From Selaginella moellendorffii (Eukaryota > Plantae > Lycopodiophyta): 64,000 nt of DNA. The notes under the pieces are model-generated. The model had not been told where the DNA came from and searched no databases. It saw nothing but the letters and a program-made list of their open reading frames with translations. The DNA is taken from positions 1,882,463 to 1,946,462 of the forward strand of contig NW_003314266.1 in the NCBI RefSeq assembly GCF_000143415.4, given 5' to 3'. Of the stretch, positions 1 to 64,000 are shown in pieces. How positions within the stretch are numbered: position 1 is the first letter of the stretch; the number at the start of each line of letters is the position of its first letter. A program made the position numbers and the translations under genes.

Positions 1-845
1 CTCGGACTTGGACTCGGACTCGGACTCGGACTCAGCCTTGGCCTCGGTCTCAGTCTCGATCCCGATCTCGGTCTTGGTTTGGATCTCAGTCTCGATCTCG
101 GTCTTGGTCTCAGTCTCGGTCTCGATCCCAGTCTCGGTCTCGACCTCGGACTCCATCTCAGGTCCTTCTCAGACTCCATCTCAGATTCCATCTCGGGTCC
201 ATCTCGGACTCCATCTCGGACTCCGTTTCGGTCCTTCTCGGACTCCATCTCAGGTCCATCATGAACTCCACCTTAGTCCATCTCAAACTTCATCTCGGAA
301 TCCATCTCGGACTCCATTTTGGACTCCGTCTTGGTCCACCTCGGACTCCATCTCGGACTCCGTCTCGGTCCATCTCGGTTCATCTTGGACTCCATCTCGG
401 ACTCCACCTCGGACTCCAACTCGGGTCCATCTCGGACTCCATCTCGGACTCCACCTCGGACTCCATCTCGGACTCCACCTCGGACTCCATCTTGGTCCAT
501 CTCGGACTCCATCTCGGACTCCACGTCAGACTCCAACTCAGTCCATCTCGGACTCCATCTCGGACTCCACCTCGGACTCCAACTCGGGTCCATCTCGGAC
601 TCTATCTCGGACACTTCCACGTGTCATGTGTTGGTCCTTTTGGGTCCCTTTTTGGAGCCTCGTTTTTTGCTCACTTCATGCTCGTTCCTTGAGCACTCCG
701 TTGGGAGTTCCACTCCTGCTCTCAACCTTTCAAGTTGGAGCCTTTTAGTCCAAACGTGTTACGCTCGTTTGGCTTTCGTTTTGGCCACCACCACGTGGCA
801 CCCTTTCGGCTCCACTTTTGGGGCCTAGGGATTTTGTGTCTCACA
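1..845 (-). repeat. 3' LTR (truncated by window edge) of non-coding LTR element A; contains CTCGGACTCCAT-type simple repeat array
   Basis: Near-identical to 5945-6708; ends ...TGTGTCTCACA; abuts PPT at 846-859 (ATGGGTGGTGGAGT on the minus strand). Confidence 0.9.
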
Positions 846-3800
846 ACTCCACCACCCATAGACGAAGTTCGATGTCCTCATCGAACAGTAAAACCCCTTT
901 TATATAATAACACATGCTTGTATTAGCATTTCCATCCTTGGCACCCAGCCAAAGTTTGTCAATGGTTTAACACTAAAGGCTCACTAGGCCTTATCCATCC
1001 TCTAAGGAGCTTAGTCTCTCCAACTTAGAGACTTACTCAACCACCTGGGGTCGTTTGCTCCCTTTTATTGGTTCAGTTCTCGCTAAACACATTAGAAACA
1101 CCCTCTCTAACTTAATTCCACTACTCATTCTCGAGTAGTTTCAAATTCCATTGCCATAACCTTTGCACTTTGGAACTTTTAATTTTGACTTCTCAAAGTC
1201 AATTTCCTAAGTGTCTCCGACACCTTACGTTGCACATGGTGCAACTCCACTTCCCTATCCTAAGAAGTTCTTTACTTGAGGGTACTATCATCCTCTCTCC
1301 GATATCGTGCCACCTTTGGCATTAAGTTCCAGTTATCATAATTGGTGCTAGAGCTGCCCACGGCCCTATTATTTGGCTACCTTAGCGCTCCCCCCTTTGG
1401 AGCATCCACTTTCGCCAAATTGGAGAAGTTGGGAATCCACTCTAGGGAAACATTGCCTTTCTCACAATCTGTTAGCACCCAACATATTAGTGTTCTCAGC
1501 ATAACTTTGCCATTTGGATTCTTTCCCATGATTCCCATGGCTCTTTTCTTAGCCACTAGTCTTTTGCTCCTATCCTTGATTGTTGCACCCAGCAACATAG
1601 GATTGCTACCTCCATTTTCGAAGTTTCGTTTCAGTTCCATAGCAAACACTTTGCTTTGCCAAGTCCAGCGGGTGTTCACCCCTAGTACGTCTCTTTAACA
1701 TTTTCTACTATGGGCTCTATCCACAGCCCAACTTTTGAAATCCTCCCTTGGATCTCTTATAGAGACTACCTTCCTCGGACTTACTATGCCACAGTATCGA
1801 CATAGCTCATTTCCCTTAGGTGTTCTTCCCACTTAGTTACCTTCACCAAGCCAAACCATTATCAATAGTTCAAATCAACACTTTAAACTAGGAATCATAT
1901 TCCTTAACCCAAACAAAGACTTTATCCTTGTTTAGCCACAAGATCACCTAGTGATCTCATCTTGACCCCTTAATAGGTGTACCAATAGGAACTAGGTCTT
2001 CCAGACCCCTCTACGTTGTTGACTATGACCCCGGGGGCATCCCTCACATTTGGAAGTGCGCCCAAGCCAGCCTTTCCGGCCAAGGATCCATAGCAACTGA
2101 GACTGGGTGTCCCCATCTCATTCACCACGTCCTTGGTGCCCTTTGCACCAAAGTGTTCAAATTAGATATGCCGAGCTTTCACTCTAAGCAATCTAACTGT
2201 GCATCACGACTCCGAGGCATCCCTCGCTTGGTGGTATGCCCAAACCAGTCTCCTCACTGAGAGTCCATGACCACCAAAATATGAGTGTCCTCATATTCCA
2301 AACCATCACCACGCCTTAGTGATTTGGGACTCGAACCCAAGCACTAGAGGGTTGGGACTTGAACCCAACCTCCGTATATGCATCTACGGATGGCATCGCA
2401 CAGGATGCCTGGCGTGACTCCACACGCCGGTGCACCAACTTATACTTAAAGCGGGTTATAGATCACAGCTTAGGAACCTAGTTCCTCGCACTACCAAGTC
2501 CTCTCACTTAACATGTCTGCGATCATGCATGGACTCCTCCATGCTCGGCCCACTAGGCCACCCCTTTGAAGTTAGCTCTTTTAACTAGGGTATTCGTTCC
2601 CCCCGACTTGCCAATCTCACTTAGCAAGTCATTTGGCCACCGTAACATGGTTCATGCATAAGCATGAAAGTCCTTAACCATTGACTTTCGTTCAAAGCCC
2701 TCTCTTTGAACACTTGGGAACTACTTCCCCAATCTCGATAGCCTCGCCTCATGGCAAGCTTCAAGACGACGTTTTTGTTGTGTCATTCTGATTTCGCGCG
2801 TTCTATAAACCATTTACACTTGGCTGTTTAGGTACTTATCTACCTAGGGGAACGTTCAAGGAACTTTGTTCCTTGGCTTGCTAAGACCTCTCCTCTCGCA
2901 AGCTTTCCAATTACCATATAGTCTAACATGGACAATCTCATGCTTTAGACTCTCTATGGCATCTCAATCTCTAATAACAACATGTTTGAGCACCCACTTG
3001 ATTCTCCACTCCTAACTTGCATAACCACTTTTGGTCATGCCTGTCAATTCCTATGGTTCGGTTTTATCCCTATACTATTTGCCTTTTGGCCTCATACATT
3101 TCCTTCAGTTATTCTCCTTCAGACTAGGAAGATAGCTTTGCACTTTCTACCATGCCTTGGCAAGTATTTATGGGGATGAACCTACCCTACAGCCTAGGGA
3201 GTGGTTCCTCAATCCGGGTTTGCTCACTTTGTAATCCCACACACTAGGATCACCATTGCTACTTATGGGCCTTTTATATGCCATCATTGGCTTTGCCAAA
3301 ATCCCTCTTTGGCTTTGTCCAATTTGGGTAGACGGACTTCTTCTATCTCCACAACCTTAGACATTTGGATAGCACCTCCTATCCTTCATTCGCTAGGGAC
3401 TTTGTCCCTTGGGCATTATCCATTGCCCCCATAACACCAAATACCCCCTTCTGGTGTTCTAGAGTGTTTGGGTGTTCCAATGATAGCCTCTCTGACAATG
3501 AGCATTCCTTTTTCGACATTGACTTACTATGTCGCAACATAAATAATTTATCCCTTATAAGGGTATATCGAACTTCCTTATCCCAATAAAAAGTCTTAGG
3601 TAGTTGCCTTCTACTAGTTTATGAATTATTTTGCACCTTTTGCTTAATTGCTTCATAGTTGTCAAGTCTTACAACTCATTGCTTAGTGCTTTCACACCTC
3701 CATCATTATCTGGGTCACCACACTCCAACCACATGCCTTCCAGCATAGACTATGCCATTCCCATTTCCATTGGGATTCCTTTGGCAAGGGGTTCTCATGA

Positions 3801-4897
3801 ACCTATCAACATAACCTCAAGGCATCACACCTTGGCCCATTTGGTGTCTCCACACCATCGGCTCCATGTGTCTGCCTTTATGACACTTTGCACTTGTGTC
3901 TAGGTCTTTGCTAAAACCAACCCAGTCGTTTCTCATGCCAACTATCTGTTAGCACTACACTATAGTGTTTGCACACAACTCTGCACCAAAGTTGCTTTTT
4001 CTATGAACACCTTTCCCAAGACTTGAGCATGGCACATTCTGCCATTGATGAAATACCCTCTGTTCTCATCCTTGGATCCTATGATCCCCCCCCATCATTC
4101 GTGGGGTACAACACACCTCAGTCCAAATGCTTCCATCAATCCTTCAGGATTATTCCTTGACTCTATTTAAGTCCTCCAGCTTTTTGGACTTTGTCATCCG
4201 ATGACCCATGAGGTCCCACTTTTGAGGTGCCAACTCACTGGAATACAATTTCTTGTATTCATGTCCTACTTACAAAGACCATCTTTGCAAGTGTTACTCC
4301 GACACTTGATTTGTTCTCTTGGGGCAACCTTTTGCCCCTTAGGACCACTTGTCCATATGATGAGAATACCAACTCATCCTCTAAGTACACCCCTAACTCC
4401 TTGGGTTGTTCTAACATTTATTAGAAGTAGCCCTGGCTACCATTTCAAGGACTTGTGTCCTCTTCCATATTTGACCTTCCATGGTCATTAATTCTGGTCT
4501 CAAATTCATGAGCACTAGCCTCAACTATATGAGGGTAATCTTGTGACTCCATTATCGTTTTAGAGTTTGCATCTTTCCCGTGATCCCAACTGTAGTTGTT
4601 TACCACAACTACATCAGCCAGTTTGCTAAGTCAAATGCTCATCTAGATCACATCCTCAACTCTCTAAGAAAACCCTTACACTGTTCCCAAGATCCCAAAG
4701 TCGTTCCCTTACTAGCCCTCTTCCATCCACTACATCATGCACAAGTTCACGCATGAATTTGAGTGGAGAGCCATGTCCTCTCGACATGCTACTCCTCGAG
4801 GATAGGTCCATATCTAGGACCTTCCAACTCCAATACAAGTGGTGATATGTTTGGCCATCAATAAAAGTCGGACTAAGGACCAGCTCTGATACCAAAT

Positions 4898-6708
4898 TGT
4901 ATGCAACTAAATTTTTATATTTTACTTTAGTCACTTAACCACACCTCCGACCACTTGGAGGAGTTTCACTCACAAAATCCATAAGTCCTATTTTGGACTT
5001 GGGCTTGCTAGCCCCAAGAATGGCATCTCTACCACTCAACATTTGCACTTGGTCCAAGTGCTCCACGTGTCTGATCTCATGACCGACACCCCAAGGTACC
5101 ACCGACACATCAGCCTGTTACACTAAGGCCATGCCCATTCACCTTGGTCACACTAGTGGTCTAACACCACCTACACCATAGTCCTGTCTCTCAAAGACTG
5201 GGCCATCCATCCATGAGTGATCATCTCAGATCCACTCCTTAGCATCCTTAGGATGCCCACAGACATGGGGAATGGCCTTCCCCAATATCCCCTTTTCGGT
5301 CCCCACCAAGTCCCTTTCTGTCCATGGCTGTGTTCGCCAACACTGCCACTGGATCAAAGCCCACAAGCCTGACCACTAAGTCCCACGGTCCTTTGGGACT
5401 TCCTCACCACATGATTGTATCTTTGGTCACTACACCAGAGGATTACTCTTCTTCCTTTCCACAGTCTGGGCCTTCATGACAACATTTCGGAACACCGTGG
5501 CCTTACGCAAGCCTCGTGGGTACTCTCCCCGCCTTCCGCCTTTGGGTGCTCTAGCCATGGGCTTAGAGCGAGGTCCCGTTGAGCCACGCCTGGTATCCAA
5601 GTAGGTAGTGCCACCCACACTTGGACTGGGAGCATCGGCCAGTCGATCTCCCGGGGGAACTAGAGCCGGCTCTTGAACACTTCACCAAGCTACCCTGCTT
5701 GTCAGTCTATGTTCACTTTAGTCTTGGACTTCCCAATGGGCAGCTCATCACCCAACACTAGGTATAGCCTTCCTAGGCCAAACTGGCCTTTCCTGGCCAA
5801 ACTGGCTCCACTGCAGTCCTCCCCCTTACTATACTTTTGGAGCTCACTAAACCCCCCAGGGTCTGGGAGACGAACGCTTTGGGCTTTCACCCTCTCAGAC
5901 TCGAACTCGGACTCGGACTCGGTCTCGGACTCGGACTCGGACTCAGACTTGGACTCGGACTCGGACTCAGACTCAGCCTCGGCCTCGGACTCGGTCTCGA
6001 TCCCGATCTCGGTCTCGGTCTCGGTCTCAGTCTTAGTCTCGGTCTCAGTCTTAGTCTCGGTCTCGGTCTCGGTCCCAGTCTCGGTCTCGACCTTGGACTC
6101 CATCTCGGGTCCTTCTCGGATTCCATCTCAGGTCCATCTCGGACTCCATCTCAGACTCCGTCTCGGTCCTTCTCGGACTCCATCTCGGGTCCATCTCGGT
6201 CCATCTCGGAATCCATCTCAGACTCCATTTCGGACTCCGTCTTGGTCCACCTCGGACTCCATCTCGGACTCCGTCTCGGTCCATCTCGGTCCATCTTGGA
6301 CTCCATCTCGGACTCCACCTCAGACTCCAACTCGGGTCCATCTCGGACTCTATCTCGGACTCCACCTCGGACTCCATCTCCGTCCATCTCGGACTCCAAC
6401 TCGGTCCATCTCGGACTCCATCTCGGACTCCACCTCGGACTCCAACTCGGGTCCATCTCAAACTCCATCTCGGACACTTCCACGTGTCATGTGTTGGTCC
6501 TTTTGGGTCCCTTTTTGGAGCCTCGTTTTTTGCTCGCTTCATGCTCGTTCCTTGAGCACTCCATTGGGAGTTCCACTCCTACTCTCAACCTTTCAAGTCG
6601 GAGCCTTTTAGTTCAAACGTGTTACGCTCGTTTGGCTTTCGCTTTGGCCACCACCACGTGGCACCCTTTCGGCTCCACTTTTGGGGCCTAGGGATTTTGT
6701 GTCTCATA
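4898..6708 (-). repeat. 5' LTR of element A
   Basis: Starts TGT at 4898 next to the PBS; ends GTCTCATA (CA mutated to TA); homologous to solo LTR 20819-22585. Confidence 0.9.
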
Positions 6709-7331
6709 GAAGTGTTGAATGCAACTATCAAGGTGCATTTCAATGATAACTTGCAAAAGGGGAACACAACGAGGTCAGGATCCACATTTAGCAAAGGGGC
6801 TAAACCAAGAGGGACATATGGCAAAAGGAAATTCAAGAAGAATTTCTTTAAGAATGAGTCCCCAGTGTCCGGGAAAGGCAGATTCGGTGGCCAACGAGCA
6901 AGTACATGGGGTAGTCAAGCAAAAAAAAACAAATCCACCAATAAGAAGGTCAAGTCTACTAGTAGCATGGGAAACAACATATGCTTCAATTGTGGTGAAG
7001 CAAGACACTTTTTAAGGGAATGTCTATACCCAAATAAGGCCAAAGCTAATATGGCCATTAAGTTGGGTGAAATCTAAATTAAGGTATGTGATCCAGTCCC
7101 TAACTCAAAGTTACTCATTACACGAGCAACTTTGTTAGAGAGTCGTTCACAACATCTACTAACCCTCCGAGGGAAGTTTGAAGGTAGCTTTGTTAAGATC
7201 TTTATTGACACAGATGCTTCAAATAATTTTGTGGCTACAAACATAGTTCGGCAAGCTGGACTAATAATGCAGCAACTGGGTGAACCAAGGACATTAGAGT
7301 TTGTTCAAGGTAGCCAAAGCACCGATGAGGT
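6709..7331 (+). pseudogene. Decayed gag C-terminus, zinc knuckle and protease of older chromovirus copy (element C, part 1)
   Basis: CFNCGEARHFLREC and KIFIDTDAS are homologous to element B pol; internal stop; interrupted at 7331 by element B. Confidence 0.88.
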
Positions 7332-8479
7332 TGTAAGCCACAAATTTTTCCTTTCCAATTTGCCAGCTTACCTCGTCTATCCGTCCAACACTGCCTTGGC
7401 TTTTGCTAAGTTCCCTTGCCAAGGTTCTCGCCTATGGTACCAGCTCCTACTTGGTTTCAGCTACTCACTGCACGAGCAACGGAGTGTTAGCCATCCTTCC
7501 ACGAATTCCCAAATCACTCCCAATCCCCCTCCCCGGGTTAGACTGGACTTAAGGTTCGGCTACACTCCCCGCAAGCACAAGCAGCCAAGCACACCAAGCT
7601 TCCAGGTTCCTAACATCCCTTGGTACCACAAGACTTGATCATGGGACCCTCTAAATCCCAAGTCTTGAGTGCAACATTTGCTTCGGGACGCCGGGGCGAA
7701 ACACCATGGCCTAACGGCCCGGTATGGGTACCTCTCGCCCCCCACTTCCATCCCAAAGGAAGGCCCAAGCCCCTAGGAAGGGCGAGGACCAATGAGCCGC
7801 ATGGTACTCAAGTGGGGCACCACTCCACATGAGCCGGGAGCACCGCAATCGGTTTCCCTTTCGGGAGTGGGAGCTACTCTTGAGCACTTCCTTGGATGGC
7901 CCCTCCGGCACCAGCCAAGTCCATGCTCACTCCCACCCAAGGCCCCTTAGTCCCAGTCCCAACCTCAAGTCGGTTTGGAAGCCCAACTGGAGAGTCCCTT
8001 CAAAACTGGTTCCTGGACCTCACTATCCCTACTATACTTTTGGAACCCCCTGCAGCCCCCCCCCCCTGGGGGACGCACGCTTTGGGCTTTCACCCCTTGA
8101 CCCATATTAGTATTTGGACTTAGTCTCTGGCTCGATCTCGGATCCGATTTCGGATCCGACTTCGGATTCGGTCTCGGACTCGATCGCGGACTCGATCTCG
8201 GACCCGATCTCGGGCCCGACCTCGGACTCGACTTCGGACTCGGTCTCGGACCCGATTTCGGATCTCGGACTCCGTCTCGAACTCGGTCTCGAACTCGGAC
8301 TCGAACTCGGTCCCCGAGTCGGTCTTGGACTCGATTCCGGACTCTATCTCGAACTCGGTCCTAGAGTCGGTCTTGGACTCGATCTTTGACTTGGTCCCAT
8401 CCGATGAACTCTTTGTCATTTTGGTCATGCTTTCGGGGTTCCCTTAGCCTACGACACCTCGGCGAGTTGGTTCCTTACA
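7332..8479 (-). repeat. 3' LTR of element B
   Basis: About 99% identical to 13719-14843 (8 substitutions seen, a 24-bp indel in the CTCGGA repeat, a 1-bp poly-C indel). Confidence 0.96.
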
Positions 8480-8536
8480 ACTCCACCACCCATAGAAGAA
8501 GTTCGATGCCCACATCGAACGTCTCTTTTTTTTATC

Positions 8537-8800
8537 CTACGACTTGTTGACCATGTCTCCGGGGGCATCCCCCCACTTAGCGGTGTGCCTAAGTTAGCCT
8601 CCCCGGCCAAAAGCTCATGACAACGGAATATAGGTGTCCCTATACTCCTCCCCTCACCACGCCCTAGTATGGGGTCGGGACTTGAACCCAGCCTTGCTTT
8701 ACTAGGGGGTTGGGACTCGAACCCAACCTCCGTAGAATACGTCTACGGTTTCGACATCCCCGCAGGGAGTCGAGCGTAGCTCCCTACGCCTGGTCGACCT
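8537..8800 (-). ncRNA. Candidate structured cis-RNA in the 3' non-coding region of element B (cloverleaf-like domain with two T-loop hairpins and a GACA-loop hairpin)
   Basis: Hairpins with compensatory changes between elements A (2020-2440), B and C (16490-16775). Confidence 0.6.
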
Positions 8801-8884
8801 AGCTAACCCATGCTAATTAGCTTACCTTCGGCGCGCCTTCGGGTCCCAACATATGCCATTGCTCAACTTCTCAATTTGATACTT

Positions 8885-11800
8885 TTAATTGAACTTTGCA
8901 TAAGTACATAGAGTTCTGCCATGCAGAAATTCCTCCACTAGATCTCGCGTGTTCGCTAGGTTCTCCTCCGGTTCCCATGTTGCTTCGCAGTGTGGAAATC
9001 CTTTCCACTTCACATGGAACTCTCTCACCTCGCGTCCTTGTCGTTTGCTCTTGCGCGCATTGAGGATTGCCTCGACTTCGTATTCCTCCTCCCCTTGGAT
9101 AACCTCAGGTAAAGGTCTTACTTGGTCCTTGCGAAGCAGATCCTCAAAATACGGCTTGAGTAAGTTCACGTGGAACACGGGATGCATCTTCCCCATCTCT
9201 CGAGGAAGTCGGAGACGGTAAGCCACTTTACCGATTCGAGCCTCAATCTCGTAAGGCCCCGCGAACCTGCTTAAGGAACTCAAGATCAATTCATTTACAG
9301 GAATACATGCATTTTTACCTTTGGGTCAACTTCCGGCTGATCCCACTTGGTAGCCTGAGGTTCTTGGTGTTCAGCCACACCTTCTCCCCAGCTTGGAACT
9401 CCACATCTCGACACTTTTGGTTCGCGTACTTAGTTTGCCTTTGTTGAGCCCGTTCCAAGGAATCCCTCACTAGATTCCAAATGTTGAGTCTTTCCGCCAT
9501 GAATGCCTCCACTGCGGGTAACTCTCCATGATACTCGGCCACGCCGAGTTCCACAGGACCTTCAATAGCTCGCCCATTGATGACTTCCCATGGACTCACC
9601 CCGATGCTCGAATGTGGTGAGTTGTTATAACACATTTCCGCAAGTCCCAAATGACTTACCCAGTCGGTCTGGTCTCCCGAGACATAGCATCGCAAATAAT
9701 CCTCCAGCTGCCTATTCACCCTTTCCGTTTGTCTGTCTGTCAAGAAGTGTTAGTGCCATCAATCTTGACTCAATACCCATTACCTGTCTGTGGGTGATAG
9801 GCCGTGCTGAATTTCAACTTGGTGCGATACTGTTCTAGGAGTGTCCTCCAAAACCTACTGGTGAAGATCTTATCTCGATCTGAGATAATCTCTTCCGGCC
9901 TTCCCCGCACTCGAACCACTTGTTCGAAGAACAGCTTCGCCACACCTTCCGCATCCACATCCGTTGTGGTGGGTATGAAATGTGCCATCTTTGAAAATCG
10001 GTCCACCACCACGAATATCGCATCGAACCCCTCGCTTGGGGGTAGTCCCGTGATGAAGTCCATCGTGAGACATTTCCACAGACGATCTAGAATGGGGATG
10101 CTTTGCAACAAGCCCCCACTAGCCTTCGTCACGGCTTTGACCTGCTGACATGTTGGATATGTCTTTACATAGTCTTGGACGTCCTTAGCCATATCTGGCC
10201 AGTGATACTTCCTTTTGAGTAAGCCCATCGTCTTGGGCACTCCGCCGTGTCCCGCGAGAGGTCCGTCATGACACTCTTCCAAGGCTACTTTTCTTAGTTC
10301 CCCTTCTGGAACATACACCCTCGTTTGCTTGTAATATATGAGTCCGTTGCGTTCCGCATAGCCCGTTTTCTCTTTCGTTGGCAGCTCACCTCTCTGGTGA
10401 GCTTCCCGTGCCTCCAGATTCCTCAGCAACACTTCTTGTGCTAGACCATCACTCTCGTATGCGGTCCGCACATCGTCCCAAAAGGTTGCTGTCGCGCTAG
10501 ATATCGCCAACTTCAAGCTCGCTTTTCGACTTAGCGCATCTGCCACGATGTTGCTCTTCCCAGGCTTGTACAGGATCTCGCAATCAAACTCGGCCAAAGC
10601 ATTGGCCCACCAACCTTGTTTTCCCCTTAGGTCGGGCTGTGACAAGAAGTGTTTCGTTGCCACATTGTCCGTGTAAACCTTGAAGTGTCTCCCAAGGTAG
10701 TGTCGCCACTTCTTGAGCGCCTTGACCACCGCAAACAATTCCTTCTCGTGGGCAGGCCACTTCCGTTGAGCCTTGTCCAGCTTCTTCGAGAAGAACGCTA
10801 CTGGATGGTTGTCTTGCTTCAAAACTACGCCCAACGCAAAGTCCGAAGCATCCGTGTCTACCTCAAAGTCTTTACCAAAGTCTGGTAATGCCAACACCGG
10901 AGCCTTCCTCAACTTCCCTTTGAGGTGGACGAATGCCGCCTCGCATTCCGCTGTCCATACCATCTTCCCTTTTCCTGTTTGGTCCGTTAAGGGCAGGGCT
11001 ACTCTCGAATAGTGTCTGATAAACTTTCGATAGTAGTTGCATAGCCCTAGGAACGCCCTCAACTCATGTACATTCGATGGTCGTTCCCATTCCTGGATCG
11101 CTTGGACCTTCTCCGGGTCCACCTTGAGCCCGTCCTGGCCCACCACATGCCCGAGAAACTTTACCTCTTGTTGAGCAAAGTCACATTTGCTCTCTTTAGC
11201 ATACAGTTTGTGTTCCCTTAGTTTCTCAAACACCTTCGCCAAGTGTTCGGCATGCTCCTCTAGCGTCTCGCTATAGATCAGGATGTCGTCAATATAGACG
11301 ACCACGAAGCGATCCAGATAGGGTACAAAGATGTGGTTCATCAACGCCGAAAACGTTGCCGGCACATTGCACAGCCCAAAGGGCATCACCAAAAACTCAA
11401 AGCTCCCATACCTCGTTTGACAGGTTGTCTTCTCGACATCTTCCTCAGCTACCCTGATCTGGTAGTATCCTGACCTTAGGTCAATCCTCGAGAAGTATTT
11501 TGCCTTTCCCAACCTATCGAACAGGTCTTCGATCCTTGGCAAAGGGTACTTGTTCTTCTTGGTATACTTGTTGAGCAACCGGTAGTCTATGCACATGCGC
11601 ATAAATCCATTTTTCTTTTTCACAAATAGCACCGGCGCCCCATACGGCGACTTGCTCAACCTAACATACCCTTTGTCCACCAACTCCTCTAGTTGGCTCT
11701 TGAGCTCCTTGAGTTCTTTTTCGTTCAATCGATAGGGTGGACGAACCACCGCCTCAGCACCCTCGACCAGCTCAATCTTATGTTCTATCGGTCGTGCGGG

Positions 11801-12637
11801 GGGCAACCCCGCCGGTAGCTCCTCTGGCATGGTATCCTGGAATTGGTCCAGCACCTGTTGGATCACTAAAGGTACTTCTTCTGTTCTTGTCTTTTTGTCA
11901 CTCTTCACCGAGAGTAAGCACAAAAAGGCTGCCTTAGTTCCTTTAGTGAGTTGTCCTCTCGTGGACACCAGGTTTAAGCATGACTCTTTGGCCTTGCTTT
12001 GCCCTACCTTTAGATCCTGGGCCTCCACCCTAGATCTTCTTCCTTGGGCATTCGCCAATACCACAAGGTTCCTACCTTGTCCATGCAGGGCTACCACGAA
12101 CCGATTAAACCAATCCATTCCGAAGATCACGTCAAATCCCGCCATGTCCAAGACGGTGAAATCCATGTCCACTTTCCATGTCCCCACTTCGACTCTCGCT
12201 TGTCGAAGTATCTCATCAGTGCTTTGGCTACCCTGAACAAACTCTATAGTCCTTGGTTCGCCTAGCCGCTGCACCGTTAGTCCAGCTTGCCGGACTATGT
12301 CTGCAGCCACAAAATTATCCGAAGCACCCGTGTCAATAAGGATCTTAACAAAGCTACCTCCGAGCTTCCCTCGGAGGGCTAGTAGATGTCGCGAACGACT
12401 CTCTACCAAAGTTGCTCGTGTAATGAGTAACTTTGAGTTAGGGACTGGATCACATACCTCAGTTTGGACTTCACCCGACTTGATGGCCATATTGGCTCTG
12501 GCCTTCTTCGGGTAGGGACATTCCCTCGAGAAGTGTCCCGCTTCGCCGCAGTTGTAGCATACGTTGTTGCCCACGCTGCTATACGACTTGACCTTCTTAT
12601 CTTTGTGGGTTTGTCTTTTTTCGCTTGACTTCCCCAC
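8885..12637 (-). CDS. pol: Pol polyprotein (zinc knuckle, aspartic protease, RT, RNase H, integrase, chromodomain); integrase split by two predicted introns (9737-9783, 9267-9318)
   Basis: [34 protein letters not shown] zinc motif, [18 protein letters not shown]...VKWKG...TWEPEENL; splicing gives [12 protein letters not shown] and KLTQRFAGPY. Confidence 0.9.
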
Positions 12638-13659
12638 GTACTCGCTCGCTGGCCACCGGCTTTGCCTTTCCGGAACCCCGAGGACTCATTCTTAGAGAAA
12701 CTCTTCTTGAATTTCCCCTTGCTATATGTTCCCCTCGGTTTGGCCCCTTTGTGAAACGTGGATCCCGACCCCGTCATGTTCCCCTTTCGCAGGTTATCGT
12801 TGAAATGCACCTTGATGGCCGCATCCAACGCTTCCTTGTAGTTGGTCGGGTTCCAGCGCATCACCTCACCGCGAGCCCAGGTTTGCAAACCTGATATAAA
12901 GGCATGGAACGCATCCATATCCCCCATGTCCGTGACAAGTATCCTCTTTGCCATGAACCCATTCACATATTCCTGGATGGTTCCAGTCTGCTTCAGCCTA
13001 CTCAACTCATCTCTCAGATGCAGAGTGGCATTCGGAGGAACGTATGTCGCGCGGATCCTCGCCTTCATCATGTCCCAGGTGGCCACCGGTCCTTCGTTGG
13101 CCTCCGTTGTTCTCCACCAAGACTTGGCATTATCTGCCAAGTATGGTTTTGCACATGGGACCTTCACCGAGCTCGGTAACCGCAACGCTCGGAAGTAGTC
13201 CTCCATATCGTAAAACCAATCCTCCACAACATTATAGTCATTCACTCCCTTGAACACCGGTGGGGGCTTTGGTTTGTACTTGGGAACTGCCTGAGGGACT
13301 GATTCCACTTCGGTCTGTTCGACCTTGTCTGGTTTTGCCTCAGTCCCTGCCGAAGGGTCCGCACCTTCTGCGCTGCCAGCATCCGCAGTCTTTCGCTTTT
13401 TCTTCCGCTTCTCGTCACGCTTTAACTTGCGTACGAGAGTCTCCAGCAGGGCATTGGTCTGTGCCAACTGTCCTTCTAGCACGTCCAATCGAGCCTTGGA
13501 CGACCGAACCTCGCCACCGGACTCCTGTTTGGAAGTTTCCTCACTGGAGTCCTCCTCATGCAAGGATTCCTCATCCATAGCCTTTTGTTCAACCGGAGGC
13601 TCCAGCTCCGGCGGAGGTTCCGTCTCCGCCTGGGTTCGCTTACGCCCTGCCCTTGCCAT
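12403..13659 (-). CDS. gag: Gag (retrotransposon capsid)
   Basis: 418-aa ORF just after the PBS with Retrotrans_gag motifs ([21 protein letters not shown]). Confidence 0.9.
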
Positions 13660-13718
13660 CTCCCAGCAATCCGCCTCTATCCTTCGCTAGAACTGAGATA
13701 AAGGCTCCGATACCAAAT

Positions 13719-14843
13719 TGTAAGCCACAAATTTTTCCTTTCCAATTTGCCAGCTTACCTCGTCTATCCGTCCAACACTGCCTTGGCTTTTGCTAAGTTC
13801 CCTTGCCAAGGTTCTCGCCTATGGTACCAGCTCCTACTTGGTTTCAGCTACTCACTGCACGAGCAACGGAGTGTTAGCCATCCTTCCACGGATTCCCAAA
13901 TCACTCCCAATCCCCCTCCCCGGGTTAGACTGGACTTAAGATTCGGCTACACTCCCCGCAAGCACAAGCAGCCAAGCACACCAAGCTTCCAGGTTCCTAA
14001 CATCCCTTGGTACCACAAGACTTGATCATGGGACCCTCTAAATCCCAAGTCTTGAGTGCAACATTTGCTTCGGGACGCCGGGGCGAAACACCGTGGCCTA
14101 ACGGCCCGGTATGGGTACCTCTCGCCCCCCACTTCCATCCCGAAGGAAGGCCCAAGCCCCTAGGAAGGGCGAGGACCAATGAGCCGCATGGTACTCAAGT
14201 GGGGCACCACTCCACATGAGCCGGGAGCACCGCAATCGGTTTCCCTTTCGGGAGTGGGAGCTGCTCTTGAGCACTTCCTTGGATGGCCCCTCCGGCACCA
14301 GCCAAGTCCATGCTCACTCCCACCCAAGGCCCCTTAGTCCCAGTCCCAACCTCAAGTCGGTTTGGAAGCCCAACTGGAGAGTCCCTTCAAAACTGGTTCC
14401 TGGACCTCACTATCCCTACTATACTTTTGGAACCCCCTACAGCCCCCCCCCCCCTGGGGGACGCACGCTTTGGGCTTTCACCCCTTGACCCGTATTAGTA
14501 TTTGGACTTAGTCTCTGGCTCGATCTCGGATCCGATTTCGGATCCGACTTCGGATTCGGTCTCGGACTCGATCGCGGACTCGATCTCGGACCCGATCTCG
14601 GGCCCGACCTCGGACTCGACTTCGGACTCGGTCTCGGACCCGATTTCGGATCTCGGACTCCATCTCGAACTCGGTCCCCGAGTCGGTCTTGGACTCGATT
14701 CCGGACTCTATCTCGAACTCGGTCCTAGAGTCGGTCTTGGACTCGATCTTTGACTTGGTCCCATCCGATGAACTCTTTGTCATTTTGGTCATGCTTTCGG
14801 GGTTCCCTTAGCCTACGACACCTCGGCGAGTTGGTTCCTTACA
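13719..14843 (-). repeat. 5' LTR of element B
   Basis: Adjacent to the PBS; followed by TSD GAGGT. Confidence 0.96.
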
Positions 14844-14848
14844 GAGGT

Positions 14849-16985
14849 ACTTTGACAAACAAGAGTCGAAGTAAGGACATGGAAAGTAGATATGAATTTC
14901 ACCATATTGGATATGGCTGGATTTGACGTAATCTTTGGAATGGATTAATTCAATCGGTTTGTGGTAGCCCTACATGGACAAGATAGGGCTTGTCCTATGT
15001 TGTCCTAGTGTCCAGTGTCCAGGAAAAGAACAACTCACTAAAGCAACCAAGGCAACATTTTTGTGCTTACTCTTGATGAGGAGTGACAAAAAGACAGAAC
15101 CAAAAGAAGTACCTTTAGTGATCTAGCGGGTGTTTGACCAATTCCAATTTACCATGCTAGAGGAGCTACCAACTGGGTTACCCCCCAAACGACTAATAGA
15201 ACATAATATCGAGCTGGTCGAAGGTGCTAAGGCAGTGATTTGTACCTCCTATCAGTTGAACGAAAAGGAACTTGAAGAGCTCAAATGCCAACTTGAGGAG
15301 TTAATGAAAATAAGTTAAGCAAGTCACTGTATGGTGCACTAGTGTTATTTGTGAAAAAAAAAAGATAGATCTATGTGCATGTGCATAGACTACCAATTGC
15401 TCAACAAGTATTCAAAGAAGAACAAGTACCCTTTACCAAAGATTGAGGACTTATTTGATAGATTGGGAAAGGCAAAATACTTCTTAAGGATCGACCTAAG
15501 GTTAGGATACTACCAGATCAAGGTAACAGAGGAAGATGTCAAAAAGACAACCTATCAGACAAGGTATGGAAGCTTCAAGTTTCTAATAATGCCCTTTGGG
15601 CTATGCAATGCACCAGCAACGTTTTTAATGTTGATGAGCCATATTTTTGTACCCTATCTGGATCACTTCATGATCATTTACATTGATGACATCTTAATTT
15701 ATAGCGAAACGCTAAAGGAGCATGTTGAACACTTGATGAAGGTGTTTGAGAAATTAAGGGAACACCAACTGTATGCTAAAGAGAGCAAATATAACTTTGT
15801 TTAACAAAGGGTAAAGTTTCTCGGGCATGTGGTGGGCAAAGACGGGCTCAAGGTGGACCCTAACAACAAAGGCAAACTAAATATGCGAACTAAAAGTGCT
15901 GGGATGTAAGGTTTAAACCTGAAAAGAAGGTGTGGCTAAACACCAAGAACCCAAGGCTACCAAGTGGGATCAGCCGAAAGTTGACTCAAAGGTAAAAATA
16001 CATATATTCCTGTAAATGAACTAATCTTGAGTTCCTTGAGCAAATTCACAGAGCCTTACGAGATTGAGGCACGAATTGGTAAGGTGGCTTACCGCCTCCG
16101 ACTTCCTCGAGAGACGGGGAAGATGCACCCTATGTTCCATATGAACTTACTCAAACCGTACTTTGAAGATTCACTTCGCAAGGACCAAATAAAACCTTTA
16201 CTTGAGGTTATCAAAGGGGAAGAGGAATACAAAATTGAGGCCATCCTTAATATGTGTAAGAGTAAATGACAAAGATACGAGATGAAGGAATTCCATGTGA
16301 AGTGGAAAGGATTTCCATACTGCGAAACAACATAGGAACCAAAGGAGAATCTAGCAAACGCACGGGATTTATTGAAGGAATTTTTGCAAGGTAAAACTGC
16401 ATGTACTTATTCAAAGTTTAATTAAAGAATTTATTTTGAGAAATTGAGCAATGTTGTATGTTGAGACCCAAAGGCATGCCGAAGGTAAGCTAATTAGCAT
16501 GGGTTAGTTAGGTCAACTAGGCGTAGGGAACTATGCCCAACTCCCCATGAGGATATCGAATCCGTAAACATATTTTACGGAAGTTAAATTCAAGTCTCAA
16601 CCCTCTAGTAAAGCAAGGCTGGGTTCAAGTCCCAACCCCATACTAGAATGTGGTGAGGGGAGGGGTATAAGGACACCTATATTCTATTGTCATGGGCTCT
16701 TGGCTGGGGAGGCTAATTTAGGCATATTGCTAAATGGGGGGATGCCTTCAGAGACATGATCAACAAGTTGTAGGATTAAAAAAAGGTGTTTGATGTGGGT
16801 ATCAAACTTCTTTTATGGGTGGTGGAGTTGTAAGGAACCAACTCCCCGAGGTGTCGAACGCTAAAGGATCCCCAAAAGCACAACCAAAATGATAAAAAGT
16901 TTATCAGATGAAACCAAATCTAAGATCAAATCCAAGACCGACTCTGAGACCAAGTTCAAGACCAAGTCCGAGATCGAGTTCAAGA
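14849..16985 (+). mobile_element. Element C part 2: decayed PR/RT, large deletion of RH/IN core, GPY and chromodomain, structured 3' region, PPT, start of 3' LTR (16829)
   Basis: Homologous to element B in the opposite orientation; many stops; deletion junction near 15860; TGTAAGGAACC follows the PPT. Confidence 0.88.
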
Positions 16986-16989
16986 ACTC

Positions 16990-19043
16990 TATTTATGGAT
17001 GATAAACATTTATAATAGTGTGGTGTATCCCTAGCCAAGGTGTTAAATATAAAATTCCTCAACCATAAATGTGGGACTATTATCCAAGAGAATCTGCTCT
17101 AGATAAGATTGTTGGAACACCACTTGATTGAGAAGGAAGTATTCAACAGCAGTTGCAAATACACTAGTAAGACCACCAACTTCCACCAAGTGAGTCAAGT
17201 AATTAAAAGCAATAATGATATATGTAAGCTCCTAAATTTGAACTTCCCGAGAGGTCACCTAGCTAGTACTATTCAAACTCAAGGACACCCAAATATCCCA
17301 AGACCCTTAACCGATTGGAAAAAGGGGTGCACTTTTGTTCATGGGCACTTTCCCTTTATATTTAAACCCCATGGATCGTCTCTCAAGTCGTTCCCTTTGG
17401 TTGCTTACAATCCACCATGCTTCCCTACAAGTTCATGCCCTAGTGAACGGAAGCTGAGATCCACAGCTCTCCCGAAAGCCTCACTCTCTTGACACCTTAC
17501 TCTTCGGGTCGAGCCTAGCAGGAGCAAACTGGACCAACCAGCTCTCAATCAACATGTGGTGTGATTCTCTTAACCACCCAACAGAGTCAGACCCAAGACC
17601 TCTGTGATTCCCTTAGCCAACCAACAGAGTCGGACCCAAGACCTTTCTAATACTAAATGTAAGCTCTTGAATTTAAACTTCCCAGGAGGTCACCCAGCCC
17701 AATACTATTCAAACTCAAGGATGTTTAACCCCAAATATCCCAAGACTTTTAACCGATTGGAAAAGGGGGTGCACTTTTGTTCATGAGTCCTTTCCATTTA
17801 TATTTGAACCCTATGGATCATCTCTTAAGTCGTTCTCTTTGGTTGCTTACAATATACTCATTGCCAGTAGTCGACCATAGAAAAAACCCTATTAAATAAA
17901 ATGTTATCAATTCAAATAAATGGGAAATTAAAATTGACTCTAACTATCCTTCTATAACACGAGAAGAGTATTACGAGCTTGGCACAAAAGATAGTTATAT
18001 ACATACTAGATAACATCATATTGCATCTCCAGTAAATAGAAAGACCCTGTGTATACGATGATGTTTTAAATGCCCACATAGAATAGGAGAATCATAGTAA
18101 GTATAAAGAAACCGTGGAATAAAGATTGAAAGCACCACCAGCCATAAATGATCATTAAAATCTGTGCCCACAAAATAAATAAGGTCGTCTTTAAAGCAAT
18201 ATTGAGAATGTAAGTGCTAAAATGGCAAGTCATTAGTAAGTGATGCAAGATTCTTAAATCCATCATAAAGCTTTCAAATCTAAGGATTAACTTTTTAAGT
18301 TTTATAAACCTCATCAAATAAGGTAAATCTTGTTCCACACCTTATAGACACTTAATATTAAGTACAATAACCATAAATGGTATAGAATCCTTGTCTAGAA
18401 AATCTATAAACACTAGAATAATAAGCTGATCAAGAACAACGAAGAAGGGAGAGAAGCTCGAGAAAGGGTATTAACATTTACTATAAAACTCTATATGCAA
18501 TAAATAACTTTAAAATCATATATCTGAAACTTCAAGGTCAAATAAACAATACAATAATAATGTTTTTTTGCTTCAATAACAAAGTTATTATAGAGTAGTT
18601 CAACTCTGCTAGTTGATGTATATAATGGGATGGTGCTAACAAGGCACACTCGAACTCTCTTGCATCAACATACCTTTAATACTAATATCAAAAACATCCA
18701 TATGTAAAATGAAAAGTCAAATGTTGTCAGGATATACCAAGATTAAAAGAGTCATTCATAGCTCTTTAGGATCCGTAAATGCCCGCTCACAGCCTACAAA
18801 CCAAATGAAACACAATGTTAACAACTTCAATAACATTTACAATCATGTAATATAATTAGAAAGATGATCAACAAAATAATTGAGATATTACATATTGCCT
18901 AAAAATCATTACACATCATTTACACACTTTAGAGTATGGAATTTTAGAACAGCCACAGGTTTGTCATAATCAATTTACAAACTTTCATAAAAAATATAAT
19001 ACCTTACCCTTCAACTGCTTCAACTTTAAACCAACTTCCAACA
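16990..19043 (-). pseudogene. Highly decayed gypsy RNase H/integrase remnants (different family)
   Basis: Similar to 19772-20480 and, inverted, to 35135-36250; no intact ORF. Confidence 0.55.
17223..17851 (-). mobile_element. Cassandra-like TRIM with 5S rRNA-derived LTRs
   Basis: ~190-bp TG...CA LTRs at 17223-17409 and 17658-17851; TSD ATATA on both sides; minus strand reads GTTAAACATCCTTGAGTTTGAATAGTATTGGGCTGGGTGACCTCCTGGGAAGT, matching the plant 5S A-box/IE/C-box region; degenerate PBS and PPT. Confidence 0.88.
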
Positions 19044-19771
19044 TATAAAGAACCAACTCCCTAAGGTGTTTTAGGCTAAAGGATCCCCAAAAGCATGACC
19101 AAAATGATAAAGAGTTCATCGGATGAGACCAACTTCGAGATCAAATCCAAGACAGACTATAAAACCAAGTTCGAGACCGAGTTTAAGATCAAGTCCAAGA
19201 CCAAAGGCCACCCAAGGAAGTGCTCAAAAACAGCTCTCACTCCTAGAAGGGAAACCGACTACAATGCTCCCGGCTTATGTGAAGTGGTGCCCCACTTGAG
19301 TACCTTGCAGCTCATTGGTCCTCACGCTTCTTAGGGGCTTAAGCCTCCCCTTTGGGATGGAAGTGGGGGAGTATGGGTACCCATACTGGGCTGTTAGGCC
19401 ACGCTGTTTCCCCCCGGTGTCCCAAAGCAAGTGTTACACCCAAGACTTGGGATTTAGAAAGTTTCATGATCAAGTTTTATTGTATCAAGGGATGTTAGAA
19501 ATCTTGAGGCTTGGTGTGTTTGTGGGGAGTGTAACCAAACCTTAAGTCCAGTCTAACCTGGGGAGGGGGATTGGGAGAAATTTGGGAATCCATGGATAGA
19601 TGGGTAACGCTCTATTGCTTGTGCAATGAGTAGCTGAAACTAAGTAGAACCAAGTAAGAGTTAGTACAATAGGCAGGAGCCTTGGCAAGGAAGCTTTGCT
19701 AAGACTAAAGCAGTGTTGGTCGGATAGACAAGGTAAGTTGGTAAACTGAAAGGAAAAATTTGTGGCTTACA
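19044..19771 (+). repeat. Degenerate, internally deleted LTR of the element B/C family
   Basis: Starts TATAAAGAACC (from TGTAAGGAACC) and ends TTTGTGGCTTACA; no matching TSD seen. Confidence 0.8.
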
Positions 19772-22700
19772 TTCACGTACTTTGCGATCATCCCTTTGAA
19801 TGTCTGAATGAGCCTTTCCACCAAACTGTCTGACTGTGGGTGATAAATACTCATGAAAGTTTGTAGTATCTCTAACCGAAACGTCAAAACATGAAATGCC
19901 TCAGCCATAAATGCAAGACCATCATCTGAAAAAATCCACTTTAGACAAGATTGCTAGAATACCACTCATTTAAGGAAGAAGTACCTAACAATAATTGTGA
20001 AGGTGCTAGCAAAAACACAAACTTCCACCCAATAAGTCAAGTTTCTTAAAACTCCAAACTCCTGCTAAACACTCCTTCTCTATCGTGGAGTAATTCACCT
20101 CCACTAGTTGTAATATACAGTTGATGTATGCAATAGGATGACATTAACCAGGCACACTCGGGCTCTCTTGCATCAATACACGTCTAAGACCAATATCAGA
20201 AGCATCCACGTGCAAAATGAAAGGTCAACTGTAGTCAAAATACGCCAAAACTAGAAAAGTTGTTAATATCTCTTTAAAATCCATGAACACCCACTCACAA
20301 TCTGCAGACCAAATAAAAGATGATGTTGATGACTTCAACAACACTGGCAACAGTGTAGTGCAATCAAAAAAATGATCCATAAAACAACTAAGATACTACA
20401 CCTTGCTTAGGAAGTGTTGCATATCATTCACACACTTCAAAGTAGGGAACTTTAAAACAGCCACAAGTTTGTTAAGATCAACTTTGTAAACTCTCATAAG
20501 AAATATAGTACTTAAGATAAGTCGAGTCCTTAAACCTAAACACGCACATCAATTGCTTCAACTTTAAACCAATGTCCCGTAAATGATCCAACACTTTACA
20601 AACATTACAAATGTGTTCCTCCCATGTCCCCTCTGAGTGGATCAAAACATCATCAATGATGTTAGTAGTCATTTCTGTCATATCACAAAGAACTTCATCC
20701 ATCATCTGCTAAAAAATCTTTAGACCGCTATTCAAACCAAACAACATCACCAAGAATTTGTATAAACCAAATGGTGTACAAAAAGAAGTTTTAGGAATAT
20801 CACCTTTGGCCATCAGTATGTGAGACACAAAATCCCTAGGCCCCAAAGTGGAGCCGGAAGGGCGCCACGTGGTAGTGGCCGAAGCGAAAGCCAAACGAGC
20901 GTAACACGTTTGGACTAAAAGCTCCGACTTGAAAGGTCAAGAGCAAGAGTGGAACTCCCAACAAAGTGCTCAAGGAATGAGCACGAAGCGAACAATAAGC
21001 AAGGCTCTAAAAAGGGACCCAAAAGGACCAACACATGACACGTGGAAGTATCCGAGATGGACCCAAGTTGGAGTCCGAGGTGGACCCGAGATGGAGTCCG
21101 AGATGGACCCGAGTTGGAGTCTGAGGTGGACCCGAGATGGGGTCCGAGATGGAGTCCGAGATGGACCCAAGATGGAGTCCAAAATGGAGTCCGAGATGGA
21201 GGCCGAGATGGACCCGAGTTGGAGTCCAAGGTGGACCCGAGATGAAATCCGAGATGGACCCAAGATGGAGTCCGAGATGGAGTCCGAGATGGACCCGAGA
21301 TAGAGTCCAAGATGGAGTTCGAGATGGACCCGAGATGGAGTCTGAGATGGAGTCCAAGATGGACCCGAGATGGAATCCAAGATGGAGTCCGAGAGGACCC
21401 GAGATGGAGTCCGAGGTCGAGACCGAGACTGGGACCGAGACCGAGACCGAGACCGGGACCGGGACCGAGACCAAGACCAAGATTGGGACCGAGATCGAGA
21501 CCGAGGCCGAGGCCGAGACCAAGCCCGAGTCCAAGTCCGAGTCCGAGTCCGAGTTCAAGTCCAAGTCTGAGAGGGTGAAAGCCTAAAGCGTTCGTCTCCT
21601 AGACCCTGGGGGGTTTGGTGAGCTCCAAAAGTATAGTAAGGGGGAGGACTACAGTGGAGCCAGTTTGGCCAGGAAAGGCCGGTTTGGCCAGGAAAGGCCG
21701 GTTTGGCCTAGGAATGCTGTACCTAGTGTTGGGTGATGAGCTGCCCACTAGGAAGTCCAAGACTAGAGTGAACACAGACCGACAAGCGGGGTAGCTTGGT
21801 GAAGTGTTCGAGAGCTGGCTCTAGTTCCCCCGGGAGATCGACTGGCTAATGCTCCTAGTCCAAGTGTGGGTGGCACTATCTACTTGGATACCAAGTGTGG
21901 CTCAACGGAACCTCGCTCTAAGCCCATGGATAGAGCACCCAAAGGCGAAAGGCAGGGAGAGTACCCATGAGGCTTGCGTAAGGCCACGGTGTTCCGAAAT
22001 ATTGTCCCAAAGGCCTAGACTGTGGAAAGGAAAAGGAGTAGTCCTTTGGTGTAGTGACCAAGGATACAATCATGTGGTGAAGAAGTCCTAGAGGACCATG
22101 GGACTTAATAGACAAGCCTATAGGCCTTGATCCAGTGGCAGTGTTGGCGAACACAGCCATGGGCAAAAAAGGACTTGGTGGGGACAAGAAAGAGGATATT
22201 GGGGAAGGCTATTCCCCATGTCTATGGGCATCCTAAGGATGCTAAGGAGTGGATCTAGGATGATCACTCATGGATGGATGGCCCAGTCTTTGAGAGACAG
22301 GACTGTGATGTAGGTGGTGTCAGACCACCGATGTGACTAATGTGAATAAGCATCGCCTTAGCATAACGGGCCAATATGTCGGTGATACCTTGGGGTGTCA
22401 GTCATGGGATCGGACACGTGGAGCACTTGGACCAAGTGCAAAGGTTGAGTGATGAGGATGCCATTCTCGGGGTTAGTAAGCCTAAGTCCAAAATAGGACT
22501 TATGGAGGTTGTGAGTGAGACTCCTCAAAGTGGTCGGAGGTGTAGTTAAGTGACTAAAGTAGAATGGAAAAATTAGTCGCTTACACAGTACTTTCTAGTA
22601 CCTAAAAGCAAGATTTAGCTTGGTGAATTAACAACTTCTCCTTAGACAATATAAGAGATGAGCAATGTGAAGAAGAGGGTACACATCAGTGATCGTCACC

Positions 22701-24800
22701 TCTTTTAATTAACGATAGTTGATGCAGAAACGAATACTTCCATCAAGCTTTGGCACTAGATGAGGTTCACATGCCCAAGGACTCCACGACTTTCAAATAA
22801 CACCCTTTTCCAACATGTCCTTGATGTTTGCATATAAAATCTTGATCTTTTTTGGTGACCAACGATGAATACAAACCTTGATTGGACGAGCATCCCCAGT
22901 TGGAATCAGATGACGTGTGGCAATCTTGGCCCCAAATGATAAGTCAAATTCAAAGAAATTGGCATATTCCTTCATGAGCCGGTCAACCGCTACAACACAA
23001 AGACTATCGAAGGGATCAAAAAAAGAAAGAGTGGAATATAGGAAACATAGAAACATAGAAATATAGAAGGTAATGGGGAGACAAAAGTAGTGGAAGCAAA
23101 GGTAGAATTAAAGTGATGAAAAAATATGGAAGTGAGAGGAATAAATGAAATATAAAAAAGTATAAAACAAGGGCAAGAAGCCTCAAAGTCACACTTAACA
23201 CGATTGTGCTGCAATCAATTTATACTAAGGATTAGGTCAAAAGTTTGACTCGGCACCACCCACAACGATTGCAACCCAAGCTCAAGATAGCCCATATGCA
23301 CAAGTAGGTTTACCTCATCCCATTCATATATATGTGTATGACTATTGCCATAAAGAATGAAAAATGGCTCTATCTCACAATACAAATCTAGACAGCAACG
23401 TGTGGCAACCGGTCGAGTATTAAAAAATAAACTCAAATTTATATCAACCAATACGGAGAGAATAATAGGACCTTTTGTTATAATAACGAGCTTGGAAAGT
23501 AAATACTAGATGAATTGGTGCTGAATGAACCCCTTGATGATACTCTCAAAAAAAATATGGAGATGTCATTGATTTATTCACGCAAGGTCCCTCCATTAGT
23601 TGTGCAACTTCTCATTTCCTGGATGCATCTCGGTATCCAGACCTTCCACTACAACAACACCAACAGGATATTATTGATGCCAAGGTTTCCACCCAAGAAA
23701 TGGAGCCAACCAACCTGGAAAATGTCGATAATGCCAATAAGTGTGACTAACTTTATCACATGCACAACAACAAATATCACGGCCACGACTACGTCCTCGC
23801 CCTTGTCCTTAAACTCAAGCAACAACAGCATTAACTTCCATTAGAACAAGACTATCTCTCACATGAAGTGGAACTGAAGGATATGTAGTAAGAAGTGGAA
23901 GAGGTGACGTCTCATATTGTTGTGCCAAATGAAGGGCATCATCAAGGGTAGTTGGAGCAAGTGCATGCAAAAATCTTACAAGATCTTGATAAAGTGTTTG
24001 CCACAACATTCCCAATTTGATCCACTCCAACATATTTAGATCCACACAAAGCAAGAAGTTTCAGAAACGAATGCCAAATTGCATCACTAACTCAGATGGC
24101 TCTTAATAAAAACAATATAATTATTGGAATGCATCATCACAATCATCAGTATGTTTAAATGCATGTTTGAAGATATCTAGGAGAATACTCTAATCCCCAT
24201 GAGTGGCTACACTTAAAAAATTATACCACTGTACTGCTGTCCCTTGGAGACACGTGGGAAACTCACACAAACGTCAAGTATCATCCTAAAAATGATACGT
24301 GGCAATCACTGTGAAGTGATCAAACCAATGGTACACATCATCCTCATAATTCCCACAAAATAACTCCAGCCGAATATGAAAATTGGCACCAAGAGCAAGA
24401 GAAATTGTGCCATGTGCTTTGAATGCCACCATCAACTAAGCTTGAATGTTCAATTGCAATCACACAGCATCAAACAATTGCACCAACTGCTACTCTAGAC
24501 TCAAATGAAAAGAAGACAGCAAAAAAGAAAAGAAATGAAAAAAGGCTAGAAGCAAAAGGAAATTTAAACAATAGAAAAGCTAAATCTAAACCAAAATCCC
24601 AAATTCAAGCATTTTTTAGGGACAATCAAAATTTCCCCTCATCTCTATCAATATGAAAGCATGGAATATGAAAAAGGAATACAGAAAATGTGTATATGAA
24701 TTAGCCCAAAAACCCTAGTTTATATATAAGAGCGAATGGTTTGGATTAAAATTAATCTGATGGCTACCAAAATCCCACTATGTTAATATTAGCATACTTC
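19772..24800 (-). mobile_element. Decayed Ty3/gypsy element D (gag-PR-RT-RH-IN remnants), interrupted by a solo LTR
   Basis: RT remnants RPIKV, KTSFCTPFGLYKFLVMLFGL, IIDDVLIHS; probable short LTR at ~24650-24800 is inverted-homologous to 36597-36741. Confidence 0.7.
20819..22585 (+). mobile_element. Solo LTR of the element A family
   Basis: TG...CA ends, perfect TSD CAGTA (20814-20818, 22586-22590), inserted in the RT of element D. Confidence 0.95.
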
Positions 24801-25590
24801 ACAAATTAAAAGTTAAACTTTTTTATTCAAGAAAAAAATTAAAATATATTCATATTAACATTAACTTATTTAAATGTTAAAATAGTTTAACATTTAATAA
24901 GTTTTCAATAATTCAATATATTTCTTGGATCTTCTACTCAACATTAGGTTAGAACAAATCCTAAAACAATAAACTATGTTATGTTGTGTTACTTGATGAT
25001 AAACATAAAAATATATAAATTATTGAAAATTTATTTAAGGTTTTATAATTAAATATGTAAATATTTAAAAACTTTGCTCTGCATTGCATGTAACAACGCT
25101 TGGTGTGCTTAAAAGTAGTGTTATTCCTACTTATTAATCTAATTAATCAAATAAAATTTATCATTATAAGCATATTTGTAATTTATAAATTTAAAATTAA
25201 TCTTATTGCATATCAACAATTAGATGGTAGAATAAAAAAGAATATACTTGAAAGGGTTTAAGAAAGTTTATAAATTATAAATACAAGATTAATCTAAATG
25301 AATAACAACTGTTAAATGGTAGAATTTCCTAGAATATCCAAGCATATTCTAGGTATATCCACTATCATCTTGCTTAAGCAAACCAAAAATAAATTAATAA
25401 ACATTCTTCAGTACATATAACACTCCTGTCCAAGTTTGATAGCAAGGATAAATACTATAATTTTTTGTCCCACTAATTCATTAATTTTACATAAAGAAAT
25501 CCTATATAAATAAAACAATTATAGTTGTCTAGCCATTTTATGAAGGAACCAACAACTCAACAGACCAATTACACCAAGAAATATTTATAC

Positions 25591-26681
25591 TCATGAAGCA
25601 AGAGAAACGAGAATTTGTCGCTCCCTGGACAAGCATTTCTCCCTTGAGTGTAGAACAGCAGAGTTGTCCACTAAAAGGATGTCACCTTTCTCCCATGGAA
25701 ACGCCACCTCTTCCTCAAGCATTATCTCCACGAGTTCATCGGCAGCTTGATCTTCGAGCAGCGTTCCATCTTCAAATTTGAGCGTTGTTCCAGGCAAATC
25801 TTTGTGCTTCTTGCGGACCTCCACTAAGAAACCAAGGGCCGAGAAGAATGCCATCCTTCCAGCCGTGTCCTTTCTAAACAAGGGAGCCACTGGTTTTGTC
25901 TCGAGAAACACTCCTCCGTCCGGATGCCAAGTCAGACCAATGTTCTTTTCCGCGGCCCTGTATCATCGAAGGAAAGATTTGATGAGTGAGCCCCACGGAT
26001 TAAACTTGAACAGAGGACGTTTCTTACTTGATCTCGGCAGATTGCTTGTCACCGGCTGAAAGTCGTGACTTCCAGGCGTTCTCGCTTAAGAAAGAGCAGT
26101 GAACAATGCGCCCTTTGTCGAGAAGTTGCTCTGCTAAGTGATCTCTCTCAAGAATTCGCTTGTAAACGACGTGACCTGGAACAATCGGAGTGGCTCCTCC
26201 AGTTCCAGGGTCTGGAGGTTTCTCCGCAAAAAAGACGACCTTTGCCGGTGGTTTCTCAAGCTGGAACACGAAGAACAATTAGAAAAAAGAAAAAAAGAAA
26301 AGATCTTACATAAGCTGCCTCGTTGTGGTAGCCAAGGTACCAATCCAGCGGGAAATCATTGGCAGTGAAAACCTTTCCAAAGACTTTCTTTCGATAAGCC
26401 CCTCCACCCATCTCCAAGTAAGGGTACTCCTCCCATCCCAGCGCATCGATTATGGAGTCAAGCTCCTGCGCTGTCCATACCTCAAATCCTCGCAGCAAAA
26501 CCGCGCCACTCTTGACTAGCCATTCCTCCAGCCGCGATCGCTGCTCCTCAATTCGCAGCGCGCCAGCGAGCGCTCCAGCGTCCTTGGGAGATTCATGGGC
26601 GGGAGCGAGGACCAGCGGGAATGGCGATCCATCCTCGAGCTTCTTCTGGAAAGGGAGGGATACTTGCGAGAAGGAAGCCAT
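25591..26681 (-). CDS. TauD/clavaminate synthase-like Fe(II)/2-oxoglutarate dioxygenase, copy 1 (exons 26681-26310, 26260-26028, 25957-25591)
   Basis: GAVLLRGF, YHNE (HxE), GGATP, WEKGDILLVDN, LHSR; GT-AG introns keep the frame. Confidence 0.9.
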
Positions 26682-26785
26682 GATTGTGCCACGACTTTTA
26701 AGAGCTCTAGTTGTATTATAGCATTATTGACTTTTGAGTCCTCGCAACCTCTGTTCTCAAGCAGGCGGAACTCGCTTGTTACGTT

Positions 26786-27530
26786 NNNNNNNNNNNNNNN
26801 NNNNNNNNNNNNNNNNNNNNNNNNNNNNNNNNNNNNNNNNNNNNNNNNNNNNNNNNNNNNNNNNNNNNNNNNNNNNNNNNNNNNNNNNNNNNNNNNNNNN
26901 NNNNNNNNNNNNNNNNNNNNNNNNNNNNNNNNNNNNNNNNNNNNNNNNNNNNNNNNNNNNNNNNNNNNNNNNNNNNNNNNNNNNNNNNNNNNNNNNNNNN
27001 NNNNNNNNNNNNNNNNNNNNNNNNNNNNNNNNNNNNNNNNNNNNNNNNNNNNNNNNNNNNNNNNNNNNNNNNNNNNNNNNNNNNNNNNNNNNNNNNNNNN
27101 NNNNNNNNNNNNNNNNNNNNNNNNNNNNNNNNNNNNNNNNNNNNNNNNNNNNNNNNNNNNNNNNNNNNNNNNNNNNNNNNNNNNNNNNNNNNNNNNNNNN
27201 NNNNNNNNNNNNNNNNNNNNNNNNNNNNNNNNNNNNNNNNNNNNNNNNNNNNNNNNNNNNNNNNNNNNNNNNNNNNNNNNNNNNNNNNNNNNNNNNNNNN
27301 NNNNNNNNNNNNNNNNNNNNNNNNNNNNNNNNNNNNNNNNNNNNNNNNNNNNNNNNNNNNNNNNNNNNNNNNNNNNNNNNNNNNNNNNNNNNNNNNNNNN
27401 NNNNNNNNNNNNNNNNNNNNNNNNNNNNNNNNNNNNNNNNNNNNNNNNNNNNNNNNNNNNNNNNNNNNNNNNNNNNNNNNNNNNNNNNNNNNNNNNNNNN
27501 NNNNNNNNNNNNNNNNNNNNNNNNNNNNNN
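26786..27530. other. Assembly gap (745 N)
   Basis: N run; flanks match 38335 and 39050 of the duplicate copy. Confidence 1.
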
Positions 27531-27579
27531 GGGTGAGCTCAGTTTGAGGATTCACAAAGTCAATGTCAATCTCCTCTAA

Positions 27580-29835
27580 TCAGATAAAAGTTTCGATGTC
27601 TACCATCGAATTGGAAAGACATGAGCTCTTTGATGCCAAGATATAGCTTGGTGCATCCATGAGCTTAATGTTACAAAAGTTTCCTTGTTTCTTTTGATAA
27701 TATACACATGAAGAGATAAAACACTTGAAATCAACACTGTCTGGTGTATATGGCATGGTCTCAAGAAGTTCTTCAGCAGCTCTGATGTGGCCTGTTCTCC
27801 CCAAGGTATAAATCACACAGCAAAAGTGTTGCTTAGTTGGAACCAGCCCATAATCAACACACATAGACAAGAAATAGCATCTTACTCTCTCTAAGGAAGC
27901 AACATGATTGCAAGCAACAAGAGCAGGCACAAAGCATGTACAATCTGCATTGTAATACAGTGGAAACATCTCAAATACATGGAATGTTTCCCTGAATCTA
28001 GCACTACAGGCATAAGCACTCAGAATTGCTGACCAAGAAACCATGTTTTGGGTTGGCATTGTGTCAAATACTTTCTTTGCTTTCGAGACTTGACCATTCT
28101 GAGCGTATGCTGATAGAAAGGCATTCCACACAACCTGGTTCCGCTGGGTATTCATATTCCAAAATATCCTCTCGGCTTCCTCCACATGCCCATTGTGGGC
28201 ATATGCGACAAGCATGGCTGTCCAGGATACCAGGTCCTTTTCGGGCATCATATCAAAAACACTCCTTGCTCCATCAACATCGCATTCCAAAGCATACACA
28301 GAAATAATAGAGTTAAAAGAAATCTGATTCCCTTGGAGCATACATCGATTTATCTGCTTAGCTTTCTCAAACAAACCATTTTGAGCATATGCATAGATCA
28401 TAATGTTACAAGAGATAACATCCCGTTCCTTTATAAGTTTAACGAAAACTTTCTCCGCACTTTCAATGTCTCCAAACTTGGCATAGGCAGTCAAGAGGCT
28501 GTTCCAAGAAATTTGGTCTTGACAAGGCATGTTGTCAAATATGCTCTTTGTTTCCTCAGGATGCCCACTTATGGCGTTTGCTGCAAGCCGTGTGTTCCAT
28601 GACACACTATCCCACTGCTGCATATTACTAAAAAATGTCTCTAATTCACTCAATTTCCCGCTTTGAGAAACTGCCTCTAAAACTATGTTCCATGACATTT
28701 GATCTCTACATGGCATGTTTGCAAAGAGACTCTTGACAAGCTCTAAACACCCGTTTAAAACACACGCTGACAACACGGAGTTCCAAGAGATTGTGTCGTG
28801 CTCTGGCATGGAATTGAAGAGAGCTCGACATTCTTCCAAGTGATCTAGCTTCTGGGCCTCGGCAGCCAGCATTGTGTTCCAAGAAACTTGGTTTCGTTGA
28901 GGCATGCTTCTAAAAAGCCTCCACGCTTGTGTGGAAAGACCTCCACGGAGCAACGCCGCCAGCATAGAATTCCACGTCATTAGCTCCCACTCTGGCATGC
29001 TTTCAAAGACTCTCTTGGCCTCCTCCAAGTGCCCAGAGCAGGCATATGCTGCTAGCATAGAATTCCACGTCACTTGGCTCCTCTGCGGAATGTGATAGAA
29101 GAGATGCTCCGACGCTTCCACGTTTCCTACGTGGGCATACGACGTCAGCAGCACATTCCACGTCACCAAATCCCTCTCGAGCATCCCGTTAAACACTCGT
29201 AAAGATTCGCACATATGCCCTGTTTGGGCATATGCCGTCAGCATTGCCGTGCAACAGACCGAATCCCACCTTGGCATATTCTCAAAAATATATTCTGCTA
29301 CTTTATAATCACTTGCACGGAGGCACGTAGTCAACATGGCGCACCACGCCACCTGGTTCTTGAAGAGCATATTCTCAAAGAGGTCCTTTGCCTTGTCAAT
29401 ATGCCCGCATTGGGCATATGCCGTTAGCATGGAAGTTTGCGAGACCAGATCCCACTCCGGCATCCTGTCAAACATCTCTCTGGCCTTGACGTGATTCCCG
29501 TCCCTGGCATATGCCGAAAGCATCGCATTCCAGGAGAGAATCCCTCGATGCTCTTCCGGCATGGAATCAAACAGGCGCTTGGCATCCGCTAGATTCCCAT
29601 TGCGGGAATATACCGTGATCATAGTCACCCAGGTGAATGTGTTTTTTGGATTCACGGACTCGAAAGCCCGTACGGCGTCGCTCACGCTCCCAGACCTTCC
29701 GTACATCTCCACGAGCTTGTTTTGTAAGAAGGTGTCGTCCGGACGAAGAGATTCCCGGATGCTTGCATCGATTCTCCTTGCGATCGACAGGCTTTTGCAT
29801 GACTGGAGAAGCTCCAAAGAGAGGCTGCGATCCAT
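27580..29835 (-). CDS. PLS-class PPR protein of tandem ~31-aa SS-type motifs with a C-terminal E-like domain, copy 1
   Basis: Repeated SWNAMLxAYA...FDxMP motifs; HFCCVIYTLGRTGHI...MPYTPD; first ATG at 29835. Confidence 0.92.
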   Translation of the reverse strand: MDRSLSLELLQSCKSLSIARRIDASIRESLRPDDTFLQNKLVEMYGRSGSVSDAVRAFESVNPKNTFTWVTMITVYSRNGNLADAKRLFDSMPEEHRGILSWNAMLSAYARDGNHVKAREMFDRMPEWDLVSQTSMLTAYAQCGHIDKAKDLFENMLFKNQVAWCAMLTTCLRASDYKVAEYIFENMPRWDSVCCTAMLTAYAQTGHMCESLRVFNGMLERDLVTWNVLLTSYAHVGNVEASEHLFYHIPQRSQVTWNSMLAAYACSGHLEEAKRVFESMPEWELMTWNSMLAALLRGGLSTQAWRLFRSMPQRNQVSWNTMLAAEAQKLDHLEECRALFNSMPEHDTISWNSVLSACVLNGCLELVKSLFANMPCRDQMSWNIVLEAVSQSGKLSELETFFSNMQQWDSVSWNTRLAANAISGHPEETKSIFDNMPCQDQISWNSLLTAYAKFGDIESAEKVFVKLIKERDVISCNIMIYAYAQNGLFEKAKQINRCMLQGNQISFNSIISVYALECDVDGARSVFDMMPEKDLVSWTAMLVAYAHNGHVEEAERIFWNMNTQRNQVVWNAFLSAYAQNGQVSKAKKVFDTMPTQNMVSWSAILSAYACSARFRETFHVFEMFPLYYNADCTCFVPALVACNHVASLERVRCYFLSMCVDYGLVPTKQHFCCVIYTLGRTGHIRAAEELLETMPYTPDSVDFKCFISSCVYYQKKQGNFCNIKLMDAPSYILASKSSCLSNSMVDIETFI

Positions 29836-29961
29836 ATTAACATTTTCCAATTTTTAGGGTTCTTGGAGGGAAGGAGCGGCGATGGCGGCATTCTTTGCCG
29901 CGCCATCGCCGCATTGCGATCTAGCTGCTTAGAATCTTGGATCCGAATTCTGGCATCGGGC

Positions 29962-32652
29962 ATGGATAGCACTTCTAAACAGGCTGCTGTTCTTCGCAAT
30001 CCCGAGATTTCCAAGGAAGAAAAGAGCTCCTTCAAATCGGCTCTTCTTGCGGGGCTGAAATCGTGTGGGAGCTCCAAGAATCTTGCCAAGGGGAAGAAGC
30101 TCCACACGGATGCGATCGAGAGGGGCCAGGAATCGGACGTGTACGTCGCGAATACGCTCATCAACATGTACGCGCAGTGTGGCGCCATGGCCAACGCGAG
30201 CAGGCTCTTCGAAGCGATGGCTTATCACACGGTGGTCTCGTGGAATGTGTTGCTACTTGGCTATGCTACCAACGGAGAGGAAGAACTCGCGCTGGAGCTC
30301 TTTGTAGGAATGAGGCTTGAGGGGCTGCTTCCCGACGCTTTCACCTTTGTTGCCGGATTGAAGGCCTGCGCCAAGCTGGGAAAGTCTCGAAGGAATGGGA
30401 ATGCTGGTGCTCGATCGAAGCTGGGGTTGATCAAAGGGAGGGCTGTCCACTCGCAAGCTGCTAGCAGCGGTCTCGACACAAACATTCTCGTGGCTTCCAA
30501 CTTGGTGAGTATGTACGCACAGTGTGGAAGTTTGCTTGATGCTCGGCGGATTTTTGACAGGATGGAGACTAGTACTCGGCTGCTGGTTTGCTGGAATGTT
30601 TTGATGAATGGATACGCGGAGAATCAACCAGAGGTGGCGCTGGAGCTTTTCGGCCGCATGGACTGTGAACCGAACGGGGTGACGTTTTGCGCTGCTCTGA
30701 AAGCTTGGACGAGTCTAGCTGCGAAGGAACAAGGGGATTTGCTGGTCGATGGAAGGATTGTTAAGGTGGTGGCTTTGGCACAGGGGAAGGCTATCCACGA
30801 ACGAGCAGCAAAGTCCGGTTTTGGATCGGACACTTACGTTGCGAGCGCGTTGGTGAGTTTCTACGCTAGGTGTGGAAGCGTGGAGGATGAGAAGGAAGTT
30901 TTTCGGGGGGCATCAAGTCACACAAGTGTTTGGAACGCTATGGTACGAGCCTACGTAGAAAATGGACTGGAAGAACAGGCTCTGGAACTCTTCGAACGCA
31001 TGATACCGCCACCCGACGCTGTGACTTTCTTGGCAGCTCTGAAAGCTTGCGCGAACTTGGCAACCAGAGACGACGTCGATGACAAGCTCGGTAAAGTTTT
31101 GTCACTCGAAAAGGCCAGGGCCATCGACTGCGAATGTGAAAAACAGGGATTCGATCGAGATGTTTACATCTCGAGCGCGCTGGTGAATGCTTTTGCGAGA
31201 TGTGGCAGCATGGTTGATGCCAAGAGAGTTTTCGACAGGTTTCCGGGGACTCAAACTCTAGTGACTTGGAACGTCCTTCTTCTCGGCTACGCAGAGAACG
31301 ATGACGAAGAACGGGCTCTAAACTTATTCGCTGGCTTGCTTCGAGACAACGAACACAGCACTACAGAAGAACTTACGTTTGTCGCGGTGCTGAAAGCTTG
31401 CATAAATCTGGCTCTGAAGGAGGAATGTCCAGAAGGAAGGAAGATCAAAGGATCGTCACTTTCGAAAGGAAAGTCTGTCCACTGGCAAGCTACGCAGCGT
31501 GGATTCGAGAGTGGAACTCTAGTCGGGAACACGCTGATAGATTTTTACATGAAGTGCGGCACTCCGGTACGTGCATGGCTCGTCTTCCAGGCGATGGGAT
31601 CCTCAACAGCAGTGACTTGGACGAGTATGATACTAGGATCCACCGAAAACGGGGACGCAGAGTTTGCGCTGGATTTGTTCTTCTCGATGGAGCAGTGCTG
31701 TGTTCCCGACGCGCAAGCCATCGTAGCAGCGCTCAAGGCTTGCACTGGCCTGGCAGCAAGAGAAGAAGGCCGAGTTTTGGAAGGCAAGCTCGTCAAGACT
31801 AAGTCTCTGGAGATCGGGAAGGCGATTCACATCATGGCCGTGGAACTCGGCCACGAATCGAACAGCTACGTCGCGAGCACGCTGGTGGACATGTACGCGA
31901 AGTGTGGAAGCATGGAGAACTCCCGCGAGATCTTCTACCGGAGCCAGCAGCAGCAGCGATCGGTGGTGTCATGGACGGCCCTCATCTTTGGGTACGCGGA
32001 GAACGGTGAGGCCGCGCAAGCTCTGGAGGAGTTCTCGCGGATGAGAACGGTGGAAGCTCTTCGTCCAAACGCTCAAACTCTAGCGACCGCGCTCAGCGCA
32101 TGCAGTAGCGCTGTGGCTCTGGAGCTGGGACGAGCCGTCCACGCCGAAGCCTGCCGATTTGGACACGATTGCGAGAGCATCCTCGCGAACTGCCTCATGG
32201 ACATGTACTCCAAGTGTGGAGATCTCGCGGCGGCGCAGCGTGTGCTCGACTCGACCGAGTTTCCCGACTCGGTGGCATGGAACACGGTCATCGCGGGGTT
32301 TAGCCGAGTGGGCGATTGGAAGATGGCGTTTGATCTCTTTGGGGAGATGCTGGGCCGCGGGATTCCACCCGTCGGCGCTACGTTTGTGTGCCTCCTCACG
32401 GCTTGCAGCCACGCCGGGCTCGTCGCCAAGGGAATGGAGTTCTTCCAGGCAATGCAAACCAAGTATGGGGTGTCTCCACAGATCGAGCACTGGACTTGCC
32501 TTGTGGATCTCCTGTGCCGCGCGTACGAGCTGGATCACGCCATTGCGCTCGCGCGGAGCTTGCCTTGCGGGAAAGCAGACGAGTTCGTGTGGACGACGAT
32601 CGTTAACGCGTGCAAAATGGCGGGGAAGCATCACAAATATCAAAATTTTTAG
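29962..32652 (+). CDS. PLS-class PPR protein with insertion-bearing L motifs and an E domain, copy 1
   Basis: P-L-S triplets, ACSHAGLV, HWTCLVDLL; first in-frame ATG at 29962. Confidence 0.92.
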   Translation: MDSTSKQAAVLRNPEISKEEKSSFKSALLAGLKSCGSSKNLAKGKKLHTDAIERGQESDVYVANTLINMYAQCGAMANASRLFEAMAYHTVVSWNVLLLGYATNGEEELALELFVGMRLEGLLPDAFTFVAGLKACAKLGKSRRNGNAGARSKLGLIKGRAVHSQAASSGLDTNILVASNLVSMYAQCGSLLDARRIFDRMETSTRLLVCWNVLMNGYAENQPEVALELFGRMDCEPNGVTFCAALKAWTSLAAKEQGDLLVDGRIVKVVALAQGKAIHERAAKSGFGSDTYVASALVSFYARCGSVEDEKEVFRGASSHTSVWNAMVRAYVENGLEEQALELFERMIPPPDAVTFLAALKACANLATRDDVDDKLGKVLSLEKARAIDCECEKQGFDRDVYISSALVNAFARCGSMVDAKRVFDRFPGTQTLVTWNVLLLGYAENDDEERALNLFAGLLRDNEHSTTEELTFVAVLKACINLALKEECPEGRKIKGSSLSKGKSVHWQATQRGFESGTLVGNTLIDFYMKCGTPVRAWLVFQAMGSSTAVTWTSMILGSTENGDAEFALDLFFSMEQCCVPDAQAIVAALKACTGLAAREEGRVLEGKLVKTKSLEIGKAIHIMAVELGHESNSYVASTLVDMYAKCGSMENSREIFYRSQQQQRSVVSWTALIFGYAENGEAAQALEEFSRMRTVEALRPNAQTLATALSACSSAVALELGRAVHAEACRFGHDCESILANCLMDMYSKCGDLAAAQRVLDSTEFPDSVAWNTVIAGFSRVGDWKMAFDLFGEMLGRGIPPVGATFVCLLTACSHAGLVAKGMEFFQAMQTKYGVSPQIEHWTCLVDLLCRAYELDHAIALARSLPCGKADEFVWTTIVNACKMAGKHHKYQNF

Positions 32653-32771
32653 CTCTTCGTCAACTTTGTCCAAGAACCCTAATCTTCTAGCCTGTCTATC
32701 TTTCCAAGGTTCCTTAAGTGGACTGTAAACAATATAAGGCTAAACTTCGTCCAAAACCCTAATCAAGGTAG

Positions 32772-33401
32772 ATGGATCGACGGAAGGGTCCGCTGGCGGA
32801 AACGATAAGGGCTTGTGTCACCTTGGGCGTTGTGCTATTGTTTGTAGTAGGTGTCTTCGTGATCTCGTGGCTTGCATGGCGCGTCCATCTCCACGAGCCA
32901 TGGTGCGAGTTCCAGGACGTGAAGGTCTCGTACATCAAGCTCCCTTCGAACACCACGTCGGGTCTCTTATCCAAGCTCGACTTCCAGTTCCAGTGCCTGA
33001 ACTCCAAGCACCGCAACTTCGAGAACGTGATAAAGGTCAAGTTCACAGAATTCGACGTGGGCGTTAGTTACCGCGGGGTGGATCTTACAGGCCAGCAGTT
33101 TGACTTTCATAGCTTTGTGCTTCCAAAGAACGGTGTTGTGCCTGTGAAGCGGAGCGTCATGGTGAATGAGACGAGTCTTCCAATGGAACACTTGGAGCAG
33201 CTGAGGGCAGACATTGGATCTGGGAGTGTGCCACTCTCTGCGGCAATCCATGCCCGTGCTTCCTGGGGGATTAGTCAGGGTACCATGGATGCCAGGGTTT
33301 TGTGTGGATTGACTATGATTCTTCCACAGTTTGGTGACACTACCGCAACAAATATCGGTTTTGATGGCCAGGATAAGTGCCCTGTCCTTTTGTCTTACTA
33401 G
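32772..33401 (+). CDS. LEA_2 / NDR1-HIN1-like membrane protein, copy 1
   Basis: N-terminal transmembrane helix followed by a beta-rich domain; AAACCCTAA telo-box just upstream. Confidence 0.7.
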   Translation: MDRRKGPLAETIRACVTLGVVLLFVVGVFVISWLAWRVHLHEPWCEFQDVKVSYIKLPSNTTSGLLSKLDFQFQCLNSKHRNFENVIKVKFTEFDVGVSYRGVDLTGQQFDFHSFVLPKNGVVPVKRSVMVNETSLPMEHLEQLRADIGSGSVPLSAAIHARASWGISQGTMDARVLCGLTMILPQFGDTTATNIGFDGQDKCPVLLSY

Positions 33402-33520
33402 TTATTAGTTTTATGTGATTTATCCGCTAGTATAGCTAGAAACGAGTTAATTTCCTTTTACTAACTACAAGAACGCTTTGTCTAACTATAAGCTTTTTTT
33501 GTAAATCACACGAAGAAATA

Positions 33521-33930
33521 TTTATACATGGAGGATTGCCTGGACGAGCATTTCTGCTTCGAGTGTAACACAGCAGAGTTGTCTCTCCCATGAAAACGCC
33601 ACCTCTTCCGTGAGCATTATCTCCACGAGTTCATCCGCAGCTTGATCTTCGAGCAGCGTTCCATCTTCATTGATCCTGAGCGCTTGCAGCCATGATGGAC
33701 TGATCGACAAAGGGAAGCATTTCTTCAGTGTTTCTCTATGCAGGAGGAAAAGGTGGCGTTTCCATGGGAGAAAGGTGACATTCTTCTGGTGGATAATTCT
33801 GTTGTGTTACACTCGAGGTTTAGCACTACTTGTTCATGGGTGATCTCTACGGTCATACGAATCAGTTGAATGATGCAGTGCCACTGGTGAAGAGCATGTT
33901 ATCTAAACCAAATCATGTGATATGTAGTGG
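33521..33930. pseudogene. Chimeric mosaic of inverted TauD 3' fragments and PPR E-domain fragments
   Basis: Minus: EDGTLLEDQAADELVEIMLTEEVAFSWE; plus: ILSACSHDGLIDKGK, then KVAFPWEKGDILLVDNSVVLHSR. Confidence 0.8.
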
Positions 33931-34175
33931 TACTCATAGTACTAGATACTGTGCAGTTAGCAAAATACTATTTTGATTTTTTGACTAAATTGGAATAGTA
34001 TTAAAATAACAAATATTATATTCCACTTTGAAAGAAGAATTGAGGGAATTATGCTCAGCTAGATGAATAATTCTTGTAAACTTGATAATATAAATATTTA
34101 GAAAAAATATATTCCTAGCCATAAATAAGAATAAATAATCATTAATAAAAATATTATATACAAATTATTATTTCA

Positions 34176-35134
34176 GGGGGTTCCAAAAGTATAATAGGGA
34201 GAGTGTGGGGGTTGGAGCCCAGTGGAGCCAGTTTGGCCAGGAAAGGCTAGTTTGGCCCAGGAAAGCCATACCCAGTGTTGGGTGATGAACTGACCACTAG
34301 GAAGTCCAAGACTAGAGTGAATACGGACCGACAAGCGGGGTAGCTTGGTGAAGTGTTCAAGAGCCGGCTCTAGTTCCCCCGGGAGATCGACTGGCCAATG
34401 CTCTCAGTCCAAGTGTGGGTGGCACTACCTACTTGGATACCAGGCATGGCTCATCGGAACCTTGCTCTAAACCCATGGTTAGAGCACCCAAAGGTGGAAG
34501 GCGGGGAGAGTACCCACAAGGCTTGTGTAATGCCACGGTGTTTTGAAATGTTGTCCCAAAGGCCCAGACTATGGAAAGGAAGAGGAGTAGTCCTCTGGTG
34601 TAGTGACCAAGGATACAGTCGTGTGGTGAGAAAGTCCTAGAGGACCGTGGGACTTAGTGGTCAGGCCTGTGAGCCTTGATCCAGGGGCAATGTTGGTGAA
34701 CACAGCCATGGGTAGAAAAGGACTTGGTGGGGACCGGAAAGGGGATATTGGGGAGGGTTATTCCCCATATCTGTGGGCATCTTAAGAATGCTAAGGAGTG
34801 GATCTGGGATGATCACTCATGGACGGATGGCCTAGTCTTTGAGAGATTGGACTGTGATGTGGGTGGTGTCAGGCCACCGATATGACCAACGTGAATGGGC
34901 ATGGCCTTAGTGTAATGGGCTGATATGCTAGTGGTACCTTAGGGTGTCGGTCATGGGATCGGACACGTGGAGCACTTGGACCAAGTGCAAAGGTTGAGTG
35001 GCGGAGATGCCATTCTCGGGGCTAGCAAACCCAAGTCCAAAATAGGACTTATGGAGGTTGTGAGTGAGACTCCTCTAAATGGTCGGAGGTGTGGTTAAAT
35101 GACTAAAGTATAATGGAAAAATTAGTCACTTACA
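34176..35134 (+). repeat. Truncated LTR (3' half) of the element A family
   Basis: Homologous to 21610-22585; ends CACTTACA. Confidence 0.88.
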
Positions 35135-36741
35135 GGTTGGTTGTATTACTCAGTGGGCTTTGAAGTTTCAAATATATGATTTTGATGTTGTTCATCGCTT
35201 GGGATGTTCTATGGCTGATGCTAATGCCTTTCTCGAGCTTCTCTTTCTTCTTCACTCTTTTCTCATGTTTCTAACGAGCTTATTATTTCAACATTTGTAG
35301 ATTTTCTAGATGAGGATTTTGTGCCGTCAACGGTTATTGTGCTTAATGTTCATTGTCCACAAGGTGCAAAGCAAGATCTACCTTCTCTTTACGAGGTTCA
35401 CGAGGCTCAAAAAATTAAGTTATGGATTCGAAGGCTTCAAGATGGGTTTAAGATTTCTGCATCACTTACTGATAATTTGCCATTCTAGCATTTACATTCT
35501 CAATATCAATTTGAAGACCTTTTTTATTTTGTGGGGATGGATTCTGATGATCATTTACGGCTGGTGGTGCATTCAATCTTTATTCCACAGTTTTTCCATG
35601 CTTGCCATGGTTCTCTTATTTTAAGTGGGCATATGGGACATCATCATGTGACCGAGAAGCTATCTAACTCTTTCTATTAGCCAAAAATATTACATGATAT
35701 TATCCAATATGTGTGTAGCTGCATTTGGTGCTAAACTCATAACACTCCCCATCATGTTACATAAGGATGGTTGGAGTCAATTGTAGTTTCCCGTCCATTT
35801 GAGTTGGTGGCATTTGATTTTATGGGACATTTTCCATGATTGACTACTAGCAATGAATATGTTATTATTGCTTTTAACTATTTGACTAATTAGGTGGAAG
35901 TTGATGCTTTTGCTAGCACCCATACAACTGTTGTTGGATATTTCCTTCTCAATCAAGTGGTGTTCCAAGATTTTTGTCCAGAGTGGATTCTTTTGGATAA
36001 TAGTTTTATATTTATGGTTGAGGCATTTCATGTTTTGACGTCTTGGTTGGGGATACGCCACACTTCACGAATGCTTATCATCCACAGTTAGACAGTTTGG
36101 TGGAATAGCTCGGTTGGACATTCAAATGGATGATTGCAAAGTACATGAACTTTTAGCATTCAGATTGGGATAGTTATTTGCCATCTCTTCTATATACATA
36201 TGTCACAAGGGTGCAAAGTTCTGTTAACACTACAACTTCCATCATCGTCCACTTATGGAATACAAAGTGAATAACTTGGTATTAATCCATTTTCCCCATT
36301 TTATGGTATGTGGTTTAACTAAAGAGTTCCTTGCTTAGTGAAAAGGATTGTATTGAGTGTTGTGGCAAGTTGAATTGCAAGTTTATGAGGTTTTGCATGA
36401 CATCCAATAAGCTAATCCTCTAGAAATTGTGCATATGCAATAATTAAAAAACTTCGTACAAAGGGATTATGAATAATTAATACCACCTATAGATCTACTA
36501 ATACCTCCTCCTAATGTTCTCTAGATCCCAGTCTATCTACAAAAGAACTTTAATGGTCTTCCATTATTCTGAGATAAAGTCCAAGTATACAGGTACAATG
36601 CTATATATTAATATTAGCATAGTGGGATTTTAATAATTGTTAGATTGGTTTTAATCCAGACCCCTTGCTCCTATATATAAGCTAGGGTTTTTAGGTTAAT
36701 TAATATGCATATTTTCTGTATTCCCTCTCCATATTTCATAC
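35135..36741 (+). pseudogene. Decayed gypsy RNase H/integrase remnant plus probable LTR (element D-like family)
   Basis: Inverted homology to 17000-18540 and 24650-24800. Confidence 0.55.
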
Positions 36742-37135
36742 ACTTATAATTGCAAATAAATATAATTCAATATATATATATATATAAATAAATATTAATA
36801 TTAACATTACTTTATTTTAATGTTAAAATTAATTTAAACATAAAAACAAAGAAATTATCCAAATTATTAAAAATTTATTTAAGGTTACATTTTTTAATAA
36901 ATATTTTTCCATAAATATATAGCAAAGATAAATACTATAATCTTTTACCCACTAATTCATAATTTTACATGATTTAATTCATTAGTCTGTCATAAAAAAA
37001 TTCCTATATAGATACAGCAATTATAGTTGTCTAGCCATTTTATGAAAGAATCAACAACTCCAAGAGACCAATTACACCAATAAATATTTATATTCATGAA
37101 GCAAGAGGACCAATCACACCGAGAAATATTGATAC

Positions 37136-38231
37136 TCATGAAGCAAGTGAAACAAGAATTTGTCGCTCCCTGGAGAAGCATTTCTCCCTTGAGTGTAGAA
37201 CAGCAGAGTTGTCCACTAAAAGGATGTCACCTTTCTCCCATGGAAACGCCACCTCTTCCTTAAGCATTATCTCCACGAGTTCATCGGCAGCTTGATCTTC
37301 GAGCAGCGTTCCATCTTCAAATTTGAGCGTTGTTGCTGGCAAATCTTTGTGCTTCTTGCGGACCTCCACGAAGAAACCAATGGCCGAGAAGAATGCCATC
37401 CTTCCAGCCGTGTCCTTTCTAAACAAGGGAGCCACTGGTTTTCTCTCGAGAAACACTCCTCCGTCCGGAAGCCAAGTCAGACCAATGTTCTTTTCCGCGG
37501 CCCTGTATCATCGAAAGAAAGCTTTGATGAGTGAGCCCCACGGATTAAACTTGAACAGAGGACGTTTCTTACTTGATCTCGGCAGATTGCTTGTCACCGG
37601 CTGAAAGTCGTGACTTCCAGGCGTTCTCGCTTAAGAAAGAGCAGTGAACAATGCGCCCTTTGTCGCGAAGTTGCTCTGCTAAGTGATCTCTCTCAAGAAT
37701 TCGCTTGTAAACGACGTGACCTGGAACAATCGGAGTGGCTCCTCCAGTTCCAGGCTCTGGAGCTTTCTCCGCAAAAAATATGACCTTTTCCGGTGGTTTC
37801 TCAAGCTGGAACACGAAGAAAAAGTAGATGTGAAAGAAAAAAAGAAAGAAAGATCTTACATAAGCTGCCTCGTTGTGGTAGCCAAGGTACCAATCCAGCG
37901 GGAAATCATTGGCAGTGAAAACCTTTCCAAAGACTTTCTTTCGATAAGCCCCTCCACCCATCTCCAAGTAAGGGTACTCCTCCCATCCCAGCGCATCGAT
38001 TATGGAGTCAAGCTCCTGCGCTGTCCATACCTCAAATCCTCGCAGCAAAACCGCGCCACTCTTGACTAGCCATTCCTCCAGCCGCGATCGCTGCTCCTCA
38101 ATTCGCAGCGCGCCAGCGAGCGCTCCAGCGTCCTTGGGAGATTCATCGGCGGGAGCGAGGACCAGCGGGAATGGCGATCCATCCTCGAGCTTCTTCTGGA
38201 AAGGGAGGGATACTTGCGAGAAGGAAGCCAT
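37136..38231 (-). CDS. TauD/CAS-like dioxygenase, copy 2 (3 exons)
   Basis: Paralogue of 25591-26681 with the same intron positions. Confidence 0.9.
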
Positions 38232-39098
38232 GATTGTGCCACGACTTTCGAGAAGTCTAGTTGTATTATAACATTATTGACTTTTGAGCCCTCGCAACCT
38301 CTGTTCTCAAGCAGGCGGAACTCGCGTGTTACGTTCGGCTCGCTCAGCAGCAGATGCTCCAAGTTCACACCCGGCCTCAGCTCGTTCGCAATTCGCAGTG
38401 CTACGTTCCTCTGCTCCTCAGGACATCGTGAGGCGAACAGCCAGCTTCAAGCCACTCATTGCCCATCCGGTCAAAGCTAAGCTTGTGCTTTCGGGATAAA
38501 GCCAGTACGGGCATACGGCCTTGCCAGAATCACGTCTCGTGGACGGCCATGATTGCCGCATTTTCTCTGCGGGGAAACCTGGAATATGTTTGACATGCCC
38601 AAAAAGGGCATGTGGAAGAGGCCAAGCTAATTGTTGATTCCTTGCCCGAGCAAGATCAAGTCTCATTGAACGCACTACTCTCTGCGTACACCGCAAAAAT
38701 GGAAACTCAATCCATAGATTCTCTCTTGCAGCATGAGCTTGCCAGCGAGTGGGACGTTGGGAAGAGGGTTGCGATCGCTACACTAGTATTGGAAAACCAA
38801 GATGAGGATCCAATTGCTGGTGAGACTTACTCCTTGACAAGCAAGAGGTCACCATGATTAAACTTAATGGACAGCGGCGCCGCTTATTCCACCAGCATGA
38901 ATGTCTCCATTCCACATTCCAAACGGGACAAAGAGTGCTGGCAGCCCAAGCGGCAAATGCCGGAAAAGCTACGCCATCTTTCGTATGCTGAGGCCGGGTG
39001 TGGACTTGGAGCAGCAGGAAGTAAGCGAGCTCCGCCGGGCTGAAAACAGGGGTGAGCTCAGTTTGAGGATTCACAAAGTCAATGTCAATCTCCTCTAA

Positions 39099-41354
39099 TC
39101 AGATAAAAGTTTCGATGTCTACCATCGAATTGGAAAGACATGAGCTCTTTGATGCCAAGATATAGCTTGGTGCATCCATGAGCTTAATGTTACAAAAGTT
39201 TCCTTGTTTCTTTTGATAATATACACATGAAGAGATAAAACACTTGAAATCAACACTGTCTGGTGTATATGGCATGGTCTCAAGAAGTTCTTCAGCAGCT
39301 CTGATGTGGCCTGTTCTCCCCAAGGTATAAATCACACAGCAAAAGTGTTGCTTAGTTGGAACCAGCCCATAATCAACACACATAGACAAGAAATAGCATC
39401 TTACTCTCTCTAAGGAAGCAACATGATTGCAAGCAACAAGAGCAGGCACAAAGCATGTACAATCTGCATTGTAATACAGTGGAAACATCTCAAATACATG
39501 GAATGTTTCCCTGAATCTAGCACTACAGGCATAAGCACTCAGAATTGCTGACCAAGAAACCATGTTTTGGGTTGGCATTGTGTCAAATACTTTCTTTGCT
39601 TTCGAGACTTGACCATTCTGAGCGTATGCTGATAGAAAGGCATTCCACACAACCTGGTTCCGCTGGGTATTCATATTCCAAAATATCCTCTCGGCTTCCT
39701 CCACATGCCCATTGTGGGCATATGCGACAAGCATGGCTGTCCAGGATACCAGGTCCTTTTCGGGCATCATATCAAAAACACTCCTTGCTCCATCAACATC
39801 GCATTCCAAAGCATACACAGAAATAATAGAGTTAAAAGAAATCTGATTCCCTTGGAGCATACATCGATTTATCTGCTTAGCTTTCTCAAACAAACCATTT
39901 TGAGCATATGCATAGATCATAATGTTACAAGAGATAACATCCCGTTCCTTTATAAGTTTAACGAAAACTTTCTCCGCACTTTCAATGTCTCCAAACTTGG
40001 CATAGGCAGTCAAGAGGCTGTTCCAAGAAATTTGGTCTTGACAAGGCATGTTGTCAAATATGCTCTTTGTTTCCTCAGGATGCCCACTTATGGCGTTTGC
40101 TGCAAGCCGTGTGTTCCATGACACACTATCCCACTGCTGCATATTACTAAAAAATGTCTCTAATTCACTCAATTTCCCGCTTTGAGAAACTGCCTCTAAA
40201 ACTATGTTCCATGACATTTGATCTCTACATGGCATGTTTGCAAAGAGACTCTTGACAAGCTCTAAACACCCGTTTAAAACACACGCTGACAACACGGAGT
40301 TCCAAGAGATTGTGTCGTGCTCTGGCATGGAATTGAAGAGAGCTCGACATTCTTCCAAGTGATCTAGCTTCTGGGCCTCGGCAGCCAGCATTGTGTTCCA
40401 AGAAACTTGGTTTCGTTGAGGCATGCTTCTAAAAAGCCTCCACGCTTGTGTGGAAAGACCTCCACGGAGCAACGCCGCCAGCATAGAATTCCACGTCATT
40501 AGCTCCCACTCTGGCATGCTTTCAAAGACTCTCTTGGCCTCCTCCAAGTGCCCAGAGCAGGCATATGCTGCTAGCATAGAATTCCACGTCACTTGGCTCC
40601 TCTGCGGAATGTGATAGAAGAGATGCTCCGACGCTTCCACGTTTCCTACGTGGGCATACGACGTCAGCAGCACATTCCACGTCACCAAATCCCTCTCGAG
40701 CATCCCGTTAAACACTCGTAAAGATTCGCACATATGCCCTGTTTGGGCATATGCCGTCAGCATTGCCGTGCAACAGACCGAATCCCACCTTGGCATATTC
40801 TCAAAAATATATTCTGCTACTTTATAATCACTTGCACGGAGGCACGTAGTCAACATGGCGCACCACGCCACCTGGTTCTTGAAGAGCATATTCTCAAAGA
40901 GGTCCTTTGCCTTGTCAATATGCCCGCATTGGGCATATGCCGTTAGCATGGAAGTTTGCGAGACCAGATCCCACTCCGGCATCCTGTCAAACATCTCTCT
41001 GGCCTTGACGTGATTCCCGTCCTTGGCATATGCCGAAAGCATCGCATTCCAGGAGAGAATCCCTCGATGCTCTTCCGGCATGGAATCAAACAGGCACTTG
41101 GCATCCGCTAGATTCCCATTGCGGGAATATACCGAGATCATAGTCACCCAGGTGAATGTGTTCTTTGGATTCACGGACTCGAAAGCCCGTACAGCGTCGC
41201 TCACGCTCCCAGACCTTCCGTACATCTCCACGAGCTTGTTGAGTAAGAAGGTGTCGTCCGGACGAAGAGATTCCCGGATGCTTGCATCGATTCTCCTTGC
41301 GATCGACAGGCTTTTGCATGACTGGAGAAGCTCCAAAGAGAGGCTGCGATCCAT
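39099..41354 (-). CDS. SS-type PLS PPR protein, copy 2
   Basis: Near-identical to 27580-29835 (offset 11519). Confidence 0.92.
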   Translation of the reverse strand: MDRSLSLELLQSCKSLSIARRIDASIRESLRPDDTFLLNKLVEMYGRSGSVSDAVRAFESVNPKNTFTWVTMISVYSRNGNLADAKCLFDSMPEEHRGILSWNAMLSAYAKDGNHVKAREMFDRMPEWDLVSQTSMLTAYAQCGHIDKAKDLFENMLFKNQVAWCAMLTTCLRASDYKVAEYIFENMPRWDSVCCTAMLTAYAQTGHMCESLRVFNGMLERDLVTWNVLLTSYAHVGNVEASEHLFYHIPQRSQVTWNSMLAAYACSGHLEEAKRVFESMPEWELMTWNSMLAALLRGGLSTQAWRLFRSMPQRNQVSWNTMLAAEAQKLDHLEECRALFNSMPEHDTISWNSVLSACVLNGCLELVKSLFANMPCRDQMSWNIVLEAVSQSGKLSELETFFSNMQQWDSVSWNTRLAANAISGHPEETKSIFDNMPCQDQISWNSLLTAYAKFGDIESAEKVFVKLIKERDVISCNIMIYAYAQNGLFEKAKQINRCMLQGNQISFNSIISVYALECDVDGARSVFDMMPEKDLVSWTAMLVAYAHNGHVEEAERIFWNMNTQRNQVVWNAFLSAYAQNGQVSKAKKVFDTMPTQNMVSWSAILSAYACSARFRETFHVFEMFPLYYNADCTCFVPALVACNHVASLERVRCYFLSMCVDYGLVPTKQHFCCVIYTLGRTGHIRAAEELLETMPYTPDSVDFKCFISSCVYYQKKQGNFCNIKLMDAPSYILASKSSCLSNSMVDIETFI

Positions 41355-41480
41355 ATTAACATTTTCCAATTTTTAGGGTTCTTGGAGGGAAGGAGCGGCG
41401 ATGGCGGCATTCTTTGCCGCGCCATCGCCGCATTGCGATCTAGCTGCTTAGAATCTTGGATCCGAATTCTGGCATCGGGC

Positions 41481-44171
41481 ATGGATAGCACTTCTAAACA
41501 GGCTGCTGTTCTTCGCAATCCCGAGATTTCCAAGGAAGAAAAGAGCTCCTTCAAATCGGCTCTTCTTGCGGGGCTGAAATCGTGTGGGAGCTCCAAGAAT
41601 CTTGCCAAGGGGAAGAAGCTCCACACGGATGCGATCGAGAGGGGCCAGGAATCGGACGTGTACGTCGCGAATACGCTCATCAATATGTACGCGCAGTGTG
41701 GCGCCATGGCCAACGCGAGCAGGCTCTTTGAAGCGATGGCTTATCACACGGTGGTCTCGTGGAATGTGTTGCTACTGGGCTATGCTACCAACGGAGAGGA
41801 AGAACTCGCGCTGGAGCTCTTTGTAGGAATGAGGCTTGAGGGGCTGCTTCCCGACGCTTTCACCTTTGTTGCCGGATTGAAGGCCTGCGCCAAGCTGGGA
41901 AAGTCTCGAAGGAATGGGAATGCTGGTGCTCGATCGAAGCTGGGGTTGATCAAAGGGAGGGCTGTCCACTCGCAAGCTGCTAGCAGCGGTCTCGACACAA
42001 ACATTCTCGTGGCTTCCAACTTGGTGAGTATGTACGCACAGTGTGGAAGTTTGCTTGATGCTCGGCGGATTTTTGACAGGATGGAGACTAGTACTCGGCT
42101 GCTGGTTTGCTGGAATGTTTTGATGAATGGATACGCGGAGAATCAACCAGAGGTGGCGCTGGAGCTTTTCGGCCGCATGGACTGTGAACCGAACGGGGTG
42201 ACGTTTTGCGCTGCTCTGAAAGCTTGGACGAGTCTAGCTGCGAAGGAACAAGGGGATTTGCTGGTCGATGGAAGGATTGTTAAGGTGGTGGCTTTGGCAC
42301 AGGGGAAGGCTATCCACGAACGAGCAGAAAAGTCCGGGCTTGGATCGGACACTTACGTTGCGAGCGCGTTGGTGAGTTTCTACGCTAGGTGTGGAAGCGT
42401 GGAGGATGCGAAGGAAGTTTTTCGGGGGGCATCAAGTCACACAGGTGTTTGGAACGCTATGGTACGAGCCTACGTAGAAAATGGACTGGAAGAACAGGCT
42501 CTGGAACTCTTCGAACGCATGATACCGCCACCCGACGCTGTGACTTTCTTGGCAGCTCTGAAAGCTTGCGCGAACTTGGCAACCAGAGACGACGTCGATG
42601 ACAAGCTCGGTAAAGTTTTGTCACTCGAAAAGGCCAGGGCCATCGACTGCGAATGTGAAAAACAGGGATTCGATCGAGATGTTTACATCTCGAGCGCGCT
42701 GGTGAATGCTTTTGCGAGATGTGGCAGCATGGTTGATGCCAAGAGAGTTTTCGACAGGTTTCCGGGGACTCAAACTCTAGTGACTTGGAACGTCCTTCTT
42801 CTCGGCTACGCAGAGAACGATGACGAAGAACGGGCTCTAAACTTATTCGCTGGCTTGCTTCGAGACAACGAACACAGCACTACAGAAGAACTTACGTTTG
42901 TCGCGGTGCTGAAAGCTTGCATAAACCTGGCTCTGAAGGAGGAATGCCCAGAAGGAAGGAAGATCAAAGCATCGTCACTTTCGAAAGGAAAGTTTGTCCA
43001 CTCGCAAGCTACGCAGCGTGGATTCGAGAGTGGAACTTTAGTCGGGAACACGCTGATAGATTTTTACATGAAGTGCGGCACTCCGGTACGTGCATGGCTC
43101 GTCTTCCAGGCGATGGGATCCTCAACAGCAGTGACTTGGACGAGTATGATACTAGGATCCACCGAAAACGGGGACGCAGAGTTTGCGCTGGATTTGTTCT
43201 TCTCGATGGAGCAGTGCTGTGTTCCCGACGCGCAAGCCATCGTAGCAGCGCTCAAGGCTTGCACTGGCCTGGCAGCAAGAGAAGAAGGCCGAGTTTTGGA
43301 AGGCAAGCTCGTCAAGACTAAGTCTCTGGAGATCGGGAAGGCGATTCACATCGAGGCTGTGGAACTCGGCCACGAATCAAACAGCTACGTCGCGAGCACG
43401 CTGGTGGACATGTACGCAAAGTGTGGAAGCATGGAGAACTCCCGCGAGATCTTCTACCGGAGCCAGCAGCAGCAGCGATCGGTGGTGTCATGGACGGCCC
43501 TCATCTTTGGGTACGCGGAGAACGGCGAGGCCGCGCAAGCTCTGGAGGAGTTCTCGCGGATGAGAACGGTGGAAGCTCTTCGTCCAAACGCTCAAACTCT
43601 AGCGACCGCGCTCAGCGCATGCAGTAGCGCTGTGGCTCTGGAGCTGGGACGAGCCGTCCACGCCGAAGCCTGCCGATTTGGACACGATTGCGAGAGCATC
43701 CTCGCGAACTGCCTCATGGACATGTACTCCAAGTGTGGAGATCTCGCGGCGGCGCAGCGTGTGCTCGACTCGACCGAGTTTCCCGACTCGGTGGCATGGA
43801 ACACGGTCATCGCGGGGTTTAGCCGAGTGGGCGATTGGAAGATGGCGTTTGATCTCTTTGGGGAGATGCTGGGCCGCGGGATTCCACCCGTCGGCGCTAC
43901 GTTTGTGTGCCTCCTCACGGCTTGCAGCCACGCCGGGCTCGTCGCCAAGGGAATGGAGTTCTTCCAGGCAATGCAAACCAAGTATGGGGTGTCTCCACAG
44001 ATCGAGCACTGGACTTGCCTTGTGGATCTCCTGTGCCGCGCGTACGAGCTGGATCACGCCATTGCGCTCGCGCGGAGCTTGCCTTGCGGGAAAGCAGACG
44101 AGTTCGTGTGGACGACGATCGTTAACGCGTGCAAAATGGCGGGGAAGCATCACAAATATCAAAATTTTTAG
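41481..44171 (+). CDS. PLS PPR protein with long L motifs, copy 2
   Basis: Near-identical to 29962-32652. Confidence 0.92.
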   Translation: MDSTSKQAAVLRNPEISKEEKSSFKSALLAGLKSCGSSKNLAKGKKLHTDAIERGQESDVYVANTLINMYAQCGAMANASRLFEAMAYHTVVSWNVLLLGYATNGEEELALELFVGMRLEGLLPDAFTFVAGLKACAKLGKSRRNGNAGARSKLGLIKGRAVHSQAASSGLDTNILVASNLVSMYAQCGSLLDARRIFDRMETSTRLLVCWNVLMNGYAENQPEVALELFGRMDCEPNGVTFCAALKAWTSLAAKEQGDLLVDGRIVKVVALAQGKAIHERAEKSGLGSDTYVASALVSFYARCGSVEDAKEVFRGASSHTGVWNAMVRAYVENGLEEQALELFERMIPPPDAVTFLAALKACANLATRDDVDDKLGKVLSLEKARAIDCECEKQGFDRDVYISSALVNAFARCGSMVDAKRVFDRFPGTQTLVTWNVLLLGYAENDDEERALNLFAGLLRDNEHSTTEELTFVAVLKACINLALKEECPEGRKIKASSLSKGKFVHSQATQRGFESGTLVGNTLIDFYMKCGTPVRAWLVFQAMGSSTAVTWTSMILGSTENGDAEFALDLFFSMEQCCVPDAQAIVAALKACTGLAAREEGRVLEGKLVKTKSLEIGKAIHIEAVELGHESNSYVASTLVDMYAKCGSMENSREIFYRSQQQQRSVVSWTALIFGYAENGEAAQALEEFSRMRTVEALRPNAQTLATALSACSSAVALELGRAVHAEACRFGHDCESILANCLMDMYSKCGDLAAAQRVLDSTEFPDSVAWNTVIAGFSRVGDWKMAFDLFGEMLGRGIPPVGATFVCLLTACSHAGLVAKGMEFFQAMQTKYGVSPQIEHWTCLVDLLCRAYELDHAIALARSLPCGKADEFVWTTIVNACKMAGKHHKYQNF

Positions 44172-44290
44172 CTCTTCGTCAACTTTGTCCAAGAACCCTA
44201 ATCTTCTAGCCTGTCTATCTTTCCAAGGTTCCTTAAGTGGACTGTAAACAATATAAGGCTAAACTTCGTCCAAAACCCTAATCAAGGTAG

Positions 44291-44920
44291 ATGGATCGAC
44301 GGAAGGGTCCGCTGGCGGAAACGATAAGGGCTTGTGTCACCTTGGGCGTTGTGCTATTGTTTGTAGTAGGTGTCTTCGTGATCTCGTGGCTTGCATGGCG
44401 CGTCCATCTCCACGAGCCATGGTGCGAGTTCCAGGACGTGAAGGTCTCGTACATCAAGCTCCCTTCGAACACCACGTCGGGTCTCTTATCCAAGCTCGAC
44501 TTCCAGTTCCAGTGCCTGAACTCCAAGCACCGCAACTTCGAGAACGTGATAAAGGTCAAGTTCACAGAATTCGACGTGGGCGTTAGTTACCGCGGGGTGG
44601 ATCTTACAGGCCAGCAGTTTGACTTTCATAGCTTTGTGCTTCCAAAGAACGGTGTTGTGCCTGTGAAGCGGAGCGTCATGGTGAATGAGACGAGTCTTCC
44701 AATGGAACACTTGGAGCAGCTGAGGGCAGACATTGGATCTGGGAGTGTGCCACTCTCTGCGGCAATCCATGCCCGTGCTTCCTGGGGGATTAGTCAGGGT
44801 ACCATGGATGCCAGGGTTTTGTGTGGATTGACTATGATTCTTCCACAGTTTGGTGACACTACCGCAACAAATATCGGTTTTGATGGCCAGGATAAGTGCC
44901 CTGTCCTTTTGTCTTACTAG
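44291..44920 (+). CDS. LEA_2 / NHL-like protein, copy 2
   Basis: Translation identical to 32772-33401. Confidence 0.7.
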   Translation: MDRRKGPLAETIRACVTLGVVLLFVVGVFVISWLAWRVHLHEPWCEFQDVKVSYIKLPSNTTSGLLSKLDFQFQCLNSKHRNFENVIKVKFTEFDVGVSYRGVDLTGQQFDFHSFVLPKNGVVPVKRSVMVNETSLPMEHLEQLRADIGSGSVPLSAAIHARASWGISQGTMDARVLCGLTMILPQFGDTTATNIGFDGQDKCPVLLSY

Positions 44921-45039
44921 TTATTAGTTTTATGTGATTTATCCGCTAGTATAGCTAGAAACGAGTTAATTTCCTTTTACTAACTACAAGAACGCTTTGT
45001 CTAACTATAAGCTTTTTTTGTAAATCACACGAAGAAATA

Positions 45040-45360
45040 TTTATACATGGAGGATTGCCTGGACGAGCGTTTCTGCCTCGAGTGTAACACAGCAGAGTTG
45101 TCTCTCCCATGAAAACGCCACCTCTTCCGTGAGCATTATCTCCACGAGTTCATCCGCAGCTTGATCTTCGAGCAGCATTCCATCTTCATTGATCCTGAGC
45201 GCTTGCAGCCATGCTGGACTGATCGACAAAGGGAAGCATTTCTTCAGTGTTTCTCTATGCAGGAGGAAAAGGTGGCGTTTCCATGGGAGAAAGGTGACAT
45301 TCTTCTGGTGGATACACTTGAGGTTTAGCACTACTTGTTCATGGGTGATCTCTACGGTCG
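45040..45360. pseudogene. Chimeric TauD/PPR fragment mosaic, copy 2 (extra deletions)
   Basis: Duplicate of 33521-33930. Confidence 0.78.
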
Positions 45361-46197
45361 TGGTACTCATAGTACTAGATATTCCCTAGCATATACTGTG
45401 CAGTTAGCAAAATACTGTTTTGATTTTTTGACTAAATTGGAATAGTATTAAAATAACAAATATTATATTCCACTTTGAAAGAAGAATTAAGAGCTAGATG
45501 AATAATTCTTGTAAACTTGATAATATAAGTATTTAGAAAAAATATATTTCTAGCCATAAATAAGAATAAATAATCATTAATAAAAATATTATATACAAAT
45601 TATTATTTAGAAATATAAATATATTTTAAAAATACCTAACCCAGAATAAATTAATTTTTTTTCTATTATTAATAATATGTTATATGTAAATTCAATTACT
45701 TAGAATATAAAAAAGACTATTTAGATAAATTTATTTAATTTTTTTCTATTAACACTTGAAGTTTTGCTAGACATTGATAAAACTAAGTCAATCCACATTT
45801 GATATAAAATCACATGGTTTTGGATTTTATATGTTTTAGTGATATTTTGCTACCTAGATTTAGTCCAAAAGATAATAATTTTTTAAATACATATGTTATA
45901 AAAACTATAAATTCAAATCTTATACTCCATAGACAGACCATTTCTACAGAATATAATTTTCTTATTATATTTGTAAATATTTTTAAACTAAATTATAAAA
46001 TTTAATTTTGAGCTAAAATATTCAAAGATTATAATAAATAAGTATATATAAAGCATTAAAAATAATAAAAAAATTATTCACATGAAAAAAATAACAGTCG
46101 ATAACCCATTAAACAGAATTCTATTCTAGTGATGCCACCAAAAACATACATAATCTATCACCTCATTTGTCATTAGTTAAATTAGTAATAGCATTAT

Positions 46198-49100
46198 TCT
46201 ACTACTATAAGGAGCAAACGCCGAACTTTGTGGGCCGCCGGATCCAGCCAATCACAGCCGTCCGATGGGGGGTAACTGTAAAGGGGTTATTTCTTTAACC
46301 ACGTGTTTGAGAATAATCGCGCTGATGTTTGCTCCCGGCCAATGGGAGGCAGCCAAGCCGCGTGGGGCGGGACGGCGACGCGTGAGTGTTGACTAGAGAT
46401 TGCTGCTCCAGGGCGTCACTCCGGGCAGGATCAAGTAAGTTGCGGCCCTTGGAGCGTGCTGTGGACCGTGATTTCTTCCGGTGTAAGCAAATCCACTCCC
46501 AAATTGTTGCTGCTGGCTGGGATTCGAGCTTGATTGTGTCTACTGCGCTGATTGACATGTATGCCGCGTGTGGCAGCTTGCGAGGCGCGATTCGTGTGTT
46601 CCAAGGGATGAAGACAGTAGTAGCAGGATTTTTGCTCCTGGACGAATTCTTTGTGGCCTGTGACAGGCATTACGAATGACAGCAGGGATCTGGCCAATCA
46701 TAGCCGTCCGATGGGGGGTAACTGTAAAGGGGTTATTTCTTTAACCACGTGTTATTGCGGCCCTTGGAGCGTGCTGTGGACCGCGATTTCTTCCGGTGGG
46801 TAAGCAAATCCACTCCCAAATGGTTGCTGCGGGCTGGGATTCGAGCTTGATCGTGTCTACTGTGCTGATTGACATGTATGCCGCATGTGGCAGCTTGCGA
46901 GGCGCCAGTTGTTAACTAGGATTCTTTGTGGCCTGTGACAGGCATTGCAAATGACAGCAGGGATCCTTGTGTCGACACCTTTCGCACAGCAACACTGCCA
47001 ATGCTTAAGCACTTTGGTGTTCCAATCGAATTCCTAGAACTCAAAGTTGTTGCCTGCGGAACTCCTCCCTTGGGTGGCAGTGAAGTCGTCCTCAAAGTTC
47101 CCATTGTTCCCAAGAGCCTCACGGTCAGTTTCTCCAAACTCCTCTTTTTTTCTTTCTCTCCTCGCTAAAAATCCTTCGCCAAGCTGCTACATGGGTGGAT
47201 GAGGGCATGGTGAAACGTATCTGAGGAGTGAGTTACTCCACACGCATCTCACCTCATATGGCCAATCAAATGTGGCTTGCTCCCCGACGTGTACATCTTT
47301 ACTGATCACTACACTGGTTTGGAGTCCGGGAAGTAAGTTCCATGATTTTGTGCTGCAAAGTAAACTTTTTTCATTTTGCTTCTTTTGTCATGGCACAGAT
47401 CTCCGGGCTATGGGATCTCACTGGTGACAAAAACGACCACCGGCTGCATTTTAAGCTCCGAGTGCGCGGCTACGCATTCAGGAGCATCCGAGCTCCAGCT
47501 TCCAGAGGACCTGGGGACACAAGCAGCCATGTCCTTGCTACAGGAGATAAAGCTGGGAGGAGTTGTAAATTCAACTCACCAGGTATCTATCTGTGAAGCT
47601 GGAAAGGAAAGAAGGCGATCTCACAAACTTTCCTATTTGCCATACAGGGGTTGCTGTTCATCCTCTGTGCTCTGTGCCTGGAAGATGTTTCCAAAGTCAA
47701 GGTCGGGAAGCTCTCTTCTTATGATATCAAGACGCTGCAACACATCAAAGAATTCCTGGGAGTGCAGTTTAGTATCAAGCCTGACCCGGCGACAGGCATG
47801 GCTCTACTTACGTGCATTGGAAGTGGCTTCCAAAATCTCTACAGGAAAGTTTCATGAGTCACTAGGGCCATAGCTCTAACAAAAGGAAACTGAATCAGTT
47901 ACATGGAACTTTTTCTTACCACGCTAGAAGCCATTGGTCTTTTCCAGTAGCAGCGCGTCCACTCTCCTTGATGTGCACAGCGATTCCAGCTGCGGCCTCA
48001 AACTCCAGCTAGCCATCCACGACGATCATCTGCCTCTCATCATCATCATCTGCTGATGCTCCCACTGAAGATAAGAAGCTGGAATACACTTTGGACGCGT
48101 TCACTATGTCCGTCACTACCAGCCAGGGGCTCTCGAAGTCCAGATGGCGATGAGCTCCCGGAGGAACTTGAGCATGCAGCTGAAGATCGAGAACATTTTC
48201 CCATTAGATGTCTCCCGCATCAAACGTTGATGTCTTTTAGTGACTCAAGAACAGTGTAAGGCATGGGCATTTTAGACACAATCGGCTGAAAAAGCGTCTT
48301 AACCTGCAAAGAAGTCCAATGAAACCAGTTCCAGTTAATAAGGAGATATTTTGTATCTCCCGAACTATTTTTTGCTGTATATCCTGATGAAAATGGCAGT
48401 AAGAGGTGTGAGAAAAATTCCAAGTTGAACTAACTCACAGTGAAACCCTGCCTCCCCCCCACCGCAATATAGACTGTAGTTCAAAGTTCGTTACTTGAGA
48501 ACAAAGAGTGAAAACTAAGTCATGATGAGAACTCCCCAAATCTTATGAACCGCACAAATCTAACTTAATTTTTCACAGGCACTTTGCACAGGCATCTGCC
48601 TATCCTCACTCAAAAGTAGTCACTTTACTTTTAGACCACATTAGATCAAAAGTGCAAAAGATCAAAATGTTGAAACCATATTAGAAGTTAAAAAGTAAGG
48701 TTTATTACTAAATGATTAGGGTTTCTCTCAAACAGACATCATTTTTTGGCTAAATCACAACTGTGGGGGGCTTTAACAATAAAAGTACATATTTATATTT
48801 TTATATGTAGCCTTAGTTATTTATAATTATCAGAAAAACTACGATAATGTATGTAGTATTTGATTAAAAAATAATATTTTAAAATATTTTTACTAATTTA
48901 TTAGTATATAATACTATGGAATATAATATTTGAAATTATTATATATATTTATAAATAATTATTAGGTTGATTGGATCTGGGTAGTAATATATTAATGTTC
49001 CTAAAAACTTATTGTTTTATATTTTGAGTAAAACTTATAATTAATTAATGTCTTGCAGTAATTATTCTCTTTTATTTGTTTTTTATTTTTTATTTGTCAA

Positions 49101-49393
49101 TTTGTTTTCTAAATATATTCATATTTCCAAATAATAATTTGTATATAATATTTTTATGAATGAATATTTTATCTTATTTATGCCTAGGAATATATTTTGT
49201 CTAAATAGTTATATTATCAAGTGTACAAGAGTTTATTTTTTTTATTCATCTAGCATTTTCTAGGCATAATTCTCTCAATCAAAGTGGAATATAATATTTG
49301 TTGTTTAAATACTATTCTAATTTATTTTTTAATATATTAAAAAATAAAAAAAATATTTTGCTAATTACACAGCATATGCTGGGCAAGTGCTAG
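46198..49393 (+). mobile_element. Probable non-autonomous Helitron carrying captured gene fragments
   Basis: 5' TCTACTACTATAA; 3' palindrome CAGCATATGCTG then CTAG|T; contains PPR and RCL1 fragments; the base before TC is T rather than the usual A. Confidence 0.55.
46920..47857 (+). pseudogene. RCL1: 5'-truncated RNA 3'-terminal phosphate cyclase-like (RCL1) fragment with introns
   Basis: NDSRDPCVDTFR, PPLGGSEV, SPGYGISLV, PEDLG, GGVVNSTHQ, CIGSGFQNL; in-frame TGA near 47222 and a deletion. Confidence 0.8.
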
Positions 49394-49866
49394 TATATTA
49401 TAACCCAAAATCTTTTGATACCACACTTCCATCATAATGGCAACACATTTAACAAGAGATAGAATCTATTGTCAGAGTTTGGCTAACACCCAATGTCCAG
49501 ATGACTTATATAATATTTAAATTTCAAATTAGCTAAAGTTTTTAATCTTTCCTGATGAGTCTTCTCTGACTGATCAGAGTGAATGTCCAACTTTTTGCAG
49601 CAATCCTTACAGCTCCTTCCACTAAGAAAGAATAACCTTTCTGGAAGAATAACTTTTGGACAACGAGAAAATGAATCAATTTATTCTGCACATGTTTAAA
49701 ATCAATGTTAAAGATGTTAGTGCGTTCCTTTCTCATCAGATCTGTGGCCTCCAATTAGTGCTTCCCTTTCCATGGCCAGGATCATGCACTCCCTCTGATA
49801 ATGAATTTTTTGAATCAATAGTGGTATAGTGGTTGTGATCTCGTGCGTTTTAAGAAACGCTCGATC

Positions 49867-50974
49867 ATGGCTTCCTTCTCAAAAATATCCCTCTCTTTCC
49901 AGAAGAAGCTCGAGGATGGATCCCCATTCCCGCTGGTCCTTGTTCCGGCCCACGGTTCTCTCAAGGACTCGGGAGCGCTCGCCAGCGCGCTGCGAACTGA
50001 GGAGCAGCGATTGCGGCTGGAGGAGTGGCTACCCAAGAGTGGCGCGATTTTGCTGCGAGGATTCGAGGTATGGACAGCGCAGGAGCTTGACTCCATTATC
50101 GATGCGCTGGGATGGGAGGAGTACCCTTACTTGGAGATGGGTGGATCGACCAATCGAAAGCAAATGTTTGGGAAAGTTTTCACCTCCAATGACTTACCAC
50201 GTCAATATAACATTGGCTACCACAACGAGGCAGCTTATGTAAGGTTTACTCGTTCTTTTCTCTTTTTTCTAGAGCGATTCGCTTTCTATTTCTTTGTTTC
50301 CTCTTCGTGTTCTAGCTCGAGAAACCACCGGCAAAGATCGCATTTTTTGCGGAGAAAGCTCCAGAGCCTGGAACTGGAGGTGCCACTCCAATTGTCCCAG
50401 GTCACGTCGTTTACAAGCGAGTTCTTGAGAAAACCCATCTAGCAAAGCAACTTCTCGACAAAGGCCGTCTTGTTTACCGCGCGTTTCTAGACGAGAACGC
50501 CTGGAAGTCGCGACTTTCAGCCGGGGACAAGCAATCCGCCGAGACCAAGTAAGAAACTTCCTTTCTTCGAGTTTTTTGGGCTCAAAACTCTCCTCTCGAT
50601 GATCCAGCGCCGTGAAGAAGCAATTGGCTATAACCTGGCTTCCCGACGGAGGAATGATTCTCGACAGCAAACTACTGGGTCCCCTGTTCCGAAAGGATAC
50701 TGCTGGAAGGATGGCATATTTCTCGAGCCTTGGGTTTTTCGTGGAGTTTCGTAAGACGCATAAGGATTCGCCAAGAACAGCGCTTGAGTTTGAAGATGGA
50801 ACGCTGCTCGAAGATCAAGCTGGCGAAGAACTCGCGGAGATAATGCTGGAGGAAGAGGTGGCGTTTCCATGGGAGAAAGGTGACATTCTTCTGGTGGACA
50901 ATTCTGCTGTGTTACACTCGAGGCAGAAGAGCACGTCTAAGGAGCGAGAAATTCTTGTTTCTCTTGCTCGATAA
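49867..50974 (+). CDS. TauD/CAS-like dioxygenase, copy 3 (3 exons)
   Basis: Same motifs and intron sites as copies 1 and 2. Confidence 0.9.
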
Positions 50975-51133
50975 GTGTCATAAGCTTTTACTTTAAAGTT
51001 CTAGATCGTTCGAAAAGAATTTAAGAAAATAAAGAGCGATTACATTTTGTTTGCACATCTTTCAGAAAAGCTAAAACCTTTCAACGCAAACTTTTCGAAC
51101 TATCTAGAACTTTAAAGTAAGAACTTATGCCAC

Positions 51134-52251
51134 TCATTGAGCAAGAGAAACAAGAATTTCTCGCTCCTTAGACGTGCATTTCTGCCTCGAGTGCAGAACA
51201 GCAGAGTTGTCCACCAGAAGAATGTCACCTTTCTCCCATGGAAACGCCACCTCTTCCTCCAGCATTATCTCCACCAGTTCGTCGGCGGTTTCATCACGGA
51301 GCACCGTTCCATCCTCAAACCTGATCGTCGACTTCGGAAAGTCCTCCTGCATCTTGCGGAACTCTACGTACGATCCGATGCTGGTGAAGATCGCCATCCT
51401 TCCAGCACTATCTTCTTTAAACAATGGCTGCAAGGGCTTGCTCTCGAGAATCGCACCGCCTTCGGGGAGCCAAGTTAGAGTCATGTTCTGCTTCATGGCT
51501 CTAGAACAAGAAAGTCAGACCTCGCAGGACATTAAAGTATCGCAATCTTGTGGAAAGTTGAGAAAGAATTCGCTTGCCTGGTCTCGACGGTTTGCCTGTC
51601 CTGGGTTCTCAAAGCTTTGTCGCTGAGATAGGAGCGAGTTACAACAGGGCCTTTGTCGAGAAGTTGCTCGGCCAAGTGTTTTCTCTCAAGAACTCGCTTG
51701 TACACGACGTGCCCTGGAACGATCGGAGTGGCTCCTCCAGTCCCAGGCTCCGGAGGCTTCGCAGCGAAAAATGCCAGCTTTGAAGGGAATTTCGTGAGCT
51801 AAGAACACAAACAAAGCGCTCTTTGAGATTCAAGAACAAACAAAGAGATGAACTAGCTTACGTAGGCTGCCTCGTTGTGGTAACCAACGTACCAATCCAG
51901 GGGAAGATCATTAGCGGTGAGAACCTTTCCATGGACCCTCTTTCGATTGGCCAGTCCACCGAGCTCCAAGTAGTTGTACTCCTCCCATCCCAGGGCATCG
52001 ATGATCGAATCAAACTCCTGCCCCGTCCATACGTCGAATCCTCGCAGCAAAATCGCGCCGCTCCTGATCAGCCACTCATCCAGCTGCGATCGCTGCTCCT
52101 GGATTCGCAGGGCGCTGGCGAGAGCTCCAGCGCCCTTGGGCGATCCTTTCGCCGGCGTTAGAACCAGTGGAAATGGCGATCCATTGTCGAGCTCCTTTTG
52201 GAAAGGAAGATATGATTGCAAGTACATCGCTGACAGTAGCGAGTGAGCCAT
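51134..52251 (-). CDS. TauD/CAS-like dioxygenase, copy 4 (more divergent)
   Basis: YHNEAAY, WEKGDILLVDNSAVLHSR. Confidence 0.88.
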
Positions 52252-52348
52252 TATTTAGGGCCACACAAATGGAGCGTTTTCATTGGCGGGAGGTTTGGCG
52301 CCAAGTTTAAATTGCTTCTTGAGCCCTAGCGGCGGTGGGCCGGTGGCT

Positions 52349-54392
52349 ATGGCTGATCCAAGAATGTCCGACTATGCGCGCAAGAGGGCCGAGAACATGG
52401 CGAGGAACGCCGAGAAGCTCGCGGAGCTGGGGATCCATGAGGCGGCCAAGTTTCTCCAGATTCCAATCAGGTTCTTTCGTCTTACCCTAGTTCTCTAGCC
52501 GATGAGTGGAGATTTAGAAATTTTCCTCCAGCGATCGCAATGCTGTCGTGTAGTTTTCTTGAATCCTTGTGCTTTGGTCTTTTCTGCGGCATTTGTGTTG
52601 TTTGTTTGAGAGTTTCATTCTTTTGTTTCCAAAAGATAGCGAAAGCAAAAAAATGATATTTTCTTTTTGGATTCTATATTCACGCGACGCATGGGGAGCA
52701 TTTTCTTGAATCCTTGTGCTTTGATCTCTTCTGCCGCATTTGTTTTGTTCGTTTGAGATCTCATTTTTTGTTTCCAAAAGATAGCTAAAGTAAAAAAGAG
52801 GATTTCTTCTTTTTTGATTCCATATTCACTCCACGAGCATTTCTTGCTTGTCTGCCGCATTTGTGTTGTTTGTTTAAGATTTTCTTCCAAAAGACAGGAT
52901 TTTTTTTCTTGTTTGATTCTATATTCACTCGACGCATTCTGTTTCCAGGGAGCAGCAAAAGAGAAAACCCAAAGGGTATAAATCTGAGAAGAGGCCCAGA
53001 GATGAACAGCCGCTTGTAATTCGGAGGTCACTGCGTACTCGAGGAATCTCTCCAGAGGTCGGGCCTCTCAAGGACGAACTTTCCGATGCCAAAGTGGTGC
53101 CAGAGCCAGAGAAGCTTGACAAACTTAACTGGGAGAAGCCTGTTTCCTTCTCTGACGTTCGTGTCAACGACGAGCCCTCAGATGATTCAGTGCGTGCTCG
53201 CATTGGCGAGGCAGTAAAAGGCGAGTGTTTGGTAAACTCGGAGGACCAGCGACCAAAGGACGACTTTGAGCCGCTATCTTTGAAACTCGCTGAGAAGGAC
53301 GTCGTGAGGATTGTGCCGGAGAAAATTCTCAGCCTGATTCTCCTTCCTCTGAGTTCAAAGCTGGTGGTGGCTGCCGGGGACAGAGCGGGAAATATCGGCC
53401 TCTGGGATGCTGATTACAACGACGAGAGTGACGAAAGTGTTGTCCACATTTATCGGCCTCACAGGATACCTGTTACAGCAATAGCAAGCGCACCTGCGAG
53501 CTTTACACAGGTGAGTTATGGAATACATTATTTTACTTTCCTTTTTTATTTCTAACAGCGCCTTTGCCTTTGTAGATTGCGACTTGCAGCTGTGATGGTT
53601 CTGTCCTCCTCATGGACATTGACAAAGCGGCTTTCAGCAGAGTGTTTTTATCTGACGAGTCCTTAAGTGCCATGAGCTATCTCGCAGAGAGCACGCACGT
53701 TATTTCCATTGGTGACTACGAAGGAGATATGAAACTAGTGGATGCAAGAAGCTCCACGGTAGCGTCACACTGGAAGCTGCACGAGAGACGCATTCACTCC
53801 ATAGACTCTACGCCGCAGCGGCCTCACCAGGTTGCTACAAGTTCCGGAGATGGAACAGTCTCCCTGTGGGACGTCCGCGTCACAAAGAGGAACCTGGCAA
53901 CCATGACCCACGGAAAAGCCGTGCACTCGGCATACTTCTCACCATCGGGAGATCAACTGGCTTCGACCAGGTAAATACTCAAAACGTTTTAAAGTTGCCT
54001 TTATGGCTGAGTTACTCGATCCCCGCAGTTATGACGATCACGTAGGCCTCTGGAGTGGAAAGCACAATAACGATCCCGTCATGATCAGCCACAACAATCA
54101 GACAAACCGCTGGATTGCGACGTTCAGGTGGGAAACCTTTTGAGTAAAAATCTCGAAATGCGGATTTAAATTGCGTTGCAGGGCAATTTGGAGCTGGAGT
54201 GACAACTACGTCTACATTGCAAACATGAGCAGAGCCATCGATGTGATATCCACTCGCGAGAACAAACTGGTTGCATCGCTTCGAAGCGAGGAAATGACTT
54301 CCATACCCTCGAGACTGGCACGGCATCCTCTTTTACCTGGAGTTCTGGCCGGTGGCACTGCCGGTGGCAAAATCTTTCTGTGGAGAAGTTAA
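52349..54392 (+). CDS. WDR76: WD40 protein of the WDR76/CMR1 family (multi-exon)
   Basis: N-terminal SDYARKRAENMARN, RRSLRTRG, WD40 repeats (GTVSLWDVR, HSAYFSPSG, HNNQTNRWI). Confidence 0.85.
52550..52945 (+). repeat. Degenerate ~150-bp tandem repeat (about 3 units) in WDR76 intron 1
   Basis: GCATTTG...TTTGAGA...CCAAAAGATAGC...ATTCTATATTCAC recurs three times. Confidence 0.75.
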
Positions 54393-54649
54393 TCGTGTTC
54401 AATCAACACTGACTCCTTTTTTTACATTTTTTCTCGCTCAGCCAACTTAATCAGATAAGGAGAAGAATGGCAGGGTCCCAAATGGGAAAACTCGACTCGG
54501 GAGGCAACACGTGGAGAGCCGGGACATAAGTATAATTTTTTGAGGGTTCCTTGGCTTGGCAGTGTGGAGGCTTCGCTTTCTTTCCTTGAGGTACATGTCC
54601 GTTTAGCTGTTCTTGATGATTCCTTCTTTATTTTCTTGATAGCAAAGCT

Positions 54650-56834
54650 ATGGATCCTTACAAGGTATTAGTTCTCCTTTTTTTTTTTCTTTTTTTTTCC
54701 CCCCCACGTTTAGTGCTCTGATCTTCTTCGTCTTTCCAGCACACTCCATCAAGCGCTTTCAATTCTTCTTTTTTCACCACAAACTCTGGCACTCCCGTCT
54801 GGAACAACAATTCCTCTTTGACAGTTGGGTCACGAGGTACGTTATGATAGTGTTCGTTCTTTCTTGTAAGCGTTTAATTTTTTTTTTTCTCAACGATCTC
54901 TCACATGGTGTTTTATCAGGGCCTATTCTGCTGGAAGATTATCACTTGATCGAGAAGCTTGCTCAGTTTGACAGGGAACGCATTCCCGAGCGCGTCGTCC
55001 ATGCGCGTGGAGCAAGTGCAAAGGGTTACTTTGAAGTCACCCACGACATCTCAAACCTCACCTGCGCGGATTTCCTGCGTGCACCTGGAGTCCAGACACC
55101 GCTGATTGTGAGGTTCTCCACCGTCATTCACGAACGTGGAAGCCCCGAGACACTCCGTGATCCCAGAGGCTTTGCCGTCAAGTTCTACACGCGGGAGGTG
55201 AGTAAACTATCTGGTCATGTTGCTAAGTTGGACACGAAATTCCATCTTTGACTTTTTTCGCTTTGTTTGCGAGCAGGGAAACTTCGATCTGGTTGGAAAC
55301 AACATTCCCGTGTTCTTCGTACGTGATGGCATCAAGTTCCCTGACATGATCCACGCTCTCAAGCCAAACCCAAAGACGCATGTTCAAGAGCCTTGGCGCA
55401 TTATGGACCACTTCTCGCATCATCCGGAGAGCTGTCACATGTTTACTTTTCTCTTCGACGACCACGGAATTCCTCTCAATTACCGTCACATGGAAGGCTT
55501 CGGGGTACACACGTTCACTCTGGTCAATCGCGCCGGCAAGTGTACGTATGTCAAGTTCCACTGGAAGCCAACTTGCGGACTAAAGTATCTGAGCAAGCAA
55601 GAGGCTGTGGTCGTCGGCGGCTCTAATCACAGCCATGCGACCAAGGATCTCTACGACTCCATCGCGGCCGGGAACTATCCAGAGTGGAAGCTGTTCATTC
55701 AGACTATGAACCCCTCCAACGAGGAGATGTTCGACTTTGATCCGCTCGACGTTACGAAGACTTGGCCGGAGGAAATGTTCCCGCTCCAACCGGTTGGCCG
55801 CATGGTGCTCAACAAAAACATTGACAACTTCTTCGCTGAGAACGAGCAGCTTGCATTTTGTCCGGCGCTCATCGTCCCTGGCGTCTACTATACCGACGAC
55901 AAGATGCTCCAGACTAGAATCTTCTCATACGCCGACACGCAGCGGCACCGACTTGGACCGAACTATCTCATGCTGCCTGCAAATGCACCCAAGTGCGCAC
56001 ATCACAATAATCATCACGAAGGCTTTATGAACTTCATGCACAGGGATGAGGAGGTATGGTGGTGGAATGTTCTCCAGTTTTTTCTTTGTTTGAGCTTTTT
56101 TTAATGATTTGTACTCGTTCTGTCTTTTTGATTTTTCTAACCACTCGTCGTGAACTGTCAAACACAGGTGAACTATTTTCCATCACGATTCGACGCAGTT
56201 CGCCACGCCGAGCAAGTCCCGATTCCCTCACGTCCTGTGAGTGGCCGCCGAGAAAAGGTAGAGAAAAGCTTTGGCTTGTTTAAGCCTGGATGCCAGCTTC
56301 AAAGTCTTGACCGGTGCGTGCACAGGTGATGCTGGAAAAGGAGAACAATTTCGCACAACCTGGCGTGAGGTACAGATCATGGCCAGCTGACAGGTGAGCG
56401 AGCAATGTCGTGCAAAAACTTCTGCCCATGTTTTTCTTCCAATTTTTTTTTTTTTTTTTAATTTCTCTCGCTCTCCCTCTCTCTCTTCTTTCTCTATTTC
56501 TCTCTCTCACTCGCTTGAGGATCTGGTGGTCGTGCAAAGCAAAGTTTCCTAACTTTTGTGTTACACTGACTGTCTTTGCTTGGCAGGCAAGAGAGGTTCA
56601 TTGAGAATTGGGTGGACGCTCTATCCGATTCACGCGTTACTCATGAAATACGCAGCGTGTGGATTTCGTATTGGTCCCAGGTACGTAGCTTGTCTTTCTA
56701 TTCTTTCTTTTTTATCCTTCGACCGTCTCGATAGTGCACGGCATGCTAATTGTCTTTCTGCTTAACGCGTGCAGTGCGATAAGTCCCTCGGCCAGCGAAT
56801 CGCGGCTCAACTTCAGTCCAAATCCAACATGTGA
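54650..56834 (+). CDS. CAT: Catalase (multi-exon)
   Basis: MDPYK first exon, [28 protein letters not shown]. Confidence 0.97.
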
Positions 56835-57583
56835 TTCAGCCTGGGTTGGAGGTTTGTGGCTTTTGTTTCCAGTTTTTCTTTCCTTTTCGTGCAAGTAGCT
56901 CGCGCTGTTGTCTCTTGTGATATGATATATCTTTAATCTTTGCTAGCTTTTTTTCCAAAAGGCTTCCAAGTCAAGGCGATTGAATTGAGCCCCAGCAGCC
57001 TGCCAGAAGAGAGAACGCAAAGTATATTTAAGAGTGTGAAAGCTTTGAACGTTTTCTTCCTTTTTTTCCTTCTTGGTCAGGGACTGATGAGCCACCTTTC
57101 TTTGTGGAATCAAATCAGATGTTGATTCCTGTGTGCCGGAAAGATGTGTTGCAACAAATCTAAAGAAAAGGAAAAAAATGTTTGTGAAGATCAATCTCTA
57201 CCAAACTATGCTGTGCTCGTACGCGCAACCAGTGGTGATAAAAAAACACACTTCGAAAAATATGAGAGATGAAATTATGCAGTGCTGGCCTACCCAACTG
57301 TTCGTTCTCCTGTCCACAAAATCTCCGATTTTTCTCTTTTCCGACATTTTAAATCGCGGGAATATCCTGCGGCATAATCATTCCGTACAAGAGACTTCCC
57401 ACCAAGAAACGAATGAATGAATGAAAACGAATGACACAAAAGATCCCAAAACTGGCCTAACACTCTCTCACTTTCTCCTCCAATAAGAGAACTAAAAACT
57501 CTAGAAAACTACTAAGATCTCTCCAGCTCTAAAGAAACAAAGAAACAAAGAGATACCTTGCAAAGAAGCAAACTCGCTCGCTC

Positions 57584-59725
57584 TCAAAATCGTCGGCCTT
57601 CTTCCTCTTCGTCATCATCCGTAGTCGTGGTAGCAGTCGCGGTAACAGTCGCGGTACCAGTCGTGGTAGCGGTCGCGGTTGGCTCCCTTTGGCGGCGCAT
57701 CTCCAGCACCTTCTTGTGAGAATTGGAGTGCTTTTGCGGCACGAAGCTCGGGCTCGCCGCCGGCCTATACTCCGGGAACAATCTCCCGGACTTAAACCTC
57801 ACGCCACAAGCATTGCACAGCGTCTTTGGTCCCAGTGGCCCCGTCCTCCACTGCGGGGTCTTCTGGCTCCCACAGTGGAGGCACTTTTGGAGTGGCTGAT
57901 TGGGATCCGGAAGGCCCCTCTTGGCCGCCGCGCTCCCGCCGCCACCCCCTCCAAAGTTCTTGGAAGTGCCGGTAATGCCACTGTTCTTGCCCGAGGTGGT
58001 GGCGGCGCTGTTGCTGTTGTTGGTCTTGGACTTCTTCTTTGGCGGGCGGCGCGAGTTCTTGAGCTCCAGCTCGTAGTCGTCGTCGTGGAGGCTGTAGAAG
58101 CGGCCGCTGTCCGCCGAGAAGGACGAGGAGCAGCAGTGGATCTTCTTCCGGTTGTTGCTCGTCGTCGTCTCGTCGTCCAGCAGCGACGACGAGCCATCGA
58201 GCTCATCGTCGGTGGAGAAGTTTGAGTTGTTGTCATCGTCCTCCTCCTCCTCCTCCTCTTCTTCCTCCTCTTCCTCCTCCTCCTCCTCATCCTCGCTCGC
58301 CGTGGTACAATTCGAGCTGCTTGGAGCTCGAGGAGGCACCGAGGACGTGGTCGTCGCCCAAGCCTTAGTCCTCGATCGCTTGGAGCGAGGCTGACGATCC
58401 TGCTGCTGCTCAAGGTGGCGGCGGTGGTGCGCAATCCCGGCGTTATAAGAAGCTTTGTTGTGATCATCGGTGATCCAAGACGCGGTGGTGGAGCTCGACT
58501 CGAGCTGCGCCGGCTCGGACGAGGCCGGGATCACGTAAGAACTGTGGTGGTGGTGGTCGCGCAGCGAGCTCTTGAACGGATAAGTGGACGCCGGCGATGG
58601 CGAGAACTTGGCCTCCTCCGCGGCGGCGGCGTGGACCGCGTCCTCGATCGACGACGAGTCGTCCACGAAGTTCGTGAGCCATCCAAGCTCCGGGATCTCG
58701 TCACACTGGAAGAACAAGAAATTAAGTTAGCTTTCGTATTTTATCATAGCAGCAAAAAAAACAAGGAAAAAAAAAATGCTTATAAAGAAAAAACTCCAGG
58801 AGAAAAAAGAAAGAAGAAAAGTGGAAAGAGTGAAGGCATGGCATGGCTTCAACAAGAGCAATAAATTTCGGCCAGGAGAGGTGGCCTTAAATGGCTCCAG
58901 TAACGAAAGATGTCATGTATGTTACACCACTCTCTCACACTCACACACAAACTCTCTCACACTACTCACACCACTCCCTTGTTATATCGCACACAAACAG
59001 TCAAGCAAGCACACCATTTCTCTCTCTCGCTCTCTTTTTCCACTCCCGGTCCAGAGAACCAATCTGGATAGGAGCAAAACGAATGAAACGAAACGCCACC
59101 ACCAAGAACACCACCAGAAACGAAGAAGAGAAGACCACGATTCACGAACAAGCCAAAGCGAAACCAAACGAGCGAGTGGTGTGAGTGAGTGAGTGAGTGA
59201 ATGAGTGAGTGACCCGGGAATTGAATGAATGGGGAGCGCGCAACGAGTGAGCAAATGAATGAAAAGGAGCGAGCGATGGAGATGGAGCTGGCCGAGAGAG
59301 AAAAGAGGAAGAAAAGCAAGAAAAAAAAGGAGACTTACATGCATGCCGATGAGCTCCAGCTCCTCCTTGCTCCCGACGTCCAAGTCCGCGATTTCTAATT
59401 CCCCCGGATCGAGCTCCTCCTCGTCCTCCTCCTTGTGCTGCCGATCGCCTCCTTCCTCCGCCGCCGCCGCCGCGGCATTGACCAGACCATCCTCTTCTTC
59501 ATCGCCTTCTTCCACCTTGGCGATGGTGGCGGAGCTTTTGGCGATGGCGGCCGAGGAAGTGGTAACAGTGGAAGCGTTCTTGCTGCTGCTAAAGTTGGCA
59601 ATGGGGCCGGAAATCTCCTCGTTGGTGAAGTCGAGGAGATCGTCCACGCGGAAAACCTCCACCCCGAGCTTGAAGCTACAGTCGAGATCGATGAAATTGG
59701 CGTGCCTGCTGCTCAGTACCTCCAT
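57584..59725 (-). CDS. Class A GATA transcription factor (exons 59725-59339, 58705-57584)
   Basis: [48 protein letters not shown]; poly-Glu tract. Confidence 0.93.
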
Positions 59726-59917
59726 TTACCTCCAAAGCTGCGCTATGGCGACCGCGATAAACCCCGCAAAACCCGAGCGCCGCGCGCTCTCGCCCACCGC
59801 TAGCGCTCCTTTCCTCTCTCGAATTCCCAGGCGCCCAATTCGGCAAGGAATTGGGCGATGGAATTCGCTCACACGGAAGAAACCTTGTTAGGTAAGGAAG
59901 AAGAAGTTCTCGCTAGA

Positions 59918-59918
59918 G

Positions 59919-59952
<34 letters not shown>
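59918..59952. repeat. (CT)n(CA)n microsatellite
   Basis: Read directly from the sequence. Confidence 0.9.
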
Positions 59953-59953
<1 letters not shown>

Positions 59954-60450
59954 GGTCACTCACGCTCGACTTGTTTCGATCAAGAGGACACGGCGATGGG
60001 AGACGATCGAGGCGAAGAGTCACTCCACCACGGCATAGAAGTTTTCAGCGACTGGCTTTGACGAAGTCGCGCGTCCCAGCGCGTGGTGGTGGTGGCGGTG
60101 GTGGTAGTGGTGGTGACGATGAGAGAAGAGAGAGAAGAGAAGGACGAAGGGGAATATCTCCTCGATCGATTGGTGGGCGATGGCCTGCGGCTGGAATTCG
60201 CAGCTGGGCACAGGAATGCAGCTCATCCAATCCAAGAGGCGCCGAATCGAGAGCCGCCCACAAGGCGAGGCGCCCGAATTGGAGCCGCCCACAACAGTGG
60301 CTCCTCGCAAATCGATGGAATCGATTGGCAAGTATAGCGAGGGAGGAAAAGAATATAAGAAGGGAGAGACCCAATGAAGCGAGCTCGAGCAGCAAGCTGA
60401 CAAGTAGCTCCCGGACAACGCTAATCTCCTCCCAAAACCCCCAAAAACCA

Positions 60451-60487
60451 CTTCTTCTTTCTTCTTCTTCTTCTTCTTCTTCTTCTT
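60451..60487. repeat. (CTT)n microsatellite
   Basis: Read directly from the sequence. Confidence 0.9.
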
Positions 60488-61644
60488 TCTTCTCTACGCT
60501 TTGTTGGTTCTCTTGCTCCTCTCGATTGATCGATTCCTCCTTTCTGTGAGCTTAAAGCTCACGCTTCCTCCACAAAGATGATAGAAACAAAGGAAAGAAA
60601 GAAAGCTCTTTCTACTCTCGCCTCTCCTCCTCCATTCTCTCCCTTGTGTGATTTTAGGGAAAAAAAAAGCTTTGGGCACCACTACTACACTACCACCACT
60701 GACACAAAGAAGCTGTTACGCTTATTAGCTACACTCTAGCCTGGAGAGCGAGAAAAAAAAAGCACTAAAGCTTTTTTTTGGAATTTTTTTGGTGAGATTT
60801 TTAAACTACTTAACGCTAGCTTGATCGATCATTCGCCGCTAAGAACCTCTCGCCTTCTCTCCAAAAATTCTTTCTTTGCTTGATTTTTTCGTCCATTTCT
60901 CCGCGGTGATCCTGTAACTGTTTAGCATAACAGCCCAACAATTCTTCCTTCTAAGGCATGACAGGTGGGAACAGAGATCTTGTTATGTTAGCGCAAAACT
61001 TAAAAGAATTCCTCCATTTTTCTTTAATCCTCTTTCTTTTCTATTTTCCTGGCTTTATTTTCCCACTTTTTAAATTTTTTTCCTTTTGTTTCTTTTAGAG
61101 CCAACGTGGTCTGGCGCGCAGTGCCAGCCACTTTCTCGCTTCCAGCCGACGGAGATTCCCGCGTCTCCGGATCCCCGACACGTGGAAGATCCGACGGTGG
61201 GGATGCCGGCACCGCCGTGTCGGCCGGTCGGACAGCCGGCCCAACGTGCCGCGAACGTGACTGACCACCACCGCACACCGCCGCCGCACCGCGCGGTGGA
61301 CATTCCGGGGCGGAATGTGGCCGGGCATCAGAATGTCCGGGAGTGTGGCTTTTACTTGTTTTTTTTTTTTGTGTGTGTGTTTTTTTCTAACATTTTACTA
61401 TAAGAAGTTAGGTGCTCGACAGCCATCCCATGACAAGTAGCGTTGCTCCATCCATTTGCTGGCTGGCTGGCGGGGCGGGTCTGGCTTAGTAAAAATAAAA
61501 GATGCCGCCAGGGATGCCTTAAAATTCCCGGAACCTCCTCCTTTTCAGTGGAGAAACCACTGGAGGAGACATTTCAGAGCGTTTGGTCGAAGAACACAAC
61601 TTTCCAAAGTCTCGACTTGCGACTTCCCACCGCCAATTTTCCAG

Positions 61645-61646
<2 letters not shown>

Positions 61647-61676
<30 letters not shown>
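61647..61676. repeat. (CT)n microsatellite
   Basis: Read directly from the sequence. Confidence 0.9.
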
Positions 61677-61679
<3 letters not shown>

Positions 61680-62740
61680 CGTACTTGAGACCTTGAGCGT
61701 ATTGTTGCGTGATAATTTTGACGTTCCAACGGTGGCCAACCCTTGAAAACACTTCGAAACCCTCTCTCTCGGTATATATCAATCGAATCTCTCGAACTTC
61801 CATTGGTCTAGAAAAGAAACCACAAACTCAACACACGCTGCTAAACGACATGGCACGGTGGGTAACAACTCTTGGGTTGTGACAACTTAACACGTTTTGA
61901 TGCTTTACGGAGCTTTTAAATCTTTTCTAATGTTTACCAGCCGCTAAGTTTCAAAGCTTTGCTCATACGCTGACACAATAATAGGTGAATTCCTAGTTTT
62001 ATCTCTTTACAAAGCCAAAGATTGCCAAAGTTTGTTCAGCAATGCTCAGTACTGCCAGAGAGGAGCAAAAAAACTTTATGAGAGTCGCTGCATTTGCATC
62101 CCACACCACATAGCATAGGGGGGCAGTAGAAACAAGCATGGTAGGAAACAAAAGAAATTTAAGAAAAGGTGGCCGATGTTGTGTGAAGAACGATCATTCC
62201 GTACAAGAGAGAACTGCAAGTCACTCATTGACACCACAAGGATTAGGATTTGATAAGTTGGGGGGGGGGGGGGGTTGCTCTGATCCTGCAATTTGGTCTA
62301 CTAAACTCTGCAATATCTACTTGCTTGCAATTTACAAAAGGCAGGTGAGTTTTCTAACCTGAGGCCTGAAGGAGAATCAAAGTGTGCACATGCAGGGGCA
62401 TCAAATCAGACCTCATGTTCTTGGCACAAAAGTTGACTTTAAACCACATGGCAAATGCAAGGTGGGTGCAAGCCTAAATGAAGTGAATCTCTTATAAAAT
62501 TACGCCCCCAGCGGTAAAAAAGAAACAACTTTGGTCTGATCTCGAAGTCAGTAGTCCATCTGATCCAAGATCAATGTACGCTCTCCTCAGGATTTCCATT
62601 TGACTTTATATTATTAATTAGTAATATACGAAAAAGAAAAAGTTATTATTATCTTTTAAAACTTAGTAAGTGTCAAAAATTTAAAAATTTTAGGTGTAAA
62701 TTTAAATTATTAGTTAATGATAGAAACTACCAAGGACATG

Positions 62741-62813
62741 CGCGCCAGGCAGGGATCGAACCTGCGACTTTCTGCTTAGGAAACAGACGCTCTATCCGCT
62801 GAGCTACAGGCGC
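62741..62813 (-). tRNA. tRNA-Arg(CCT)
   Basis: GCGCCTGTAGCTCAGCGGATAGAGCG TCTGT TT CCT AA GCAGA AAGTC GCAGGTTCGATCCCTGC CTGGCGCG; 73-nt cloverleaf. Confidence 0.96.
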
Positions 62814-62882
62814 TAAGCTGCGGAATTAAAAAAGCTTAATTTGCTAAGTAACGAGTGAAAATCCTAGCGGATTGATGGATTG

Positions 62883-64000
62883 ATGGAGGCTATGGCGGAG
62901 ACGAAATGCATCAATGCGCCGCCGAGAATGCGCAGGTGAGGCAAATGCTCGGCGAAAAGATGCGATTTTTAAAACTTCTTTTTTTCAGGTATGCTGTGGC
63001 TGGAGCAGGATTTGCTGGTGTTTCCGTGGCCTGGCATCTCTTACAGGTTCTTTTTCTCGGCAATGATCGTTGATCGGTCACGCGTTTCCTTAGAGGTTTT
63101 CTTTTTGGTTTTTACTTTCGCGCAGTTCACGAATCCATCCGTGTCAGTCAGTGTTGAGCTCTTTGATGAGAGAGGCATTGCCGCTGGAGCGTCCGGTGCG
63201 TCCGGAGGATTGCTCCATCCGTTTTCTCCAACAGGTTTGATAGTTTCTTTCGTGTGTTTTTTCCTGAAGATTTGCTGCTCTCTTGCCAGGAAAATTACTC
63301 TGGAAAGGTGCCGAAGGATTTCGAGCATCGCTGGATTTGGTGGCTGTTGCCGAGTCGATGGTCCCAGAAGACGATGAGCCAATCTCATGGAAAAGGTTAG
63401 AACAATTTTTTCTTTGTTCGTATGAAACTTCTCTGAAAGTTTGTGCGTCTATAGGGGGATCTTAAGACCTGCTCTTTGCGAGAAGCACACCCGGAACTTC
63501 CGAAAGGTTGGCTAAAGTTCCTCAAGTTTTTTTTTTCTTTTCTATCGCTTGTTTTCACTAGAATGTGGATTGCAGCAATGGTAGCGCTGGAGCGCCAAGA
63601 ATTCTCACCGCAAGAGAGGCCAGAGAACTACTTCCAGGGCTTTCCATGCAAGACGATCTCCTTGCGTTGCACATCCGCGCGGGAATCAACGTCGATCCAA
63701 AGCGCTACCTGGAAGTAAGTTATCTTCGTTTCTCCTTAGAACTACAGAGCAAAGTTTCGAATCTCACAGGCACTGTGGAAAGCATGCCTCTCGTTCGCAA
63801 ACTCCGCGCGAGTGTCAGGCTGCCCTGGAACGAAAGCATCACTTCACAAGCGTCGCATCGCCAGTATCTGCGATCTCTCAGGTAGGAAGTAACAGTAGCT
63901 TCGGTCGATTCTAACAGGAACATCTCTTTTTTCTCGAAGATTACGACGCTGTGGTACTTTGCCTGGGCGCTCAAGCTCTATTGTTACCAGAACTCCAGGG
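62883..64000 (+). CDS. FAD-dependent oxidoreductase (DAO family), multi-exon, truncated by window end
   Basis: RYAVAGAGFAGVSVAWHL (GxGxxG) and GASGASGGLLHPFSP; many ~55-nt GT-AG introns. Confidence 0.85.

Follow-up and report, generated by a model that had tools for sequence, protein, structure and literature searches.

LTR retrotransposons make up most of many plant genomes and, to our knowledge, their packaging and other cis-acting signals are almost unknown. In animals, the RTE of IAP and the constitutive transport elements (CTEs) of simple retroviruses are folded, multi-hairpin RNAs that are needed in cis and occupy the same place in the genome as the domain described here (PMC2674570). 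In the bipartite primer-binding site (PBS) of Ty3, segments of a Ty3/gypsy 3′ UTR work together with the T and D arms of the primer tRNA, which sets a precedent for 3′ UTR elements that act in cis with that tRNA (PMC4974528). Helenus (TRIMp3) is an LTR retroelement whose tRNA-derived piece is part of a miniature element's LTR and has been read as a Pol III promoter; this placement of tRNA-like sequence is the closest published parallel to our observations (PMC10886601). Full-text searches of the literature turned up no LTR retrotransposon described as having tandem T arms in an internal domain.

Here we analysed a 64,000-nt stretch of the Selaginella moellendorffii genome (hereafter the window) and found a folded RNA domain with two tRNA-style T arms in the 3′ UTR of a complete chromovirus, element B, and again in a non-coding element, A. 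Like CTEs and the RTE, the domain lies between pol and the PPT, but it has no sequence or covariance-model similarity to them at E ≤ 10 and its host is a plant rather than an animal. We know of no CTE or RTE that uses T-arm look-alikes. The Ty3 3′ UTR segments are complementary to the tRNA, whereas the hairpins of B have the same sense as a T arm. Unlike the tRNA-derived piece of Helenus, the domain avoids the LTRs of A and of B, is part of the 3′ UTR in B, and is also carried by an autonomous element. It resembles class II tRNAs and viral 3′ tRNA-like structures in having two canonical T arms, a long hairpin at the place of the variable arm and sub-threshold ARAGORN cloverleaves, but it differs from both in having no credible acceptor stem, 7-nt anticodon loop or 3′ terminus. 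Two T-loop-type sequences close together also recall the interdigitated double T-loops that bind tRNA elbows in T-box stem I, RNase P and the L1 stalk. This comparison, drawn in the first-pass annotation, concerns the letters of the loops: in the known RNAs two five-base T-loops interlock in one stem, whereas the predicted secondary structure places the two seven-base loops found here on separate hairpins, 15–22 nt apart. The retention of one folded domain in an autonomous element and in the non-coding element that partners it is a direct pointer to a cis-acting signal, and T-arm mimicry, if true, would tie that signal to the primer tRNA of reverse transcription.

The first 22 kb of the window consist of nested LTR retrotransposons. 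The main features of element B are as follows:

7331–14843, minus strand: element B, a complete Ty3/gypsy chromovirus with LTRs and a 5-bp target duplication
13703–13715, minus strand: PBS of B, three bases after the 5′ LTR
12403–13659, minus strand: gag of B, an open frame of 418 aa
8885–12637, minus strand: pol of B, with zinc knuckle, protease, RT, RNase H, integrase and chromodomain
8545–8830, minus strand: folded 3′ UTR domain of B, about nine hairpins (from the hairpin inventory, the alignment with A and C, and the pair table)
8480–8520, minus strand: PPT of B with an 8-bp hairpin alongside, immediately preceding the 3′ LTR

The two LTRs of B (7331–8479 and 13718–14843) are 97% identical and the element is flanked by the 5-bp target duplication. 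Pfam searches identified gag, zinc knuckle, protease, RT, RNase H, integrase and a C-terminal chromodomain; this set of domains identifies B as a Ty3/gypsy chromovirus, in keeping with its LTRs, PBS, PPT and target duplication. The pol gene is split over three frame pieces and therefore contains at least two frame changes. It overlaps gag in a different frame, which may reflect a programmed shift or a further break. The zinc knuckle is of the CCHC type and is encoded in a pol piece. Only about 43 nt separate the PBS from the start of gag. Given this layout of a complete element, the domain lies inside the span of the predicted B transcript, within a 405-nt 3′ UTR between the pol stop (8885) and the PPT. 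It starts about 60 nt past the pol stop and extends for about 260 nt, which leaves about 25 nt between it and the PPT-adjacent hairpin. A coding reading of the domain was ruled out because stops occur in all three frames.

Within the domain, we distinguished the following hairpins in B:

8773–8790, minus strand: H1, with a G-rich tetraloop and one compensated pair relative to A
8751–8773, minus strand: H2, matched in A by a hairpin at the equivalent place with wholly different stem letters
8730–8748, minus strand: H3, which abuts the first T arm
8708–8728, minus strand: first T-arm hairpin, with a 7-bp stem and a 7-nt T-loop, identical to the A copy at 20 of 21 positions
8673–8693, minus strand: second T-arm hairpin, with a stem of 4–5 bp and competing alternative pairings
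8561–8648, minus strand: H6–H8, 3′ of the bounds given in the first-pass annotation and carrying five of the six compensated pairs

The first-pass annotation had placed the structure at 8655–8805; the conserved fold is about 110 nt longer on the 3′ side and about 25 nt longer on the 5′ side. The five hairpins that it quoted from B (sense is the minus strand, 8790 to 8677) and the five from A (2428 to 2326) are all present as written. Each element has two T arms, which combine a G-C closing pair with a UUCRAGU loop and form the part of the domain with the highest sequence conservation between A and B. The first T arm differs at a single one of its 21 positions, compared with about 68% identity for the rest of the domain. 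The 13-nt core GGGTTCRAGTCCC, allowing up to one mismatch, occurs five times in the 64 kb, compared with 0.11 matches expected from shuffles, and all five fall in elements A, B and C. The whole 21-nt T arm likewise has five matches in the window, compared with 0.00 expected.

Some smaller features of the hairpins vary among copies. The fourth, purine position of the T-loop is swapped between the two arms, being G then A in B (8708–8728 and 8673–8693) and A then G in A (2350–2370 and 2322–2342). The letters of the H3 loop differ among the three copies (8730–8748, 2371–2390 and 16561–16581), and each of these loops contains a short self-complementary run, 6 nt long in A and 4 nt in B and C. The H3 loop thereby resembles a dimer-contact loop, a likeness that could be due to chance.

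The other two elements that carry the domain, A and C, comprise the following features:

1–6708, minus strand: element A, non-autonomous, with 5′ LTR 4897–6708, 3′ LTR 1–845 and interior 846–4896
4882–4894, minus strand: PBS of A, with two differences from that of B
2198–2440, minus strand: A copy of the domain, with T arms at 2350–2370 and 2322–2342
2011–2133, minus strand: second, partial copy in A of the 3′ half of the domain, without T arms
846–886, minus strand: PPT-plus-hairpin block of A, 93% identical to that of B
6709–19771, plus strand: element C, a remnant with B nested inside it
16490–16765, plus strand: decayed C copy of the domain (from the alignment and pair table)

The LTR of A is 1.8 kb long, the 3′ LTR (1–845) being cut by the start of the window. 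The interior of A, about 4 kb long (846–4896), gave no tblastn match to the proteins of B and no Pfam match, and is without detectable coding capacity. Sensitive blastn of the A and B interiors returned only three matches: the domain (68% identity over 257 nt), the partial second copy in A and the PPT block (41 nt, 93% identity). Between the PBS and the PPT, A thus shares with B only domain sequence by blastn, and the leader of A is unrelated to that of B. The earlier statement that the two interiors have little else in common was therefore near the mark. The two elements also resemble each other in their PBS and in roughly the final 20 bases of the LTR (the LTR tips). As A has no coding capacity yet has B-like LTR tips, PBS and PPT, it plausibly depends on B-type proteins, and from its sequence it looks like a non-autonomous partner that has retained only cis-acting parts, the domain among them. 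The domain of A does not adjoin the PPT but lies about 1.3 kb from it. The partial copy of A corresponds to hairpins H6–H8 and is 72% identical to B, with the letters of the H6 loop unchanged and a different stem. Element C belongs to the B family and has lost its 5′ end; B is nested inside it, its 3′ LTR has been interrupted by at least one further insertion, and at least one large deletion has removed internal sequence. A decayed copy of the domain had been noted in C and does exist (16510–16660), its first T arm having lost three pairs.

Our leading, though tentative, interpretation is that the domain is a putative cis-acting signal on the full-length RNA, most likely one for selection by Gag or Pol. 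A signal of this kind, read by the proteins of the family, is favoured because A keeps the domain, B has almost no leader and the leader of A is unrelated. The short gap between PBS and gag in B and the unrelated leader of A also leave few other places for a shared selection signal, and the absence of a reading frame in A makes a translation-linked role unlikely. A search for long-range pairing between the domain and the 5′ leader found only chance-level 8-mers that were not homologous between A and B.

From the position of the domain, its conservation, its stem-preserving substitutions and its lineage restriction, the last two described below, we infer a binder and the consequences that its binding would have. 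A tRNA-like sequence, of which a long variable arm and a T arm are still recognisable, would probably have been captured by the element, and its T arm would then have been duplicated. The domain would act in cis on the full-length transcript, and the family's Gag or Pol would select genomic RNA through it for particles and reverse transcription; the RNA of the non-coding partner A would be selected by the same mark. Of the roles considered, packaging and assembly of the priming complex seem the most likely. The predicted contact points are the T-arm mimics and the G-rich loop of H1, in which two Gs are kept in all copies. CCHC zinc knuckles bind exposed G-rich loops. By analogy with D-loop/T-loop contacts, the H1 loop could also dock on a T loop. 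A more specific version, which we consider doubtful, is that the tandem T-arm mimics take the place of the primer tRNA on the surface where Gag-Pol, or a host tRNA-handling protein, normally holds it; a captured tRNA fragment would then serve as the selection signal, and A would be carried along through the same mimic.

The main alternative is that the domain is a post-transcriptional element that promotes nuclear export or stability of unspliced RNA, comparable to the transport elements found between pol and the PPT of some animal retroelements; it ranks first among the alternatives because a mouse element has its transport element at the same position, in the order pol, RTE and ppt in IAP (PMC2674570). 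A multi-hairpin architecture would suit such an element, and a non-coding partner would need one, which fits its retention in A. We nevertheless regard this reading as somewhat unlikely, since no such Rfam family matches at E ≤ 10 and the strict conservation of letters in the two T loops would be left unexplained. Export receptors for tRNA, moreover, read mature tRNA ends, which an internal hairpin does not have.

To return to the putative selection signal, part of the argument for it is that the stems have been preserved while their letters changed. Hairpins H1 and H3–H8 of B supplied 57 pairs, of which 54 could be compared in A after alignment with MAFFT. H2 was omitted from these counts because its stems, which form a hairpin from different letters in the two elements, could not be aligned base by base. 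The comparison drew on three copies representing two independent lineages (A, and B with C). A forms 50 of the 54 B-defined pairs, compared with 30–49% when the partners are slid by 1–3 columns, even though stem columns are only 75% identical and 25% of stem bases therefore differ. Relative to B, 35 pairs are unchanged, eight have a one-sided and six a two-sided change with pairing kept, one is gained and four are lost. When the observed substitutions were re-dealt by permutation among stem positions of the same base, 10.4 lost pairs were expected compared with the four observed (P = 1e-4) and 2.1 compensated pairs compared with the six observed (P = 0.006), both of these P values being optimistic because the hairpins were defined on B after A had been seen to fold alike and because H2 was omitted. 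The first-pass annotation had described the same order of hairpins in the autonomous and non-autonomous elements, with stems that differ but still pair, and these counts agree with it. In the decayed copy C there are six G·U and six A·C pairs, a symmetry that neutral decay predicts. For the domain as a whole, RNAalifold suggested a long-range closing helix.

Folding energy was also considered as evidence of selection and was dropped because the elements are comparably structured throughout. The 300-nt regions of A and B have z-scores of about −4 and the module window has a z-score of −3.2, but 150-nt windows slid along the whole elements average −1.5 and reach −4.7 in B, and average −2.2 and reach −6.0 in A. 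The patterns of substitution are more telling than folding energy with regard to selected structure.

The first-pass annotation had likened the layout to D, anticodon, long variable and T arms, but dedicated searches did not bear out a cloverleaf. In 601-nt searches around A and B, the Rfam tRNA family (RF00005) had no match at E ≤ 10, and a scan of the whole window at Rfam gathering thresholds gave no match at the domain. The matches that did appear at E ≤ 10 around A and B were at chance level (nadA at 16 bits and Tymo_tRNA-like at 14.7 bits). The Tymo_tRNA-like match (RF00233) was found in A only, with E = 1.7 and a score of 14.7 bits against a gathering score of 40; with a score this low and an internal position, the domain is not a viral 3′ tRNA-like structure. 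ARAGORN at default settings reported nothing at the domain, its sole call in the window being a tRNA-Arg at 62740–62813. At a 90% threshold it drew a weak class-II-like cloverleaf at homologous places in B (8794 to 8700) and A (2439 to 2341), although it assigned the arms differently in the two elements and gave acceptor stems with mismatches or mostly wobble pairs. The H2 loop, of 4 nt in B but 6 nt in A, is not a 7-nt anticodon loop. Among the features of a tRNA, the domain has the T arm with its G-C closing pair and T-loop, but neither a passing finder score nor a credible acceptor stem together with a 5-bp anticodon stem and 7-nt loop. The likeness to tRNA is confined to the two T arms, and the domain as a whole is not a tRNA. 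It is likely to be of tRNA-derived origin, with only the T arm, in duplicate, having been kept intact.

We also investigated how widely the domain is distributed. Five relatives, from a liverwort, a Closterium alga and three further contigs, were fetched by means of the protein encoded in the window and share 45–52% pol identity with B. None has a T-loop hairpin within 3–4 kb of pol or any similarity to the domain. A T-arm domain is therefore not a general requirement of chromoviruses and, judged from these sequences, it looks like a lineage-specific addition. Searches of a protein collection reached at most 53% identity with B pol and 52% with its chromodomain piece, so that B proteins have no close relative there, and B gag had no exact match. 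A covariance model, R1, built as a profile of the three natural copies without a consensus sequence and used for searching only, recovered nothing but its own training copies from the window and the relatives. A scan of metagenome and viral contigs with a tandem T-loop pattern returned unrelated loci, about half of which overlap tRNA or tmRNA genes. The 8-bp hairpin next to the PPT, by comparison, is also present in two relatives (L122, about 8358–8400, and L147, about 6010–6050) whose pol is only 45–47% identical, which makes it far older than the T-arm domain.

These results bear on a second alternative, namely that the domain is a neutral relic: a piece of a tRNA or of a tRNA-derived SINE, captured once and then inherited or exchanged by A and B. 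The homologous placement of the sub-threshold cloverleaf in the two elements would fit such a history, as would the lack of the motif in all five relatives, the unremarkable folding energy and the clear decay of copy C. Against neutral drift stand the loss of only 4 of 54 pairs, with six compensated, at a level of divergence where a quarter of stem bases differ between A and B, and a first T arm with a single difference in a domain that otherwise retains about 68% identity, while everything else in the two interiors has diverged past detection. We therefore consider a relic unlikely.

A third alternative acts at the level of DNA: the T-loop cores would be B boxes to which TFIIIC is recruited, and they would mark a chromatin boundary or belong to an internal Pol III promoter that drives a short RNA. 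The B-box pattern is known from tRNA genes, and both cores, which are the most conserved letters of the domain, fit it. Examined as a type-2 Pol III unit, the domain contains this pattern twice, but it has no convincing conserved A box, and B alone has a downstream T run, with none in A or C. The first-pass annotation had proposed a TFIIIC site; that the domain is a conserved Pol III unit is unlikely given the distribution of the T run, and a B-box function would in any case leave unexplained the compensated stems of H1 and H6–H8 and the swapped H2. We consider the DNA-level reading as a whole improbable. A tRNA-like tag for movement of the transcript between cells or through the phloem is highly improbable, since the idea rests purely on analogy with tRNA sequences in plant mRNA UTRs and viral tRNA-like structures reported as transport signals (PMC8660857) and the domain is not a full tRNA.

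T-arm-like repeats were also encountered in metagenome contigs. The best outside match of model R1 (30 bits) lies on a 1.4-kb contig (L082, about 960–1130, minus strand), where about seven T-arm hairpins repeat in tandem every 30 nt, ahead of an A-rich tail; this array is not the same domain. In five other contigs (L004, L027, L028, L045 and L049), a protease-RT-RNase H frame that is 23% identical to B pol has a tandem T-loop match 1.6 kb upstream of it, 4.7 kb downstream of it, or both, and the repeat may there be located in an LTR. A further contig (L073) carries T-loop repeat arrays at both ends (69–587 and 6384–6521), in opposite orientation.

The LTRs in the window have a repeat structure of their own. 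Arrays of 11–12-nt tandem repeats occupy the U3 of the LTRs of A, of B and of a third, A-like LTR; inside the LTRs, A and B resemble each other in these repeats alone, at about 70%:

1–621, 5888–6514, 8044–8367, 14444–14743 and 21017–21411: U3 repeat arrays

Further copies of the A-family LTR, 84–89% identical and without a domain-bearing interior, are found at 20819–22585 and at 34220–35141 (plus strand). The remainder of the window contains large PPR genes, a catalase exon, a GATA factor and the tRNA-Arg, and is interrupted by a run of 745 N at 26786–27530. Identity of the catalase piece to entries of the protein collection does not exceed 86%, the best named matches being from a fern and a moss. 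It also includes an 11.5-kb tandem duplication (25563–33800 compared with 37108–45340, 96–100% identical) that carries two large PPR genes on opposite strands.
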